DNA of 64,000 bases from an uncultured Acidobacteriota bacterium (GTDB lineage Bacteria > Acidobacteriota > Thermoanaerobaculia > Gp7-AA8 > JAHWKK01). Shown one piece after another: positions 1-64,000 of the stretch; within the stretch, counting starts at the first letter, position 1, and every line of letters begins with the position of its first letter. The DNA is taken from positions 97,075-161,074 of the forward strand of contig CAWHHZ010000008.1 in the NCBI GenBank assembly GCA_963829355.1. Direction: 5' to 3'. The notes beneath the pieces were generated by a model. It saw nothing but the letters and a program-made list of their open reading frames with translations. It was not told the DNA's origin and made no database searches. The position numbers were made by a program, and so were the translations under genes.

Positions 1-131
1 AAAACATCGCAGCGTGGCGCAGAGTCGATCACTACCGGTCCACTCTGCTGGAGGGCTCGGATCCATGGACACGCCGTTTCGAAGGGCTCCAACCCCTGTC
101 GGAGGCGTATCACTGGGAAAAGTCGAACGGA

Positions 132-914
132 GTGCTGCGAGCGGTCGAGCGCACGGCGTTGATCGATGCGCGGCAGTTGAGTCTCTTCTTTGCCGACAGC
201 GGCGTGTCAGTATTTGTGACCGGCACCGACGATTGGAGAGAACTTTCGATCTATCCCGGCGAAAGCACTCGCGCAACCCCCGAGCAGAAGAGTCTCCTGG
301 CATCACGGACAGACCTCTGGACATCCGCTCTGGCGTCGTACTTCCGGGCTCTCGAGTCGGTGTACGCCTACATGAAAGAGCGTCCGGATCGAGAGGGAGC
401 TCTTTTCACTCACGTCTTTCAGGAGTTCGTATCGGACGATGAGCTCGAGGCCGCGGCGGATCTCTCGGAAACGGAGATGGCTCTCGTCGACGATCTCAGA
501 GCCGCGATGGAAGAGGCCTGGTCGGTGCTGGAGCTCCCCCCGGAGGAGGCGCACTCCCTCAACGAGATCAGCTATCTCGTCCATGATCCCTTTCCATCAG
601 ACGTCGAGATCATCCTCCCGATTGAGCCGTCGCAGGTGGAAGGTTTCGAGCAGGGCGACGGCCGCTACCTCATTCGCAGAACCGGGCTGAAGGAGGCGTT
701 CGGAACACTCGAATCGACCTGGGCCACGCCAGACGTGCTGACCATCTGGATCGATGCCGCCCTCGGGAGCACGAACGTCGAGATCGAATCGGTCATGTCC
801 TCTCCTCGATCAATCGACGTTCCATCGGCCGGCGAGATCGAGACCGCACTCGAAGAGATGCTGAAGCCGCTTCCCGTGTACCGCCTCCGATGGCGCGAGC
901 CGTCGACGCGCTGA
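132..914 (+). CDS. hypothetical protein (acidic, no recognisable domain; N-terminus may lie upstream of window)
   Basis: 260-aa ORF with no antisense competitor of similar length; I recognise no motifs. Not encapsulin-like when compared against the T. maritima shell sequence from memory. Confidence 0.3.
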   Translation: MLRAVERTALIDARQLSLFFADSGVSVFVTGTDDWRELSIYPGESTRATPEQKSLLASRTDLWTSALASYFRALESVYAYMKERPDREGALFTHVFQEFVSDDELEAAADLSETEMALVDDLRAAMEEAWSVLELPPEEAHSLNEISYLVHDPFPSDVEIILPIEPSQVEGFEQGDGRYLIRRTGLKEAFGTLESTWATPDVLTIWIDAALGSTNVEIESVMSSPRSIDVPSAGEIETALEEMLKPLPVYRLRWREPSTR

Positions 915-1017
915 ACCGGGCCGAGTACGACGCACGGAACGCTGACCCGTGACGGCAATCACGGTGCTCATCAATTCCCGGAGGGACCATTCAGACTGAA
1001 CACTGGAGGATCCTTCC

Positions 1018-1308
1018 ATGGCTGATGAACGTCACGAACCGGCACAGGAGTTATCCGAGAAGACCAGAGATCTGCACCGCGCGATCCGGTCGATCATCGA
1101 GGAGCTCGAGGCGGTAGACTGGTATAACCAGAGGATCGACGCTTCCTCGGATGATGAGCTGAAGGCGATTCTCGTCCACAACCGGGACGAGGAAAAAGAG
1201 CACGCTGCCATGCTTCTCGAGTGGCTCCGCCGGCGCGACGGCAAACTCGACGAGGAACTGCGCGACTATCTCTTCACCGAGGGATCGATCGTCGATCTGG
1301 AGGGCTAG
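1018..1308 (+). CDS. encapsulated-ferritin-like protein (EncFtn family), orphan
   Basis: The 96-aa protein 'HRAIRSIIEELEAVDWYNQRIDAS...ILVHNRDEEKEHAAMLLEWLRRRDGKLDEELRDYLFTEG' is near-identical in motif order to Rhodospirillum rubrum EncFtn ('HRAIVSVMEELEAVDWYDQRVDAS...ILAHNRDEEKEHAAMTLEWLRR...YLFTEG'). The ExxH ferroxidase residues are present. The protein ends right after 'TEGSIVDLEG', with no C-terminal targeting-peptide extension. Confidence 0.75.
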   Translation: MADERHEPAQELSEKTRDLHRAIRSIIEELEAVDWYNQRIDASSDDELKAILVHNRDEEKEHAAMLLEWLRRRDGKLDEELRDYLFTEGSIVDLEG

Positions 1309-2492
1309 CCCTCCCTGAGCCCGGTGTCCCATTCAGTTGGGGCGGTGATGAAAGAACGGTCGAGGTCGCGGACCGAGGCACATCCGAGGAGCTTCATGGT
1401 ACGCGTGATGTCGGTGCGCAGGATATCGATCGCCCGTGTCACGCCCGCCACTCCCGCCGCACCGAGTCCGTAGGCGTATGCGCGCCCGATCAGGACGGCT
1501 TGCGCACCGAGGCAGAGCGCCTTCACGACATCGCTGCCGCGCCGGATTCCGCCGTCGACGAGCACCTCGATCCTTCCATCCACGGCGGCAACGATCTCCG
1601 GCAGAATCCGCAGCGTTGGTGCAACCCCATCGAGTTGACGACCACCATGATTGGAGACGACGACGGCGGAGGCGCCGTGCTCGATCGCGCGCCGTGCGTC
1701 GTCAGCCGAGTGAGCTCCCTTCGCGATGATCGGACCCTGCCAGGCCTCTCGAATCCACTCGAAGTCATCCCATGAGACCATCGCCGATTCGAGCGCGGCG
1801 GAGACGTCCGCATACGGCATCGGACCATCCTCGAGCTCGATGTTGGGGAAGCTCATCAGACCGCCGTCCGCCAGAAACGAGGCGAGCCAGCGCGGACGTG
1901 CGAGGAACTGAGAAACGTGCGGGAGCATCGTGAACGGCGCTCCCGACACGAGCTCTCTCACTCCGTTGCGGATGTCGCGCTCACGCATCCCCGCGACGGG
2001 AGTATCGATCGTGACGACGAGCGCCGTGCAGCCGCACGCTTTCGCGCGCTCGATCGCGGCGCAGGCGACATCACGACCGCCAATGATGTAGAGCTGATAC
2101 CAGAGAGGTCCGCGAGTCGCCGCCTTCACGTCTCGCACAGCGCATCCGGAGAGCGTCGAGAGAGTGTAGATCGTGCCCGCCTCGCCTGCCACTCGTGCCG
2201 CGACCTCCTCACCTCGGGGATAGAACATCCTCGAACTGCCGACGGGCGCAAGGATGATGGGAATCTCGATATCGGTGCCGATCACGCTCGTACCGAGGTC
2301 GCAACTCTCCGTCGCGACGGCTGAGCGCGGGCGGAACATGACGTCATCGAAGACGCGGGAGTTCTCCCGCATCGTCCACTCTGCATCCGCGCCACCATCG
2401 ATGTAATCAAACACTGCGCGAGGAAGACGCTTCTTCGCAAGGCGTCTCAAATCCGCGATGTTGACTGCGTGGGTGCTGTCGATCCGGGCCAT
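1305..2492 (-). CDS. FMN-dependent alpha-hydroxy acid dehydrogenase (L-lactate dehydrogenase / glycolate oxidase family)
   Basis: 395 aa. Shows the family hallmarks 'RLPRAVFDYIDGGA', 'ILAPVG', 'LSTLS', 'NHGGRQLDG' and a C-terminal TIM-barrel FMN-binding region. Confidence 0.8.
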   Translation of the reverse strand: MARIDSTHAVNIADLRRLAKKRLPRAVFDYIDGGADAEWTMRENSRVFDDVMFRPRSAVATESCDLGTSVIGTDIEIPIILAPVGSSRMFYPRGEEVAARVAGEAGTIYTLSTLSGCAVRDVKAATRGPLWYQLYIIGGRDVACAAIERAKACGCTALVVTIDTPVAGMRERDIRNGVRELVSGAPFTMLPHVSQFLARPRWLASFLADGGLMSFPNIELEDGPMPYADVSAALESAMVSWDDFEWIREAWQGPIIAKGAHSADDARRAIEHGASAVVVSNHGGRQLDGVAPTLRILPEIVAAVDGRIEVLVDGGIRRGSDVVKALCLGAQAVLIGRAYAYGLGAAGVAGVTRAIDILRTDITRTMKLLGCASVRDLDRSFITAPTEWDTGLREG

Positions 2493-2668
2493 GTGCCGCG
2501 TGTTTTCCCTGAAGTGATTCTAACGGCATCGTGCCGATCTCGAGAATGTGACGTCGCAGCGGAGGCGACGGTACACCGAGCCCGGAGGTGAGCGTTCAAT
2601 TGACGGCGTCCGGAAGGTCGGACGATAATCGGCGATCCACAATATGTGCTCCAAACCAGGAGGTTTCG

Positions 2669-3586
2669 ATGAGATCCGTCCGTGTGTCGTGTCTGTCCCT
2701 GCTCATTGTTCTCATGGCTACCCTGGGCGTCGTGGGTGCTGACGCCGAAGAGTGTGGGTGGCTGCCGGTCGAACGGTTGAACGAAGCGTTCCCCGATCAG
2801 GCGCCATGGTCGACGATGGTCGGCGGCTCGATCGGCTCATGCAAGTTTCTCGGGAGCGGCTTGCCTCACCTCTTCTCCGCGACTCAGATCGTGAAGGCGA
2901 CGCCGAAAGAAGCTGAGGAGTACGTCAGCGCTCTGCGTGAGGGCATGAAGGAGAATTACGAGGTGACCGCAGCGCCGGAGCTCGGTGAGCTCGCCTTCCG
3001 CTACCGACCGCGCCCGGAGGTCGATGACAGCGGGCGTGCCGTCTTCTTCGTCGGACATCGAGACAGGGTCGTCGTGATGTCGTCGCTCAATTTCCAGAAG
3101 GCGATCACGGAGGAGCAGATGGTCGCGGCGCAGCCTCTCATTCACGCCGCACTCGCTCTGGCTGATGACGAGAAGGCGATCGAAGCCGCGACGAGTTGCC
3201 CCTGGTTCGACGAGACGGTTCTCGATGAGCTGTTCGGCGGTGCTTCCTACAGTGAGAATGTCTTCGGCGAAACGAGTTGTATGGCGAACGTCGACACGCG
3301 CGTGCTCATGGTCAAGATCCTCGAGACGGATAATCCCGCGGGGCTCATTGAATCGATGAGCAGCCTTGCAGGGGGTTCGTGCACGAGCGAGAGGTTGCCA
3401 GGCCTGGCCGGAGCGGCGGTGCTGGAGTATGCCTGCTCGAGCGGTAATCCACGAGCATCGGTGCGGCTGGCTGCCGGTGCCGCGATGATCGAATACACCT
3501 TCGCTCCCGGAGAGGAACCGACAGCTGAGGAGCGGGCTCTTCTGATCGAGCTGGCGCGGCATGCTCTGAAACGCGCCGGCGGCTGA
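2669..3586 (+). CDS. secreted hypothetical protein (Cys-containing)
   Basis: ORF 2588..3586. The likely start is the internal Met, which gives the signal peptide 'MRSVRVSCLSLLIVLMATLGVVGADA'. No recognisable domain. Confidence 0.4.
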   Translation: MRSVRVSCLSLLIVLMATLGVVGADAEECGWLPVERLNEAFPDQAPWSTMVGGSIGSCKFLGSGLPHLFSATQIVKATPKEAEEYVSALREGMKENYEVTAAPELGELAFRYRPRPEVDDSGRAVFFVGHRDRVVVMSSLNFQKAITEEQMVAAQPLIHAALALADDEKAIEAATSCPWFDETVLDELFGGASYSENVFGETSCMANVDTRVLMVKILETDNPAGLIESMSSLAGGSCTSERLPGLAGAAVLEYACSSGNPRASVRLAAGAAMIEYTFAPGEEPTAEERALLIELARHALKRAGG

Positions 3587-3742
3587 AGCTGCGGGAGCGG
3601 ATACCGCAGCTTGCCAGAGATCATGCGCCAGTCACTGCCCGGTCGCACGAAGATCCTCTCATCTCCGGTGACGGATGAGGCGCCCGCGCACTCCGGCGAG
3701 AAACGTGAGGTAGTAGCCGAGAACGATTCCACCGTGTTCAGC

Positions 3743-3811
3743 GACAATTAGACCTGCGGGCCAACGACAACTAGAACTGCGGGTCAACGACAATTAGATC
3801 TGCGGGGTCGG
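3743..3811. repeat. 3 tandem 23-bp repeats (GACAATTAGACCTGCGGGCCAAC-like); possible IS21-type multiple terminal repeats
   Basis: Direct reading gives gacaattagacctgcgggccaac / gacaactagaactgcgggtcaac / gacaattagatctgcggggtcgg, head to tail. They lie about 60 bp upstream of a truncated transposase-like HTH ORF. Confidence 0.8.
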
Positions 3812-3869
3812 ATCTCCACAGAACGACGCCGGGGTGATCGCGTAGAGTCCCCTCTCCGAAGGGAGGGCG

Positions 3870-4031
3870 ATGAAGTCACGCCGGCAAGTGGAGACACTGA
3901 TGAAAGAGTTGAGTGAGGGAGCGACGCTGGAGAGAGCGGCGCTGCGAGCGGACATGAGCGAGAACACGGCTCGCCGCTACCGTAATGGAGCCCCACCGCA
4001 GGGATCGCGGCCGGTGGAACGGGCGGGTTAG
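3870..4031 (+). pseudogene. IS21-family istA-like transposase fragment (N-terminal HTH only, 53 codons)
   Basis: ORF 'MKSRRQVETLMKELSEGATLERAALRADMSENTARRYRNGAPPQGSRPVERAG' fits the pattern of IS21 IstA N-terminal HTHs ('..G.si..IA...g.sE.TvrRYl...pPp'). It then terminates. It is preceded by the 3x23-bp tandem repeats, which would fit an IS21 left end. Confidence 0.4.
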
Positions 4032-4038
4032 GAGCCGG

Positions 4039-4272
4039 CTACTTAGTCGCGGATTTCTTTTCGGGAAGGGCCGAGATGACTGAGCGGAGGAACGTGTTTA
4101 CCGACTCGGCCGAATCGAAGACTTCCGCCACGTCGGGATCCAAGACCACTGCGACGGAGCCCTTCTCGAACTCCGCAGCGAAGCGGTTCGGTTTCGACTT
4201 CGAGTAGTCAAAGTCGTACTCATCGCGTATCTCGTCGGATCGTTCAGCGTTCCTCGTATCTTCGTCGCTCAT
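4039..4272 (-). CDS. brnA: BrnA antitoxin (RHH-type, BrnT/BrnA system)
   Basis: 77 aa with '...YDFDYSKSKPNRFA...GSVAVVLDPDVAEVFDSAESVNTFLRSV', typical of BrnA. ATGA start/stop overlap with upstream brnT. Confidence 0.7.
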   Translation of the reverse strand: MSDEDTRNAERSDEIRDEYDFDYSKSKPNRFAAEFEKGSVAVVLDPDVAEVFDSAESVNTFLRSVISALPEKKSATK

Positions 4273-4514
4273 GAGCAGTCACTTCTCTGGTTGAAAACAG
4301 CCGAATGCTGTTGGTTCTTTCCGTGAAGCATACCCGCAGGAGGCGTCCGCCTCGAATGACCGACGATGATCTCTCGCGACTCGCCCTCGGAATGATCGGG
4401 ATCATGATGAATGCGGGCGAGAGAATCGCCGAAAACAGTCAACGCCTCGGCGAAGGTTACTGAATGATCCCTGAGGTTCAGCGCCGCCTTTCCCGGATCC
4501 CACGTAAATTTCAC
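4269..4514 (-). pseudogene. brnT: BrnT toxin (DUF497), disrupted by a 1-nt frameshift
   Basis: The N-terminus 'MKFTWDPGKAALNLRDHSVTFAEALTVFGDSLARIHHDPDHSEGESREIIVG' matches BrnT. The conserved C-terminus ('GRLLRVCFTERTNSIRLFSTREVTAHERRRYEER') is readable only in the +1 frame from about codon 53. GTG start. Confidence 0.65.
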
Positions 4515-4558
4515 GCGGCGAGTCTACCTCGGAGAAACTGGAGCCCCTGACGGTAGAG

Positions 4559-4657
4559 CTGAGCCGCCAGCGCACGCCTCAGCAATGGTGCAAGATTGAG
4601 CAGTGGCAGCGCGTGCGCTGGCCGGCTCGAGCGACTTGTTATGCGGCCGTAGTTCAG
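4559..4657. repeat. 98-bp direct repeat copy 1 flanking hicAB; contains a 17-bp-stem hairpin (GAGCCGCCAGCGCACGC ... GCGTGCGCTGGCCGGCTC)
   Basis: About 93% identical to 5150..5248 over about 98 nt. The internal inverted repeat is read directly from the sequence. Confidence 0.85.
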
Positions 4658-4869
4658 ACCGCGATCCGCTCGACGGTAGACTGAGGCTCCGGAATTGGAT
4701 CTCCGTCCTCGCGAAGGCCTTCGAGGTGAAATTCGATCGCCTCGCGGATCAACTGGAGAGTTTCTTCGCGGGTCTCACCGACCGCAACGCAGCCGGGAAG
4801 ATCCGGTACGTAGGCGCCGAATCCTGTTTCGCTCGGCTCGACAATGACCACGTATTCCATTTCGATCAC
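4654..4869 (-). CDS. hicB: HicB-family antitoxin (UPF0150)
   Basis: 71 aa with 'YVVIVEPSETGFGAYVPDLPGCVAVGETREETLQLIREAIEFHLEGLREDGDPIPEP', the HicB N-terminal-domain signature. Confidence 0.7.
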   Translation of the reverse strand: MIEMEYVVIVEPSETGFGAYVPDLPGCVAVGETREETLQLIREAIEFHLEGLREDGDPIPEPQSTVERIAV

Positions 4870-5138
4870 CTCTTCTTCAGCCCCGCCTGCTTCAAAATGC
4901 TGTTCAGCGTCCCTGGCGGAACATCGAGACTTTCTTTCCCTGCCACTGTAACCGTTCCCGGCTTGGTGGAATGCCTGAACTGACGATGGCTTCCTCTGGT
5001 TCTAGCCCGTACACGAACCAGCGCCGAGGCGGCGGAGAGTCGTGCGGTTCCAGGCGCGCGAAGGCCTCCGTCATGATTTCTCGAACCTTCAACTCGAGGA
5101 AAGATACCAGCTTCGAGGCCAGCGTGCAGCAGGCGCAT
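4866..5138 (-). CDS. hicA: HicA-family mRNA interferase toxin (true start probably internal, giving about 60 aa)
   Basis: The C-terminal 50 aa 'RTRGSHRQFRHSTKPGTVTVAGKESLDVPPGTLNSILKQAGL' match HicA ('GSHHQFKHP.KPG.VTVPHPKKDLP.GT..SILKQAGL'). Classic hicA-then-hicB order with a 4-nt overlap. Confidence 0.65.
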   Translation of the reverse strand: MRLLHAGLEAGIFPRVEGSRNHDGGLRAPGTARLSAASALVRVRARTRGSHRQFRHSTKPGTVTVAGKESLDVPPGTLNSILKQAGLKKR

Positions 5139-5149
5139 AACGGTCGTGG

Positions 5150-5248
5150 CTGAGCCGCCAGCGCACGCCCCAGCAATGGTTCAAGATTGAGCAGTGGTAG
5201 CGCGTGCGCTGGTCGGCTCGAGCCACTTTGTTATGCGTCGTTGTTCAG
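5150..5248. repeat. 98-bp direct repeat copy 2 flanking hicAB
   Basis: See copy 1 (4559..4657). Confidence 0.85.
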
Positions 5249-5689
5249 CGCCGGCTGAAACTCGACGACAGCATCATCTCAGATTCGACGGGGATGTTCC
5301 CATTAGATGCAGGCTCGAACCGCCACCGTTTGAGCGCCTTCATAGCCTTGGCTCATTCGTCGTCTTCTCTGTCCGACAGATCGTGTCGGTACAGACGACG
5401 ACAAACCCGTCTCGCGGCCGCTGTGCTGTCGGCCGGACTGTGCACCGCAAGAGGGGCGGTTCAGGACGTGGCACACCATCGTAGTCTTCACGTCCTCGCG
5501 CGGGCCACTGGAACGGGATGACCTGTGAAAGAGCTCAAATATAGGTTTTCGGATGCCTTCGACCGCTAGGGAGAACTTCTGGTCCTTTCGCTGCAACGTC
5601 CTGGCCGTCTCCAGCATCTGGAAACGGCTGGGAGTGAAGATCGAAATCACTGCGACCTCGGGGACCAGGTCCTACGGTATCTATGCCTC

Positions 5690-7169
5690 TCAATGTCGCG
5701 CAGGACGCTGCCTGGCACCTCGCTCGTCCAGGACGAGTGTCGGCGTACCGATCGGGAGGATCTGCAGCGACTTCAGAAATTCGATCACGTCGTCCTGCTG
5801 GCTCGGGTCGAGATCGACGAAAGCATCTCTCGAGTCACGGGCATCTCCCCCGTGAAAGAGGATGGCATCAGTCAGCGTCGTCAGATCGCCTCGGTGTCCG
5901 TACGGGGCACTGCTGCCTGCGTCCCACAGCTTTCGGGTCAAAAACTCCTCGAGTGGGACCCCGCCCTGCATCACCTGTTCGTTGCAGAAGTGAGTCAGCT
6001 CATCGTCACACAGATTGTGTCGCTTCAGGTCCGTATACGCACGCACACGCGCCTTTCCGTCCGGCATCCTCTCGAGTCGCGGCAACTCACCCTCGCTCGT
6101 CAGGTCGAACGCGATCAACGCGTCCACGTCCTCGGGTCGCAGGTTTCCGGGAGGGTTGTACGGATTCGGTTCGCTGAACACTGGAGTGTCGAGCACCATC
6201 TCGGGGACGTGACAACTGCCGCACGAGATGCGCTCAAAGGTACTCTCGCCACGGATGATCGCCTCGGCTCGCAGCCGGTCATCCGGAATGAACTGCCCCG
6301 GTACGTTCATCGACGCCTGAAAGATCGTTGCGGCGGTGATGTCCCCCACCGTCAGCTCGTCGTAGACCCCATCCTGATCGAAGTCGTCCGTAGCGGTGCG
6401 CTGCGCCCCGAAGCGCTCCACCGCCTGCATACCGTGATGATGGTTGTACGCGTTATTGCTGAATTCTCGAATCGAAACGACCACACCCTTCTGGTGAAAT
6501 GGTCGGACGATCAGGTCCGTGTTCACACCTTCCACGGCGGTCGTGTCGACAGTTCCGTCAGGATATGCCGTGATCGATCCGAACGACACGCCCTTCGGCA
6601 TCAGTTCACTCGGTCACGGCTGTGCCGGTCTGTTTCGATTCCGCAAGCGCATTCTCACGGATCGCGATCATCTCGGTCGTCATCTCTCTCGCGAGCATCT
6701 CGATCGCGCCACTGCCCTGCATGCCGAGGGTGTTGCGCTCGTCGGAAAACTCCGGGCTCACCGACTCTGTGATGGGATCGAGGGTCTGCGCCAGAACGAA
6801 CACGTTCGCCACGATGTCGCCAGCTCCGCCGGCCACTGGATCGTTGTGGCATCCGGCGCAGGAGTTGGCTTCGGGTGCCGATGTCCGAATGAAGGCAGGT
6901 GCACTGCCAGGCAGACGCGCCAGTCCACCCCCCGTCGTTCCTGGCCGGCCCTGCCCATCGAACCGATTGAACTTGGCCACGAAGAGCGCCTTGCCAGCCT
7001 CCATCATCGAGCGGAGATTCAACGCTCCCGATTCGAGCTCACGCTGGTCCAGGTGCTCCTCAATCACTGGACCATCACCGATACTCGCCCCAAACAGCGA
7101 CAGCCCCGTTCCGATGAAGGCGATCAACACAAAACACACGACCAGCCTCTGCGTTCCCACAATACGCAC
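5690..7169 (-). pseudogene. di-heme cytochrome c / thiol oxidoreductase-like protein (DUF1111 family), split by a frameshift near 6602-6605
   Basis: N-terminal ORF 6606..7169 has a signal peptide and the first CxxCH ('CAGCH'). C-terminal ORF 5690..6601 has the second ('CGSCH') and is in a different frame 4 nt downstream. Together they make one roughly 490-aa DUF1111-type protein. Confidence 0.6.
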
Positions 7170-7533
7170 AATTCCCCCTCGATTGATGGATGATTTTCCG
7201 GACGACCGAGGCGGCAGTATAGCAGCAGCGATGACGGGCTCGACATGAGACCCAAACAGACGGACGCAGAATGAGAACCGAGGTGTCTCGTTGTCCTCTC
7301 AGATCAGCCAGAAGGAGACGGCGATCAATATCACTGCCGAGAGGCAGCCGATCGGAATGGGGATGCATCCGACACACCCGCGAACCTTCACTCGTTCCCC
7401 TTGATTCGGATTCATGCTTCGCTGCCATTGCAACGAGAGGGCCTCCGCCGGTGACTGTTCCATCTTCTCGAATCTCGTGATCTCATGAACGCAACGACTG
7501 CAGCATCCATGGTCGCCAACCGGGGAGAAGCGC

Positions 7534-9678
7534 GTGAGAGATTCGATCAAAGTGAGGCGCCGCTTATTGATTGTCGCCGGACTGCTCTCGATGACAGTCG
7601 CCATTGAGGCACAACCGCAGGCGGGGTCGGTCGATGCGGTCGTGAAGGCGAATCCCGATGCTGCTCCTTCAGTCGTCGTAACACTATCCCGAGACTGCCA
7701 CGAGCGCGCATCGTGCCGCCTGCTGTCGACCGCAAGCCACCATCCCGCTATTCTGCGACGCGCCTCAGACGTTCGTTACCGGGTTCAGGAATCGGAAGAT
7801 CCACAGACCACTATCGCCGTGCATGATCCGAGTGGCGAGCTGATCGCCAGTTGGAAAGGCGATCAGGATCCGGAATCGCTGCGCCGCATCTGGAACATGA
7901 TCGAGAACGCCCGCGAGTATCTCGTGGCGGCTGGTCGGAGTGCTCTGGAAGGCGACGTTGAGAAAGCGCTGCAACAGAGAGCTCTTGCATCATTCATGTT
8001 GGGAAATCTCGAGGCGGGCGAAGCTCGCTTGCAGCAGATGCTGCAAGGCTCACCCGAAAGCCGCCAGATCGCGTCGATATGGTCAATGCGTCTTGGGCTG
8101 CGGGAGGGCACCACACCAGATGAAGCCTTCCTGCTCGACCTAATCGAACGTGCCGAGACTGATTACGTCCGCTTCGAGTCGTGGATGCTCCTCGGCGAGC
8201 AGAGAGCTCGCGATGAACGGAACGAAGCCGCCATCGATGCGTTCCGTCAGGCCATGAAAACCGCCGGCACCGATGACGAGCGGAAGGTGGCGTGGCGTTC
8301 CCTCAGTGAGCTGACCGGCAGCAGCGGGTCCGTCGGCGGCCTGGGAGCATCGGGGAGTCTGATCGCGGGACAGCGCATCGTGCATTCCAGGTGGACCGGC
8401 AGCGACATCGAGTCAGTCACATATCGGCTGGATGGTCGCGACGTTGCGCGGGCCGAGACCGTACCGTATGTGGCTTCGATCGACTTTGGCCCTCTTCCGG
8501 AGCGACATGTCCTCGAAGTGTCAGCGCTCGATCCCAGAGGCAGCCAGGTCCGGAGCGAACAGCTCATCATCAATGGCTCGAGCCACGACCCTTCGATCCG
8601 CATGACCGTCTCCGCGGAGCAACCCGGCACCGATCTGTTCGAGGTCTCGCTCGTGGTCCGGATACCGGAGGACAGAACCGGCACTGTGCTTCTCGAGCTG
8701 GATGGACGCGTCATCCAGAAGTTCGACGCGCCTCCCTATATCACCAGGATCGGGGCTGACAGAAGCGGACCGGCCGTCCTGCGAGCCATTCTTCGACTGG
8801 AAGACGGCTCGGAGACCGAGGATGTGCGCCTCCTCAATGTCGAAACTCTCTCGATGCGCAGCGACGTACATCGCGTTGAAGTTCCCGTCTACTCGGATTC
8901 GCAGATCCGGGCCGATGAGCTGGTGGTGCTGGAGAACGGTCGCTCCAGACCGGTAAAGCGGCTGATCGCCGCGGGCGAATCACCTTTGATCGTCAGTCTT
9001 CTCATCGATGCTTCTTCCAGCGTGGCCGGAAACGTCCTCGATCTCGAGGAGGCCGCTCTGAGCTTCGTCGACTCACTCAATCCCGAGGATCAGGTGATGG
9101 TGGTTTCCTTCAACACGAATGCGCGAATCACGTTGTGGCCAACGAGCGATCGTATGAAGATCCGCCATGCAATCTGGAGCCTCCGAGCCGGAGGTCTGAC
9201 CGCTGTGAACGACGCGATCATTTCCTCACTGCTTCACATGCAGCCGACCGGGTCGAGGCGTGCCATCCTGGTGATTACGGATGGACACGACACCGCCAGT
9301 CTCTTCTCTTTTCACGAGATCGCAACCGTCGGCGAACGGTATGCCACACCCATCTATGCGGCAATCATGAATCCTCAGATTCCTGCGGGTCCACGAAAAC
9401 ATCGGATGCCTCGATCATCACCCGTGGTCGCCGCCCAGAATCAACTTTCTAGAATCGCAAGAAGATCCGGCGGTGCCGCACTGCAGCTCTGGTCCCCCTC
9501 TGACCTCTCGTCCCTCTCCCGAAAAATCAGCGATGATCTGGCAAAGCAGCATCTGCTCGTTTACGAGCCTGCTACAACGGGTCCATCCCTTCGATCGCTC
9601 GAGGTCTCCCTGAACACTGGCAAACGCCTTCGCGCACCCGAAGTTGTCACCTTCTCTCGGGAGGGGGCGGAAGAGTAA
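7534..9678 (+). CDS. secreted VWA-domain protein with N-terminal TPR-like region
   Basis: 714 aa with a signal peptide. The C-terminal VWA domain has the MIDAS motif 'LLIDASSSVAG...NDAIISSL...ILVITDGHD'. Confidence 0.6.
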   Translation: MRDSIKVRRRLLIVAGLLSMTVAIEAQPQAGSVDAVVKANPDAAPSVVVTLSRDCHERASCRLLSTASHHPAILRRASDVRYRVQESEDPQTTIAVHDPSGELIASWKGDQDPESLRRIWNMIENAREYLVAAGRSALEGDVEKALQQRALASFMLGNLEAGEARLQQMLQGSPESRQIASIWSMRLGLREGTTPDEAFLLDLIERAETDYVRFESWMLLGEQRARDERNEAAIDAFRQAMKTAGTDDERKVAWRSLSELTGSSGSVGGLGASGSLIAGQRIVHSRWTGSDIESVTYRLDGRDVARAETVPYVASIDFGPLPERHVLEVSALDPRGSQVRSEQLIINGSSHDPSIRMTVSAEQPGTDLFEVSLVVRIPEDRTGTVLLELDGRVIQKFDAPPYITRIGADRSGPAVLRAILRLEDGSETEDVRLLNVETLSMRSDVHRVEVPVYSDSQIRADELVVLENGRSRPVKRLIAAGESPLIVSLLIDASSSVAGNVLDLEEAALSFVDSLNPEDQVMVVSFNTNARITLWPTSDRMKIRHAIWSLRAGGLTAVNDAIISSLLHMQPTGSRRAILVITDGHDTASLFSFHEIATVGERYATPIYAAIMNPQIPAGPRKHRMPRSSPVVAAQNQLSRIARRSGGAALQLWSPSDLSSLSRKISDDLAKQHLLVYEPATTGPSLRSLEVSLNTGKRLRAPEVVTFSREGAEE

Positions 9679-11186
9679 TGATCGGCGCGGCGCTGGTACT
9701 CGCGCTTCTCCTTACTGACCGCGCCGGGCCGGCTGCGGACGAACGCTTCTCCGAATCGATCTCGGTGACTCGCTACGTCGTGGAAGTCGGAGTCACCGAT
9801 CATGCGGGGCGCGTTGCGGGAGAGCTCGGTCCTTCCGACTTCACCGTCGAAGTGAGCGGAATCCCCGCGAGCGTCGAAAGCGCCTTGTGGTTTGGCTCAG
9901 ACGGTGAGGCCGGGGCTCCGGAACAAGGACGTCACCTCCTGATTTTTCTCCAGTCGGACTTCGCCCGCAATCGAGCGCGCATGCTCGGACACATGACCTT
10001 CGTCAATTCGTTCGCACCTTCAATCGTGGCAATGCTGCGCCCGCACGATGAAGTCGCCGTCGTCTCGTTCGATTCGCATCTGCGCGTGCTGTCGGATTTC
10101 ACGAACGATGGGGACCGGATACTGGCTGCCGTCAAACGCTCTCTCAGCATCGGTGCAGGCGAGGCGGTGGTGGAAGCCGCGTCGGACGGAAGTCTCTCCA
10201 CTGCACTCGAAACGACGAAGAGATCAACCGACGTCGAAGGCGCTCTACTCGACATTGCTCATGCACTGCAGAAGGTGAACGGCGAGAAGGTCGTGATCCT
10301 CGCCGGGTGGGGGTTCGGGGAGACTCTCTGGCGCAAAGGAGGTGGTTCCGGCGTGACACTTCCGGACGCGTGGGGCCGTGCGGTGAAGATCTTCCAGGAC
10401 GAGCGAGTGAGGATCATCACCGTGAGTGCCGACACGGGTCAGCTTTCATACAGTCTGGCGATGTCCTCACGATCTACCGGTGGCGCGTTCGTTTCCTCTG
10501 CGGCGGGCTTCTCCACTCAGTCACTCGCCGTGATCGAAGGAGTCCTGACCGGCCGCTATGAACTGGTGCTGTCGCTTCCGGAAGCGCTCGAACCAGGAAC
10601 GCATGATCTGATGGTCACGGTCGAGGGAGGCCGGCACGTCGTCGCTCCCGCAACGATCGTGGTTCAGAGCTCCAAGGCGGCGTACAGCGAGTCGATTGCG
10701 CTACTGAACGCGGGTCTCGAAGCAGAAGCACTCGCCGCTCTGCAGCAATGGATCGAGAACGATACCCCTGACTCTGATTCTCTTCGTTCGCATCTGGATG
10801 AGCTGGCTCGGGGGGAACAGTGGCGAAGTGCTCTGGCTGTTGCTCTCGAGTTGGAGCGGCGTCACGAACTCGACGACACGACGACGAGAGAACTGATGCA
10901 GGCACGCGCGGGCGTAGAGCGCGCCGACCGTCTGGCGGCGCAGGAACGAATGACAGCCGCGAGACGTGACTTGTTGGAGGGTTCCAGAGAGCTCGCGAAA
11001 GAGCATCTCGACGAGGCGCTGAGGCTCTTCCCTGACTTCGCCGAGGCTCTCTACGAGCGGGGAATGCTTCTTCTTGCTGAAGGGGCCTTGGAGAGTGCAG
11101 CGATCGATCTCGAGAGGTGTCTGCGCCTGGAACCGGCCGGCATGCATTCAACGGATGTCCGCGCTCTGTTGAAACAGATCCGGTAG
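9678..11186 (+). CDS. acidobacterial-type VWA-domain protein (TIGR03436-like N-terminus) with C-terminal TPR repeats
   Basis: 502 aa. The N-terminal 'FSESISVTRYVVEVGVTDHAGRVAGELGPSDFTVEVSGIPASV' pattern is shared with the 1297-aa gene at 38517. TPR-like helices at the C-terminus. TAATG overlap with the upstream gene. Confidence 0.6.
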   Translation: MIGAALVLALLLTDRAGPAADERFSESISVTRYVVEVGVTDHAGRVAGELGPSDFTVEVSGIPASVESALWFGSDGEAGAPEQGRHLLIFLQSDFARNRARMLGHMTFVNSFAPSIVAMLRPHDEVAVVSFDSHLRVLSDFTNDGDRILAAVKRSLSIGAGEAVVEAASDGSLSTALETTKRSTDVEGALLDIAHALQKVNGEKVVILAGWGFGETLWRKGGGSGVTLPDAWGRAVKIFQDERVRIITVSADTGQLSYSLAMSSRSTGGAFVSSAAGFSTQSLAVIEGVLTGRYELVLSLPEALEPGTHDLMVTVEGGRHVVAPATIVVQSSKAAYSESIALLNAGLEAEALAALQQWIENDTPDSDSLRSHLDELARGEQWRSALAVALELERRHELDDTTTRELMQARAGVERADRLAAQERMTAARRDLLEGSRELAKEHLDEALRLFPDFAEALYERGMLLLAEGALESAAIDLERCLRLEPAGMHSTDVRALLKQIR

Positions 11187-11285
11187 GCGCTCCGCCTTTT
11201 CACCCTTCCGCTTCCGTGGCGTGACACTTTGCGTTCCAATGTTCTTCGATGGCTTGATCCTTTGGTGACGCGGCGGGACGCCGCA

Positions 11286-14200
11286 TCACATCGCGCGGGA
11301 CGCGCGACCCACACCACCTGCATCGAGATCGGGAGGCGATCCACGAGCGTTACGTTGCACCTTGACGGTGTTGTTGCGCCAGGCTGGATCGATCAGCAGG
11401 CGGCGCGGATCGATTCCGGCTGTGCCTGGCTCGAACGGGACGATGATGGTGACCTCGTGGCTGCCGGACGTGATCGGGTGCTGCCGGAGGTACAACAGCC
11501 TCGATCCGGACGCGTCATACACACCGATCTCGACGAGCTCGTTCATTGGCAGCACGGTCTCGGTCCCTTCCTCGTCCACCATCAGCTTCTCGGCGGTCAC
11601 GTCCATCGCAACTCGCCACGAGCCATCAGTGAGAGGTTCCGCGGTTGCCCGTCGCGTGGAAAGATTCCAGTATGTGTTGTGCTCGAACAGATCAGCGAGT
11701 AGGGGATGGATCGACGCGGGCGACACTGCGCGAAGCTCTCGATAGAGATCGAGCGAGGTGGGCAGCGCCCCCTCGGAGCCCGCGTATTGTTGAAGCATCC
11801 TGCGAAGCGCCAGATTCACACGCTCCTCACCGATCATCGTCCGCAGCGTGAACATCGCGAACGGTCCGCGTCGGTATGCGTCGAGCCAGTCACTCGCTGT
11901 CAATAGCGGCGCGTCGGCCATCGGTCGCGGTGCGAGATACGCTTCGCGCATCACGTACAGAAAGCGATCGAGATACTCCTTGCCGAACGTCGCCTCCACC
12001 ACGCCGAACGCGCTGTACCAGGCCAGGCTTTCGCTGAGCAGCGGCCCCCCTTCGACGTCCGCCGGGGTGAGCTGATTTCCCCACCATTGATGCGCGACCT
12101 CGTGTGCGACGACACCAAACAGAAAGTCCACGTCGCGCGGGTCCTTCTCCGGATTCATGAGACTGATCCCCTCGTAGTACCGGATGTTCATCGGATATGC
12201 GCGCAGTCCTGGCGACATCCCCGGCGCCGCGACGAGACGGATCTGGTCGTAGGGGTACGACCCGAACTGGCTCGTGTAGTACGCGAGTGACTCTTTCACG
12301 CTGCGCACCATCCGCTCCACGTTTCGGTCACTTCCCGGATCGTGCACAATCTCGATCTCGACGTCGTTCCATCGTGCCCGCTGCACCGCGTAGCCGGCAG
12401 AGAAGATGGCGTAGAGATTCCGAACCGGAGCGTCCGTCGCGTAGTGAAAGTAGCGGCGGCCATTCGCGCGCCATTCGCGCTGCAACGCACCGGGAGCGAT
12501 CGCAATCTGATCCTCGGCCGTTCCCACGATCACCTCGAGATCAATCATGTCGCGGTCCGCGGTTCGTCTCACGCGAGCATCGCGTTCCTCGAGCGGCGTG
12601 ACTTCCGGCCGCGGCGACAATTGATACGCTTCTCGATCGAACGCCTTCCGCAGACGCCGGTTCTCCTGATAGCCGATCGCAGGAATCCATTCGGTCGGCT
12701 CGAAGTAGGTCGCGCCGGGCAGCACTGCCTTCTGCGTCCCGCTGTTCGTAAATCCTCGCGGATCGTAGGTGATGTCGAAGCTGATATCGAGCTCGTCGCC
12801 CGGGAGCAAAGGGGGCTCAAGAGTGTAGATCGAGTGACCGAGATCGTCGTCCTGGAGCGTCGGGCGAGACGGCCGATCCAACTGCACGTCGCGAGTCTCG
12901 ACTTCCGAGGCAGTCGCCAGATGCAGTGTCTCGATCGGCTGCCCCGTATCGTTGACGAGGCGATACTTCCCATTGATCAGCGCCTTCTGCTCCCGCGGGT
13001 AAAGCTCGACCTCCAGCCGAACCGACTCGAGGCGTGGCTGCGCAACATGCTCGTATTGTCCGTACTTGATTTCGTAGCGCGCTCGCCGCTCTTTGCGCTC
13101 ATTGTCTCCGCGATAGTCGTTGAGGACGTTCGTGTTGTAGAAAATCGTGCCTCCTGCGATCCCCGTGAGCGCCAGGGCTACGGCGACGGTGACCGGAGAG
13201 ACCGATGAGAATCGTCGCCGGGCGCCGCGGAGGCGGACGGCCAGCCCTGGCTGGACCGAGCGCACCCACAGCAGGCGCGCCGCGAACATCAGCAGCAGCG
13301 CCCAGCCAAACCAGTACGCCTTGAAGAGAACGACCGGGCCGAGCGGCGAAAACCCGGTCATTGCGGAGTAGCTCCACCCGGGATCGGAACCGAAGATCAG
13401 GAGCTTGTGCTCGATACCGATCAGAGGCGCCGCGACCGTGAACGCGTAGGCCATGATCGCGATCAGGTACCCGAGGTACTTCTGATTCACGATCACCTGA
13501 ATGGCGATGGCGAGAGCGGCGAAGAGCAGGTAGTCGATCAGTTGATAACCGAAGAGGATCTTCAGGTAGGCCAGCGGGTCCAGACCGGCATGGCCCACTC
13601 TCAACTGGATCGCGATGCTGGTGAGCATCAGGAGTCCCTGAAACAGCGCGATCGCACATCCCAGGCCGAGCAGCTGTCCCCACAGGAATGCGGCATCCGG
13701 CACGGGCAAAGGGTCGACGATCAGGTTCATCCGCGCCTCCCGATCCCGCCAGACGAGCTCACCTGCATAGAGGATCGTGAGCAGGATGACGAGCGAGTCG
13801 TAGTGAAGCGTTGCTACTTTCGCGAGCAGGAGCGGCGTCTCGGGGACGAGAGGGACGCCGACATGCTCCATGAGCTCCGGGCCTGAAACGAAAAGCAGGA
13901 TGAGCGCGGCAACCGGAAGAAGCCAGATGCGGCCGCCGATGATCTGGCGGAACGACATGGCAGCAATCTCGAGCGCTTTGCGGAGTCGCGCGACCAGACC
14001 GAATGAGCGGTTCGCGACGGGGACGACGATCGCGGACTGCCGCGGCGCATCTTTCTCGATTGGCGCGCGCTTCCCCCGTAATCTCCGGGAGCTGCCCGCC
14101 TGCCGGCTGAAGCGAAACCATTGCGGGACGAGACCGAGAACCAGAGCCGTCCCACCGATCCAGAGCACCCGGTTCCAGAGAAGAGCGCCGCCGATCGGAA

Positions 14201-14897
14201 GCCCGAGCGTGCTCCGCTCCGCGGTGCTCCATGTTCGGATAAGGCTCGCGGTAGCCGCGAATCCGAGAGGATCGAGATAGGTAGCCAGAGTCCACTGACC
14301 GAGGACCCCTCCGACGATCGACCAGATCATGATGGAACCGAAGCCGAGCGCGACACTCAAAGTGAGGCCTGCCACCAGACGTTTCGAGAGAAGAGCCGCG
14401 GTGAACAGCAGGACGCCGGTGATGAACAGGTTCGGCAGAACGATGATCACGTACGGCGTCAGATATGACGAGAGCCGGAACGGCACCATGGCCGCGTCCC
14501 CGCGATCGCTGAGACTTACGGCAGTGAATGCTCCCAGAGGAATGAGGCTCAGAATGATCAGGCCGATGAGGAGAGCGCCGAAGAAGCGCCCGAAGACGTA
14601 CTGGCGCTCGCGGACGGAAGAACTGTAGAGCAGGGGCGCCGTGCCTGTCTGTGCATCCCGGCTTCCGGCATCGCCAAACAATGCGGCGAGCGCGACGAGT
14701 CCGAAGAGACTCGTGATCAGGACCGCGTTCAGGATGCTGACGGGAGCATTGATCGGAGTTCCACCCTCACGTGCCGTCGTCATGAAGTTCTGCATCAGGT
14801 AGAACGCGAGCACGTACATCGCCGCCATAAAGATCCACGTCATGCGCTGGCGGAACTGATAGAAGAGCTCGAATCTGATGACCTCGAGAAACTTCAT
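11286..14897 (-). CDS. ABC-2-type permease fused to M1-family zinc metallopeptidase (copy 1)
   Basis: 1203 aa. The N-terminal roughly 550 aa are polytopic ABC-2-permease-like. The C-terminal half is M1 gluzincin: 'VAHEVAHQWWGNQ...LSESLAWY' (HEXXH followed by the downstream Glu). No recognisable GAMEN exopeptidase motif. Homologous end to end with 20223..23795. Confidence 0.8.
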   Translation of the reverse strand: MKFLEVIRFELFYQFRQRMTWIFMAAMYVLAFYLMQNFMTTAREGGTPINAPVSILNAVLITSLFGLVALAALFGDAGSRDAQTGTAPLLYSSSVRERQYVFGRFFGALLIGLIILSLIPLGAFTAVSLSDRGDAAMVPFRLSSYLTPYVIIVLPNLFITGVLLFTAALLSKRLVAGLTLSVALGFGSIMIWSIVGGVLGQWTLATYLDPLGFAATASLIRTWSTAERSTLGLPIGGALLWNRVLWIGGTALVLGLVPQWFRFSRQAGSSRRLRGKRAPIEKDAPRQSAIVVPVANRSFGLVARLRKALEIAAMSFRQIIGGRIWLLPVAALILLFVSGPELMEHVGVPLVPETPLLLAKVATLHYDSLVILLTILYAGELVWRDREARMNLIVDPLPVPDAAFLWGQLLGLGCAIALFQGLLMLTSIAIQLRVGHAGLDPLAYLKILFGYQLIDYLLFAALAIAIQVIVNQKYLGYLIAIMAYAFTVAAPLIGIEHKLLIFGSDPGWSYSAMTGFSPLGPVVLFKAYWFGWALLLMFAARLLWVRSVQPGLAVRLRGARRRFSSVSPVTVAVALALTGIAGGTIFYNTNVLNDYRGDNERKERRARYEIKYGQYEHVAQPRLESVRLEVELYPREQKALINGKYRLVNDTGQPIETLHLATASEVETRDVQLDRPSRPTLQDDDLGHSIYTLEPPLLPGDELDISFDITYDPRGFTNSGTQKAVLPGATYFEPTEWIPAIGYQENRRLRKAFDREAYQLSPRPEVTPLEERDARVRRTADRDMIDLEVIVGTAEDQIAIAPGALQREWRANGRRYFHYATDAPVRNLYAIFSAGYAVQRARWNDVEIEIVHDPGSDRNVERMVRSVKESLAYYTSQFGSYPYDQIRLVAAPGMSPGLRAYPMNIRYYEGISLMNPEKDPRDVDFLFGVVAHEVAHQWWGNQLTPADVEGGPLLSESLAWYSAFGVVEATFGKEYLDRFLYVMREAYLAPRPMADAPLLTASDWLDAYRRGPFAMFTLRTMIGEERVNLALRRMLQQYAGSEGALPTSLDLYRELRAVSPASIHPLLADLFEHNTYWNLSTRRATAEPLTDGSWRVAMDVTAEKLMVDEEGTETVLPMNELVEIGVYDASGSRLLYLRQHPITSGSHEVTIIVPFEPGTAGIDPRRLLIDPAWRNNTVKVQRNARGSPPDLDAGGVGRASRAM

Positions 14898-14970
14898 GCC
14901 TCACCACCGGATTGTGGTTCGGGAGGGCGAGACGCCTGCCGGGCATGAGCATACGGGGGCGTCAAAATCT

Positions 14971-15934
14971 TCATTCTGTGCCGCCTTTGCGGAGGGCTGG
15001 AGCCCTCTGCGAGTCGTCCCTGGAGGGACGACCCCCAAGTCCGGACATCGTGCAGAAGTAGACGTCCTCGAGATCGGGCTCAACCTCTTCGAAGCCGGCA
15101 CCGGGGGGGCTGTTGCTGAAGACGTGCGCAACGGTACGTCCCGCGAGGAGCTTCGTCGAGATCACCTCGTGCTCGCGCTCGATCGCCTCGAGCTCTTCCT
15201 TGCTGATGATCGTGCGCCAGATGCGGCCGCGAAGCTCGTCCACGGCACCGAGCGGCTCCGCTTCCAGAAGAATTCGCCCCTTGTTGATGATTGCCATACG
15301 GGTACAGAGCTCGGAGACGTCCTCGACGATGTGGGTCGAAAGAATGACGACGCTGTTTTCACCGAGCTCACTGAGCAGATTGAGGAAGCGGACACGCTCC
15401 GCGGGATCGAGCCCCGCGGTCGGCTCGTCGACGATCAGGAGTTTCGGGTTGCCGAGCAAAGCCACGGCGACACCGAACCTCTGCCGCATACCGCCCGAAT
15501 AGCCGCCTAGTTTCTGCTTCCGGACGTCCCAAAGGTTCGTCTGCCGGAGCAGTGCCTCGACGACACCTTTTCGCTCGCCGCGGTTGATGATCCCTTTGAG
15601 AATCGCGAAGTGATCGAGCAGCTTCTCCGCGCTCACCTTCGAGTAGACCCCGAACTCCTGCGGAAGATAGCCGAGTGTCTTCCTCAGCTCGTCCTTCTGC
15701 CGCACGACGTCGATCTCTGCCGAGCCACGCTCCCCCGCTGTCGGGCTCCTGGAGCGTGGCAAGCGTCCGCATCAGCGTCGACTTGCCCGCGCCATTCGGA
15801 CCAAGTAGCCCGAACATGCCGCGCGGAATGGTCAATGAAACATCCTTCAGTGCCTCGACTCCGTTCGAGTAGGTCTTCGAAAGATTGTCGATGCGGAGCT
15901 CGAGAGGTCGTGGTGCGAGTGCCGGTTCAGCCAT
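14971..15934 (-). pseudogene. ABC transporter ATP-binding protein (copy 1), 1-nt frameshift in a C5/G5 homopolymer at 15732-15736
   Basis: The Walker A frame ('MAEPALAPRPLELRIDNLSKTY...GPNGAGKST...LQEPDSG') starts at the ATG at 15932-15934. The remainder ('EIDVVRQKDE...LSGGM...LLIVDEPTAGLD') is in ORF 14971..15762. Alignment with paralog 19130..20065 places an extra G in 'GACAGCGGGGGAGCG'. Confidence 0.75.
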
Positions 15935-16367
15935 GTTCGTCCTTTCATTTCCGAAATTCGCCTGCACTGGGGTACTACGTGGCGCCAACCATTCGGGTGT
16001 ACGAGGTGGGACGAAACCCCGATTTGACGTGACGGAGCCATGGCCGCACACGGTGAGGAGACAGCCGCAGTCGGGCCTGAACGAACGTGACTGGCATACT
16101 CGGGTGTCAATGAGGACGCGACGATCCTGGCACATTGTCTGGATGACGACGGCCCCGAGGAATTCGCGGAACAAACGCATCGTCGTCACCGGCCAGCGTC
16201 GTGCTGGCGGTTCGAGCTTCGAGACAAATTCATCCCGCCCGTCGCAGAGTTCGTCCCGCCAACGCGCCCTTACCGCAACTCCTGCCCTCGGGAGGAGCCC
16301 GAGTCTGGAATGCTGAGTTTCATGACGGAGACTCCACAGTCTGATGAGACTTGCCACCGACAGTCCC

Positions 16368-17573
16368 TCAAAGGCGGTCGATGACCAGCTGGGGGTCGAG
16401 CGCAGAGTCCGATGTATGAGTGGGCTTCCCCGCGCGGCCATGAACGTTCCCTCTCTCCTGTGGGATGAGAACCTCGCTCACCACGGCTCCGTCCTCGGAT
16501 CGCAGCTTCATCCACGCATCGTGTCCATAAAGGAGCTCGAGACGCCTTCGGGTGGACGAAAGCCCCACCCCCGTACCCGCGGGAGTTGTGATGCGTCGTG
16601 GAACAGGTCCGCGATCGATCACCTGCAACCGAAGCGATTCTCCATCGCCGAAGACCCGGACGACGATCTCTGCACGATCTCCGTCGGCCAGCGCGCCATG
16701 CTTGATGGCATTCTCCACCAGGGGCTGGAGCAGGAGAGGCGGAACGGGAATCTCCAGCAGATCATCGCCCGCCTCGAAGATGAACGTGAGGCGATCCCCG
16801 AACCGCATCTTCATCAGCTCGAGATAATCGTTCGCGATCCCGAGCTCCTCCGAGAGTGGAATCAGCGCAGCGGTGCGGATCTCCAGGCTCCGACGCAGGA
16901 GCTGGCTGAGCGTCATCAGCATTCTTTCTGCACTCTCCGGGTCGGCTTGAACGAGCGCGATGATCCCGTTGAGAGCATTGAACAGAAAGTGCGGCTGAAG
17001 GTCGGCCCTCAACTGTCGCAATTGAGCGCGATTGACCTCGGCTTCCAACTCCGTGGCAATCCGCTCGCGCTCGCGATTCTCACCCTGTACTCGCATCACG
17101 TTGGCGAGAGCGACGAGCCCCACCACAATCGCGATGTTCATGTCCAGCCGGAGCAGCCATGCCGCGACGACCTCTCTGGAATTCCAGAAAGTGCCCTGCA
17201 GAAGCTGTGAGATCACGGTGCCGATGACTTCCCTGCCGAGAGCGAGCAGAATGATGACTGGAATCAGAGTGAGTACCCTTCGCAGCCGATACGGCCTCTG
17301 AACCGGAAGTCGGTAGGCGATGAAGACGACGACCGGCGTGAGCACTGCCCACATCGCGCCTCGGATCAATCCGAGAAGAGCGGCGTCAGTCGGATGCACA
17401 TTGATCGTGCTGAAGGCGTCGAGCTTCCAGAACTCGATGCCGGTGACGAGCAGGCCACCGATCACCCAGAGCCCGAAGATCGTCAGGGCCTTGATCAAGA
17501 GATCGAAAAGTCTTGTGTGGAGCCGAGTCATCACATCTTCACGAGCTCGACAACAATGGGGGTCACCGGCCAT
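16368..17573 (-). CDS. LytS-type sensor histidine kinase (His_kinase/HATPase_c); probable start at Met15 (17531)
   Basis: Multi-TM N-terminus, then 'HFLFNALNGIIALV' (LytS/YehU-type H-box) and an ATPase domain 'LVENAIKHG...GTGVGL'. Confidence 0.8.
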   Translation of the reverse strand: MAGDPHCCRAREDVMTRLHTRLFDLLIKALTIFGLWVIGGLLVTGIEFWKLDAFSTINVHPTDAALLGLIRGAMWAVLTPVVVFIAYRLPVQRPYRLRRVLTLIPVIILLALGREVIGTVISQLLQGTFWNSREVVAAWLLRLDMNIAIVVGLVALANVMRVQGENRERERIATELEAEVNRAQLRQLRADLQPHFLFNALNGIIALVQADPESAERMLMTLSQLLRRSLEIRTAALIPLSEELGIANDYLELMKMRFGDRLTFIFEAGDDLLEIPVPPLLLQPLVENAIKHGALADGDRAEIVVRVFGDGESLRLQVIDRGPVPRRITTPAGTGVGLSSTRRRLELLYGHDAWMKLRSEDGAVVSEVLIPQERGNVHGRAGKPTHTSDSALDPQLVIDRL

Positions 17574-17690
17574 GTTTCACGAGGCCCTTCGTGTCATCCC
17601 GAGCACCCTTTATCCCAAAATGCCGGCCTCACGCATGCCAGACGGCTATCGGGGGAAATACTGGCGCGTGTCGGTCGGTAGTGGCCAGCG

Positions 17691-18422
17691 ATGCGTTTAT
17701 TGATCGTAGATGACGAACCGCTGGCTCGAATGCGAATTCGTGCACTCCTCTCCGAGGAAGTCGACGTAGAAGTCGTCGGCGAGGGGACCGATGGTCGCGA
17801 GGCAGTTTCACTCGTTCGCGAGTCGTCTCCGGACGTGCTCCTTCTCGACGTGCAGATGCCGCGAGGCAGCGGGTTCGACGTTCTTGATCGCCTGGGGGAA
17901 GCGCGTCCTCCCGTCATCATATTCACAACGGCTCACTCCGAGTTCGGTGCGCGGGCCTTCGATTTCAGCGCGACCGATTACCTCGTCAAACCGTTCGATC
18001 GTCAACGCGTACGACAAGCACTCGATCGCGCGCGCCGTCGCCTTGCTGGCGAGCCGGCGGAGCGTGGGGCAGTGTCCAGGGCGGCCTGGAAAGATCGGTT
18101 CGCGGTCCGAGTTCGTGGCCGGATCATCTTTGTCCGGACCTCAGAAATCGTCTGGATCGGGGCCGAAGGCAACTACGTTCGACTCCATACCGCGACTGGA
18201 TCGTATCTCGAACGCGATTCGATGAAGCACCTCGAGAGCTCGCTCGACCCGTCCTCATTTCTTCGTGTCCACAGATCGGCAATCGTCAGCGTCGAGCACA
18301 TCGTATCGATCGACTCGACATCCGACGGCTCGCTGCAGATCCAGATGTCCAGTGGTGAACGGGTGCCCCTGGGACCGAATTACCGAAAGAATCTTCAGGA
18401 CCTCGCCGGTACTCGGTTCTGA
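17691..18422 (+). CDS. LytTR-family response regulator
   Basis: Receiver domain 'MRLLIVDDEPLARMRIRALL...LLLDVQMP', then a LytTR DNA-binding domain ('FLRVHRSAIVSVEHI'). Divergent from the kinase gene. Confidence 0.85.
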   Translation: MRLLIVDDEPLARMRIRALLSEEVDVEVVGEGTDGREAVSLVRESSPDVLLLDVQMPRGSGFDVLDRLGEARPPVIIFTTAHSEFGARAFDFSATDYLVKPFDRQRVRQALDRARRRLAGEPAERGAVSRAAWKDRFAVRVRGRIIFVRTSEIVWIGAEGNYVRLHTATGSYLERDSMKHLESSLDPSSFLRVHRSAIVSVEHIVSIDSTSDGSLQIQMSSGERVPLGPNYRKNLQDLAGTRF

Positions 18423-18445
18423 GTCACGCCGCCCCAGGAGACAAC

Positions 18446-18763
18446 ATGATCGAGAACGAAACGACTGACCCTGTACCGATGATGATCACCTACCGGGCGA
18501 AAAAGGGCCACGAAGCTGCGCTTCTTCAGCTCGTGAGAAGCCACTGGCCCGTGATCAGAGATCTGGGGCTCGCCAGCACCACGCCGGCGCGCATATGGAA
18601 GACCACCGACCGCGACGGAAATGTCGCGTTCGTCGAGATGTTCGAGTGGCGCGACTCTTCGGCGCCGGACGTAGCTCACCAGACACCGGAGGTGATGGCG
18701 GTCTGGGAGCCGATGTCTGAGGTCATGGAGAGCATCGAGATCGCGCAGGCCGAGCTGCTCTGA
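18446..18763 (+). CDS. ABM-domain (antibiotic-biosynthesis-monooxygenase-like) small protein
   Basis: 105 aa. The ferredoxin-like ABM pattern ('MITYRAKKGHEAALLQLVRSHW...FVEMFEWRDSSAPDVAHQTPEVMAVW') lies 23 bp downstream of the LytTR gene. Confidence 0.45.
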   Translation: MIENETTDPVPMMITYRAKKGHEAALLQLVRSHWPVIRDLGLASTTPARIWKTTDRDGNVAFVEMFEWRDSSAPDVAHQTPEVMAVWEPMSEVMESIEIAQAELL

Positions 18764-19129
18764 GAACGAAATCGCCGCTTTCGTATGGCTGGTAAGCGCT
18801 CCACTCTCTGGCCCTGCGTGAAACAAGGGAGACGGGTGATCACGCCCCCACGTCTTTTGCCGGGAGGCGTACGCACGAAACGGCCAAAGCGACGGGCTGT
18901 CCTGCAGAGCTGACTTCAGCCTCCCGCCCGTCCCATGGACGACTCTCTCGGGATGAGTCGATCCCCACGCGGTGCGGACTCTCACCTCACTCGCACCATC
19001 TACAACGAGCGGATCGCGAGGTTCGAAGCTTTTTGTCACATCGACAAGGCACCTTCGTCACCAATTCTCGAACCCTATGCAACGGCGTCCGTATCCCTCG
19101 AGACAAAGTGACCATCTCAGGGGAGATCA

Positions 19130-20065
19130 ATGGACGACACTGACTGGACGAACGGCATGGAGCTTCGGATCGAGCATCTATCCAAAACCTACGGGAATGG
19201 TGTGAGAGCGCTCGATGACGTCACCCTGACGATCCCCCGCGGGATGTATGGATTACTGGGACCGAATGGCGCCGGGAAGTCGACGCTGATGCGCACGATC
19301 GCGACACTTCAGGAGCCGGATCAAGGTGAGATCCACCTCGGGACGATCGATGTCGTTCGCCAGAAAGACGAGGTTCGGAAAACACTCGGGTACCTGCCAC
19401 AGGAGTTCGGGGTGTACGCGAAGGTCAGCGCGATCTCCCTGCTCGACCACTTTGCAATCCTGAAGGGGATCACGAACCGTGGCGAAAGGAAGGACGTGGT
19501 CGAGGCGCTGTTGCGGCAGACGAACCTGTGGGGCGTCCGAAAGCAGAAACTCGGCGGCTACTCAGGCGGAATGAAGCAGCGCTTCGGCGTCGCCGTCGCT
19601 CTCATCGGGGACCCGAAGCTCCTCATCGTCGACGAGCCGACGGCCGGACTCGATCCTGCCGAGCGAGTGCGCTTTCTCAATCTCCTCAGCGAGCTCGGAG
19701 AGAACAGCGTCGTCATTCTCTCGACGCACATCGTCGAGGACGTCTCCGAGTTGTGCACACGCATGGCGATCATCAGCCGTGGGCGGATCCTGCTCGAGAC
19801 CGAGCCACTGCGTGCCGTCGCAGATCTGGAAGGGTCGATCTGGCGAGCGATCATCTCGCGCACCGATCTCAAGGCGATCGAGCGCGAGCAGGCGGTGATC
19901 TCCACAAAACTGCTCGCCGGCCGGACAGTTGTCCACGTGTTCAGCAACACCAGCCCCGGCGCCGGTTTTGAGCCGGTCACCCCGGACCTCGAGGACGTGT
20001 ACTTCAGCGCCATGACCGGACAGATCGGCCGGCTCGATGAGCCGTATACGGTAGTCATCTCATGA
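19130..20065 (+). CDS. ABC transporter ATP-binding protein (copy 2, intact)
   Basis: Walker A 'GPNGAGKST', signature 'YSGGMKQR' and Walker B 'LLIVDEPTAGLD'. About 85% identical to the frameshifted copy 1. Confidence 0.85.
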   Translation: MDDTDWTNGMELRIEHLSKTYGNGVRALDDVTLTIPRGMYGLLGPNGAGKSTLMRTIATLQEPDQGEIHLGTIDVVRQKDEVRKTLGYLPQEFGVYAKVSAISLLDHFAILKGITNRGERKDVVEALLRQTNLWGVRKQKLGGYSGGMKQRFGVAVALIGDPKLLIVDEPTAGLDPAERVRFLNLLSELGENSVVILSTHIVEDVSELCTRMAIISRGRILLETEPLRAVADLEGSIWRAIISRTDLKAIEREQAVISTKLLAGRTVVHVFSNTSPGAGFEPVTPDLEDVYFSAMTGQIGRLDEPYTVVIS

Positions 20066-20222
20066 TCAGCACGCGTCCGACAACTCATCTCGAGCCCAGC
20101 CCCAGCCGCGTCGGTGCGCTTCAGGGAAGCGTTCGCAAGCCAGCCATCGTACGAGCTCCCGCTACGCTGCACGATCCGGATGCAGCGGAATCTCGCGTGT
20201 CCGTCGCGGCGGAGGTGGTGCG

Positions 20223-23200
20223 ATGAGAAAGATGCTGGAGGTGTTCCGTTTCGAGCTTACCTACCAGTTGCGGCGTCTCTCGACGCTGGTCTATTTCGTC
20301 ATCGTTCTCGGCCTCTGCATCATGCTCATGCAGGTGATGGCCGAGGAGGAAACGTACTTCAATGCGCCCTACGTCGTCACGGTTGCGGTGGTGGTGGGGA
20401 GCCTGCTCGCGCTGCTGATCGTCGCCGCCTTCGCCGGGGACGCCGCGACACGGGACATCGAAGAGCGGATGCACCCGCTCTTCTACAGCTCACCCGTGGG
20501 GAAGGGCGCGTATCTGAGCGGGCGCTTCCTGGGAGCATTCGTCGTCAGCGCACTCGTCTTCTCCGCTCTTCCTTTCGGTGCACTCGTGGCGACGTGGATG
20601 CCGGGAGTCGAGCCGGAGACACTCGCCCCCTTCAGCGTCTCGGTGTATGTCGTGCCGTACCTTCTCTTTGCGCTGCCGAACGCATTCGTCGCGACAGCCT
20701 TGATGTTCGGTCTCGCGACGCTCACGCGCCGGTCGATCGCGAGCTATGCAGGTGCCGCGTTTCTCTTCTTCTTCTCCATGGTGTGCGGAAAACTCGTGGC
20801 GCCGCAGGTTGGCTGGAGCGTCGGAAAGCTACTCGATCCGATAGGCTACGCGACTGTCTGGGAGTTGTGGTTGTCGCTGAATCCGATCCAGAAGAACACG
20901 TTCGTTCTGACCCTGGATATGGCGCTGCTCAGAAATCGTCTGCTCTGGATCGGTTTGGGACTGGCGGTTCTCGGTGTGACGTATGCCCGGTTTCGATTCG
21001 CACACGGAGCCGCCTCCCGGCGACGAACATGGATTCGGCGGCAGCCGGCGGAGGTCGATGATCACGTCCGCCGGGAAGCCATCGCGGTACCGCCGACGAG
21101 ACGAGTCTTCGACGTCTCGACCCGCGCGCGGCAACTGCTCACGATCACGACACGCTCGTTCCGCGACCTTCATACGAGCCGGGTGTGGTGGATCGTTCCC
21201 CTGGTGGTCATCTTCTTTTTGTTGAATGCGCCGGAGCTGACGACGCTGGAGATGGGAACCCCCGGACCGATGACCACGGCACGCCTCCTGGGGTTCGTCA
21301 GTGGGGACGTGTCGGTGTTGCTGACGATCCTGATCGCCCTGCTCGCCGGAGAGCTCGTCTGGCGCGAGCGCGACTCGCGTCTTCATCCGCTTACCGACGT
21401 CACTCCGGTACCTGGATGGATTCCGGTGGCGGGCAAGTTCCTCGCTCTCGCCCTGATGCTCGCCGTAACCCTCGGCATCTTCCTCCTCGCAGGCGTCTAC
21501 CTGCAGACGGGCGTCGGTAGCGATCGAGTCGATCTGGCACTCTACGTTCAGGTCCTGTACGGACTCCAACTACCCGAATATCTGCTGATCGCCGCGCTTG
21601 CAATCGTGATTCACGTCGTGGTGAATCAGAAGTACGTCGCGAACGCCATCCTCGTGCTCCTTCCCGTCGTGAGAGAACACATCGGAGTCGACAGGCTTCT
21701 GCTCTACGGCAGTCTTCCGAAATGGGGGCACTCAGCGATCTCCGGTTTTGGTCCGGGCGTCGAAGCACGACTCTGGTTTACTCTCTACTTCGGCGGATGG
21801 GCGCTGCTCTTTGTGGTGGTGAGTCATCTCTTCTGGATCCGAGGCGAGGGAGGTGGCCTGAGGCGTAGAGGCGCGATCGCCCGGCGGCGCATGACGCGGG
21901 CGGCCGCCATGCTCGGCGCCGCCGGCCTTGCAACGATTGCCGGCGCCGGTGGCTTCATCCTCTACCAAACTTATATTCGGAACGAGTCTCCGTCGGCTGC
22001 CCGGATCGAGCAGCGGCGCGCGGAGTACGAGCGTCGCTACGGGCACTACGCGTCCCTCCCCCAGCCGGTTCCAACGGGGACGAAGCTACAGGTCGATTTC
22101 TACCCCCGTCGAGGCGAGGCCATGATTCGCGGGAGCTATCGTCTCGAGAATCGCAGCAACACGGCGATCGACGCGATCCATGTCGCCATCGCGGACGCGG
22201 CCAAAACGACCGTGGTGTCTTTCGATCGCGCCTCACGCGCGACGCTTACCGACGACGCGATGGAGTACAGGATCTACGCGCTCGATCAGGCGCTTGAAGC
22301 GGGCGAGTCGCTGCGTATGGATTTCGAGGTCGGTATCGAGACCAATGTGTTCAGCGATTACGTCCTCCCTCCAGCCGTGCGGAATGGTTCGGTGATCACA
22401 CACAAGCCGCGAGACGGTCAACATTGGCTGCCAATCATCGGATATCAGACGTTTCGGGAGCTCGACAGCGCCGTCCTGCGCAAGAAGTACGGACTTCCTG
22501 AACGCCCGCCTTACCCACATCTCGGTGACAACCCTGTCGGCAATGAGCAGAAGGGGTATGAACAGGTCCAGCTCGAGACGATCGTCGGCACCGACGCCGG
22601 TCAGATCGGCGTTGCCCCCGGGGAGTTGCGCCGAACGTGGACCGAGAATGGTCGCCGCTATACCCACTACGCCACCGACGCACCGATCAGCAACGCCTGG
22701 GCGATCACCTCTGCGGACTATGCGGTGCACCGCGCCGAGTGGACGTCACCGTCCGGCGAGACGGTCGACATCGAGATCTTTCACCACCCGACACACACGG
22801 CGAATCTCGAGCGAATGGAGCACAGCGCGAAGGCTTCGCTCGATTACAACACGAAGCAGTTCGGCCCGTACCCGTACCGACAGCTCCGGTTTGTGGAAAC
22901 ACCGAGCGCATCGTTCTGGCTGGGGATGAGTGCGTACAGCGGTCTGATCACGTTCCAGGAGGGCTTCTCACTCCTTAGGCCCGAAGATGACTCGCGAGCG
23001 ATCGATTTCCCGTTCGCCGTGGTAGCCCACGAAGTGGGACATCAGTGGTGGGGGCATCAGCTCACGCCGGCCCTCGTCGAAGGCGCGGCGTTTCTGGCGG
23101 AGAGTCTCTCCTGGTACAGCGGCATGCTCGTGGTGGAGGAGACCTTCGGCCGCGAGCATCTGCAGCGAATCCTCGACATGATGCGCGCGCAATACATGGG

Positions 23201-23795
23201 GCCGCACCAGCCGCGTGAGGTCCCGCTGCTTCGTGCCGTCGAGCAACTCGACGCCTATCGGGTGGGGCCGTTCGCGATGTACGCCCTGCGTGAAGCCGTC
23301 AGTGTCGACACTGTGAACGACGCACTGCGGAACCTGCTCGCGAAGTTCCCGCCGGGACGCGCACCGTACCCGACGACGCTCGACTTCTACGCGGAGCTGC
23401 GCACCGCGACTCCCCCCTCGATGCACTGGCTTCTGAAGGATCTATTCGAAGAGATCACGTTCTGGGATCTTCGTGCGAAGGGCATGGAGGTCGAGAGGGC
23501 GGAGACCGGTGGTCATCGCGTGAAATTCGAGGTGGAGGCTCAGAAGCTGAAGGGTGATGAAACAGGGACTGAGCGAGTCGTCCCCATGAACGATCCGGTC
23601 GAGGTGGTCTTCTACGACGGGGATGGCGATGCTGTCTACCGAAGGTCTCATCGCCTTCGCTCGGGAGCGCAGACGATCGAGGTCACCGTCGCTCGTCCTC
23701 CCGTGCGTGCGGCGCTCGATCCCGACCACGAGTTGCTGGATCGGAACACGGACGACAACGCGGTCGCGATCGGCAACGGGGCTCGCAATGAGTGA
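20223..23795 (+). CDS. ABC-2-type permease fused to M1-family zinc metallopeptidase (copy 2)
   Basis: 1190 aa. The N-terminus 'MLEVFRFELTYQLRR' parallels copy 1's 'MKFLEVIRFELFYQFRQ'. M1 motif 'VVAHEVGHQWWGHQ...LAESLSWY'. No GAMEN. Confidence 0.8.
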   Translation: MRKMLEVFRFELTYQLRRLSTLVYFVIVLGLCIMLMQVMAEEETYFNAPYVVTVAVVVGSLLALLIVAAFAGDAATRDIEERMHPLFYSSPVGKGAYLSGRFLGAFVVSALVFSALPFGALVATWMPGVEPETLAPFSVSVYVVPYLLFALPNAFVATALMFGLATLTRRSIASYAGAAFLFFFSMVCGKLVAPQVGWSVGKLLDPIGYATVWELWLSLNPIQKNTFVLTLDMALLRNRLLWIGLGLAVLGVTYARFRFAHGAASRRRTWIRRQPAEVDDHVRREAIAVPPTRRVFDVSTRARQLLTITTRSFRDLHTSRVWWIVPLVVIFFLLNAPELTTLEMGTPGPMTTARLLGFVSGDVSVLLTILIALLAGELVWRERDSRLHPLTDVTPVPGWIPVAGKFLALALMLAVTLGIFLLAGVYLQTGVGSDRVDLALYVQVLYGLQLPEYLLIAALAIVIHVVVNQKYVANAILVLLPVVREHIGVDRLLLYGSLPKWGHSAISGFGPGVEARLWFTLYFGGWALLFVVVSHLFWIRGEGGGLRRRGAIARRRMTRAAAMLGAAGLATIAGAGGFILYQTYIRNESPSAARIEQRRAEYERRYGHYASLPQPVPTGTKLQVDFYPRRGEAMIRGSYRLENRSNTAIDAIHVAIADAAKTTVVSFDRASRATLTDDAMEYRIYALDQALEAGESLRMDFEVGIETNVFSDYVLPPAVRNGSVITHKPRDGQHWLPIIGYQTFRELDSAVLRKKYGLPERPPYPHLGDNPVGNEQKGYEQVQLETIVGTDAGQIGVAPGELRRTWTENGRRYTHYATDAPISNAWAITSADYAVHRAEWTSPSGETVDIEIFHHPTHTANLERMEHSAKASLDYNTKQFGPYPYRQLRFVETPSASFWLGMSAYSGLITFQEGFSLLRPEDDSRAIDFPFAVVAHEVGHQWWGHQLTPALVEGAAFLAESLSWYSGMLVVEETFGREHLQRILDMMRAQYMGPHQPREVPLLRAVEQLDAYRVGPFAMYALREAVSVDTVNDALRNLLAKFPPGRAPYPTTLDFYAELRTATPPSMHWLLKDLFEEITFWDLRAKGMEVERAETGGHRVKFEVEAQKLKGDETGTERVVPMNDPVEVVFYDGDGDAVYRRSHRLRSGAQTIEVTVARPPVRAALDPDHELLDRNTDDNAVAIGNGARNE

Positions 23796-24031
23796 TCGAA
23801 AGGACGAAGCCGAAGGTGCTCATTGGGTGACGCACCTCCCCGGCCTGCCTCGAAACCGGAACCGGCCGGGACGTTCGCGACGCGTCCTCACTCGAGCGCA
23901 AGCTCGATCGCCTTTTCCAGATCCTCGTCGCTTCCCGCGGCGACGCCAGCAATCGTTCGTGTGACTTCGACGTGAGGGATCAGACCCACCCGCTGAATTG
24001 ACGTCCGTCGGCATGGCGGACATCCATAGCG

Positions 24032-24302
24032 GTGAACATGATCAGATTCTCACCGGGCAGCCTCGTGAAGCTGACGTTCCCGTTGGAGCCGGAGGTCGAT
24101 GACCTCGATCGAGCGGCGGCTGACGAAGCCGTTCTATCGGATTCATCGTTCCACGATCGTCAATGCAGACGCCGTTCACGAGGTCGAAACCGATCGTGCC
24201 GGCACGACCGCGGTGATTCTCAAAGACGGTACCCGACTCAGCTCGAGTACCTCCTACCGCGACAGCGTGGAGGCAATGCTGGAGGATTCAACTAGCTTCT
24301 GA
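24032..24302 (+). pseudogene. LytTR DNA-binding domain remnant (C-terminal fragment, receiver domain absent, internal frameshift)
   Basis: ORF 24099..24302 has 'TKPFYRIHRSTIVNADAVHEV...ILKDGTRLSSSTSYRDS' (a LytTR core). The upstream 'SLVKLTFPLEPEV' is in another frame. There is no room for a receiver domain before the stop of the preceding gene at 23795. Confidence 0.5.
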
Positions 24303-24312
24303 GTGGCCGTAG

Positions 24313-25238
24313 ATAGGGGTAGGGAGAGGCCCTTAGTTAGGCCTCCCCCTCCCTCCGAACCGGACGTGCGGATCTCCCGCATCCGGCTCTCCGGTTGGTG
24401 AGTTACCTGCGATAGGGCTGTCGGACGTTCGCGTGTTCTGCGCTGAGGATGAACAGACCGCGATCGGCAAAGAAGCGGTTGGGCCAGCGATAATGGTCGT
24501 GTCCTCGTCCACTGCGACGGCGGTGAGAGCGTCGGAACTTGCGTCTGCTCAGCACCGCCCGAAGGCGATACCGAACGTACTGATCAAGCTGCGTGAACGC
24601 ACCGCGTGAGCTGTGTTTGAAGAACGCGAACCATCCTCGCAGGACCGTTGCCTCCTTTGACCCCTCTTTCGAGGGCTTCCAGCATGCGTTCGGTCCAGAC
24701 TCGGGCTTCGACCCATGGCCATCGGCCTCGGATCTCTCCGCCGCGCTCTAGGTCTCCCACTGCTCGCGGTTGGTCTTGCTCTTGTCTGTCTGTCACGCAT
24801 TCACCTTCCTGCCCTCCTTTGCTCCACGCCCGTTACGACGCTTCCCAGCTCTTATGAGGGCTCTGACTTCCCGCCCACGGTCATCCGCCGCGGCGGGGGA
24901 TCCCCGGTTCACTACACTCGAACTTCCTACCGTTCTGTCTCCAACCACACCCATGACTCCCTCGGTCGCTTTCTCTTCACGCTCTTTCCCTCAGCGCCAG
25001 GGCTCTCCCTTAGGGCCGTTTCCCGTCTGCACCCACCGGGTCTTCGGGCTTCGGACAAACCCCGCAGCCTCGCCAGTCATAAATGCCGAATCGAGTTTCT
25101 CTCGTACGGACCGGTAGTTCACCTCCAGTTGCTCTCCACCCCGCCTTACGGCGACGCAGTTACTTTCGGTTGTCAGCCAGTGAGCGGCTGGCTGGAAGGG
25201 ACTCTCACCCTTCTGTTCAAGTGCGCTCCCGAGCGCAC
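24313..25238 (-). mobile_element. group II intron (about 926 nt) with internally deleted intron-encoded protein
   Basis: On the minus strand, the 5' end is GTGCG at 25238. Domain V is GAGCCGGATGCGGGAGATCCGCACGTCCGGTTC at 24389..24357. Domain VI is a helix GGGAGGGGGAGGCC/GGCCTCTCCCTACCCC with a bulged A at 24320, 7 nt from the 3' end '...CUAU' (24313). The IEP remnant at about 24440..24796 has 'RVWTERMLEALERGVKGG' (RT domain-0 N-terminus) joined directly to 'RGWFAFFKHSSRGAFTQLDQYVRYRLRAVLSRRKFRRSHRRRSGRGHDHYRWPNRFFADRGLFILSAEHA' (domain X / C-terminus), with the RT core missing. Confidence 0.75.
24357..24389 (-). ncRNA. group II intron catalytic domain V
   Basis: 33-nt hairpin with the AGC triad and two-nucleotide bulge. 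It matches the bacterial DV consensus GAGCCGUAUGCG...CGCACGUACGGUUC at 30 of 33 positions. Confidence 0.8.
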
Positions 25239-25359
25239 GGGGTCGGACGTCCTCGTCCGATGAGTCCCGGCGTCCTCGCCGAGGACCTCATGCTGCGCAG
25301 CGCCAACTTACGCGGAGCCGGGGACGGCTTCGCGCCATCGGACGGGGACGTCCGACCCC
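25239..25359. other. long hairpin (24-bp stem, 73-nt loop) immediately 5' of the intron insertion point and 17 nt downstream of the TPR gene stop
   Basis: GGGGTCGGACGTCCTCGTCCGATG (25239-25262) is the reverse complement of CATCGGACGGGGACGTCCGACCCC (25336-25359) with one mismatch. Confidence 0.7.
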
Positions 25360-25375
25360 CACTGCGGGCTGCACC

Positions 25376-27574
25376 TCACCACTGCGCCGCGAGATCGGGA
25401 CGGCCGAGACTTCGGTAGGCCTCGGCGATCATCGCTTTCGTCGAGGGTGATGGGTTGGAGGCCGAGAGGGCACGCATCGTTCGCTCGGCCTCGCCGGCAT
25501 TTCTCTGAAGAAGCTGAATCGCGGCGAGTCGGATGTACGCTTCCCTGTTCTGAGGGAACTCGTCCGCTTCCCGGCGGAACGCTCCCTTCGCCTCGTCGAG
25601 CCGGCCCTGGCGCGCAAGGATGTCTGCTCGGGTGAACGATTCACCAGCAACCCGATCTCCCGGCGTCGACTCCAGTTGTTCGAGGATTGCGAGCGCCTCG
25701 TCGAGACGACGCTGCGCCACCAGCGCCTGCGCGCGGACGACGAGTGCATCATCCCGCGTGGCGCTGTCGGCGAGTGCCGCACCGAGGGCCCCGTCCGCTT
25801 CGGCGGCTCGACCGATCCCGATCAGAGCACGTGCTCGCACCAGCGCGGCACTCGACGGATGCGCATCTTCGCGCGAGATCAGCGTGATCGAGTGCCTCCT
25901 GGAACTGACCCAGCTTCAGATACACCTCTGCAAGAGAGAGAGCTGTTCCCGGGGCGAGCAGCGGTGAAACGTCGATGGTTCTGCGGTACGCATTGACCGC
26001 GTCCTCATACCGGCCCGACAGATCGTACGCGCGGCCGAGAAGGGTCCATGCGTCCGCAAAGGCCGGATTTCGCGACAACGATCTTCTCGAGCGCGACGAC
26101 GGCGCTCGCACTATCGCCCTCCCGGATCGATCGGGTGGCCACCATGTAGGCTTCCAGATCACCGATACGCTCCTTTGGATCTGGCAGGGCGCCATTCGAG
26201 CTCGCACCTCCGCCACCGAGATACCCGAGCGCCGAGAGCTTCGAAGCTTCTTCAGACGAAATCGCGGTCGGAGCGGCGAGCGCGCGATCATACGTCAGCG
26301 AGCTCGTCCCGCATCGACGCGTACGTCCTTCGCTCGCCCGCGAGGATGTTGCGGGCCTCGCCCGGATCGCTCGACAGATCGTACAACTCCGGCGACGGTG
26401 CCTCGATGTAGTGGAACGTCGTGCCGACGAGCGACGCGAGATCGCTCCACCCGAGATGGATGCGCGGGTACATCGTCTCGCTGTAGATGCGACGTTCTTC
26501 AGCGTCGTCATCAGTGAGCAACGAATGCCCTGCGACCGCGGATGGATCGTAATCGAGACCGGCAAGCGTCGCGATCGTGGGAAAGATATCGATCAGTCCG
26601 ACGGGCCGTTCGACTCTGGTCGCCGCCTGCTCGGAACCGGCAAGTTTGACGAACAGCGGAACGTGGATCGCTTCGCGGTAGAGAAAGATTCCGTGCTCGC
26701 TCTCGCCGTGATCACCGAGACCCTCTCCATGATCGGACATGAAGATGATCGTCGCTCCGTCGTAGAGACCGCTCTGGCGGAGATGGTCGAGGAACCGCCC
26801 CACGTAGGCATCTGCCGTGGCAATTTCGCCGTCGTATGGACGGTCGGCGTACGCTTTTGCAAACGGCTCCCCCGGCTCGTATGGGGTGTGAGGCTCGAAC
26901 AGGTGGACGAACAGAAAGAATTGGTCGGAGCCAACTGAGTCGATCCACTCGAGTGCGGACGATACCGTGAGGTCACCGCTTCGCTGGATCTCTCCCACGA
27001 TCGCACCGGGCATACTCTCCATCTCGTCGTCGTAGTGGTCGAACGCGGCTCCGAGACCGGTCTCCTTCCGCAGTACGTATGCCGACACGGCTCCCCCGGT
27101 CATGTATCCCTTTTTCTTCAGCAACAGAGGCAGCGACGGCATCGTCGGATCGAAGCGGTATCCGAGGTTGTTGCGGACTCCAGTCGCCGCGGGGAGCCTG
27201 CCCGTGAGCATCGATACGTGCGAGGGGAGCGTGAGCGGGACCTGCGAGTACGCATTCTCGAACACGATCGAGTCGGCAGCGAGCGCATCGATCGCAGGCG
27301 TCTCGACACCCGTTGCTCCGTAGACCGGAAGATGATCGGCCCGCAGAGTATCGACAGAAATGATAATGACCGGACCGGAGGCGGCAGGCGAGGACACGTC
27401 CTCGCGGCCACAGGCGGACGTCAGGAGAAGCAAGAGGACGAAAGATGAAAGATGAAAGATGAAAGATGAAGGTCGTGGCACTGCGGGGATTTCATTGCTC
27501 ATCGTTATGCCTTCGCTCATAGCTCCGCCTCCATCGCTCCGCTCCGTCCTTTCATCGTTCATCTCATCGTTCAT
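25376..27574 (-). pseudogene. sulfatase-like hydrolase/transferase fused to TPR repeats (paralog of 27614..29701). The sulfatase domain ORF is intact and the TPR half is broken by about 3 frameshifts
   Basis: ORF 26288..27574 is the sulfatase domain ('IIISVDTLRADHLPVYG'). The linker and TPR regions align to the intact paralog but are spread over ORFs 26005..26565, 25749..26291 and 25376..25840 in three frames. Confidence 0.55.
27437..27471. repeat. (GATGAAA)x5 heptamer array, lying inside the signal-peptide codons of the minus-strand sulfatase gene
   Basis: The reverse complement encodes 'PSSFIFHLSSFV' of the ORF 26288..27574 N-terminus. Confidence 0.85.
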
Positions 27575-27628
27575 CTTTCATTCGTTCATCGTTCATCGTT
27601 CATCGTTCATCGTTCATCGTTCGTTCAT
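27550..27628. repeat. (CGTTCAT)n heptamer array (about 6 perfect units plus degenerate units)
   Basis: Direct reading. It overlaps the stop codon of 27614..29701 and the 5' region of 26288..27574. Confidence 0.85.
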
Positions 27629-29701
27629 CACCTGCCGTGCCTCGGCGGCGAGTGAGCGCATTTGCGGATCGTCGTTGGTCTCGATTGCCTGGTTGAGTAC
27701 AGCATCTGCCTCAGTGGCACGTCCCTGTGCGCCAGTGACAAGCGCCAGGTTCACCCATGCCATCCGATGATCGGGAAACGCGGTGACCTCCGCACGGAAC
27801 GCCTGCTCAGCTTCCGGTGTGCGCCGGAGCTGGAGAAGTGCCTGACCGCGACGGAACTCGAGCTCTCGAATCGGAGGCTTCGGACCGCTGGCAGTCTTCG
27901 CTCTCACCTGATTGAGAAGATCGAGCTCACGCGCGATTTCGCCCCGTTCATGCGCGATCAGAGACAGGAGCATGAGCGGTTCCGTACGCGAGGAATCCGC
28001 CGCCGCCGATGCATTCGCTGCTCGTTCGGCGGCCTCGGTATTGCCCCGGGCCATTTCGATTCGCGCGATCAGATCGTTCGCGATCGCAGGTGCGTAATCG
28101 AGCGCGAGCTCGGCATACGTCCTCGCCTCGTCATAACGTCTCATCTCGTACGTGACTGAAGAGAGCGCGAGCGCTGTTTGCGGATTCCCCGGCGACCGCT
28201 CCATCTGGGTCTCGAGGGCGCTGAGGGCCGTCGCGTAGTCTCCCTTCTTTCGGCTCGCCGACGAGATCAGACCCCACGCCTGCAGAAAGTCGGGATTCTC
28301 GGCGACGATCGAGCGTCCGATCTTCAGAGCCTGTTCGAGGTCGCCGCGCTGGAACGCTCCGGCCCCTTTCCCGAACTCAGTGAGGAGACCGATCTTGTCT
28401 TTTGGATCGGGTCGAGAGCCATCAGATGCGGCACTTCCACCACCGAGGTATCCGAGCGACTCGAGCTTCGCCAGATCCTCCGGATCCGCGACGGCTGGCT
28501 CCGAGAAGGGATGCGCAGCGACCGTCGAACGAAGCTGTTCGCGCATCGCCGCCACGAGCCGCCGCTGCTCCGCGGCAATGTTGTCCCGTTCCGCCGGATC
28601 GCGCTGGTAGTCGTAGAGCTCGACCACCGGTGCATCGATCAGGTGGTGACGATTGTCGATCTTCGAGAAGAGCTCGCTCCAGCCGTAGTGGAGCCGTGGA
28701 TAGAACGTCTCGCTGTAGATCGCGCGGTCCGCGGGGATCTCTCCGAGCAGATCGATCCCCTCCGGCTGGTCCGGCGGCTCGATTCCCGTCAGCGCGAGGA
28801 CTGTCGGGAAGATGTCCGTCAGAGACACCGGAGCAGCGACCGTCTCACCCGCGCGTCGATTACCGGGGAGCTTGACGAGAAGAGGAACCTGGATTGCCTC
28901 CCTGTAGAGAAACACGCCGTGCTCGAGCTCCCCGTGGTCCCCGAGTCCTTCTCCGTGATCGGACAGGATGACGATGAGCGACTCCTCGTAGAGGCTCTTT
29001 TCCCTGAGGAAGTCGAGAAACCGGCCCACGATCTCGTCCGACCGCGCGACCTCGCCATCGTAGGCATCGTCGACATCGGTGGCCCACGGTTCAGGCGGGG
29101 TGTATGGATAGTGAGGTTCGTAGATGTGGAGAAACCCGAAGATCTTCCGACCGGTGACTGAATCGATCCAGCCTTCCAGTTTCCCTGCCGACTCCTCGCC
29201 GTTTCTCTGCCACGAGCTGATCGTATCGACCGGCGCCTCGGTCATCTCGTCGTCGTAGAACGAAAAGCCGCGAGAGATGCCGGTATCGCTTCTCAGGACA
29301 TAGCTCGAGACCGCGGCTCCTGTCTGATAGCCACTTCGCTGAAGGATCTCCTGAATCATTGGGAGATCCTCACCGATCGTATAGCCGATGTTGTCGCGGA
29401 CACCGTGCCTGTACGGCTGGGCTCCGCTGAGGATCGTCGTGTGCGATGGCAGGGTCATCGGGACGCTGCTGAATGCACGCTCAAAGAGGATTCCATCGGA
29501 ACGGAATTGATCGATTGCCGGAGTCGCGACGGCGTCGTATCCGTAGACTGGAAGACGATCCGATCGAAGCGTATCGATCGAGATAATGAAGACCGGCGGC
29601 GGCTCGATCACCGTGGCAGGCGCTGGGTCTTCGCCGCCACAGTTGATCAGCAAGGCGAGGATGCTCAACGGCAGGAGCAGAGTGGACAGGCAATTTCTCA
29701 C
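27614..29701 (-). CDS. sulfatase-like hydrolase/transferase with C-terminal TPR repeats (intact copy)
   Basis: 695 aa, GTG start. Lipoprotein-like signal ('LLINCGG'). Alkaline-phosphatase-superfamily N-terminal domain. C-terminal roughly 280 aa are TPR-like. Confidence 0.75.
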   Translation of the reverse strand: MRNCLSTLLLPLSILALLINCGGEDPAPATVIEPPPVFIISIDTLRSDRLPVYGYDAVATPAIDQFRSDGILFERAFSSVPMTLPSHTTILSGAQPYRHGVRDNIGYTIGEDLPMIQEILQRSGYQTGAAVSSYVLRSDTGISRGFSFYDDEMTEAPVDTISSWQRNGEESAGKLEGWIDSVTGRKIFGFLHIYEPHYPYTPPEPWATDVDDAYDGEVARSDEIVGRFLDFLREKSLYEESLIVILSDHGEGLGDHGELEHGVFLYREAIQVPLLVKLPGNRRAGETVAAPVSLTDIFPTVLALTGIEPPDQPEGIDLLGEIPADRAIYSETFYPRLHYGWSELFSKIDNRHHLIDAPVVELYDYQRDPAERDNIAAEQRRLVAAMREQLRSTVAAHPFSEPAVADPEDLAKLESLGYLGGGSAASDGSRPDPKDKIGLLTEFGKGAGAFQRGDLEQALKIGRSIVAENPDFLQAWGLISSASRKKGDYATALSALETQMERSPGNPQTALALSSVTYEMRRYDEARTYAELALDYAPAIANDLIARIEMARGNTEAAERAANASAAADSSRTEPLMLLSLIAHERGEIARELDLLNQVRAKTASGPKPPIRELEFRRGQALLQLRRTPEAEQAFRAEVTAFPDHRMAWVNLALVTGAQGRATEADAVLNQAIETNDDPQMRSLAAEARQVMNER

Positions 29702-29778
29702 GCTGACACTAACGAGAGGATGGGGCTCTCTGCTTCCTGAGGAGACCCGCCCTCGCGGAGTCGAGCTCTACAGAAGGT

Positions 29779-29911
29779 GTCATCCTGAGCCGCCGGATCC
29801 CGCGAAGCGGGAGGAGGACGGTCGAAGGATCTCGTGGAGCCTACCGGCCCGAAGTTCGGCTCCAGTCAGGACGTACCCGATCCTTCCCCCGCGGAGCGGG
29901 GTCAGGATGAC
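29779..29911. repeat. nested inverted-repeat intergenic element, type A (GTCATCCTGAGC...CAGGATGAC)
   Basis: Terminal inverted repeats plus the internal 'CCCGCGAAGCGGGAGGAGG' motif shared with the copy at 42441. Confidence 0.7.
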
Positions 29912-30061
29912 AGTCCCTCTTGTTTCCAGTCATTTACGAAGAGGTTCATTAGAAGCGGCGTCATTCCCTCGTTCAAAATGACAGCCTGCTGACCCGGGTC
30001 ACGGTCAATCGGCGGGACGCCGACTGACATCGGGCGGGGACGCCCGACCCACACAGAGGCA

Positions 30062-30097
30062 CAAAAAAGGCCCCGGCGACTTCTCGTCGCCGGGGCC
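30062..30097 (-). terminator. rho-independent terminator of the TonB-dependent receptor gene
   Basis: GGCCCCGGCGAC-TTCT-CGTCGCCGGGGCC hairpin followed by T6 on the minus strand, about 30 nt past the stop at 30128. Confidence 0.7.
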
Positions 30098-30127
30098 GGT
30101 GTGGCTTACATCAGACTACTGGTCGAA

Positions 30128-33085
30128 TCAGAACCGCAGGCCGGCGGAGAACTGATACGTCCGCGGCTGCTGGTAGGAAAGCGAACTGGTGGCTTCACCG
30201 AAGCTCGCCCTCTTCTCCCAGTTGACGCCTTCAACTGGCGTCTCGGTGTAGGGGTTGAAGTCTTCGAGAACGCGGACACTCGTGCTTCCGGCGATCTGCG
30301 CCGACTCGTCGAACACGTTGATCACTTCACCCTGGATGAACAGGTCGAACTGACTGATGTTGAACACCCAGTTGAGGGCCAGGTCAGTCGCGCTCAGGTC
30401 ATCCCAGCGGTACTCGCCACGATCGCTGAAGAAGTAGGTCAGCGTGGACGGGCTCTGCTGGTACCCAGGGTTGTCGATGTAAGAACCGACATCGACGTTG
30501 GCGGACGCAGAGTACGGCGAGCCTGACTCGAAGCGCTCCATCACAGTGATGTTGAGGCTGCCGAGTGCGCCCAGCGGCTGGTCGTACGAAGCCCAGAGAC
30601 GGGCCTTGTGCGTCTGGTCCGTGAGGAGCAGACCGACCGGGTTGTGCTGCGCGAAGTTGCGGTACTCGACATACGTGTTCGTGTTGTCGGGACCCGGGCC
30701 GCTTCCACGTGTTTCACCTTCGGTATTTCCCTTGGTCTCGGACCAGGTGTAGTTGCCACCGAGGTTGAACTGCGGCATGACGCGATACATCGCCTGAAGC
30801 TGGACTGCCTGATACGTACGCGTCAGGTCGTTGGTGTTGCCGTATGTGACGATATCGAGGTCTCCGATGACCGGATCGCTGATGGAGTCACCAGGAGTCG
30901 TGTAGGTGGAGTAGAAGTCCGACCAGTCACGATCGATGAAATCGGCGCGGAAGAAGCCCTTCGTACCGATCTGCGTTCCGAAGCCGACAGTGAACTCGTC
31001 GGTGCTGGGCGAGAGGAGCTCACCGGTGAAACGCTGGTTGACTCCCGGGACGCCGGCAAAGAAGAGATGGCTGAGATTCTCGTAGCCGCAGTTGCCTGCA
31101 CCGTCACAGTCGTTGAGGAACCATGTGTAGACCTGCTCGAGAACATCGAACGGTCCAAGACCGCTGTTCTCTCCACCGACTTCAGGTCCTGCATACTCGA
31201 ACAGGAAGTAGGCCGGGTTTCCACCACCACCAGCGCCACCGACGGTCTCCTGAATGCGGGAGACGTACTTGCTGTAGCTGGCGTTGACGCGATAGCGACC
31301 GTCGCCGCCGATGTCGTAGATCAGTCCGAGACGCGGACTGACGTTCGAGTCCTTCGAGATCTGGTTTCCAGCGCTGTCGACACCGTCGTTCTTGTCATAG
31401 CGAAGGCCGAGGTTGAAGCTCCACTGGTTGCTGAGGTCCCACTTGTCGTTGATGAACAGTGAATCCGTTACGAAGTCAGATCCCTCGGAGAGCGTGAGGA
31501 TCGGGCTCCAGAAGATCGTGTCGCCAGGCGCCACCACCGGACGAAGCTCGCCGTTGGCGGTTCTGGTCGGTTCAATACCGCTGTAGGTGTAGACCTGGAT
31601 GTTCGCTCCCGACTGATAGTTGTTCGAGAGACGCGACTCGGCGAAGTTCTCGTAGCCGGCCACGATGTTGTGCGAGCCGAGGCCCGACGTTGCCAGGTAG
31701 TACGTACCCTTGAGGTTGTAGTACTCGTTTTCGCGAGACTCGTCATCACAGACGCCGCAGAAAATCGGCGCGCCCCAGGCTCCACCATAGGTGTAATCGT
31801 AGGCCCAGCTTCCGAGGGCGAGATCATGCGGATCGTTGAGATCCTGCGTGACGTAGTCGCCGCCGCTGCCGGAGAACACGAGGTCACGAGTGGAGTAACC
31901 GGCCTCGACGAGGAAGTTGCTCGAGAGAACACCGCTGTAGTTCGCGGTGATCATCTCGCGCGGGAGCTGACGGCCGTTGAGATCCATCGTCTCGAGGTTC
32001 CAGCAGCCGAACGCGCAATGAGGAGTCTGATCGACCGTGTAGTCGAGATACGATCCGACGAGGCTGTGGTTCTGGGTGAGCTGCCCCGTCAACTTGATCT
32101 CGTAACGCTCGTCAGTTTCGACGGTCGTCGGACGAGGAATCGTGGAGTTCGTGAAGAAGCCGGTGATGTCCTGCTCGAAGTAACGGCCTGCGGTGAAGAA
32201 CCACAGACGATCACGGACGACGTAACCACCGAGGGTGGCTTCGTAGACCTCGTTGAGGGAGCTGTCCTGCTGCGGCTCTCCAAACGGGGTCGTTTCGTCC
32301 CAAGAAGGGTCGGTGAAACTGTCGCGGAAGCTTCCCGAGAACTCGTTTCCACCCGACTTGGTGATCGCCGAGACGACGCCACCCGTGAAGCGGCCGAACT
32401 CTGCCGAGATCGCTCCACTCATGACCGAGGTCTCTTCGATCGCGTCCTCGATGAACAGGTTGTCGGTCTGCCCACGAACGTTCTCGTTGGTCACGGCACC
32501 GTTGACGAGGAACAGAGAGTCGAACGACATCGCACCGGAGATCGTGATGTTACCGCCCGGTCCGGTGGTCGTGACGCCAGGGGCCATGTTGGTGATGGCC
32601 TGAACGGTACGACCGATCGGAAGCTCTTCGACGATCTGTTCGGTGTAGTTGGACTGGATCTCGGTGGTCTCGATCACTGCCGGCGCTGCTGCAGTGACCG
32701 TGATGGACGAGGTCACCGCGGTGAGCTGCATATCCGCGTTGACGCGCTCCGACGCATTGAGTGCGACACGAGTCGTCCTGACTACCGGGGCCATTCCTTC
32801 CATCTCGAAGGTGACGGTGTAATTTCCAGGCGGAATCGACGGGAAGATGTAACTACCGTTGACGTCCGTGGACGTTACTCGTACACCCTGAAGACTGGGT
32901 GAGCTGATCGTGACCGTCACGCCCGGCAGATTCTCTCCGCCGTGCTCGACGCGTCCGCCCAGCGAGCTTGTGGTTCCCTGCGCGAACACCGTACCGGTGA
33001 CGAGCAGAAGCGCCACAATCACTACTGAAAAACGCTTCAAACTACTCATTAAAACCTCCTGTGAACGTTTAAAATCATCAGACAC
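30128..33085 (-). CDS. TonB-dependent receptor-like outer-membrane protein with N-terminal carboxypeptidase-regulatory-like domain
   Basis: 985 aa. The probable start is Met13 (33048), preceded by AGGAGG. Signal peptide, 'CarbopepD_reg'-like 'GGRVEHGGENLPGVTVTISSP...TDVNGSYIFPSIPPGNYTVTF', a long beta-barrel region and a C-terminal '...AGLRF'. Confidence 0.7.
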   Translation of the reverse strand: MSDDFKRSQEVLMSSLKRFSVVIVALLLVTGTVFAQGTTSSLGGRVEHGGENLPGVTVTISSPSLQGVRVTSTDVNGSYIFPSIPPGNYTVTFEMEGMAPVVRTTRVALNASERVNADMQLTAVTSSITVTAAAPAVIETTEIQSNYTEQIVEELPIGRTVQAITNMAPGVTTTGPGGNITISGAMSFDSLFLVNGAVTNENVRGQTDNLFIEDAIEETSVMSGAISAEFGRFTGGVVSAITKSGGNEFSGSFRDSFTDPSWDETTPFGEPQQDSSLNEVYEATLGGYVVRDRLWFFTAGRYFEQDITGFFTNSTIPRPTTVETDERYEIKLTGQLTQNHSLVGSYLDYTVDQTPHCAFGCWNLETMDLNGRQLPREMITANYSGVLSSNFLVEAGYSTRDLVFSGSGGDYVTQDLNDPHDLALGSWAYDYTYGGAWGAPIFCGVCDDESRENEYYNLKGTYYLATSGLGSHNIVAGYENFAESRLSNNYQSGANIQVYTYSGIEPTRTANGELRPVVAPGDTIFWSPILTLSEGSDFVTDSLFINDKWDLSNQWSFNLGLRYDKNDGVDSAGNQISKDSNVSPRLGLIYDIGGDGRYRVNASYSKYVSRIQETVGGAGGGGNPAYFLFEYAGPEVGGENSGLGPFDVLEQVYTWFLNDCDGAGNCGYENLSHLFFAGVPGVNQRFTGELLSPSTDEFTVGFGTQIGTKGFFRADFIDRDWSDFYSTYTTPGDSISDPVIGDLDIVTYGNTNDLTRTYQAVQLQAMYRVMPQFNLGGNYTWSETKGNTEGETRGSGPGPDNTNTYVEYRNFAQHNPVGLLLTDQTHKARLWASYDQPLGALGSLNITVMERFESGSPYSASANVDVGSYIDNPGYQQSPSTLTYFFSDRGEYRWDDLSATDLALNWVFNISQFDLFIQGEVINVFDESAQIAGSTSVRVLEDFNPYTETPVEGVNWEKRASFGEATSSLSYQQPRTYQFSAGLRF

Positions 33086-33202
33086 TGTTCTGCAACACCG
33101 CTATGCACATCAGCACGCATCCTGCCGGAGTGCCAGCAGCGCACAACTCTTTGTACTGCTTACGTTTAGACCGTTTTGTTACCGTTATTGGACCAGTCGC
33201 CG

Positions 33203-33218
33203 ATTCAAGATCTTGAAT
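33203..33218. promoter_or_regulatory. perfect 16-bp palindrome ATTCAAGATCTTGAAT in the long leader upstream of the TonB-dependent receptor gene
   Basis: Read directly. It lies in a roughly 600-bp comparatively AT-rich non-coding region (33090-33660). Confidence 0.4.
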
Positions 33219-33664
33219 GTGACACCGGAATCGGCACGGGAAAAACCCCGGATCGGGTCGAGGAACGGAATCTCGCGGCCTGTCTCAACCCGATTATGTC
33301 ACAGAATCGTGAACGGAAAACAAGGGCATCGATCAGACGGCGTCGAAATTCGGGGAGTTGTCCGGAAGTCAAGGGCGCGAGAAAGGCTAAGCAGCGCAAT
33401 CGTGTTACGGAACGGTAAACGCTCTCCTCCTTACCGGTTTTCGGAAGGGAAATTCAAACTGCCGAATTCGGGACCGCGAAATCGAGCAGAAAACGAGCCT
33501 CTGGTGACACTTCCGTCAAAGAGCTTCTACAAACAAAGGTCCATGGTGCGCGCGCGGCAGTCCGTGTGGACACCATCCTGCCGACTCCATCGGTTCGAAC
33601 GCCGCCAACAACAGGACCAGCCGAAGCTCGCCGTACAAGGAACAGGGCGCGCCGTCCGTCAATC

Positions 33665-33964
33665 CTAGTTGCCGCCCGGCAATGAAGGCGTTTCCTGAAC
33701 CGCACGTGATGCAGGAGGGATCTCACCGTATGAAGCCGCTGCCGCGCCGTGCTGGATATCGGCAGGAGCTGCGTCCTGGGCGACGTCCATGACCTCGGGC
33801 TCACCAATCGGTATGTCATCGGCAATGGAGTTATCTTCCTCCAGCTCCGTGCCGACGATCGGAGCCTCGTTGGCTGCGGCCTCTCTGATGGCAGGACCCT
33901 CTTCCTCGCAAGCCACGACGGCGACGGCCAACATCACTACCAGAAAGACTGATGATCTCTGCAT
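33665..33964 (-). CDS. small acidic lipoprotein (hypothetical)
   Basis: The internal start gives 'MQRSSVFLVVMLAVAVVAC' (lipobox-like), then an acidic, low-complexity sequence. Confidence 0.3.
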   Translation of the reverse strand: MQRSSVFLVVMLAVAVVACEEEGPAIREAAANEAPIVGTELEEDNSIADDIPIGEPEVMDVAQDAAPADIQHGAAAASYGEIPPASRAVQETPSLPGGN

Positions 33965-34259
33965 TCGCTGCCTCCTGCGGCTGGGAGTGCAAGCTCCACG
34001 CAAGGGCTGGTTCTCTTGATGCGGAGGAACACGGGGTCGCGTCGCAAATCACCCGACCGGCTCCTCTCTTCCACGGAAACAGAGACGGCCTTCGCGGCGC
34101 GGTCGCCACATTGCGGATCTGCGGCGTGGCAGCTGCCGATGCTGCCTCGACATGAGTTCGAAGAAACTGTCATTCCGAAGGAGCAGCTTCATCGCGACTG
34201 AGGAATCTGGCGGGGGGCCAGCCGCTTCCCCCGGAGGCCCGCTGCTCTGCCCCGGTGCA

Positions 34260-34358
34260 GTCATCCTGAGCGCCAGCGAAGGATCGCGTACGGCTGACTC
34301 TACGGAAAGTACGTGGCAGTCGGGACGCACCCGATCCTTCACAGCCTCTCAGGATGAC
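34260..34358. repeat. nested inverted-repeat element, type A (short version)
   Basis: GTCATCCTGAGCGCC ... CTCAGGATGAC with the internal CGAAGGATCGCGTACG core. Confidence 0.7.
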
Positions 34359-34703
34359 TGCACTTTCGTGGTCGCTGTCGAGGAACCCACTCCCTCCATT
34401 ACACTTCACCCGTGAGCTCTCGTGTGGAAGTGGCTGCCCGTCTGATCTGCGCTGCCCGGCGTCTGGTGGTCGTGACCGGTGCGGAGATCAGCGTCGCGAG
34501 TGGACTGCCGATGTTCGTCGGGACGTCGTATTCGGTCGGGATCACAGCCCTGGCGCTCGACGCTGCCCGAATGCTCTCGATTCCCGTCACTTCAATCGAT
34601 CCCGCGGGCAACGCGCCACCCGGGGCGATCAGCATCGAGCTGAACGCCGAGGACGCACTACCGCGAATCGTCCAAGAATGTCATTGAACCGAAAGCGGTT
34701 CAG

Positions 34704-35291
34704 ATGATGAGACAAAGAAAGGCGGTTCTCATGAAACTTCGAAATGTCATCGTTCCCTTATTCATCCTGCTTCTTCTCTCAACGCCGGCTTTTGCCGGAG
34801 AGCTGGCCGGTATCAAGATGCCGGAGCAGATCTCCGTGGGCGGGAAGGCACTCGAGCTCTCCGGGATGGGCCTTCGTAAGAAGCTCTTCTTCAAGGTGTA
34901 CGTTGCGGGACTCTACCTCCAGAACCCAACGAGTGACGCGGGAACCGTCGTCAGCTCCGACCAGATCAAGCAGGTCAACATGGTCATGATGCGCGACCTC
35001 GGGCGCAGCAAGATCACCGAAGCGGTCGAGGCCGGTTTCGAGAAGAACAACGCCGCGCAGATGCCGAAACTCCGGCAGCGTCTCGACAAGTTCAACGCAG
35101 GAATCCTCGACCTCGAGGAAGGTGATCACCTCACGATCACTTATCTCCCCGGTACCGGAACCGTTCTCGAAGGAAAAGGGAACGAGCGCCTCGTCATCGA
35201 AGGAAAAGACTTCGGCGACGCTCTCTTCTCGGTCTGGTTCGGCCAGCACCCGGTCGACGAGAACCTGAAAAGCGAGATGCTGGGGAGCTAG
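34704..35291 (+). CDS. chalcone-isomerase-like periplasmic protein
   Basis: Signal peptide, then 'KKLFFKVYVAGLYL', the characteristic CHI-like fold signature. Confidence 0.5.
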   Translation: MMRQRKAVLMKLRNVIVPLFILLLLSTPAFAGELAGIKMPEQISVGGKALELSGMGLRKKLFFKVYVAGLYLQNPTSDAGTVVSSDQIKQVNMVMMRDLGRSKITEAVEAGFEKNNAAQMPKLRQRLDKFNAGILDLEEGDHLTITYLPGTGTVLEGKGNERLVIEGKDFGDALFSVWFGQHPVDENLKSEMLGS

Positions 35292-35296
35292 AGCGG

Positions 35297-35333
35297 GGTT
35301 CAGAGGTTCAGGGTTCAGGGGTTCAGGGGTTCA
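35297..35333. repeat. (GGTTCAG)x5 heptamer array
   Basis: Direct reading, immediately after the stop codon at 35291. Confidence 0.85.
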
Positions 35334-35343
35334 ACTGAAAACG

Positions 35344-35485
35344 GTGGACGGGGAGGACGGGCGTGGACCCGGGTGGACGGAGTGGACAGAGACGTGGACG
35401 AAAGACTGGAAATGTCGCAGTGCCCATGGTCCACGTTTTTGTCCACGTCTCTGTCCACCCACGTCCACGCGTCCACGCCAGTCCA
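35344..35485. repeat. inverted arrays of GTGGAC (left) and GTCCAC (right) hexamer repeats, forming a roughly 55-bp imperfect long hairpin between convergent genes
   Basis: For example, GTGGACAGAGACGTGGACG (left) is the exact reverse complement of CGTCCACGTCTCTGTCCAC (right). Likely a bidirectional terminator built from repeats. Confidence 0.75.
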
Positions 35486-35506
35486 CGAGTTTGAGCTCTT
35501 GAACCC

Positions 35507-36682
35507 TCAGCGTGCGTCGTACTCGAGTGCGAGGAGCGCGAGATCGTCCTCGAGCTCGAGCGTTCCACGGTGGGCGTCGAGAGCGTCAACGACGCTGGGA
35601 CACGCGAGATCAAACTTTTCTTCTCGGGTCGACTCTGCCGCCTTGACGAGCCCCTCGATGCCGAACGGCTCTCCCGAGGAGTCAGCCTGCTCGATCAGAC
35701 CATCGGTGTAGAGGAAGAGGCGGTCGCCGCGGTCGAGGGTGATCCTCATCTCCTCGCTCTCCGGGCGTCTTCCGACCCCGACCGGCGGCCCTCCAGCCTC
35801 GAGCAGCTCGAACGTATCCTTCCGCAACAACACGGGAGGTGGGTGTCCGGCGTTCGCGTACACCACCTCACCACTCGCCGGATCGATCATCAGGAGCACG
35901 ATCGTGAAATACCTGTTGAACCGGCTCATCGGAAACTGGTCTTCGAGAGAACGAACGACCGCCTCGGGGGACGGCGCGTGAGAGCGGTCCAGAATGAATG
36001 CCGAGTGGAGCTCCTGAAGGATCGCCTGCGCGACTGAGATGGTCACGAGCGCGGGAGGGACTCCGTGACCTGCGACGTCGACCAGATACATCGCCCACCA
36101 CCCGTTCCCGACCGGGGCAACATTGAAGATGTCGCCCCCTATGTGCGTCGAGGGCGTGAACTCCCATCTGATCGCGAAACCCGGGATCGACAGCCCTGGC
36201 TGAGGAAGAAACGTCTGCTGCACCATGCCCGCGGAGCGCAGATCCTCTTCGAGCATCTCCTGCTTTTCGGTCAGATCCCGGTTCGCATCGGTGAGCGACT
36301 GTGTCAGTTGCCGGATACGAAGCTGCGTCTTCACCCGCGCGAGCACTTCCTCGCGTTTGAACGGCTTCGTGACGTAGTCGGCAGCTCCGAGATCGAGGCC
36401 GCGTACCTTCGACGGAGTGTCGTCGAGTGCCGTGATGAAGATGACCGGCAGGTCCTCGTAGTCATCCTGCGCCTTGATCCAGCGACAAAGACCGAAACCG
36501 TCGAGCGCCCCCGGGAGCATCACGTCGAGCAGCACCAGATCCACTTTCGTTGATCGAATCCACTTGAGCGCCTCGGAGGCGTCTGCGGCCTCGACGATCG
36601 AATAGCCCGCCGCGGTCACAATCTCGACGAGCGCCTTCCGATTTGCGGCAACATCCTCGACGATCAGGATCTGCTGACTCAT
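35507..36682 (-). CDS. response-regulator receiver fused to PP2C/SpoIIE-type serine phosphatase (RsbU-like)
   Basis: Receiver 'ILIVEDVAANRKALVEIV...VDLVLLDVMLPG', then a PP2C core 'GGDIFNV...YLVDVAGHG...LFLYTDGLIE'. Confidence 0.8.
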   Translation of the reverse strand: MSQQILIVEDVAANRKALVEIVTAAGYSIVEAADASEALKWIRSTKVDLVLLDVMLPGALDGFGLCRWIKAQDDYEDLPVIFITALDDTPSKVRGLDLGAADYVTKPFKREEVLARVKTQLRIRQLTQSLTDANRDLTEKQEMLEEDLRSAGMVQQTFLPQPGLSIPGFAIRWEFTPSTHIGGDIFNVAPVGNGWWAMYLVDVAGHGVPPALVTISVAQAILQELHSAFILDRSHAPSPEAVVRSLEDQFPMSRFNRYFTIVLLMIDPASGEVVYANAGHPPPVLLRKDTFELLEAGGPPVGVGRRPESEEMRITLDRGDRLFLYTDGLIEQADSSGEPFGIEGLVKAAESTREEKFDLACPSVVDALDAHRGTLELEDDLALLALEYDAR

Positions 36683-38196
36683 CCGCGCGAGTCCTCCGCG
36701 AGATGTGCGTCGCGAAGAAGATCGAACACCGTCTTGACGGGAGCAAACGTGAAGGCGGGCAGCTCGACAAAAATCGAGTTCCAGCCTGCCATCGCACCGT
36801 TCCAGAGTCCCGGATGCTCGAGGGCACGCAGCTCTCTGCCCTCGTGCGTCTTCTGCGCGACGAAGGCGGCATCATGATCGACGAACTTCGCCAGATCGTA
36901 CGGCTCCCCCTTCGGGTCCCGCACTGCACATGCGATGGCGACCGGATTGAAGTGGGTGGATGAGCCGAAGATCTTCCTCTGCTTCGAATCATCCATGTCG
37001 ATCTGCGACGACTCGACGATCTGGAGCGATTCCGATCCATCACGACCACGTACCCAGAACGGAGCCCCGCCCGGCTCTCCTTCGTTTCTCACGACGGCGC
37101 AAACACGCAGCGGATGCTGGAGAGCGTCACGGACGTGTCGTTTCATTGCTTCGACGTCATCGCGATCCCCTCGCCACGGGCGCCCGAATGTCTCGCTCAC
37201 AAACGCCAGTGCGCGCGTCACCGCCGTATCGCCATCCTCGTCGATCGAGCGGAGCGCATTGCGAACGCGATCCTCGACACGACCCAGGTAGCCGATCAGT
37301 ACCTGATACCAGCGAGCGACGGCTTCATGAGCGTGCTGCGGTCTCACGTTATCGATGTTCTTGATGAAGACGACATCGCCGTCGAGGCGACTGAGATTTC
37401 GCAACAGAGCGCCGTGCCCTCCCGGACGGAACAGAAGCCGCCTCTCATCAGTGCGAAACGGGTCCCCGGCCGGCGTGATGGCGAGAGTATCGGTGGAAGG
37501 ATGCTGAACGGAGAAGGAGACGCGCGGTGTCAGACCGCTCTCCTGCTCCACTTCGACCGCGACACGCTTTTCCTCGATCGAAAAGCGACCGAGATCACTC
37601 TGCGGAACGGTGAAATGGAGAGACATTTCACGGCCGTCTCCGAGAAACGTGACCCCTTCGCGAATCTGTTCTTCAAACGCGGTTCGCGCCTCGTCGCCGT
37701 ACCGGTGAAAGAGAATCAGCCCCTTCGCGAGGTCCGCATATCCGAGACCATCAGAAGTGAGGAGAAGCCGGATGATCGTCCGCTTCTCCTCATCGGAAAG
37801 GCCGGATTCGAAGGAGATGCCCTCCTGTAGCGTCCGCTCCTCGAGGTACCCAGCGAATGGAAACTCATCCAGATTGTCGATGAAGCGCTGCGGCGCGCCT
37901 GCGAGTGATTGGGATGGCTCGAGCGCCGGCATCAGCTCCGAGAACATTCTCGTTGCGGCTCCGGAAGCGGGAACGAACTTCTGCAACCGGCCTTTCCTGG
38001 CCATTTCCCCGGCTTTCTCGACGAGACTGTCCATCTCGGACTCCTCGATGATGACGATGCCGTCTCCCGCCGTCGCCGGACGGACGAGCTCCACACTGCT
38101 CGACGGTCGCCGCAGAAGATCGAGCTGACGTTCTGCTTCCTCCACCGTGATCTCCCGTCGTTCGAGCTCTTCCCTGTCGTGTTCGTTCCAGTCCAT
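36679..38196 (-). CDS. DUF4301-like protein with UDPGP-type nucleotidyltransferase motifs
   Basis: 505 aa. 'FVPASGAATRMF' (cf. LNGGLGTxMG), 'PGGHGALL' (cf. PxGHGD) and 'KNIDNV'. ATGA overlap with the RR-PP2C gene. Confidence 0.4.
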   Translation of the reverse strand: MDWNEHDREELERREITVEEAERQLDLLRRPSSSVELVRPATAGDGIVIIEESEMDSLVEKAGEMARKGRLQKFVPASGAATRMFSELMPALEPSQSLAGAPQRFIDNLDEFPFAGYLEERTLQEGISFESGLSDEEKRTIIRLLLTSDGLGYADLAKGLILFHRYGDEARTAFEEQIREGVTFLGDGREMSLHFTVPQSDLGRFSIEEKRVAVEVEQESGLTPRVSFSVQHPSTDTLAITPAGDPFRTDERRLLFRPGGHGALLRNLSRLDGDVVFIKNIDNVRPQHAHEAVARWYQVLIGYLGRVEDRVRNALRSIDEDGDTAVTRALAFVSETFGRPWRGDRDDVEAMKRHVRDALQHPLRVCAVVRNEGEPGGAPFWVRGRDGSESLQIVESSQIDMDDSKQRKIFGSSTHFNPVAIACAVRDPKGEPYDLAKFVDHDAAFVAQKTHEGRELRALEHPGLWNGAMAGWNSIFVELPAFTFAPVKTVFDLLRDAHLAEDSRG

Positions 38197-38336
38197 CTAC
38201 CATCTCCGTTCGATCCGCGCTGTTCGCCAGCGGTCATCCGCGATTCACAATTTACAGAGAGCATCGTGGATTCACAAAATGATCCCGGCCGTCAGACTCC
38301 CCACTTCAACTACAAGTTACTGAAAGATGATGACCT

Positions 38337-38450
38337 GTCATCCTGAGCCGCCGGAGCGCAGCGGAGGACGGTCGAAGGATCGCGTACGGCCCGACTCTCA
38401 GCCCGGAAAGTACGCGACAGTCAGGCCTTACGCGATTCGCTCAGGATGAC
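38337..38450. repeat. nested inverted-repeat element, type A
   Basis: GTCATCCTGAGCCGCC ... GCTCAGGATGAC. The inner perfect inverted repeat is CGAAGGATCGCGTACG / CGTAAGGCCTGACTG-like. Confidence 0.7.
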
Positions 38451-38516
38451 TGTCGCTTCTGCAATCGCTCCTGTCTCCGCGCGGCTCGTGAATTCTTCGT
38501 TACGGAGGACGCTCCG

Positions 38517-41500
38517 GTGCACTCTCATGACCGAGACTCTGACACTTGCGGAATTGAGGAATCGTGCTGCCGCTTCCGGAGAGATGAGATGAGGCAAATG
38601 GAGAGAATCATGTGCGTCCTTCCGGCCGTCCTTCTATGGGCGGTCTCGCTGCCGGCTCAGGAGCAACCCTCCTTCCGCGACAGTGTCGAGGTGCGCGTGA
38701 TCAATCTCGACGTCGTCGTGGAGGACGCGGCCGGGAAACCCGTCACGGGACTCTCCCCCTCCGATTTCGAGATCCTCGAGAACGGAAAGGTCCAGCCGAT
38801 CACGAATTTCGCGGAGTATCAATCGGGCACGTTCGTCGAGCCTCCCGAGGATGCTCCGGCAGCAACGCAGTACGTTCGTCCGGCGGAAACGCGCCAGCCG
38901 CGAACCATCGTGTTTCTGATCGATGCATTCAATCAGACGCCCAACGTGCGGGAGGAGCTGTTCACCCGCATCCGTGAGTTCACGCGTGACGGGCTGGAGC
39001 CGGGAGACCGGGCCGCCCTCTTCAATTGGCGCAAAAGCATCATGACCGTGGTGCCTCTCACTACCGATCTTCGTCTGATCGACCGGGCTCTATCTCAGAT
39101 GGGGGGGATGCAGCTCCCTGCCGAGGATCAGGCGATGGACGGAATCGTTCAGTTTCTCGAGGAGGCTGACGCGTTCGAGCAAGGGTTGGGCGACGCGGGA
39201 GCCTCATCTCTCGCGGCCCAGATGGAAACGACGATCCGCCATTGCGCCGAGGAGTACCTCTCGGAGATGGAAGGCAAGAGTATCGCCCTGCGCAGCATGA
39301 TTGATTCGCTGGCGGGAATCGAGGGCCGGAAAATACTCGTCTACGTCGCCGGACGCTTCCCCGCCGACACCGCCACGTACTGCCAGTCGATCCTCCGGAC
39401 CCCGGCGCTGGGTCCGGCGAACTTCACATTCCGTGCGGGGACTTTCAGCACCGATCGCCTCGTGGACAAAGTGACGGACGCCGCGAATGCTGCCGGCGTC
39501 ACGTTCTACCCCATCCGGCCGAGAACGAGTGCGCGCCGCACGACAGCGGTCGAGTACACGACCGAGTCGAGCACCGGAGCCAGCGAAGAGCTGGGCGACA
39601 CGCTCGTGATGATGAACGATGCCGACGCGCTCGCCACACTCGCCGAGAAAACCGGAGGCCGTCTCGCGGTGGGAGATCACCTCATCGACGAGCTCCTCCC
39701 TTCCATCCTCTCCGATCTCGACAATTACTATTCACTCGGCTATCGCGCGACCTCGGATGGAGGTGATCGGCAGCGAGACCTCACCGTCCGGATGAAGAAC
39801 CGTTCTCTCCGGGCCAGGGCCCGCGACGCCTTCGTCGAAAAGTCGCGACTCTCAGAAATCAAAGACCAGTTGATCGCCAATCTGTTCGGGGAGCCCCGAA
39901 AGGGTGACATCGAGCTCGATGTCATCGTCGGAGAGCCGGTCCCAGGCCGTCGTGGCCGCTCGACGCTTCCGGTGGAAGTGCGCATTCCGCTCGACCAGCT
40001 CATCTACGAGGGGCAGACTCCCGTCAGTGAGGTCCGCCTCCTCTCCGCCGCCGGAACGACTCCGGGATCCACGACCGAGATCTCCGAGACCGTGAAGCGC
40101 ATCGAGAAACCACCGGCCGACCTGGACGCTCCTTTCATTACCTGGAAAGTCGACCTCGTGCTGCCGGAGGGAGGAACGAAGGTCGCGTTCGGCGTCCTCG
40201 ACGAGGTCTCCGGCCTTGTTGGATTCGTGACAGTCGATCGGACGACCGAATCGATCGAGCGCGCTGAGGCCGCGGCCCTGGCAGGTCTGAGCGAGTGGGA
40301 ACGGGTCCTCGAAAAAGGCCACCGCAAGGGTAAGCCGCTCCTCGTCTACTTCCGGCCGGAGCCATGCTATCGCCGTGAAGGGTTCAACAAGATTCCGATC
40401 TGTGACCAGTTCGAGAGTGACGTTCTCAGCCATCCGGAAATTGCGCAGCGTCTCCAGAGCTTCGAGCTCATTCGCTGGACACCGGGGGTGGGACTCGCCG
40501 ACTGGCCGAAAGACCGGGCCGGTCTCGCCTTGATGAGAATCGACGGACAGCCGATCGTGCAGTGGACTGATCTTCTCGACGGCGCCAATCTCGCGAGGGT
40601 TCTCGACACGCTGATCCCGCACGCGCGGGAGTTCGTACGCATCAACGAACTGACCCGGCTGCACCGGATCGATGAGGCCGATCTGGCCACGGCGATGCTC
40701 AAGATCAGGTTCGGACTGCGGCGTGAAGCAATCGAGACACTCGAACGTCTGAAGAGAGAGAATCCGGAATTTCGCGAGATCTCGTCAGTGCGGCTCGCGT
40801 ATCTGGATGCCGCCGAAAACAGAGGCCGCGGCCTTCGGGAGCTTCACACCTTGATCCCGAAGCTTTCGGATCCTACTGCAGTCGGTGAAGGGTGGCTTGC
40901 GGTCGCTGCGCTCACCTCAGGGGAGGAGAAGCTTCAGGCTCTGCGCTCGGCTCTGGAAATCTCGCCTGACGGCAGCTCGCAGAAGATCATCGCGCAGAGC
41001 GAGCTCGATGCGCTGGTTGCTCCTGAGCCAGACCAGTCCGTCATTCAGGTCGCACCGGTACCGATCGCATCGGGTCGCACCGAGATCCGCACCGTCGTGC
41101 GATCGTCGAAGGTCGACTCGGTCGAGTTCGTACTCGACGGCCGCTCCATCGCGAAAGATGAAGCCGCTCCGTTTCGCGCGAGCGTCGATCTCGAGCGTCT
41201 GCCGGCGAGGCATGATCTGAAGGTCATCGCTCGGGACCCCCGCGGTTCCGTGATCGGAGAAGACGTCCTCGTGCTCAATGGCAACAGCGACTCGCTCTGG
41301 GTGAGATTCATCGCGCCCGAGCTCGATCAGGCCTCAGGCGAAACGCCGGTGGAGCTCGTGCTGCAGGTTCCGCAGAACCAGATGCTCAGATCGGTGAAAA
41401 TTGATCACGACGGCGATGTCATCGCGCTCGAGGGACCGCCCTACCGCACGAACGTCACGATTGACCCCGCTGCGGGAATCTCCGTGCTTCAGGCGACGGT

Positions 41501-42410
41501 CACACTGGAAAATGGTGAGACCGCGGGAGACACGAAGATTCTCAACGGCGCCGGGCTTGCCGAGACGACCGGTGTCCATCTGGTCGAGATTCCTCTCGTG
41601 CCAATGGGAAACCAGACCCCGAGGCTCGATCAGATCCGTCTGTTCGAGTCGGGCCAGGCGCGCGAGATCGAGGCTCTGATTGGTTCCGACGAGGCTCCGC
41701 TCACGCTCGGGCTCGTCATCGACACCTCCACCAGCATGAACGACCGTATCCTGGACGTGCAGTCGGCCGCCGTTACCTTCGTCGAACAGGTGCTCCGTCC
41801 CCAGGACCGCGGCTTCCTCATCTCCTTCGATTCCGAGCCTCATCTCGACGTGCAGCCGACCGCGGATCAGCCGCGCCTCGTCCGGGGGATCCGTGCGCTC
41901 TCCCCGGGCGGCAAGACGGCTCTGTTCGACGCAATGATGCTCGGCCTTCTGCAGTACGAGACTCTCGGCGGGCGCCGCGCGATGGTCGTGTTCAGCGATG
42001 GCGAGGACAGCATCAGCCGGTACAAACTCGAGGATATCTCCGAGGTTGCCAGAAGGACAGGAATCCCGATCTATCTGGTGCGTGCATGGTCCGAAGAGGA
42101 GCGGGAGCGTCTCGCACCGCAGAACGTTCCGACGTTTCGGAGCTCGTCGACCAACACGGTCCTGCAGCGGCAACAGCAACAGCGCCTGGAGCATCTGTCG
42201 CGTGAGACCGGCGGAACGTTTTTCGACCTGAGCTCGCTCTCGGCGATCGATGAAGTGTTCGCCGAGATCGGCCGCCTCGTCCGCCGCCAGGTGCTCCTGA
42301 CTTACCTCACCGAGACCAGCCCGAACCAGGAGTGGCGCCCGATCGAAGTGAGAGTCGAAGGTCGCGCCGAAGTCAAAGCACCTCAGGGCTACTACGCGAG
42401 ACCGAACTAG
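38517..42410 (+). CDS. giant secreted acidobacterial-type VWA protein (multiple domains); probable start at Met25 (38589)
   Basis: 1297 aa. Signal peptide 'MCVLPAVLLWAVSLPAQEQ'. TIGR03436-like N-terminus 'VRVINLDVVVEDAAGKPVTGLSPSDFEILENG'. The C-terminal VWA domain has a complete MIDAS motif ('LVIDTSTSM...GGKTALFDA...VFSDGED'). Confidence 0.65.
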   Translation: MHSHDRDSDTCGIEESCCRFRRDEMRQMERIMCVLPAVLLWAVSLPAQEQPSFRDSVEVRVINLDVVVEDAAGKPVTGLSPSDFEILENGKVQPITNFAEYQSGTFVEPPEDAPAATQYVRPAETRQPRTIVFLIDAFNQTPNVREELFTRIREFTRDGLEPGDRAALFNWRKSIMTVVPLTTDLRLIDRALSQMGGMQLPAEDQAMDGIVQFLEEADAFEQGLGDAGASSLAAQMETTIRHCAEEYLSEMEGKSIALRSMIDSLAGIEGRKILVYVAGRFPADTATYCQSILRTPALGPANFTFRAGTFSTDRLVDKVTDAANAAGVTFYPIRPRTSARRTTAVEYTTESSTGASEELGDTLVMMNDADALATLAEKTGGRLAVGDHLIDELLPSILSDLDNYYSLGYRATSDGGDRQRDLTVRMKNRSLRARARDAFVEKSRLSEIKDQLIANLFGEPRKGDIELDVIVGEPVPGRRGRSTLPVEVRIPLDQLIYEGQTPVSEVRLLSAAGTTPGSTTEISETVKRIEKPPADLDAPFITWKVDLVLPEGGTKVAFGVLDEVSGLVGFVTVDRTTESIERAEAAALAGLSEWERVLEKGHRKGKPLLVYFRPEPCYRREGFNKIPICDQFESDVLSHPEIAQRLQSFELIRWTPGVGLADWPKDRAGLALMRIDGQPIVQWTDLLDGANLARVLDTLIPHAREFVRINELTRLHRIDEADLATAMLKIRFGLRREAIETLERLKRENPEFREISSVRLAYLDAAENRGRGLRELHTLIPKLSDPTAVGEGWLAVAALTSGEEKLQALRSALEISPDGSSQKIIAQSELDALVAPEPDQSVIQVAPVPIASGRTEIRTVVRSSKVDSVEFVLDGRSIAKDEAAPFRASVDLERLPARHDLKVIARDPRGSVIGEDVLVLNGNSDSLWVRFIAPELDQASGETPVELVLQVPQNQMLRSVKIDHDGDVIALEGPPYRTNVTIDPAAGISVLQATVTLENGETAGDTKILNGAGLAETTGVHLVEIPLVPMGNQTPRLDQIRLFESGQAREIEALIGSDEAPLTLGLVIDTSTSMNDRILDVQSAAVTFVEQVLRPQDRGFLISFDSEPHLDVQPTADQPRLVRGIRALSPGGKTALFDAMMLGLLQYETLGGRRAMVVFSDGEDSISRYKLEDISEVARRTGIPIYLVRAWSEEERERLAPQNVPTFRSSSTNTVLQRQQQQRLEHLSRETGGTFFDLSSLSAIDEVFAEIGRLVRRQVLLTYLTETSPNQEWRPIEVRVEGRAEVKAPQGYYARPN

Positions 42411-42440
42411 GCCGCCGATCTTTAGGAAGATCCCACGCAT

Positions 42441-42594
42441 GTCATCCTGAGCCGCCGGATCCCGCGAAGCGGGAGGAGGCCTGCCCTGAGCGAAGCCGAA
42501 GGGACGGTCGAAGGATCGCGTACGATCCGACTGTCAGCACGGAAAGAACGCGACAGTCAGGACGTACGCGATCCTTCGCTTCGCTCAGGATGAC
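42441..42594. repeat. nested inverted-repeat element, type A (longest copy)
   Basis: GTCATCCTGAGCCGCCGGATCCCGCGAAGCGGGAGGAGG ... CGAAGGATCGCGTACG ... CGTACGCGATCCTTCG ... GCTCAGGATGAC. Confidence 0.75.
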
Positions 42595-42656
42595 ATGTGC
42601 CAAATGGTCCATTAGAAGGCGCCGCGAGAGCTGGGGACACCGCTGACAGCTCGGGT

Positions 42657-43220
42657 TCAGCAGCCGGGTACGCGCCGGTAGTGCATGGCGACCGCGCCGT
42701 TGCGGAGCGGCGTCGCTGAAACCAGCTCGAGCCGTCGCCTGCCGGGCAGCCCACTCTGGTACAGGGTCGGCCCGTGACCGGCGATTCTGGGGTGGACGAG
42801 AAATTTGTATTCGTCGATCAGATCCAGCCGGTCCAGTTCGGTCGCAAGCCTGCCGCTTCCGAGGAGCACGCCGGCAGGGGTCGTGTCCTTGAGTTTCTGC
42901 ACGCTCGCACGCAGGTCGCCGGTGATGTGGTGGCTGTTGGACCACGGGAAGTCAGTTCGGGTCGACGACACCACGTACTTCGGCTTGGCCTCCAGCTTGA
43001 CCGCCCACTCGCGCATCGCCGGCGGCGCCTCTTCGTCACCGCGGGCGACCGCCGGCCAGTAGGCCTCCATCATCTCGTAGGTGACGCGACCCCAGAGCAT
43101 CGCCCCGCCCTCGTCCATGAGGCGTGTGAAGAATGCGTGTGTTTCGTCGTCGGCGATCCCCTCCCGGTGGTCGACGCAGCCGTCCAGGGTGAGGTTGAGG
43201 CTGAAGGTCAGAAGTCCCAT
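42657..43220 (-). CDS. dihydrofolate-reductase-family protein (RibD C-terminal-domain type)
   Basis: 'MGLLTFSLNLTLDGCVDH...MLWGRVTYEMM...VLLGSGRLATEL...LIDEYKFLVHPRIAGHGPTLY', the YwjB/RibD_C pattern. Confidence 0.7.
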   Translation of the reverse strand: MGLLTFSLNLTLDGCVDHREGIADDETHAFFTRLMDEGGAMLWGRVTYEMMEAYWPAVARGDEEAPPAMREWAVKLEAKPKYVVSSTRTDFPWSNSHHITGDLRASVQKLKDTTPAGVLLGSGRLATELDRLDLIDEYKFLVHPRIAGHGPTLYQSGLPGRRRLELVSATPLRNGAVAMHYRRVPGC

Positions 43221-43737
43221 GCGTATTGACTCCGGCGTGTGCCCGGATCAGGTGCACCAACGCGATCGACATCTGTCATCGGGCCTACCGCTTCTTCCCC
43301 CCGACGCCAGGCACTGCCGTGACTTGGGTAATTCCTGTCTACCTTGCGGGCGGGCATGCTGGTCTCCTGTGCCTCGGAAGTGTGTCGGCCAACGATCCCC
43401 CGTTCACCGGCGCGGATACGCACCGGAGACGGTGAATTCATGCGTAATGGTACAGCGTGCCCGCGTCCGGTGGAACGGGTCGGTTGGCGGCAGGAGCGCT
43501 CAGGAGACGAGACCCACCACGACCATGAGCGCCCCGGCCACCGTGACAACCGCGCGAGTGTGCGACCGAGCGGAGCAAACTTTTTCTAAGGGCCTGCGCA
43601 TTCTTGACTGGATCTCGCACGAAAGGTGTGCAGATCTTTCCTCTCCGCCCGCCCATTTCTGGCAACCCGATTGCACATGTTATTAGGCATAACGGAGGCA
43701 GCAAGCCTCCCCTCATCAGAACGAAAGGAGAACAGAA

Positions 43738-43929
43738 ATGAAGGACCAAAACAGCAGAGAACGATCCATCCCGAGACATGGCGAGGAGAGCAGAACGGAG
43801 CGCGAAGGGTTCCGAGGTTCCTCACGGCCGGGACGCGAAGAGAGCCAAACCAGCCGCGAGAGAAGCGATCGAAGTGATCGGAACCGTTCGGACTCGCGTA
43901 CGAGTCCCGACAGTCGCGATCTCGAGTAG
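43738..43929 (+). CDS. small highly charged R/E/S-rich protein (possible stress hydrophilin)
   Basis: 63 aa. Strong SD 'AAAGGAGAACAGAAATG'. Followed by a perfect terminator hairpin. Low-complexity sequence. Confidence 0.35.
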   Translation: MKDQNSRERSIPRHGEESRTEREGFRGSSRPGREESQTSRERSDRSDRNRSDSRTSPDSRDLE

Positions 43930-43954
43930 CACATTGATCACTCCTGAACGCTGA

Positions 43955-43988
43955 AAGGCCGTGACATCGTCACGGCCTTTCTGTTCTG
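43955..43988 (+). terminator. rho-independent terminator
   Basis: AAAGGCCGTGAC-ATCG-TCACGGCCTTT followed by a T-rich tail. Confidence 0.6.
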
Positions 43989-44049
43989 CGGCGAGCGTTT
44001 CTTCCAGGGCTCACAGCAGATTGCCAACGCCGTTCGCCGCTTTCTCCTT

Positions 44050-44275
44050 CAGACGCTCCCACCACGACCGCTTTTTGATAGAGAAACAGGACGGTGACTC
44101 CAGCCTCCGCGCGTTCGCACAGGATCTCCCGCACCTCGTCGGCCAGATCTCCCTCGCGGTACCAGAACACGAACCATGTGATCAGCTTCTCCGCCCGGCG
44201 CAGTTCCTCGAACAGGCGCGGGTACGTCCCGTTCCCGATGATGAGCAGAACAACCATCAGAGTGATCGGGTTCAA
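44050..44275 (-). pseudogene. phospholipase-D / cardiolipin-synthase-like N-terminal fragment (no HKD motifs)
   Basis: 'TYPRLFEELRRAEKLITWFVFWYREGDLADEVREILCERAEAGVTVLFLYQ' resembles the pre-HKD region of Cls/PLD enzymes. The ORF then runs into non-coding sequence. Confidence 0.3.
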
Positions 44276-44377
44276 ATGGCGAACCAGTCATCAATGATGG
44301 TTCCTGTCCTGGTTGAACAAACCTCAGTGCTGAATGCTGAATGCTGATGGAGTGATTGGCCGGCGCGGCAGCCGGGC

Positions 44378-45346
44378 CTACTGTGAACCGGCAGCAACGG
44401 GAGTGGCCATCGCCTCCACGACGACGCTGAGGTTAGTCGCGGCAAAGGGCGCGCTGTCTGGTGACGCTCGAAGCCAGACGACGATCGTGTAGATACCGCG
44501 CCCTTTAGTCGGAGCCAGATCGAAAGAGATCGTGTCGCCATCGACGTCGAGTATGTGCCGCGGGTAATGGTGAAGCGCGGCATCCAGAGGTGATGCGACC
44601 CGCTCCCTCTCGAGTCTCAGCCACTCTCCGGGGAGGGAGTAGCTGTCGATCATGTTTGCACGCTCCCGCGTCAGCCGGTACGGCATCGGTTCGTAGTGCA
44701 CCGTCACTGCGTCGACATCGAGTCCCGGATCGAGAATGCGGGCGCGATATCGAAACGACTCGTCCCCGCGCAGTTTCTGCCGGACGACTTCCCATTCGAC
44801 ATATCGCCTCAGCAGTGCCTCGATTACGCGAACTTCCCGCCCACCCCACGACACGCCGATCCCGACATGAGTCGCATACGGATCGAGGATGGCCTTCCGG
44901 TGTCCGTCGCGGGGCGGGATCTCGGCGATCATCTCGCTGTGGGACCTCTGCGCGAGATCGGTGATGAGCTCCTCCGGAACGGGATCACGAGCGGACCACG
45001 AGGCGGCGTTCTCGAGCACCATGTCGTGGACCCCGTCAAATGAATAGCGCATGTAGGGAGAGAGGCCATCAGTCGTAAAGTGGCCGCGGGTCCCGGTCTC
45101 GACCTGCACTCCACAGTAGGTGTCGGCGACCGAGGACGCCTCCTCATCGAGAACCACCAGAGGAAGATGATGACGTGATCGGTCGCGGTTGATCCGGTCG
45201 AGCAGTTCGGTCCTCACCTCTTCACGAATCGGTTCCGCCCGGAGCGATTGCGTGAAGACCAGAACCGCGATGCACGCTACCCCGAGGGTGAGAAGTGATC
45301 CCGCCCGGCGCACGCCGTGTTCAACAGTTTCCGCAACCCAGCTCAT
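44378..45346 (-). CDS. CAP (CRISP/PR-1/SCP) domain secreted protein
   Basis: TM/signal, then 'LLDRINRDRSRHHLPLVVLDEEASSVADTYCGVQ...HFTTDG', the CAP-domain signature. Confidence 0.55.
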   Translation of the reverse strand: MSWVAETVEHGVRRAGSLLTLGVACIAVLVFTQSLRAEPIREEVRTELLDRINRDRSRHHLPLVVLDEEASSVADTYCGVQVETGTRGHFTTDGLSPYMRYSFDGVHDMVLENAASWSARDPVPEELITDLAQRSHSEMIAEIPPRDGHRKAILDPYATHVGIGVSWGGREVRVIEALLRRYVEWEVVRQKLRGDESFRYRARILDPGLDVDAVTVHYEPMPYRLTRERANMIDSYSLPGEWLRLERERVASPLDAALHHYPRHILDVDGDTISFDLAPTKGRGIYTIVVWLRASPDSAPFAATNLSVVVEAMATPVAAGSQ

Positions 45347-45350
45347 CGTC

Positions 45351-48300
45351 TCAACCCCGACCCGTCACATCCCCGCCACTGACCGGGAGCTCGATCGACA
45401 CCCTGAATCCCGGATTCAGATTTTCGGCGCGAATGGTACCACCGTGGAGCTCGATCGCCTTGCGGGAAATGGCGAGACCGAGTCCCGTTCCCGTCGATTT
45501 TGTCGAGAAGTACGGGTCGAAGATCCGCGCGAGGTTCTCGGGAGGAACCCCCTGCCCCTCGTCGGTGACCGTGATGATGAGCATGCCGTCCCGGCCTCGC
45601 GACGCGATCATGATTGCACCCTGATCGGCTGACTGCCGCGCATTCTCGATCAGATTGGCCATGACGCCCCGCAGCATCCGCTCGTCCGCCTCGATCCGCT
45701 CCGGTGTCGACGGGTCCATTTCGAGCCGCAGCGTCTCATCAGTTCCGTTGCCAGCCATGTAGTCATGCCTGAGCTCGGTCAGAAGCTCACCGACTGCCAT
45801 CGCTCTCAGTTTCGGCTTCCTCTCTGATGCGTAATCGCCGAAATCGCGCGCCGTCTCCCGCAGTGTCTCGACCTGTCGCAGGATACTCGTCGATACGGAC
45901 TCCACCATCTCCGGAAGCCTCTCGTCCCGTCTCTCGGCGAGCGTCCTGAGATGTTCGGTTGCGAGCTGAATCGGCGTCAGAGGGTTCTTGATCTCGTGCG
46001 CCACCTGTCTTGCCATCTCCGTCCATGCCTGCAGGCGGTTCGATCTGAGGATGTCCGTCACGTCCTCGACGATCAGCATCCGCTCTTCCGTTTCAGGAAG
46101 AGCCAGAAGAGCGATGCGGAATGCGCGGTCGGCTCCCTCGATCTCGAGCTCGATCTCCGAGCCCTCGAAGGAGTTCTGCCGGACGATTGCCACGATTCTG
46201 TCAGGCAGTTGATCCATCGTCAGGAGAGGATCACCGAAAAGAGCTCGAGCCGCGGCATTGGTGGCGACGACCTCACTACTTTCGTTGAAGACCACCACAG
46301 CCGAATCGATGTTCTCGAGCAGAGTTCGAAGTTTGTCGCGCTCGTAGCGGATCTCGTCCTGCTGTCTCCGGATCGACTGCGCCATCTCCCGGAAGGTGTT
46401 GACCAGAAGGCCGAACTCCGGATCCTTCGGGGCTTCTGGAATCTGATCGAACTCGCCCCGGCCGACTGATCGGGCGCTCATGACCAGGGCCTGTACAGGC
46501 CGCGATACCGAACGCGCGATCCATGTGGCGGTCAGGAGCGCGATCACGAGAATCAGGATGAGCACCAGGTAGATCGTCGTGGCCATGTCGTCCACTTCGT
46601 CACGGATCCTCTGCCCCTGAACGATCAGTGGCAACGCCAGTGTGTAGTTTTCACCGGCCGCGAGAAAGATCGGACTGTAGATCTCGAAGAAGCGCACGTC
46701 TCCCACCTGCCGGCGGTCGAGAACGAGTTGGGCTCCCTCGAAGACGACTTCCGAATAGACGGAGCCGGAAAGACGCGGCTCGTCCACCTGCGCACCGAAA
46801 AGATCGCGCCGGCTCGAGGCGATCACGTGATCGTCCTGGTAGAGATGAAGATCGTGTCCGACCACGCGGGCGAGCCACGTCAGAATCTCGTCATCGAGTG
46901 CCTCCGCCGGTGTCAGGTCCGGCTTGGAGGCCAGATAGTCCTCGATCACTCTCTGTGCAGCGCTCAGCGCCTCCTGTCCCCGTGCGAGAAAGGCCGTTTC
47001 GAGCCGGTCGGCGGTGTAGGCACGCGCAAGCACGACGAAAATGAGAACAGGGCCCATCGCCATGAGACTCATCATCAGAGCAGACCGCGCCTGGAACCGC
47101 ATCCGGCCGGGGAAGCCCTTGAGGGAAGCCGCCAACCCACGCAACGAAGGTCTCGCCGCGATCAACACCAGAAGCACCAGCGCCCAGACCGCGGTACTTC
47201 CCCACCGCCGGAGGTGCTGGCCCCATGTCGGCAGTTCGAGCGGGAACGCGAACAGCACGTTCTCCACTCGCTGCAGGTAGACGAGCATCGACTCCGGACT
47301 CGCCGGGCGGACCCAGAATCCGGTCGTCGTCCCGAGCCGATCGAGGTACCGCAACGGGCTCCTCTCGAGTCTGAACGTCGGGCTCCCGTACACCGAGCCG
47401 TCGATCTCGAACACGACCGGCGCCTCCGTCTGCTCGAGGGGTCCGAGCTCCACTCCCCGGCCATGCCGGTACAGCTCGCGATAGACGTCTGAAATCGTCG
47501 TCGATCCCGGGTCAAGTGGGTTCGCCAGGTAGACAACCCCTTCCCCCACTGTCTGCTCGCCATACTGCAGGCTGAACTCGTGACGGAGGAGCTCCCGGCT
47601 GAGCGCACCAAGCCGCAACTCGTCCCCTTCTTCCGGAGATGACGCAAACTGGGGAAGCCCGACACCGAAGCGGCTGATCATCTCGCCCGTGCTGTTCCGC
47701 AGCACGACGGCCGACGGTATCTGCCAGGATGGGAGATCGGAGCGGGACCAGAGAACGAACGCGAGATCGGTCGGATCCATCCGGCCCAACTCCTCGGGAA
47801 GCACCCGAGAGAGATCGACGGCGGTGAAATCCGTCTCGAGCGTGTTCCGGATCATCGTCAGAAGCTGACCACCCTCGCCCGCCACGAGTGGAGCGTACGT
47901 ATCGGAAACGAACTTCCGGACCGCGGCCTGCTCGAAGATCGCGACGGGTGGCTGTACGACGAGCGCGAGAAGGCACGCCGTGAGTGGAACGCGCACGAGA
48001 CGGTAATTGATCGTATACCGCACGACAAAAAGCGCCGCAATGGTCAGCACGACGACGAGCCACGCCCTCCAGACGTTCTCTGTCGGCGCTGCGAGAGCAA
48101 TCGCAGCGGCTCCCGCAATCACCGCCGACAACGCGGCTCCGAGGACTGATCTCCAGCGGGAAAGCTCACCAACGAGCTCGAACAGCGTCAGCGCCAGCAG
48201 GATCATCCCGGCGAGAAGGGTTGCCTGAACAAGACTCTCAGCCACCACGTGCTCAGCCACCGGCGACAAGCGCGCATTCTCGATCAGGTTTCTGACGAAG

Positions 48301-49274
48301 AGGACATAACCAGCCGAGCCCAGACCCGCGATCACTCCACTCGCAATCGAGTGGCCGCGAAGTGCTCGCGACAATGTCGAGATGATCAGAAAGAGTGCAG
48401 CAGCCGTCAGCAGCAGATCGAATGGGGAGCGGGCGAACGGGCCGAGCCAGCGCGAAGCGTAAGCCGCGAACCCGAACAGCTCCCATGGATCGTCCGGGAC
48501 GCGGACACCGAGGAGGGCGACGCGGGACGATGCAATGAGAACAGCCGCGACCACAGCCGATGATCGTGTGCCTCGTTGCCGGAGCTGCATGGCGAGGACG
48601 AGCAGCATCACGGCCAGAACAATCGAGATGGAGGTCCACGCTGCCGAGTCGATCCGAGCAGTGATCGAATCGAGACTTGCGGGCATGAGGTCGACCCATA
48701 CTGCCGCATTTTGCGTCTGGTCGAGACGTTCGCGCCGGACCCCTTCATCCCTGTAAAGAGCTCCGCCATGAATGTGAACCGCCTCGACCCATCGATCTTC
48801 CAGCAGCCATTCCGGACGAAGCGGCATTCGTTTGAACGCCGTCCCCCGCAGCTTCAGATCTCCGGCAGCCCACTCCCTCTCAGCGACGACATACAGGCTC
48901 GTCGTGTCATAGCAGTACGATTCACATCGATCGAATGGGAAATACTCTCCCCACCACGCAAGGAGATCGCCTCGGGCGTTCGAGAGCCGCATGCCGCTCG
49001 CAGCACCGGAATCGCTCCTCGACAGGATGCGGAACAGCTCCGCCCGGGTCCGCGGGTTTGCAGAGCGCTGCTCGAGCTCCTCGAGCTCATTATCGAGACC
49101 GTCTCTTGCCTCTGCCAGTCTCGACTCGAGGAGTGTGACCCGCTCGCTCAGCTCGTGCTCGATCCGTTCGCCCCATCCGCGCCGGATGTTCCAGATCGCT
49201 GCTCTCGAGACGAGGAAGATCGCCCCGGCAATGAGCAGCGCCGCAACGACGACGCGAACGGGGCGCTGGATCAC
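45351..49274 (-). CDS. large multi-domain sensor histidine kinase (NtrY-like HisKA)
   Basis: 1307 aa. Large membrane/periplasmic N-terminus, HAMP/PAS region, H-box '[22 protein letters not shown]' and HATPase '[14 protein letters not shown]...[18 protein letters not shown]'. Confidence 0.75.
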
Positions 49275-49699
49275 TTCTTACCGGACGAACGGATCGATGC
49301 GATCGACCATCTGTCCTCACGACTCTGCAGGGTCACGTACAGCTCGCGAACCTCTGACCCATCCCCTGTTCGAATCGTCCAGTTTGCGGTGACGTGGTAC
49401 TGCCCCTGTGCACTCACCTTGCGGGCACTGCTCACCTCGAATCCGGAAGGGCTGACTTTCTGGAACAGCTGTTCGAGCAGGTATGACGCCTGGTCGCGCC
49501 CGAAGAATCCATCTTCGCTCATCAGACCAGGAAACTGGAGCATCACCTGATCGCCAACACCCGCAACGATCGGCGCGCTCTCACCGCGCTCGAATCCCCG
49601 CGCGAGCGAGGACATCGCCGTATCGAGATCCCGGTAGCTTTCCGCAAACGCCAGGGGCGCAAGCAGGACCAAAATCACACTCATCGCAATCTTCTTCAT
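49271..49699 (-). CDS. periplasmic hypothetical protein co-transcribed with the kinase
   Basis: Internal start '[19 protein letters not shown]'. 4-nt overlap with the kinase gene start. Confidence 0.4.
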
Positions 49700-49837
49700 A
49701 TCGTGATCCGATTCCAGATCCGCGCCACTTCCATCAGTCATTGACGAGAGCGCAGAACTGCTTGATTCCATTGATTTTAACCGAATCCGACATCGAAACG
49801 CGAGTCACACGTGTCACTCTCCTGTCACCATACGAGC

Positions 49838-50506
49838 TCACTCTGTCCCGATTCCCGACCATCCGAGGCCGAGGCTCTGCGCCTCTTCGGTGAAGTCTTG
49901 CGGCACTGGAGCCTGGATCGACAGGCGCTCTCCGGTCTCCGGATGATTCATCGACAAGGTCCACGCGTGAAGCATCGGTCTCTTCTCTTCCTGTTCCGTT
50001 CCGTACAACCAGTCGGCGACCAGGGGATGACCGATCGACGACAGATGGACCCGGATCTGATGTGTGCGTCCGGTCATGAGCTCGATACTCAGGAGCGTGG
50101 CCCTGCTGCTGTGCGCAAGTGGCGTCAGACGCGTCAGTGCCCGCTTTCCACCCGCGCCAACCGCGAATGAGATCGGTCCGACACGCTCGAGCGGCGCGTC
50201 GATGAGCTGCGGCACCGCAAGCTCCCCCTCGACGAGTGCGAGATAGGTCTTGTGCACGTCCTTCCGCTCGAACGCACGCGTCACGCGCGGATTCATCTCA
50301 CTCTTTTTCGTGAAGAACATCACGCCGCTCGTCCCGCGGTCGAGCCGCTGCATGAGAAACACTTCCTCGCCGCGCTCCCGTGCCCGCTCGTCCATGATCG
50401 CGTGGAGGTTCGGCTCCTCAGCATCGTACGCCTGCTGGACCAGCAGCCCCGCGGGCTTGGCGATGAAAACGATGTAGTCGTCTTCGTAGAGGATCGGGGG
50501 GAGCAT
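49838..50506 (-). CDS. RluA-family pseudouridine synthase
   Basis: 'MQRLDRGTSGVMFF' (catalytic Asp motif), '...HQIRVHL'. Confidence 0.85.
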   Translation of the reverse strand: MLPPILYEDDYIVFIAKPAGLLVQQAYDAEEPNLHAIMDERARERGEEVFLMQRLDRGTSGVMFFTKKSEMNPRVTRAFERKDVHKTYLALVEGELAVPQLIDAPLERVGPISFAVGAGGKRALTRLTPLAHSSRATLLSIELMTGRTHQIRVHLSSIGHPLVADWLYGTEQEEKRPMLHAWTLSMNHPETGERLSIQAPVPQDFTEEAQSLGLGWSGIGTE

Positions 50507-50510
50507 ATCT

Positions 50511-50580
50511 GAACGATGAACGATGAACGATGAACGATGAACGATGAACGATGAACGATGAACGATGAACGATGAACGAT
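50511..50580. repeat. (GAACGAT)x10 perfect heptamer array abutting the rluA-family start codon
   Basis: Begins 5 nt upstream of the ATG at 50504-50506 (minus strand). It occupies the position where an RBS or promoter would be. Confidence 0.9.
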
Positions 50581-50661
50581 GAAACCGAACGCTTAATGGT
50601 GAGCTACGTTAGCCTATGAATCACCATCAGGCAAAGCAGCTCCAGACGCCGTTTTTCCTCT

Positions 50662-50691
50662 CATCGTTCAGCGTTCAGCGTTCATCGTTCC
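50662..50691. repeat. (CGTTCAG/CGTTCAT) heptamer array just 3' of the NamZ-like gene stop
   Basis: catcgttcagcgttcagcgttcatcgttcc. Confidence 0.8.
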
Positions 50692-50693
50692 AA

Positions 50694-51872
50694 TCACTCC
50701 TCGTACAACAGAAACTCCTCGCGCGCTTTCGCGAACGACCTGAGGGAGTCCTCCCATTCGTGGATCCAGGCGTCCAGATCCTCTCCGTTTTCAACGAGGT
50801 GACGGAAGCGGGCGGTTCCGGCGAGGAGATCGATCGCCAGACGATCGGCGACGAACTCGTATGGCTCGCGGCGCCAGTCGAACTTCTCCGGATCGAGATC
50901 ATGGGCGATCTTGATGCACCAGAGACCGGTGCGATATGGCTCGAAGGTGTTCCGGTCGGTGACGTGCAACTCGACACCGCCGCAGACTTTCCCCGCGTGT
51001 TTCTGAAACGTCGGCAGAAAGTAATGGGGCCTGAAGCGGACCCCTGGGAGCTCGAGATGATTCAGTGCCTCCGCGAGCCGGAAGGGGTCGAGCCACGGCG
51101 CGCCGAAGAACTCGAACGGATGAGTCGTACCACGTCCCTCGCTCAGATTGGTTCCCTCGACCAGACACATGCCGGGGTAAACGGTCGCCGTAAACACCGT
51201 CGGCATGTTCGGTGACGGAATGACCCAGGGCAGATCGGTGTCACCCCACCACATCGACCGTCGCCACCCGCGCATCGGCACCACGGTGAGTTTCGAATCG
51301 AGCTCAAAGGTTTTATTGAAATACCGGGCGAGCTCACCCGCGGTCATTCCATGCCGGGTAGGCAGAGGGAAAAGACCGACGAAGCTTTCGTATCCTTCCT
51401 CTCGCAGGTTTCCTTCGAGATGGATGCCGTCGATCGGGTTGGGGCGGTCGAGCACGATGACCTCGATGCCGAGCGGGGCCGCCACTTTCATGCAGAGCGC
51501 CATCGTATAGATGAATGTGTAGTACCGCGATCCGATGTCCTGAAGATCGATGACCAGCGCGTCGAGATTCGCAAGAAGTTCCGGTGGCGGCTCGAGTGCC
51601 TCCCGGCTCTTGCCGTAGAGCGAGTGAACGGGAAGACCCGTCAGCGGATCGCGCGAGCTCTCGACATGCGCCATATCCTGCTCCTCGCCCCAGATCCCGT
51701 GCTCGGGTCCGAAAAGCTGGACCAGCTTCCAACCCCTTCCCGCCTGGAGAAGCGACATCGAGTGCCGCAGGTCACGAGTTACGGCGCTCTGGTGGGTGAC
51801 GAGCCCGATCCTCTTGCCCATGATCGGCTTCGGGTTCTCGATGAGGACTTCCAGTCCGGGTACCACGCTCAT
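50694..51872 (-). CDS. DUF1343 / NamZ-family exo-beta-N-acetylmuramidase-like protein
   Basis: 392 aa. 'RIGLVTHQSAV...LFGPEHG' N-terminal Rossmann-like pattern and overall DUF1343 architecture. Confidence 0.7.
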   Translation of the reverse strand: MSVVPGLEVLIENPKPIMGKRIGLVTHQSAVTRDLRHSMSLLQAGRGWKLVQLFGPEHGIWGEEQDMAHVESSRDPLTGLPVHSLYGKSREALEPPPELLANLDALVIDLQDIGSRYYTFIYTMALCMKVAAPLGIEVIVLDRPNPIDGIHLEGNLREEGYESFVGLFPLPTRHGMTAGELARYFNKTFELDSKLTVVPMRGWRRSMWWGDTDLPWVIPSPNMPTVFTATVYPGMCLVEGTNLSEGRGTTHPFEFFGAPWLDPFRLAEALNHLELPGVRFRPHYFLPTFQKHAGKVCGGVELHVTDRNTFEPYRTGLWCIKIAHDLDPEKFDWRREPYEFVADRLAIDLLAGTARFRHLVENGEDLDAWIHEWEDSLRSFAKAREEFLLYEE

Positions 51873-51885
51873 GCATCTCTCCTTG

Positions 51886-52369
51886 TCAATGTCGGGTCTC
51901 GCCGCCCAGCAACTTCAATGCGTGCGGAATCAGGTCGATGATCGCCTCGAGATTCTCCACTGCACCATCACGACTGCCGGGCAGGTTGATCACCAGAGCA
52001 TCGCCGCGGACCGCCGCCTGTGCCCGCGACAGGGGAGCAAAGCGAGTCTTCTCGAGTGATCGAGTCCTCATCAGCTCTCCAAATCCGGGGAGGCGTTTCG
52101 TCGTCACCGCGTCGGTCGCTTCCGGTGTCACGTCTCTCTCTGCGATTCCCGTTCCGCCCGTGGTAATCACGAGCCGGCACCCGAAGCTCGTCGACAGCCT
52201 CGCGGATACGTGCCGAGATCTGATCGAGCTCGTCCGGCACGATGATGCGCTCGATTGGCTCGTACCCACGGTCCCGCAGCAGAGACTCGACTGCAGGACC
52301 GGACTCGTCCTCGAGCTCGCCTCTGGACGCGCGGTCACTGCATGTGATGACGATCGCTTTGATTTTCAT
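51886..52369 (-). pseudogene. molybdopterin adenylyltransferase MogA/MoaB-like, split by a 1-nt frameshift near 52185
   Basis: N-terminal frame 'MKIKAIVITCSDRASRGELEDESGPAVESLLRDRGYEPIERIIVPDELDQISARIREAVDEL'. C-terminal frame 'RLVITTGGTGIAERDVTPEATDAV...GDALVINLPGSRDGAVENLEAI'. Confidence 0.6.
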
Positions 52370-52445
52370 GCCTTCCGAATCCTGAATGCTGAAAGAAAGG
52401 CAACGAGCATTCAACATTCAACGTCCCAGCCCCCCTTCTCCAAAC

Positions 52446-52510
52446 CGACAACCGACAACCGCCAGAACTGCCGAGAACTGAGAACCGAGAACTGAGAATT
52501 GAGAACCGAC
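52446..52510. repeat. heptamer arrays (CCGACAA)x2 and (GAGAACT-like)x5 in the divergent mogA/queA intergenic region
   Basis: Direct reading. Confidence 0.8.
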
Positions 52511-52593
52511 TCTTCAGTATGACCCCTCAGCATTCCCCGTTCCACATCTCCGGCATATTCTTTCGGTTCTCTGCATTCAAGACACGCGTTCGC

Positions 52594-53652
52594 ATGAAAA
52601 AGAGTGACTTCAATTACGAGCTCCCCCAGGAGCGGATCGCGCAGGAACCACGCCAGCGCGGGAAATCGAGGATGATGCTGGTCGATTCCGGAGACGGCTC
52701 GATCGCGCACCAGCACATCGCAGATCTCCCCCGCCATCTCGTCCCGGGCGACGTTCTCGTTCTCAACGATACGCGGGTCATCCCCGCACGACTCTTCGCC
52801 GCTCCCAGGCCGGGAATGACCCGGCCGATCGAGATTCTGCTCGCGAAGCGTCTCGCGCCCCACCGATGGGAATGTCTTGCAAAACCGGCGAAGAGACTGC
52901 GTCCGGGCGACCATCTCCAGATATCTGAGCAATTGCAGGCCACGATTATCGAGAAGAGCGAGGGAGGAATCGTCGTCGTCGCGTTCAGTACGGAGAGCGC
53001 GAGTGAAGACGCCTTCTGGCAGGCACTCGAGGCCGCCGGACGAATGCCCCTCCCTCCCTACATTCACCGTCAGTCCGCATCGGATGCGATCGAAGACCGG
53101 GTCGCGTATCAGACCGTGTATGCCGACCGGCCCGGTGCGGTCGCGGCACCGACGGCAGGACTCCACTTCACCAGGGAAATCCTCGACGAGATCGAACAAC
53201 GCGGTGTCGAGATCGTGCGCGTCACCCTGCACGTCGGAATCGGCACCTTTCGCCCCGTGCAGGTCGACGATGTCAGAGATCACGTGATGGACGAAGAGTG
53301 GTACGAGGTCTCTCCCCCTGCTGCCGGGACGATCAACCGTGCCCTCGACGACAACCGTCGAGTCGTCGCGGTGGGAACGACCGCGGTGCGGACTCTCGAG
53401 AGCGCCACCGGCCACGATGGACGGCTTCAGCCCGGGGAAGGACGGACTCGGCTTTTCATCACGCCCGGCTACCGGTTCAGGGCTGTCGGCGCTCTGCTGA
53501 CGAACTTTCATCTCCCGGAGAGCACGCTTCTGATGCTCGTCTCGGCATTCGCCGGCCGCGATCTGGTGTTGCGCGCGTACGCCGAAGCGATCGCTGAGTC
53601 GTACGCGTTCTACAGCTACGGCGACTGCATGTTCCTGCCACGAAGAGCGTGA
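52594..53652 (+). CDS. queA: S-adenosylmethionine:tRNA ribosyltransferase-isomerase
   Basis: 'MKKSDFNYELPQERIAQEP...RMMLVD...VLVLNDTRVIPARL...LPPYIHR', full-length QueA. Confidence 0.9.
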   Translation: MKKSDFNYELPQERIAQEPRQRGKSRMMLVDSGDGSIAHQHIADLPRHLVPGDVLVLNDTRVIPARLFAAPRPGMTRPIEILLAKRLAPHRWECLAKPAKRLRPGDHLQISEQLQATIIEKSEGGIVVVAFSTESASEDAFWQALEAAGRMPLPPYIHRQSASDAIEDRVAYQTVYADRPGAVAAPTAGLHFTREILDEIEQRGVEIVRVTLHVGIGTFRPVQVDDVRDHVMDEEWYEVSPPAAGTINRALDDNRRVVAVGTTAVRTLESATGHDGRLQPGEGRTRLFITPGYRFRAVGALLTNFHLPESTLLMLVSAFAGRDLVLRAYAEAIAESYAFYSYGDCMFLPRRA

Positions 53653-53799
53653 CCCGCCCCCTGGGCCCGCGCAGGCGGGCCGTGACAAACGGAGCGCTGT
53701 GTCGCCCGCCTGCGCCTCGCTCCAGGCAGCGCTGCGCCACTGTCATCCTGAGCGATGGGACATCGCGTGACGACGCGCCTGAGAGACAGAAACAGGTCT

Positions 53800-53907
53800 G
53801 TCATTCCGAACGATCCCGCAAAGCGGGAGAGGAGGAATCTGGGGTGCAATGCAGGTCTGCCGCCCAGATTCCTCAGTCGCGATGAGGCCGCTCCTTCGGA
53901 ATGACAG
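53800..53907. repeat. nested inverted-repeat element, type B (GTCATTCCGAA...TTCGGAATGACAG); preceded by a type-A terminal fragment at 53742-53754
   Basis: Shares 'GAGGAGGAATCTG...AGATTCCTCAGTCGCGATGA..CCGCTCCTTCGGAATGACAG' with the copy at 57469. Confidence 0.7.
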
Positions 53908-54020
53908 GGAACGCCGAACCCGCATAGTTGCAGTACGCCATCCTTCGCTGACTCTCAGGACGACAAATTTTCGAACGGCTCCGGTTCAACCCGTGTTAGA
54001 ACCTTCCGAGGACTGACCGC

Positions 54021-54986
54021 TTGAATCGAAACCCCTTCTCCTGGATCGCCTTCGGACTGGTGTGCTTCGTATGGGGCACGACCTATCTCGCCATTGCCGT
54101 GGCGATCCGCACGCTGCCGGACTTCCTGTTCCCTGCGCTCCGATTCATTCTCGGGGGGTTCATTCTTCTCGCAATCTGTATCGCTGCCGGGCAGAAGCTG
54201 CCGCGGAGACCAAAGGACTGGCTCAATCTGACGATCATCGGCTTTCTCATGGTCGTCGTAGGAAACGTCGCCGTGGTGTTCGCCGAGCGCGATGTGCCCA
54301 GCGGTATCGCAGCGCTCATGGTTGCCACGGCCCCGTTCTGGATGGCCCTTCTCGAATCGTTCCGGAAGAACGGCGAAAGAATGAATCCGAGGAAGATCGC
54401 CGGCATGCTCGTCGGGTTCGGAGGCGTGGCGATTCTCGTGGCCCCCGCCTTCCGAGGGATCCTGTCGGCCGGATTTCTGGTCGGCGCCTTCGTCATTCAG
54501 ATCGGCAACTTCTCCTGGAACCTCGGAGCCTTCCGTTCAAAATACGCGATCCCGCGGGACATCCCTCCACTGGTCGCCGCGTCGATCCAGATGATCGCGG
54601 GCGGCATGATCGCCGGAGTCATCGGACTCGGACTCGGCGAGTGGCGCCAGTTTTCTTTTACGACGGATACATTTCTGGCGTTTCTCTACCTGGTCATCTT
54701 CGGCTCAGTCGTCGCGTACGGCGCCTACGTCTATGCACTCGCCCATCTTCCGACCTCGGTCGTGGCAACGCACACCTACATCAACCCCGTGATCGCGGTG
54801 ATCGCCGGCCGCGTTCTGCTCGACGAGCCACTCGGCTGGCGCGCCGTGCTCTCGATGGCGGTCATCTTTGCCGGCGTCGCGATCGTGAAAACCGATCGTT
54901 CCCATGTCCCGCAGACTTCCACCGGCATTCTCCCGCCGGTCGAACCGGCCGCTGATTCGCAGCGAGGAATGAAAATCAGGGACTGA
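54021..54986 (+). CDS. EamA/DMT-superfamily transporter
   Basis: 10-TM pattern with duplicated EamA halves ('WGTTYLAIAVAI', 'LAFLYLVIFGSVVAYGAYVYAL'). Confidence 0.8.
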   Translation: MNRNPFSWIAFGLVCFVWGTTYLAIAVAIRTLPDFLFPALRFILGGFILLAICIAAGQKLPRRPKDWLNLTIIGFLMVVVGNVAVVFAERDVPSGIAALMVATAPFWMALLESFRKNGERMNPRKIAGMLVGFGGVAILVAPAFRGILSAGFLVGAFVIQIGNFSWNLGAFRSKYAIPRDIPPLVAASIQMIAGGMIAGVIGLGLGEWRQFSFTTDTFLAFLYLVIFGSVVAYGAYVYALAHLPTSVVATHTYINPVIAVIAGRVLLDEPLGWRAVLSMAVIFAGVAIVKTDRSHVPQTSTGILPPVEPAADSQRGMKIRD

Positions 54987-55056
54987 CGAGGTCGCTGTTT
55001 CCGGCTAGGCATGCCTTCTGCTTTATTTCAAATAACATCAACAGAAAGGACATGTC

Positions 55057-56040
55057 ATGAACAGAAAGCTCATTCAGCTGGCGATCACGATGGTCGCGGT
55101 CATCCTGCTGGCAGGGTGCGGGTCTTCGGGACTCGGAGACATTCTCGGTGGCGGAGACAGCGGCACCGTAACCAACGAACAGAACATGGTCAGAGGAACG
55201 GTGGATCGGGTCGATACGCGGAACCAGACGATCGTTCTGAGAAACGCCGACACCTATCGTTCGAATCTTCAGAACGGCGGCGGCAGCGATACGATCTACC
55301 TCGACTACGACAGCAACACGACCGTAGCGTACGGCGGACAGGATTACAGTCCAGCCGCTCTCGAGCCGGGCGATCAGATCGAAGCGAGTGCTGCGATGGT
55401 GGGTAACAGGCTCGTGGCGGATCGTATCAGCGTCACTCACGACGTTTCGGGCAACGGCACCACGACCAGTCCTTCCACCGTGACTGATCTGCGCGGGCGC
55501 GTCACCGACGTCGACACGAGAAGCCGGACGCTCTCGGTCCAGCAGGATTCGTGGAACCGCACCGGGCAGACCTATCGCGTCAGCTATGAAAGCAATACTC
55601 CGGTCTACTGGCAGGGGCGAGTCTACAGTCCCGAAAACCTCGAGCGCGGAGACCTGATCCAGATCGACTTCCGCCAATCCGGAAACGTTCTGATCGCACA
55701 GGAGATCGAGGTGATCGAAAGTTCCTCGACCACCCAGGGCACAACGAACAGTTTCCAGCCGGATCTTCGCGGAACGGTTCTGAGCGTGGATACCCGCAAC
55801 AACACGATCACTGTTCAGCAGCCTACCTGGATGCAGAGATTCAGCACTGGCACGAACACGAGCAACAGCGTCACACTCCGGTATACATCTTCGACGACGG
55901 TCGAGTACAACGGCCAGCTCTATGCTCCCGAGAACCTCGAGCGTGGAGACACGGTGGAAATCGACGTCAGTGAGTATGGGAACACCCTGACGGCCGAAGC
56001 AATCGTGGTCACCAGTAACGCCCGCCAGTCGAACTTCTGA
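55057..56040 (+). CDS. lipoprotein with four roughly 70-aa internal repeats
   Basis: Lipobox 'LLAGCGSS'. Repeated 'RGTV..VDTRN.TI.V......R..Y.SNT.V.Y.GQ.YSP..LE.GD.I' units. Confidence 0.5.
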   Translation: MNRKLIQLAITMVAVILLAGCGSSGLGDILGGGDSGTVTNEQNMVRGTVDRVDTRNQTIVLRNADTYRSNLQNGGGSDTIYLDYDSNTTVAYGGQDYSPAALEPGDQIEASAAMVGNRLVADRISVTHDVSGNGTTTSPSTVTDLRGRVTDVDTRSRTLSVQQDSWNRTGQTYRVSYESNTPVYWQGRVYSPENLERGDLIQIDFRQSGNVLIAQEIEVIESSSTTQGTTNSFQPDLRGTVLSVDTRNNTITVQQPTWMQRFSTGTNTSNSVTLRYTSSTTVEYNGQLYAPENLERGDTVEIDVSEYGNTLTAEAIVVTSNARQSNF

Positions 56041-56061
56041 CGCGGCGGCAATCGAACGACA

Positions 56062-56090
56062 GGGCGGCTCTCCGGAGCCGCCCTTTTTTT
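56062..56090 (+). terminator. rho-independent terminator
   Basis: GGGCGGCTC-TCCG-GAGCCGCCC followed by T7. Confidence 0.75.
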
Positions 56091-56132
56091 GCCAGAACCA
56101 TGCATCGCCGCGGCGCCTGGCAAAAACCAGGT

Positions 56133-56244
56133 GTCATCCTGAGCCGCCGCAGGACGGCCGAAGGATCGCGTTCGGCCCGACTCTCAGGACGGAAAGTACG
56201 CGACAGTCAGGACGCACCCGATCCTTCGCTGCGCTCAGGATGAC
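56133..56244. repeat. nested inverted-repeat element, type A
   Basis: GTCATCCTGAGCCGCC...GGACGGCCGAAGGATCGCG...GCTCAGGATGAC. Confidence 0.75.
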
Positions 56245-56322
56245 ATATTCGTATTGACAAATCTGATCTGTGGCCTTATCTTCTATACATATTCGCTTGA
56301 ACGAATTCTCAAGAGGAGTCAG

Positions 56323-56799
56323 ATGAGTCAGACGGAAACCGCAGTAACCTTTCTCAAGCCCCACATCTCGATCAACGTCCGTAACCTGGAGGCGAGCCTC
56401 GATTTCTATCGACGCATGCTCGGTCTCGAGCCAGCAAAAGTGAGGACCGGGTACGCGAAGTTCGATGTCCAGAATCCACCACTGAACCTCGCCCTCAACG
56501 AGGTCCCTTCGCTCGAGGGGCCGGGAGCGCTCTCTCATCTCGGCTTCCAGGTCTCCACCACCGAAGACGTGCTCGCGATGCGTGCGCGCTGGTCGGAGGC
56601 GGGCCTGATTTCGCGGGACGAGATGCAGACGGACTGCTGCTATGCCACCCAGGACAAGACGTGGGTGAAGGACCCGGACGGAAACGAGTGGGAGGCGTTC
56701 GTGGTTCTCCAGGACAATCTTCCGGAGAACCAGGAGTATGCCGGGAGCTGCTGCTCCACCGTCACCAGCACATGCAGCACCACGGGAGGTGCGGCGTGA
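56323..56799 (+). CDS. ArsI/CadI-family VOC (glyoxalase-fold) metalloenzyme with vicinal Cys pair
   Basis: Collinear with Bacillus ArsI: 'HISINVRNLEASLDFYRRMLG...AKFDVQNPPLNLALNE...HLGFQVSTTEDV...TDCCYATQDKTWVKDPDGNEWEAF', including the As(III)-binding 'CC'. Cys-rich C-terminal tail. Confidence 0.65.
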   Translation: MSQTETAVTFLKPHISINVRNLEASLDFYRRMLGLEPAKVRTGYAKFDVQNPPLNLALNEVPSLEGPGALSHLGFQVSTTEDVLAMRARWSEAGLISRDEMQTDCCYATQDKTWVKDPDGNEWEAFVVLQDNLPENQEYAGSCCSTVTSTCSTTGGAA

Positions 56800-56810
56800 T
56801 CGAGATGTTC

Positions 56811-57416
56811 CTCAGCGGGATGATCGCCGGATACGGAATCGCGATACCGGTCGGCGCCATCGCGGTACTGATCATCGACACGAGCATGCGTCACGGTTTC
56901 CGCCACGGCTTTGCAGCCGGGGCGGGAGCCGCCAGCGCCGATCTGCTCTATGCTTCCCTGGCGGCGGGAGCAGGCGGCCTGCTCGCGCCGCTCATCGCGC
57001 CCGCAGCGTCGGTCATCGGCACGGTAAGCGGTCTCGTCCTCTTCCTCATGGCTCTGTCCGGGCTCCGCGCGCTCAGACGGGACGCTGCAAGCTCGGGAAC
57101 GCCCTCCGCGTCGGGGCGCTCGAGCCGATCGACCTTTCTCCGGTTCACTGCCCTGACGATCGTCAATCCCCTCACCGTCGTCTACTTCTCCGCGCTCCTG
57201 CTCGGAACGGGAGTCGGCCAGCTGACGACGCGCTCCCTGCTGGTGTTCATCGCCGGGGCATTCATCGCATCTCTGTCGTGGCAGACGATGCTCGCCGCGC
57301 TGGGAGCATGGGCTCACGTGGCAGCGGGAACCTCCTTCAGGCGTGTGAGTGGGCTTGTCGGCAATCTCGTCATCCTCGGCTTTGCCGTGACGACGCTGTT
57401 TCGCGCATGGGCGTGA
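56811..57416 (+). CDS. LysE/RhtB-family amino-acid exporter
   Basis: 'MFLSGMIAGYGIAIPVGAIAVLIIDTSMRHG' N-terminal LysE pattern, about 6 TM. Confidence 0.65.
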   Translation, partial: LSGMIAGYGIAIPVGAIAVLIIDTSMRHGFRHGFAAGAGAASADLLYASLAAGAGGLLAPLIAPAASVIGTVSGLVLFLMALSGLRALRRDAASSGTPSASGRSSRSTFLRFTALTIVNPLTVVYFSALLLGTGVGQLTTRSLLVFIAGAFIASLSWQTMLAALGAWAHVAAGTSFRRVSGLVGNLVILGFAVTTLFRAWA

Positions 57417-57468
57417 GCAATGGACATCTGAGCGCATTGAGAGCCTGGCCCTGGCCTGGCAGATTGCT

Positions 57469-57592
57469 GTCATTCCGCCTGCCCTGAGGAGCGAAGCGAC
57501 GTAGGGAACGAGCGAAGCGAGGAGGAATCTGTTGGGTGGACTCCACGCCGAGATTCCTCAGTCGCGATGAAACCGCTCCTTCGGAATGACAG
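57469..57592. repeat. nested inverted-repeat element, type B
   Basis: See the copy at 53800. Confidence 0.7.
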
Positions 57593-57736
57593 AATGAGCA
57601 GGCACTCGAAAGGGTGTGGGCACGAGGTAAAGGAGCTGAACGCACCCGCCCACCACTGAGGAGCCATCAAAAAAATGCGCAGGCCTCGAGGCCTGCGCAT
57701 CCGCCGGCTGATTGCCGGCACTTCCTTTTCTTCGAT

Positions 57737-58393
57737 TCAGCGCTTGCCGTAGTTCATCTCCGTGCCCTTCCTCTGGGCGATGATGTAGGCCTCGAGCGCG
57801 CGCATGTTCGGATCATCCGGATCGAGCTTCGGGCCTTTCACAGCCTGCTCGATGCACCAGTTGATCATGTCGCGAAGGTGAGCGACACGCCCCATCTGCA
57901 CCTGGAATTTCGGATATGTCTCGGGATGGGTATTCGACCCGTCGGGGTGGCACATGTCGCAGGAAACAGAGATCTCGCTCCCGAGCTCTCCGGCGCTATG
58001 AAACACCTCTGATCCGCGTACGACGAGCTTCAGCGTCTCATGCTCCCAGATCTTCGTGTCGAGCTCCGTGACTTTCCCGTAGGTATGTCCCGCCTGGTTG
58101 CCAATGACATCCGCGTTGTCGGCGGGCCTGACGATCTTGTGCTTCGACATTTCCTCTTCCATCCACCCGTCCTCGACGGGACGCTGCCACTGCGCATTCA
58201 GGTCCTGACTGACGGCGACGTCCTCGTCTCCGCCCGCCGCAGGTGCGGCCTCATTCGCCGGGACGTCCGTTGTGACACTCGCCGCGACGGGCGCCACGAC
58301 TCCCGTGCTGGTACGGGCGCATCCCCATACGATGACGGCCGCCGCGAGCAGCAGGAGCATCATCGAGCCAATTCTCATCTTCATCGTTTTCAT
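57737..58393 (-). CDS. c-type cytochrome lipoprotein
   Basis: Lipobox 'VIVWGCA'. Single CxxCH ('CDMCH'). Confidence 0.5.
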   Translation of the reverse strand: MKTMKMRIGSMMLLLLAAAVIVWGCARTSTGVVAPVAASVTTDVPANEAAPAAGGDEDVAVSQDLNAQWQRPVEDGWMEEEMSKHKIVRPADNADVIGNQAGHTYGKVTELDTKIWEHETLKLVVRGSEVFHSAGELGSEISVSCDMCHPDGSNTHPETYPKFQVQMGRVAHLRDMINWCIEQAVKGPKLDPDDPNMRALEAYIIAQRKGTEMNYGKR

Positions 58394-58404
58394 CGATCGT
58401 CTCC

Positions 58405-59529
58405 TCAGTAGCTCGCCAGGTTCGGTTTGGGAGGTGTCGCTTTCGCGCCGCGGCTCTTCACGTAGCTTCCGCTGACCTGGATCGGGTTGCGATTCCAGAG
58501 GTTGTAGACCTTGTCGACGAGGCCATCGGCGTGAACAGTCATCTGACCGTCCCCGAGGCCATCGTTGGTGTCGAACGGGTTCGCCCGATTCATCTGGATC
58601 GTCAGCTCCGGAAGCCCCTCGGGAGCATACGGCCAGGGCCAGGCCGTGGAGAGCATTCCGTGGAACTGAATGTTGCCGATCTGGTTGGTCAGCAACTGGT
58701 GTGTGTGCCCATGAATGACCGTGACACTGTCGAACGGTCTGAGGATTGCCTGAACCTCATCCGCATCATCCGTCCAGAAGTTCCACGGCTTGTAGTACTT
58801 GTAGAGAGGAGAGTGAGAGAACACCACCACGGGCTTGTTCTTCGGCACGGCCGCGAGGTCATTCGCCAGCCACTTCCTCTGCGGCTCACCCACCTTGAAC
58901 CGTCCCTGAGTACCATTGTCGAGTCCCGCGACGGTGAGCATCCGCTCCATCGGCGTCATCCCCCTGGCCGTCCAGAAGTCGTCCTCGTAAATGCTGTTGA
59001 GCGTGACGAAATGAACACCCTTGTGGTCGAACGAATAGTTCGGTGCACCGAACAGCTCGCGCCACTTCTCGCCCATGTCGAAGAACCAGTCGTGCTCACC
59101 GACCATCATTCGGACCGGGACCTTTACATTCCTGAGGATCTCTGCCCCCAGCTCCAGCTCTTCCGGTTTTCCGAGTTGCGCCAGATCTCCGCCATAGAGC
59201 ACGAAATCGGGTGCAGGCACCAGAGAATTGATGTCGTCCACGGCGCGAAGGAGCTGACGTACGAAGCGCTCGTTGACCACCTTCTCGTACAGGTGAGAGT
59301 CTGAGATGTACGCGATACGGAATGCCTCCCCACCCCCGGGCTCCTGAAAGAGAAGAGGCATGAAAGAGTGAGGATTGAAGAAGACGCCGTTGGTCGCAGC
59401 GGCCCCCATGGCGGCCATCGAAAGCTTCACGAAGTTACGACGGTCGAGATTCTTCAGGTCGCGGAAGACCTCGTCACGGGCTTCATAGTATTTGGTCTCG
59501 ACGCTCCTGATCTTCGGTCTCCGTGTCAT
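58405..59529 (-). CDS. Tat-exported calcineurin-like metallophosphoesterase
   Basis: Twin-arginine signal 'RRNFVKLSMAAMGAAA'. 'GDLAQLG', 'GEHD' and 'VIHGHTHQ' metallophosphatase motifs. Confidence 0.75.
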   Translation of the reverse strand: MTRRPKIRSVETKYYEARDEVFRDLKNLDRRNFVKLSMAAMGAAATNGVFFNPHSFMPLLFQEPGGGEAFRIAYISDSHLYEKVVNERFVRQLLRAVDDINSLVPAPDFVLYGGDLAQLGKPEELELGAEILRNVKVPVRMMVGEHDWFFDMGEKWRELFGAPNYSFDHKGVHFVTLNSIYEDDFWTARGMTPMERMLTVAGLDNGTQGRFKVGEPQRKWLANDLAAVPKNKPVVVFSHSPLYKYYKPWNFWTDDADEVQAILRPFDSVTVIHGHTHQLLTNQIGNIQFHGMLSTAWPWPYAPEGLPELTIQMNRANPFDTNDGLGDGQMTVHADGLVDKVYNLWNRNPIQVSGSYVKSRGAKATPPKPNLASY

Positions 59530-60929
59530 TGTCTGGCTCCTTCCTTGTGGTCCATGACGCGCTGCTCGAACGGCAGAACGCGTCCGGAAGCCATTGCCTC
59601 GTCCCGGAACGGTCGCTCTCTGCTCGCGATCTCGCGCTGCATCTCGAACTCCGCCTGGCTCTGCTCGGAAAAGCGTTCGTCGGTCATCGCAAACATCAGC
59701 GCAACGAGATCGTCAATCTCATCCTCGGTCAGACCCAGCGGCTCGATGCCGCCGTCGAGGAACGGGTTCGGCTCGCCCCCTTTGTTGTAGTGGTCGATCA
59801 CGTCCCACAGCGTGCGCATCGAGCCGTCGTGCATGTAGGGAGCGGTGAGAGCGACGTTGCGGACTGCCTGGGTCCTGAATGCGCCGATATCGGCCCGGTC
59901 CTTCGTCACGAGGAATCGACCGAGCTCCGACATATCCGTCTCGAGAGCGAGTCTGTCGATCGCCTCGACGCTGTCGGACTCCGAAAGAGTCGTAAGAGCT
60001 CGGCGGGCGAGATCCTCGAAGTTCTGCTTGCGGGCGGAGACACCGACATTGTGATACCGGTTGTCAGTGCCGACCGGACTGGTGGGATTGAGCATGTGGC
60101 AGCTCATGCAGCGGCCCTTGCCGTTGTAGAGCACCCAGCCTCGTTTTGCAGAGTCGGAAATCGCATTCTCGTTCCCGGCGAGATACTCATCGAACGGCGA
60201 TTGCAGAAAGACGAGCGTTCGCTCGAACGCGGCGATCGCACGGATCATATCGTCGTAGTTCGGTTCGCTCCCATACGCCTCGCGGAACATCCTGATGTAC
60301 TGCGGATCGTTTGCAATCGCAGCGAGCACGTGTGCCTTTTCGCCGAATCCTCCCTCGACCGGATTGATCGGAGGAAGAGCGGCCTGTTCTTCGAGACTCG
60401 GCACGCGTCCGTCGAGAAAGAGCTCCTGATAGAACATCGCGTTCATGGACGCGGGAGCGTTGCGCTTGCCGAGCTGGTTGTCGAATCCTTCAGAGGTCGT
60501 TCGCTGGTCCGTGAAGCCGCGGCTGACGTCGTGGCAGGTGGCACACGACACCGTCGCGTCCTTGCCGAGCCTGGTATCGAAGTAGAGCGTGCGTCCCAGT
60601 TCGACACGTTCCGGCGTCATCTGATTGTCGGAGGGCACCAGCAACTTCCAGATGTACGCGTCTACGCCGGAAGGGACGGCAGTCGCATCAACCTTCGGCA
60701 GGAGCTCATGCAGAAGAGTGATCTGTTCGTCCATGGCCAGTGAGCCGTGCGGCGCAAGTTTGTTCGGATCGATCTCGTCTTCGGTGTACGGACCGAATCG
60801 TCCCTGAGCGCCCAGGGATGATGTGATCAGCAGCACGAACGCCCATGTGAGGACGCCCCTGAACCAGGTGCTTTGACTGGGGGAGAGTTCCCTGCTCGTC
60901 ATCGAGAATCCTTTCTCGAGGCGGAGCAT
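59526..60929 (-). CDS. di-heme cytochrome c peroxidase (CCP/MauG family)
   Basis: Two CxxCH motifs ('CATCHDV', 'CMSCHML') with CCP spacing. Signal peptide. Confidence 0.85.
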   Translation of the reverse strand: MLRLEKGFSMTSRELSPSQSTWFRGVLTWAFVLLITSSLGAQGRFGPYTEDEIDPNKLAPHGSLAMDEQITLLHELLPKVDATAVPSGVDAYIWKLLVPSDNQMTPERVELGRTLYFDTRLGKDATVSCATCHDVSRGFTDQRTTSEGFDNQLGKRNAPASMNAMFYQELFLDGRVPSLEEQAALPPINPVEGGFGEKAHVLAAIANDPQYIRMFREAYGSEPNYDDMIRAIAAFERTLVFLQSPFDEYLAGNENAISDSAKRGWVLYNGKGRCMSCHMLNPTSPVGTDNRYHNVGVSARKQNFEDLARRALTTLSESDSVEAIDRLALETDMSELGRFLVTKDRADIGAFRTQAVRNVALTAPYMHDGSMRTLWDVIDHYNKGGEPNPFLDGGIEPLGLTEDEIDDLVALMFAMTDERFSEQSQAEFEMQREIASRERPFRDEAMASGRVLPFEQRVMDHKEGARQ

Positions 60930-61202
60930 CCGCAGACGGGAAGCATCGATGAATCGCAGAGACGCGATACAGGATGAATGACCACCACGTTCTTCCTCCG
61001 CTCTCGTTCAAGCGACCTGAGAGGTCGCAGTCCTATCGAACAGCATCGCCGAGAGCGCCACGGTGATCAGCTGCGAGAAAAACAGTATCCCAGAACCGAA
61101 CCATGCCGCAAGGCAAATGGTCACCAGGAAAGCTGCAGCCGAAATATCGGGCTTCCAATCTGCTTTCTGGTTCTTTCGGTCCAGCCGGACGAAAAACTCG
61201 TT

Positions 61203-62189
61203 ATGCGCGAAGCGACTCTTCCACCAACCGCCGTCTCCGAGGCGTCCGTTACCCTGCGGTTCGATCGCGAAACCGATGAGGGTCAGCTCTCCGATCGGAC
61301 TTTCCTGACGATCGGGACGGCGGGCTCACAGTTACCGCGGGCGGCGGGAGTGGTGCTGCCGGTCCCTTCGATCGGCCCGGGAAACGTGCTGGAGGTCTGG
61401 GAGTCGAGCCGCCCGGTATCGCGGATCCGGCACAACGGCATCAACGCAGCGTGTGCCGGAGGTTATCTTTTCGGAGCCGTAGCGGGACATCCCGAGGAGA
61501 AACTCTCGACCGCGACCGCAGAGATCTACAGCCGGATGCTCGAGCTCACACGGTCAGCCGGAATGCCTCACCTCGTACGGGTCTGGAACTACTTCCCGCG
61601 CATCAACGAGATTGAGTCGATCGAGCGTTACCAGGACTTCTGCAAGACGCGCTTCGAGATTTTCGAGTCCGCCCAGTACGACATGTCCCGGGACCTGCCG
61701 GCAGCTAGCGCCGTGGGCTCGGCGAGCGGCGCGCTCACCGTCGTCTTCCTCGCTTCGGAAGACAAACCCACATACATCGAGAATCCACGACAGATCAGCG
61801 CATTCCGCTACCCTGAAAAATATGGCCCACGCAGCCCCTCATTCTCGCGGGGCGCTCTTCTCCCGGATTCCCGTACTCTGTTCGTCTCCGGCACTGCCAG
61901 TATCGTGGGGCACGAAACCGTTCACGCGGGCGATCTACCGGCTCAGGTCGAGGAAACACTTCGCAACATCGACATCGTCATCGAGCGCGCGTTCGGGAAG
62001 GGAGCCTCGCTGCTGTCTCCACACTTCGAGAGCCATCTCAAAGTCTATGTACGCCACGCTGAGGACAAACTGGCCATCGCCGAGCGGCTCGAACGACTCA
62101 TCCCTGCCGACCAGGTGATCTACCTGCGCGCCGACATCTGTCGCAGCGATCTGCTGGTCGAGATCGAAGCCCTCGTCCGCAGAAGCTGA
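61203..62189 (+). CDS. chorismatase-like (FkbO/Hyg5 family) protein with C-terminal RidA/YjgF-like domain
   Basis: Roughly 328 aa from the internal Met. The C-terminal 'TLFVSGTASIVGHETVHAGDLPAQVEETLRNIDIVIERA' is RidA-like. Overall size and architecture fit TIGR04444. Confidence 0.4.
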   Translation: MREATLPPTAVSEASVTLRFDRETDEGQLSDRTFLTIGTAGSQLPRAAGVVLPVPSIGPGNVLEVWESSRPVSRIRHNGINAACAGGYLFGAVAGHPEEKLSTATAEIYSRMLELTRSAGMPHLVRVWNYFPRINEIESIERYQDFCKTRFEIFESAQYDMSRDLPAASAVGSASGALTVVFLASEDKPTYIENPRQISAFRYPEKYGPRSPSFSRGALLPDSRTLFVSGTASIVGHETVHAGDLPAQVEETLRNIDIVIERAFGKGASLLSPHFESHLKVYVRHAEDKLAIAERLERLIPADQVIYLRADICRSDLLVEIEALVRRS

Positions 62190-62198
62190 GAGTGCTGC

Positions 62199-62645
62199 AT
62201 GACGACCTGCGGGATGTGCGGAAACCCCTTTGACGCCGGGTCCGAGTGTCCCTACTGCGGAACGTTCCAGCATACGATGTCCTCGGGTACCTCGAAGCGC
62301 CGGCGCAGCATCGTGACGTTGAATCTCGAGACGGGAAAGCCGGGTGTCGAGGACGCACTGGGAAAACTCGATCGCGAGATCGCGGCGGCGAAGATGAAAC
62401 AGATCCGGCTGATCCGGGTCATCCACGGATGGGGCTCCTCGGGCTCAGGCGGCGCGATCAAGATGGCGGTGGCCGCCCATCTCCAGGGACTCCTGCGACA
62501 GCGGACGATCCGATCCTTCACTCCCGGCGACGGATATTCCGACTACACGAACGCCGGCCGGGACCTCCTGTCCGCGTACCCGTCGTTGCGCGCATCACTC
62601 AGGACCGACCGCGAAAATCCCGGCATCACGTTCGTCGAGGTGTGA
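62199..62645 (+). CDS. Smr-domain protein with N-terminal zinc ribbon
   Basis: 'CGMCGNPF...CPYCG' ribbon. Smr core 'LNLETGKPGVEDALGKLDREI...RLIRVIHGWGSSGSGGAIKMAV'. Confidence 0.65.
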   Translation: MTTCGMCGNPFDAGSECPYCGTFQHTMSSGTSKRRRSIVTLNLETGKPGVEDALGKLDREIAAAKMKQIRLIRVIHGWGSSGSGGAIKMAVAAHLQGLLRQRTIRSFTPGDGYSDYTNAGRDLLSAYPSLRASLRTDRENPGITFVEV

Positions 62646-62646
62646 C

Positions 62647-63921
62647 TCACCTCAGCAGGTAGATCACGTAGACCACGGCTGTCCCACCGAGGAGAGCCAG
62701 ACCAGCGTACGAGAGCGCGATGAGCGCGCGGCCGGGGCGGTGCTCGACCGGCACCTCGGGACCGGTCACTGCGCGAAGATTGAGATAGCCGAGAGCGGGC
62801 GCGACGAGGAACGACACGATCGTCGCGAAGTCGATCATCGTTGCGAGAGTTCCGGCGAAGAGACCGAGAACTGCGACCGTTCCGAGTGCGAGCGTCAGGA
62901 GCCCGCTCCAGTAGACGCCGCCCATCCCCTCGTCCGTGCTCCCTCCGAAGCGGCCCGAGGTCAGCACGCGCACAGAACGATCGATCGCACGAGGATAGCC
63001 GTCGATCACTGTGACGGCTGTGGAGAGCATTGTCGTGAGGACGGCGGTGGCGACGATTGGCATGGTCCAGCTACCGAGCACCCTGCCGTAGAGCTCGATC
63101 AGTTCCGCTGAGAAGCGGGTACCCTGCGGACTGAACATCTGTCCGGATCGGTGCATGACGGCCGCCCCCAGAATCAGAAACGCGAACGCCATGACCACTG
63201 TGCCGATGTAGCCGATCCGGAAATCGAGGAGAACATGCCTCACGCTGGCTCTCGATCCGCCAGACTGATCTTTCGCCAGCGTCCAGAGTGAGCTCCACAC
63301 CGCGATGTCGATCGCTGATGGCATCCACCCGACGAGTGCGAGCACGAAGGGGAACGGGATTCCGTCAGGACCGCCGATCGCGGGAATCAGTCGGAGCGTC
63401 GAGAAATCCGCTCGTGGCAGACTGACCACCGCTGCCGCGATCGTGGAAACCGCGAGGAGGACCAGAATGAACTTGATCAGCAGATCGAGCATTCGATACC
63501 TGCCGGCATACAGGAGCAGACCGCTGGCCAGACAAACGAGAGCACCCATCGCGGCAAGCGGCAACTCCAGACCGAATGCATACCCGAAAAGAAAGCTCGT
63601 CATCAGCACGATTGCCGATTGCACGATCAGTCCGGTCAGGATCGTGATCGCGATATAGAGCCACAGCGCCCACCTGCCAATTCTCCGGTAGCCCTCGACG
63701 AGGCTCTGGCCAGTCGCTGCCGCATAACGCGGACCGAACTCGAAGAAAGGGTACTTCAGTATGTTCGCGAGCAGGACGACTCCGGCGAGCCCGAACCCTG
63801 CCATCGCACCAGCTCTGGTCGACTGGACGAGATGCGATATGCCGATCGCCGCCGCGGCCCACAGCAAACCGGGTCCGAACGCGGACCAGAAGCTGTGCCT
63901 GCCGGAACTGACGTTTTCCAT
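62647..63921 (-). CDS. Nramp-related (NRMT-like) cation transporter
   Basis: About 11 TM. 'GPGLLWAAAAIG' and 'VGWMPSAI' align with Nramp TM1/TM6 but lack the canonical DPGN/MPH metal-site residues. Confidence 0.5.
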   Translation of the reverse strand: MENVSSGRHSFWSAFGPGLLWAAAAIGISHLVQSTRAGAMAGFGLAGVVLLANILKYPFFEFGPRYAAATGQSLVEGYRRIGRWALWLYIAITILTGLIVQSAIVLMTSFLFGYAFGLELPLAAMGALVCLASGLLLYAGRYRMLDLLIKFILVLLAVSTIAAAVVSLPRADFSTLRLIPAIGGPDGIPFPFVLALVGWMPSAIDIAVWSSLWTLAKDQSGGSRASVRHVLLDFRIGYIGTVVMAFAFLILGAAVMHRSGQMFSPQGTRFSAELIELYGRVLGSWTMPIVATAVLTTMLSTAVTVIDGYPRAIDRSVRVLTSGRFGGSTDEGMGGVYWSGLLTLALGTVAVLGLFAGTLATMIDFATIVSFLVAPALGYLNLRAVTGPEVPVEHRPGRALIALSYAGLALLGGTAVVYVIYLLR

Positions 63922-64000
63922 TCTCGTGCTTCCCTACGCCGTTGGAGAGAAGCTGAGCTTCGGATTTGCCCGAGACAGTTCCAGAAAATCACGAACTTCA

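Follow-up and report, generated by a model that had tools for sequence, protein, structure and literature searches.

Foldback pairs of heptamer arrays in the intergenic gaps of Thermoanaerobaculia, including a NamZ-rluA junction of an uncultured Acidobacteriota bacterium

In an uncultured Acidobacteriota bacterium, the two heptamer arrays located between a NamZ gene and an rluA-type gene are one inverted pair, which forms a foldback hairpin occupying the whole spacer from the NamZ stop to the rluA start. Hundreds of such intergenic repeat hairpins are present in this soil lineage of Thermoanaerobaculia. They have a common architecture and an intergenic placement, differ widely in their repeat units, carry mirrored variants in arms that usually match each other in copy number, change rapidly, and at particular orthologous junctions persist with units that are clade-specific. 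We lean towards regarding them as foldback microsatellites, i.e., DNA-level palindromes that would result from slippage and arm-to-arm copying, with incidental effects on the mRNA. The window referred to below is the whole 64,000-nt stretch analysed; these 64 kb of the source genome were compared with 1.84 Mb from about 150 relatives, at most 21 kb each.

The focal junction was composed of the following features:

49838-50506, minus strand: rluA-type gene (Pfam PseudoU_synth_2)
50504-50506, minus strand: ATG start codon of the rluA-type ORF (49838-50506), at the 3' base of the hairpin
50510-50583, minus strand: long arm, (TGAACGA)x10.6, 100% matches (TRF)
50584-50660, minus strand: loop (central spacer) of 77 nt (sequence)
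50661-50690, minus strand: short arm, TCATCGT TCAGCGT TCAGCGT TCATCGT TC, 4.3 units (TRF)
50694-50696, minus strand: TGA stop codon of the NamZ ORF (50694-51872), at the 5' base of the hairpin
50694-51872, minus strand: NamZ gene (Pfam NamZ_N and NamZ_C)

The long array had been described in an earlier note as ten perfect heptamers butted against the rluA start codon. It is indeed real and perfect, with TRF setting its copy number at 10.6 and its end at 4 nt from the ATG; the short array begins 3 nt past the NamZ stop codon, as both flanking genes lie on the minus strand. The inverted pairing of the two had been overlooked. TRF called the short array as (TCAGCGT)x4.3 with 91% matches; it is the reverse complement of the long array and forms the 5' arm in the mRNA, the long array, which reads (UCAUCGU)n on the transcribed minus strand, forming the 3' arm. 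An inverted-repeat search paired the arms over 30 nt, with 93% complementarity, in at least five registers spaced 7 nt apart. The long arm is the longest perfect period-7/8 array in the 1.84 Mb of related sequence, its unit contains no G-run, and the element is among only 4 out of 74 whose arms differ by at least five units. The loop has a small hairpin of its own (TGGTGA at 50597-50602 and TCACCA at 50621-50626). The RNA was predicted to fold with -82.8 kcal/mol (z = -5.5); the MFE structure had a frequency of 0.004 and the centroid structure retained the inner hairpin only, which points to many alternative registers. The array lies outside both ORFs and contains no in-frame start codon, and the rluA N-terminus (MLPPILYEDD) agrees with that of its orthologues. 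The closest relatives found, in genomes and metagenomes, had about 80% NamZ identity.

The other arrays listed in the earlier note were all recovered by TRF, and further structures were found beside them:

27440-27470, minus strand: arm of a second element, (GAAAGAT)x4.4, perfect (TRF)
27471-27550, minus strand: loop of the second element, 80 nt (translation)
27551-27622, minus strand: partner arm of the second element, (TTCATCG)x10.4, imperfect (TRF and inverted-repeat search)
35295-35333, no strand assigned: (GGTTCAG/GGGGTTCA)x5 array (TRF, sequence)
35344-35487, no strand assigned: inverted pair of GTGGACG-type (35344-35410) and CGTCCAC-type (35429-35487) arrays (TRF)
44328-44347, no strand assigned: short unpaired array, (TGCTGAA)x2.9, weak (TRF)
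52377-52419, no strand assigned: small hairpin of TGAATGC-type units, GAATCCTGAATGCT / AGCATTCAACATTC (inverted-repeat search; TRF 52408-52422)
52443-52506, plus strand: unpaired direct arrays (AACCGAC)x2.7 and (GAGAACT)x4.9 (TRF, sequence)

The partner arm at 27551-27622 shares its cyclic unit with the focal array, is 100% complementary to 50511-50551 over 41 nt, and overlaps the stop codon (27614-27616) of an upstream sulfatase-TPR gene; the loops of the two elements showed no similarity and are unrelated. Judging from the translation, the 27440-27470 arm is probably read as SSFIFHLSSF, as part of the signal peptide of a sulfatase lipoprotein encoded downstream, whose start codon likely falls within the loop (ATG at 27502 or GTG at about 27481). 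The 35295-35333 array follows directly on the stop of a chalcone-isomerase-like gene and forms the outer portion of a compound element occupying a convergent gap; the inner pair has a period of 7-10, a 19-nt loop and 29-nt arms with 86% complementarity. The small hairpin at 52377-52419 lies immediately 5' of the start of a minus-strand MoCF-domain gene, and its unit is also that of the 44328-44347 array. The 52443-52506 arrays, located in a divergent gap, end 12 nt from the queA ATG (52519; Pfam Queuosine_synth). The inverted-repeat search found no partner for either the 44328-44347 or the 52443-52506 arrays. According to Pfam, the genes beside the arrays of the window are housekeeping genes. 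The GC content of the window was about 61%, and not 65% as had been stated.

With equal TRF thresholds, seven period-7 arrays were detected in the 64-kb window, versus none in either E. coli K-12 (100 kb) or Markov-shuffled window (640 kb); the period-7 arrays of the window are far beyond chance. In a larger set, 214 arrays had a period of 7, 72 a period of 8 and 7 a period of 6, and merging gave 154 elements, or 7.8 per 100 kb, of which 98 had a period of 7 and 31 a period of 8. In a smaller set, an inverted partner was located within 350 nt for 150 out of 257 arrays (98 out of 145 with period 7 and 33 out of 46 with period 8), versus 0, 13 and 7 for reversed, complement and direct control partners, respectively. 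A typical element consisted of about 4.4 units per arm and a 27-nt loop, spanning 91 nt. We counted 94 distinct heptamer units, with a mean GC content of 57% and up to seven different ones within 21 kb of one genome (L064). GAAC or GTTC, said to be present in every unit of the window, is absent from GATGAAA, AACCGAC and TGAATGC; across the lineage it occurred in 9 out of the 94 units versus 6.2 expected, without enrichment, and was rejected as a family motif. The GAAC theme is a peculiarity of the source genome, and what the elements have in common is their period (7, then 8), together with an architecture of inverted pairs.

The placement of arrays at gene boundaries was confirmed: 137 out of 219 period-7/8-type arrays were intergenic and 52 lay in spurious 5' ORF extensions, while most of the "internal" arrays corresponded to one orthologous site 5' of a histidine kinase. 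The signal-peptide arm at 27440-27470 is a probable exception to the non-coding placement. Elements were distributed among gap types similarly to background (70 tandem, 18 divergent and 11 convergent, versus 639, 187 and 173), and those in tandem gaps other than the NamZ-rluA junction started a median of 5 nt past the upstream stop. Intrinsic terminators were discarded, with a T-rich tract 3' of only 1 out of 70 tandem-context elements and no terminator-like site found within the focal gap. Integron attC sites were considered as they are structure-conserved, sequence-diverse hairpins between co-directional ORFs. They were rejected on inspection of units and termini (e.g. GAACGAT, AAAGATG, TTGAAAA), which do not fit the RYYYAAC ... 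GTTRRRY cores, and on their context, which includes syntenic housekeeping flanks as well as convergent and divergent gaps.

The two arms of an element closely matched each other. Complementary variants were mirrored on both arms at 173 positions versus about 8.5 expected, and one element (L038:8081) was an exact palindrome, odd units included. The copy numbers of paired arms were also coupled, with a median difference of 0.6 (Spearman 0.41, p = 3e-4). From the mirrored variants, we infer that one arm serves to rewrite the other, through intrastrand, hairpin-templated template switching or through repair. As foldback microsatellites, the elements would arise and be maintained at the DNA level: replication slippage would alter the number of units, with a 7-nt preference such as Mrazek et al. 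ascribed to the length of polymerase-DNA contact, and arm copying would keep the palindrome near-perfect while unit sequence and length (7 to 8) drift in concert. Ectopic copying might occasionally seed intergenic sites in the neighbourhood. The focal 10-unit perfect arm could then be a recent one-sided slippage expansion of a roughly 4+4-unit element. Any effect on expression would be a by-product. The mRNA hairpin, very stable and register-degenerate, brings the NamZ stop together with the rluA start at its stem base; it would hide the nucleotides ahead of the AUG and could be cleaved by double-strand-specific RNases. The sharp 7-nt ruler, which has no demonstrated cause, counts against this reading.

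The junction itself could be followed in relatives, with NamZ and rluA syntenic in more than 80 genomes. It was occupied in 23 out of 80 cases by a strict criterion (at least 29% of genomes) and in about 35-40 out of about 62 by folding, and about 20 genomes had no element there. Each clade had its own repeat unit, and along the series GTTGCCG, GTTGTCG, GTTATCG and the 8-mer GGTTGTCG both arms changed together. In 35 occupied junctions, the stem extended from a median of 1 nt past the stop to a median of 1 nt before the start; in element-free junctions the stop-start distance ranged from -8 to +28 nt, so that the two genes overlap or abut. Since stop and start stay adjacent at the stem base, a self-folding insert was probably tolerated in this formerly overlapping, coupled junction.

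The same junction lends itself to an RNA-level explanation, in which the hairpins would be selected between cistrons, for RNase III-type processing, as a barrier for mRNA stability or as a gate making rluA translation dependent on ribosomes that melt the stem base on terminating at NamZ, and would be tuned by copy number. We regard this as possible, if on balance doubtful. The frequent occupancy of the NamZ-rluA junction across deep divergence, with arms changing together, is consistent with it, as are the coincidence of the stem base with the stop and start codons, the short distance from the upstream stop in other tandem gaps and the very stable folds (median of -62 kcal/mol per 91 nt across elements, in addition to the focal value). 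Translational coupling is moreover plausible, given that the genes overlap or abut without the element. However, sense and antisense folds had similar energies (-71.8 versus -71.1 kcal/mol, p = 0.60), and G.U-type mismatches were not in excess of A.C-type ones (49 versus 37); this lack of strand asymmetry weakens RNA-level selection. Divergent and convergent gaps are also used, at about background frequency, and elements were completely lost between close relatives (L120 versus L140; L072 versus L076), in addition to the genomes without any element at the junction. The tandem-repeat nature of the arms is left unexplained, and no array of the window matched an Rfam 15 family at the gathering threshold, the sole match being Intron_gpII at 24313-24391. 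On the other hand, occupancy by the strict criterion was very uneven across orthologous gaps, from 0 out of 86 to 23 out of 80, which is not obviously expected of purely neutral gain and loss of foldback microsatellites and could reflect selection of the hairpin at some junctions.

Gain, loss and length change were observed at short evolutionary distances. Among L143, L148 and L158 (about 97% identity), copy-number indels of 7-63 nt were found inside arrays, and arrays were present at orthologous intergenic sites of relatives. The absence from orthologous gaps and the fixed length against which the earlier note had set its proposal are thus not what was seen in these relatives. An element of 88-100 nt present in L140 was absent in L120 (95.4% identity); no target-site duplication was found at this one clean occupied/empty pair, in which a 16-nt spacer was replaced wholesale and the stop and start codons differed too. 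Some copies within one genome had a common non-repeat inner stem or loop (three in L038, two in L030 and two in L075): those of L038 had in common the unit and an inner stem, ATCTGTGG...CCGCAGA, and those of L030, which were compound, had in common their arrays and about 80 nt of loop. Such copies require copying between sites beyond slippage and template switching, which is a further difficulty for the reading as foldback microsatellites.

They would be expected if the elements were mobile DNA, i.e., MITE-like or foldback-transposon-like sequences moved in trans by a structure-recognising transposase, with the arms as terminal inverted repeats. The same heptamer was indeed found at different sites more often within a genome (6 out of 32 pairs) than between genomes (37 out of 2048), as in the window, where the 27551-27622 and 50510-50583 arrays have one unit and are identical over 41 nt. 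Nesting of elements within the loops of others (L038:9795, L064:4450) and the presence/absence polymorphism point the same way. Nevertheless, we judge mobility to be quite unlikely: the occupied/empty pair revealed neither target-site duplication nor conserved termini, 94 different units would require dozens of cognate transposases, and at a single orthologous site the units change in place and by degrees. Most same-unit pairs, including the two in the window, had no common loop (common loops in 7 out of 75 versus a 3% background, a weak enrichment). The REP/BIME head GTAG/CTAC was not enriched either (4 out of 94 units versus 2.8 expected).

The earlier note had suggested that the arrays could modulate promoter spacing or translation initiation by copy-number change, in the manner of contingency switches, or that a nucleoid or regulatory protein could bind to them as arrays. 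Copy number does differ between related strains, and arrays abut start codons, both at the focal junction and 12 nt before queA. If the 27440 arm lies in the sulfatase signal-peptide coding sequence, as is probable, a one-unit slip would shift the frame, and this arm may have the placement of a contingency SSR in a 5' coding region. Heptad arrays bound by one protein also have precedents, such as the heptads of pSM19035, which are bound by the omega repressor. A further precedent is CspB on heptamer repeats (cited in PMC4679880). Despite these points, such a switch or binding role appears very improbable. Promoter spacing does not fit the focal gap, which is intra-operonic, lies within a co-directional pair that overlaps or abuts in element-free relatives, and contains no sigma-70-like site that we could find; a phase-variable SSR was rejected for the focal array, which lies neither between -35 and -10 elements nor in a 5' coding region. 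A single sequence-specific binder is hard to reconcile with 94 units, up to seven of them within 21 kb of a single genome. In addition, the hairpin pairing of two thirds of the arrays is not predicted, and the neighbours are housekeeping genes, whereas contingency loci typically involve surface or antigen genes. The idea of an influence on translation initiation survives in part: an effect on rluA is plausible by way of a hairpin covering the nucleotides ahead of the ATG, but not through displacement of a ribosome-binding site, since no relative, including those without the element, has a Shine-Dalgarno sequence there. In phage T4 gene 38, a hairpin brings a Shine-Dalgarno-like motif next to the AUG. 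A split ribosome-binding site, with GAGGAG at the NamZ 3' end, was discarded as a general model, the motif being found at 2 out of 18 element-free and 10 out of 43 element-bearing junctions.

A stronger version of the account by slippage and hairpin-templated copying can be envisaged, although we consider it unlikely as a whole. The two processes would constitute a self-perpetuating drive in which the palindrome lasts over long evolutionary times at one intergenic site and survives the full turnover of its unit sequence and even of its unit length, making the elements a prokaryotic counterpart of eukaryotic foldback elements with a tunable effect on operon expression. They would be preferentially retained at coupled junctions, where a stop-start stem base would preserve or conditionally gate translational coupling.

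Since 2007, heptamer repeats have been recognised as the most frequent long microsatellites of scattered bacterial lineages, with their origin and function unexplained. Thermoanaerobaculia are unusually informative in this respect: with hundreds of elements per genome and so many units, sequence-specific explanations, such as G-quadruplexes or one binding protein, fall away, and the features left standing are a ruler of 7-8 nt, the pairing of inverted arms and the mirroring of variants. The NamZ-rluA junction, with unrelated hairpin sequences in dozens of genomes, is a natural experiment opposing DNA-level maintenance to RNA-level selection, and could also show how ribosomes handle a stem of -80 kcal/mol that separates a stop from a start codon. 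From a practical point of view, the elements will confuse ORF callers, as the longest ORFs run into arrays and one arm may encode part of a signal peptide, and they will cause trouble for assemblers and for operon and terminator prediction in Acidobacteriota MAGs.

Among known systems, the eukaryotic Foldback (FB) transposons are kilobase-scale elements with an associated transposase and long inverted arms of short tandem subrepeats. The elements described here have similar inverted arms, of unequal or variable length, and a central region which is variable or absent, but they are on a scale of about 90 nt and without sign of transposase-mediated mobility. The REP/BIME extragenic palindromes, characterized by GTAG or CGTC heads and a RAYT transposase (Di Nocera et al. 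2013, PMC3733652), are likewise abundant intergenic hairpins of about 30 bp per arm, located at operon junctions and with possible effects on mRNA stability. They form families of near-identical palindromes, whereas the arms here are internally tandem-repetitive and the families many and small.

Closer likenesses are found among heptamer repeats. The cyanobacterial STRR heptamers and the TAACTGA direct repeats of Beggiatoaceae and cyanobacteria, for which an as yet undemonstrated role in translation has been put forward (MacGregor 2015, PMC4679880), are intergenic tandem heptamers that often end only 1 nt or a few nt ahead of a start codon. In each genome those repeats use a single fixed unit or very few, directly oriented with respect to the downstream gene and in 2-6 copies, with one inverted case in 170 sets (PMC4679880), whereas here the units are diverse and inverted pairs are the rule. 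Among long SSRs with units of 5-11 nt, heptanucleotides were reported to be the commonest, and polymerase slippage was proposed (Mrazek, Guo & Shah 2007, summarised in PMC4679880). As in that summary, heptamers dominate here and arrays are non-coding: the focal array has 10.6 perfect copies, with no period-7 array in the shuffled and E. coli controls, and units that are not a multiple of 3 are intergenic or in spurious extensions in the proportions given above (137 and 52 out of 219). Unlike here, the arrays are treated in the summary as single direct repeats, and a foldback architecture is apparently absent from its description.

The closest system is that of the GGGAATC heptamers of Xanthomonas, with 70-75 convergent (inverted) pairs per genome, located at conserved gene pairs, variable in length and sequence, not associated with IS elements and of unknown function (Rehm et al. 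2015, PMC4692102). The elements described here are similarly intergenic tandem heptamers in which close opposite-strand arrays are able to form stem-loops or cruciforms, and they similarly lie between the same genes in related species with highly variable length and sequence. Convergent pairing of the Xanthomonas type was found both in the focal element (arms 93% complementary) and in 98 out of 145 period-7 arrays. They differ by their phylum, Acidobacteriota, by the occurrence of several unrelated units inside one 21-kb stretch of a genome, and by a total of at least 94 units, mostly not G-rich, as opposed to essentially one G-rich, G-quadruplex-capable unit. The mirrored variant units and the concerted drift of units documented here were not reported for Xanthomonas (PMC4692102). 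Overall, the elements are best read as a variant of the heptamer repeats already known from Xanthomonas, from cyanobacteria and from the survey of Mrazek et al. (2007).

The array described in the earlier note at 50507-50693 was recovered with TRF as (TGAACGA)×10.6 at 50510-50583, with 100% matches, and the other arrays listed there for the window were likewise present (TRF, sequence). The GC content of the window was about 61%, rather than 65% as first stated. The short array in the same gap pairs with it as its reverse complement, a relation that the note had missed.

Focal element and flanking genes
49838-50506, minus strand, ORF of an RluA-type pseudouridine synthase (Pfam)
50510-50583, long arm, (TGAACGA)×10.6, 100% matches (TRF)
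50661-50690, short arm, (TCAGCGT)×4.3 (TRF)
50694-51872, minus strand, ORF of NamZ (Pfam)

Given the Pfam identities of the two minus-strand ORFs, the 187-nt gap separates the NamZ stop from the start of rluA. In an inverted-repeat search, the arms were 93% complementary over 30 nt, with at least five pairing registers at 7-nt spacing. Fold prediction of the gap as minus-strand RNA gave -82.8 kcal/mol (z = -5.5). Only 0.4% of the ensemble adopts the MFE structure, and a small inner hairpin is all that the centroid retains; the arms thus slide between registers.

Three other inverted pairs of arrays in the window exhibited the same architecture.

Inverted pairs with the architecture of the focal element
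27440-27470 and 27551-27622
35344-35410 and 35429-35487
52377-52390 and 52406-52419

The focal unit recurs at 27551-27622, identical over 41 nt, and the loops of these two same-unit elements were unrelated. With identical TRF thresholds, seven period-7 arrays were found in the window, whereas E. coli K-12 (100 kb) and Markov-shuffled window sequence (640 kb) had none, which excludes a chance origin.

The element at 27440-27622 also touches coding sequence. The sulfatase ORF at 26288-27574 (minus strand) reads ...PAVPRPSSFIFHLSSFVLLLLLTSAC..., with a lipoprotein-like signal peptide, and the only in-frame starts allowing a workable signal peptide (ATG 27502 and GTG ~27481) both lie within the hairpin loop, so that the (GAAAGAT)×4.4 arm at 27440-27470 is probably translated, as SSFIFHLSSF. 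Gain or loss of one unit would then shift the sulfatase frame. The upstream gene, a sulfatase-TPR gene, ends inside the right arm, which covers its stop codon.

All of the best NamZ relatives, with amino-acid identities of 70-81%, came from soil MAGs of the class Thermoanaerobaculia of the Acidobacteriota; an exact-protein look-up returned no identical protein. A census of 160 orthologous loci from related genomes (L-numbers below; 1.84 Mb without duplicates) yielded 214 tandem arrays of period 7, 72 of period 8, 42 of period 9, and 7 of period 6, with periods 14, 21, and 42 also present. A reverse-complement partner was located within 350 nt for 150 of the 257 first short-period arrays (98 out of 145 with period 7; 33 out of 46 with period 8), versus 0 in reversed-sequence, 13 in complement-only, and 7 in direct-repeat controls. 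After arms were merged and duplicates dropped, 143 elements remained, a density of 7.8 per 100 kb, which extrapolates to a few hundred per genome. The typical element had a median span of 91 nt, a median loop of 27 nt, and about 4.4 units per arm. Arrays were intergenic or fell where a longest ORF is spuriously extended at its 5' end.

One orthologous hot site, with inverted arrays of the GTGGGGA / CCCACAC type (L072:13258-13483, L068:13200-13467, L052:13273-13430, L009:16356-16451, and L080:2897-2926), was observed 750-950 nt inside the longest ORF of a large histidine kinase downstream of rluA. The location suggests either a wrong start for the kinase when the longest ORF is taken, or two ORFs joined across the element. 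In the window, this site carries no element.

The shared feature of these elements is not a motif. The census contained 94 distinct canonical heptamers, with a GC content of 57% versus 64% for the genome, making the units somewhat AT-richer. The GTTC-containing family proposed from the window did not extend to the lineage: GAAC/GTTC was present in 9 of the 94 heptamers (6.2 expected), and REP-type GTAG showed no clear excess (4 of 94 versus 2.8 expected). The same heptamer recurred in 6 of 32 same-locus pairs versus 37 of 2048 between-locus pairs. As units recur within genomes and lack a lineage-wide GAAC/GTTC excess, the GTTC theme is a peculiarity of the window's genome.

Each arm of an element is a copy of the other. 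Complementary variants were carried by both arms at 173 positions, where about 8.5 would be expected under independent arm decay, and L038:8081 is an exact palindrome, two odd units included. Copy numbers on the two arms went together, with a median difference of 0.6 units and a Spearman coefficient of 0.41 (p = 3e-4), and only 4 of 74 elements differed by at least 5 units. The focal element (10.6 versus 4.3 units) belongs to these four. No other perfect array in the whole data set is as long as its long arm (runner-up, 6.7 copies); recent one-sided slippage expansion is the simplest reading.

The copy-number change anticipated earlier was apparent among L143, L148, and L158 (~97% identical), in which most indels of at least 5 nt fell in array regions (e.g., 7, 9, 15, 24, 39, 62, and 63 nt). 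Indels of larger size were insertions or deletions inside loops. Whole elements also come and go: the 10-nt spacer of L120 corresponds to a 100-nt array hairpin in L140 (95.4% identity), without a target-site duplication and with different stop (TGA versus TAA) and start (ATG versus GTG) codons. L076 versus L072 provided a second presence/absence case. At the NamZ-rluA junction, about 20 genomes had no element (spacer -8 to +35 nt) and about 40 had essentially one hairpin (spacer 37-280 nt), with units specific to each clade (AAAGATG, TTGAAAA, GGTCTCG, GTTGCGA, ATAGGCTC, and others). Graded series in some clades (GTTGCCG, GTTGTCG, GTTATCG), and an 8-mer, GGTTGTCG, on both arms in L112 where relatives have 7-mers, indicate that unit sequence and length drift in concert on both arms.

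That such elements move as MITE- or foldback-transposon-like units appears improbable. Several observations suggest copying between sites: three copies within 11 kb in L038 have a common unit and non-repeat inner stem (ATCTGTGG...CCGCAGA); two compound copies in L030, separated by 2 kb, have the same two array kinds and ~80 nt of loop in common; L075 has two partly related copies; and elements are nested in the loops of others (L038:9795; L064:4450, compared with its orthologue L049:4752). However, no duplications or conserved termini were seen at the one clean occupied/empty pair (L140 versus L120), the number of units is large, and loop sharing was weak overall (7 of 75 same-locus pairs versus 3% between loci).

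A selected intercistronic RNA hairpin is a stronger candidate, although still an unlikely one. Strict occupancy was 23 out of 80 at NamZ-rluA, and from 0 out of 86 to 13 out of 45 in other orthologous gaps (mean 9.5%); this uneven and high occupancy speaks for selection. So does the stop/start geometry: across the NamZ-rluA junctions with an element (35), the stem is predicted to begin a median of 1 nt past the stop and to finish a median of 1 nt before the start. Elements in other tandem gaps begin a median of 5 nt past the upstream stop and finish a median of 26 nt before the first in-frame start. Easy loss of the elements argues against it, as does the absence of strand asymmetry: fold energies were similar for sense and antisense (-71.8 versus -71.1 kcal/mol, p = 0.60), and sense-strand G.U-type mismatches were not in significant excess over A.C-type (49 versus 37). 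Tandem, divergent, and convergent contexts (70/18/11) showed no preference relative to background (639/187/173), and Rfam gave no match at any array. An intrinsic terminator was rejected, with a T-tract after 1 of 70 elements and none in the focal gap.

Least probable are the promoter-spacing and protein-binding models first proposed. No sigma-70-like site was found in the focal gap, which is intra-operonic. The array does not displace a ribosome-binding site, since rluA lacks a Shine-Dalgarno sequence with or without the element; nor is a hairpin-bridged split site supported, the SD-like motif at the NamZ 3' end not being conserved. A contingency-type effect is possible elsewhere, at the unpaired arrays before queA (52443-52506) and at the arm that probably lies in the 5' coding sequence of the sulfatase gene.

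We slightly favor the focal arrays being the arms of a foldback microsatellite with a four-part mechanism. Replication slippage would alter unit number, with the heptamer preference that, according to the summary in PMC4679880, Mrazek et al. (2007) attributed to the length of the polymerase-bound DNA. We infer that intrastrand hairpin-templated template switching or repair would then copy one arm onto the other. This would be quasi-palindrome correction, known from E. coli genetics, and would account for mirrored variants and concerted drift without RNA-level selection. Occasional ectopic copying would seed neighbouring gaps, and deletion would remove elements. In mRNA, the element would form a highly stable hairpin, degenerate in register, whose base holds the stop and start codons. 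Such a hairpin should be cut by double-strand-specific RNases such as RNase III and should mask the pre-AUG sequence unless its base is melted by a ribosome terminating there. The tolerance and persistence of inserts at formerly overlapping junctions may be due to this geometry. The data establish the architecture, the dynamics, and the negative outcomes of the functional tests; template switching, what sets the 7-nt ruler, and any influence on translation are inferred.

Other repeats were also observed in the window. A dispersed palindromic family, unrelated to the arrays, has the form TGTCATCCTGAGC...GGACGGTCGAAGGATCGCGTACG...CGATCCTTCGC...CTCAGGATGACA and looks MITE- or REP-like. It has at least 7 copies of ~100-200 nt, two of which match perfectly along 40 nt.

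Copies of the TGTCATCCTGAGC family
29778-29891
34167-34363
38336-38460
42440-42596
53861-53964
56132-56246
57546-57592

Its motif GTCATCCTGAGCG...GAAGGATC also occurs within array-hairpin loops of relatives L002, L073, and L079. In relatives, another palindromic family, of the GGCACAGACACTCCTGTCTGTGCC type, is present in some of the junctions that array hairpins also use (L143:4688-4850, the L036 and L137 NamZ-rluA gaps, and L100) and is the source of 140-160-nt indels between ~97%-identical strains. Rfam matched Intron_gpII at 24313-24391 on the minus strand along the whole model (58.2 bits, E = 7.5e-9). Convincing ORFs are scarce in the surrounding region (~23800-25400), and the match may mark a group II intron that is degraded or lacks an ORF. 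A two-gene module is present as a large inverted duplication (11286-15901 versus 19160-23795), with arms at 15205-15715 and 19345-19855 (511 nt, 79% complementary) flanked by ORFs of 1203 and 1190 aa on opposite strands, the paralogous gene pairs being in mirror orientation. An intergenic 23-nt tandem repeat of the TCAGCGACAATTAGACCTGCGGG type (~3 copies), outside the heptamer class, lies at 3738-3806, and two 100-nt direct copies (4558-4657 and 5149-5248; 86% identical, 591 nt apart) are each internally palindromic (GCTGAGCCGCCAGCGCACGC...GCGTGCGCTGGCCGGCTC).

This kind of repeat is already known. In SSR-rich bacteria, long SSRs most often have heptamer units, according to the summary of Mrazek (2007) in PMC4679880, and start codons are abutted by cyanobacterial STRRs and Beggiatoaceae TAACTGA repeats (PMC4679880). 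Xanthomonas carries ~186 GGGAATC arrays, variable in length and sequence, between conserved gene pairs, and these include 70-75 convergent pairs of arrays (PMC4692102). An incomplete literature search found no description in Acidobacteriota, which does not prove novelty. What is new here is the phylum; the variety of units found in individual genomes, eliminating G-quadruplex and single-binder explanations; the quantitative support for arms as mutual copies; and the tracing of one orthologous junction over dozens of genomes.
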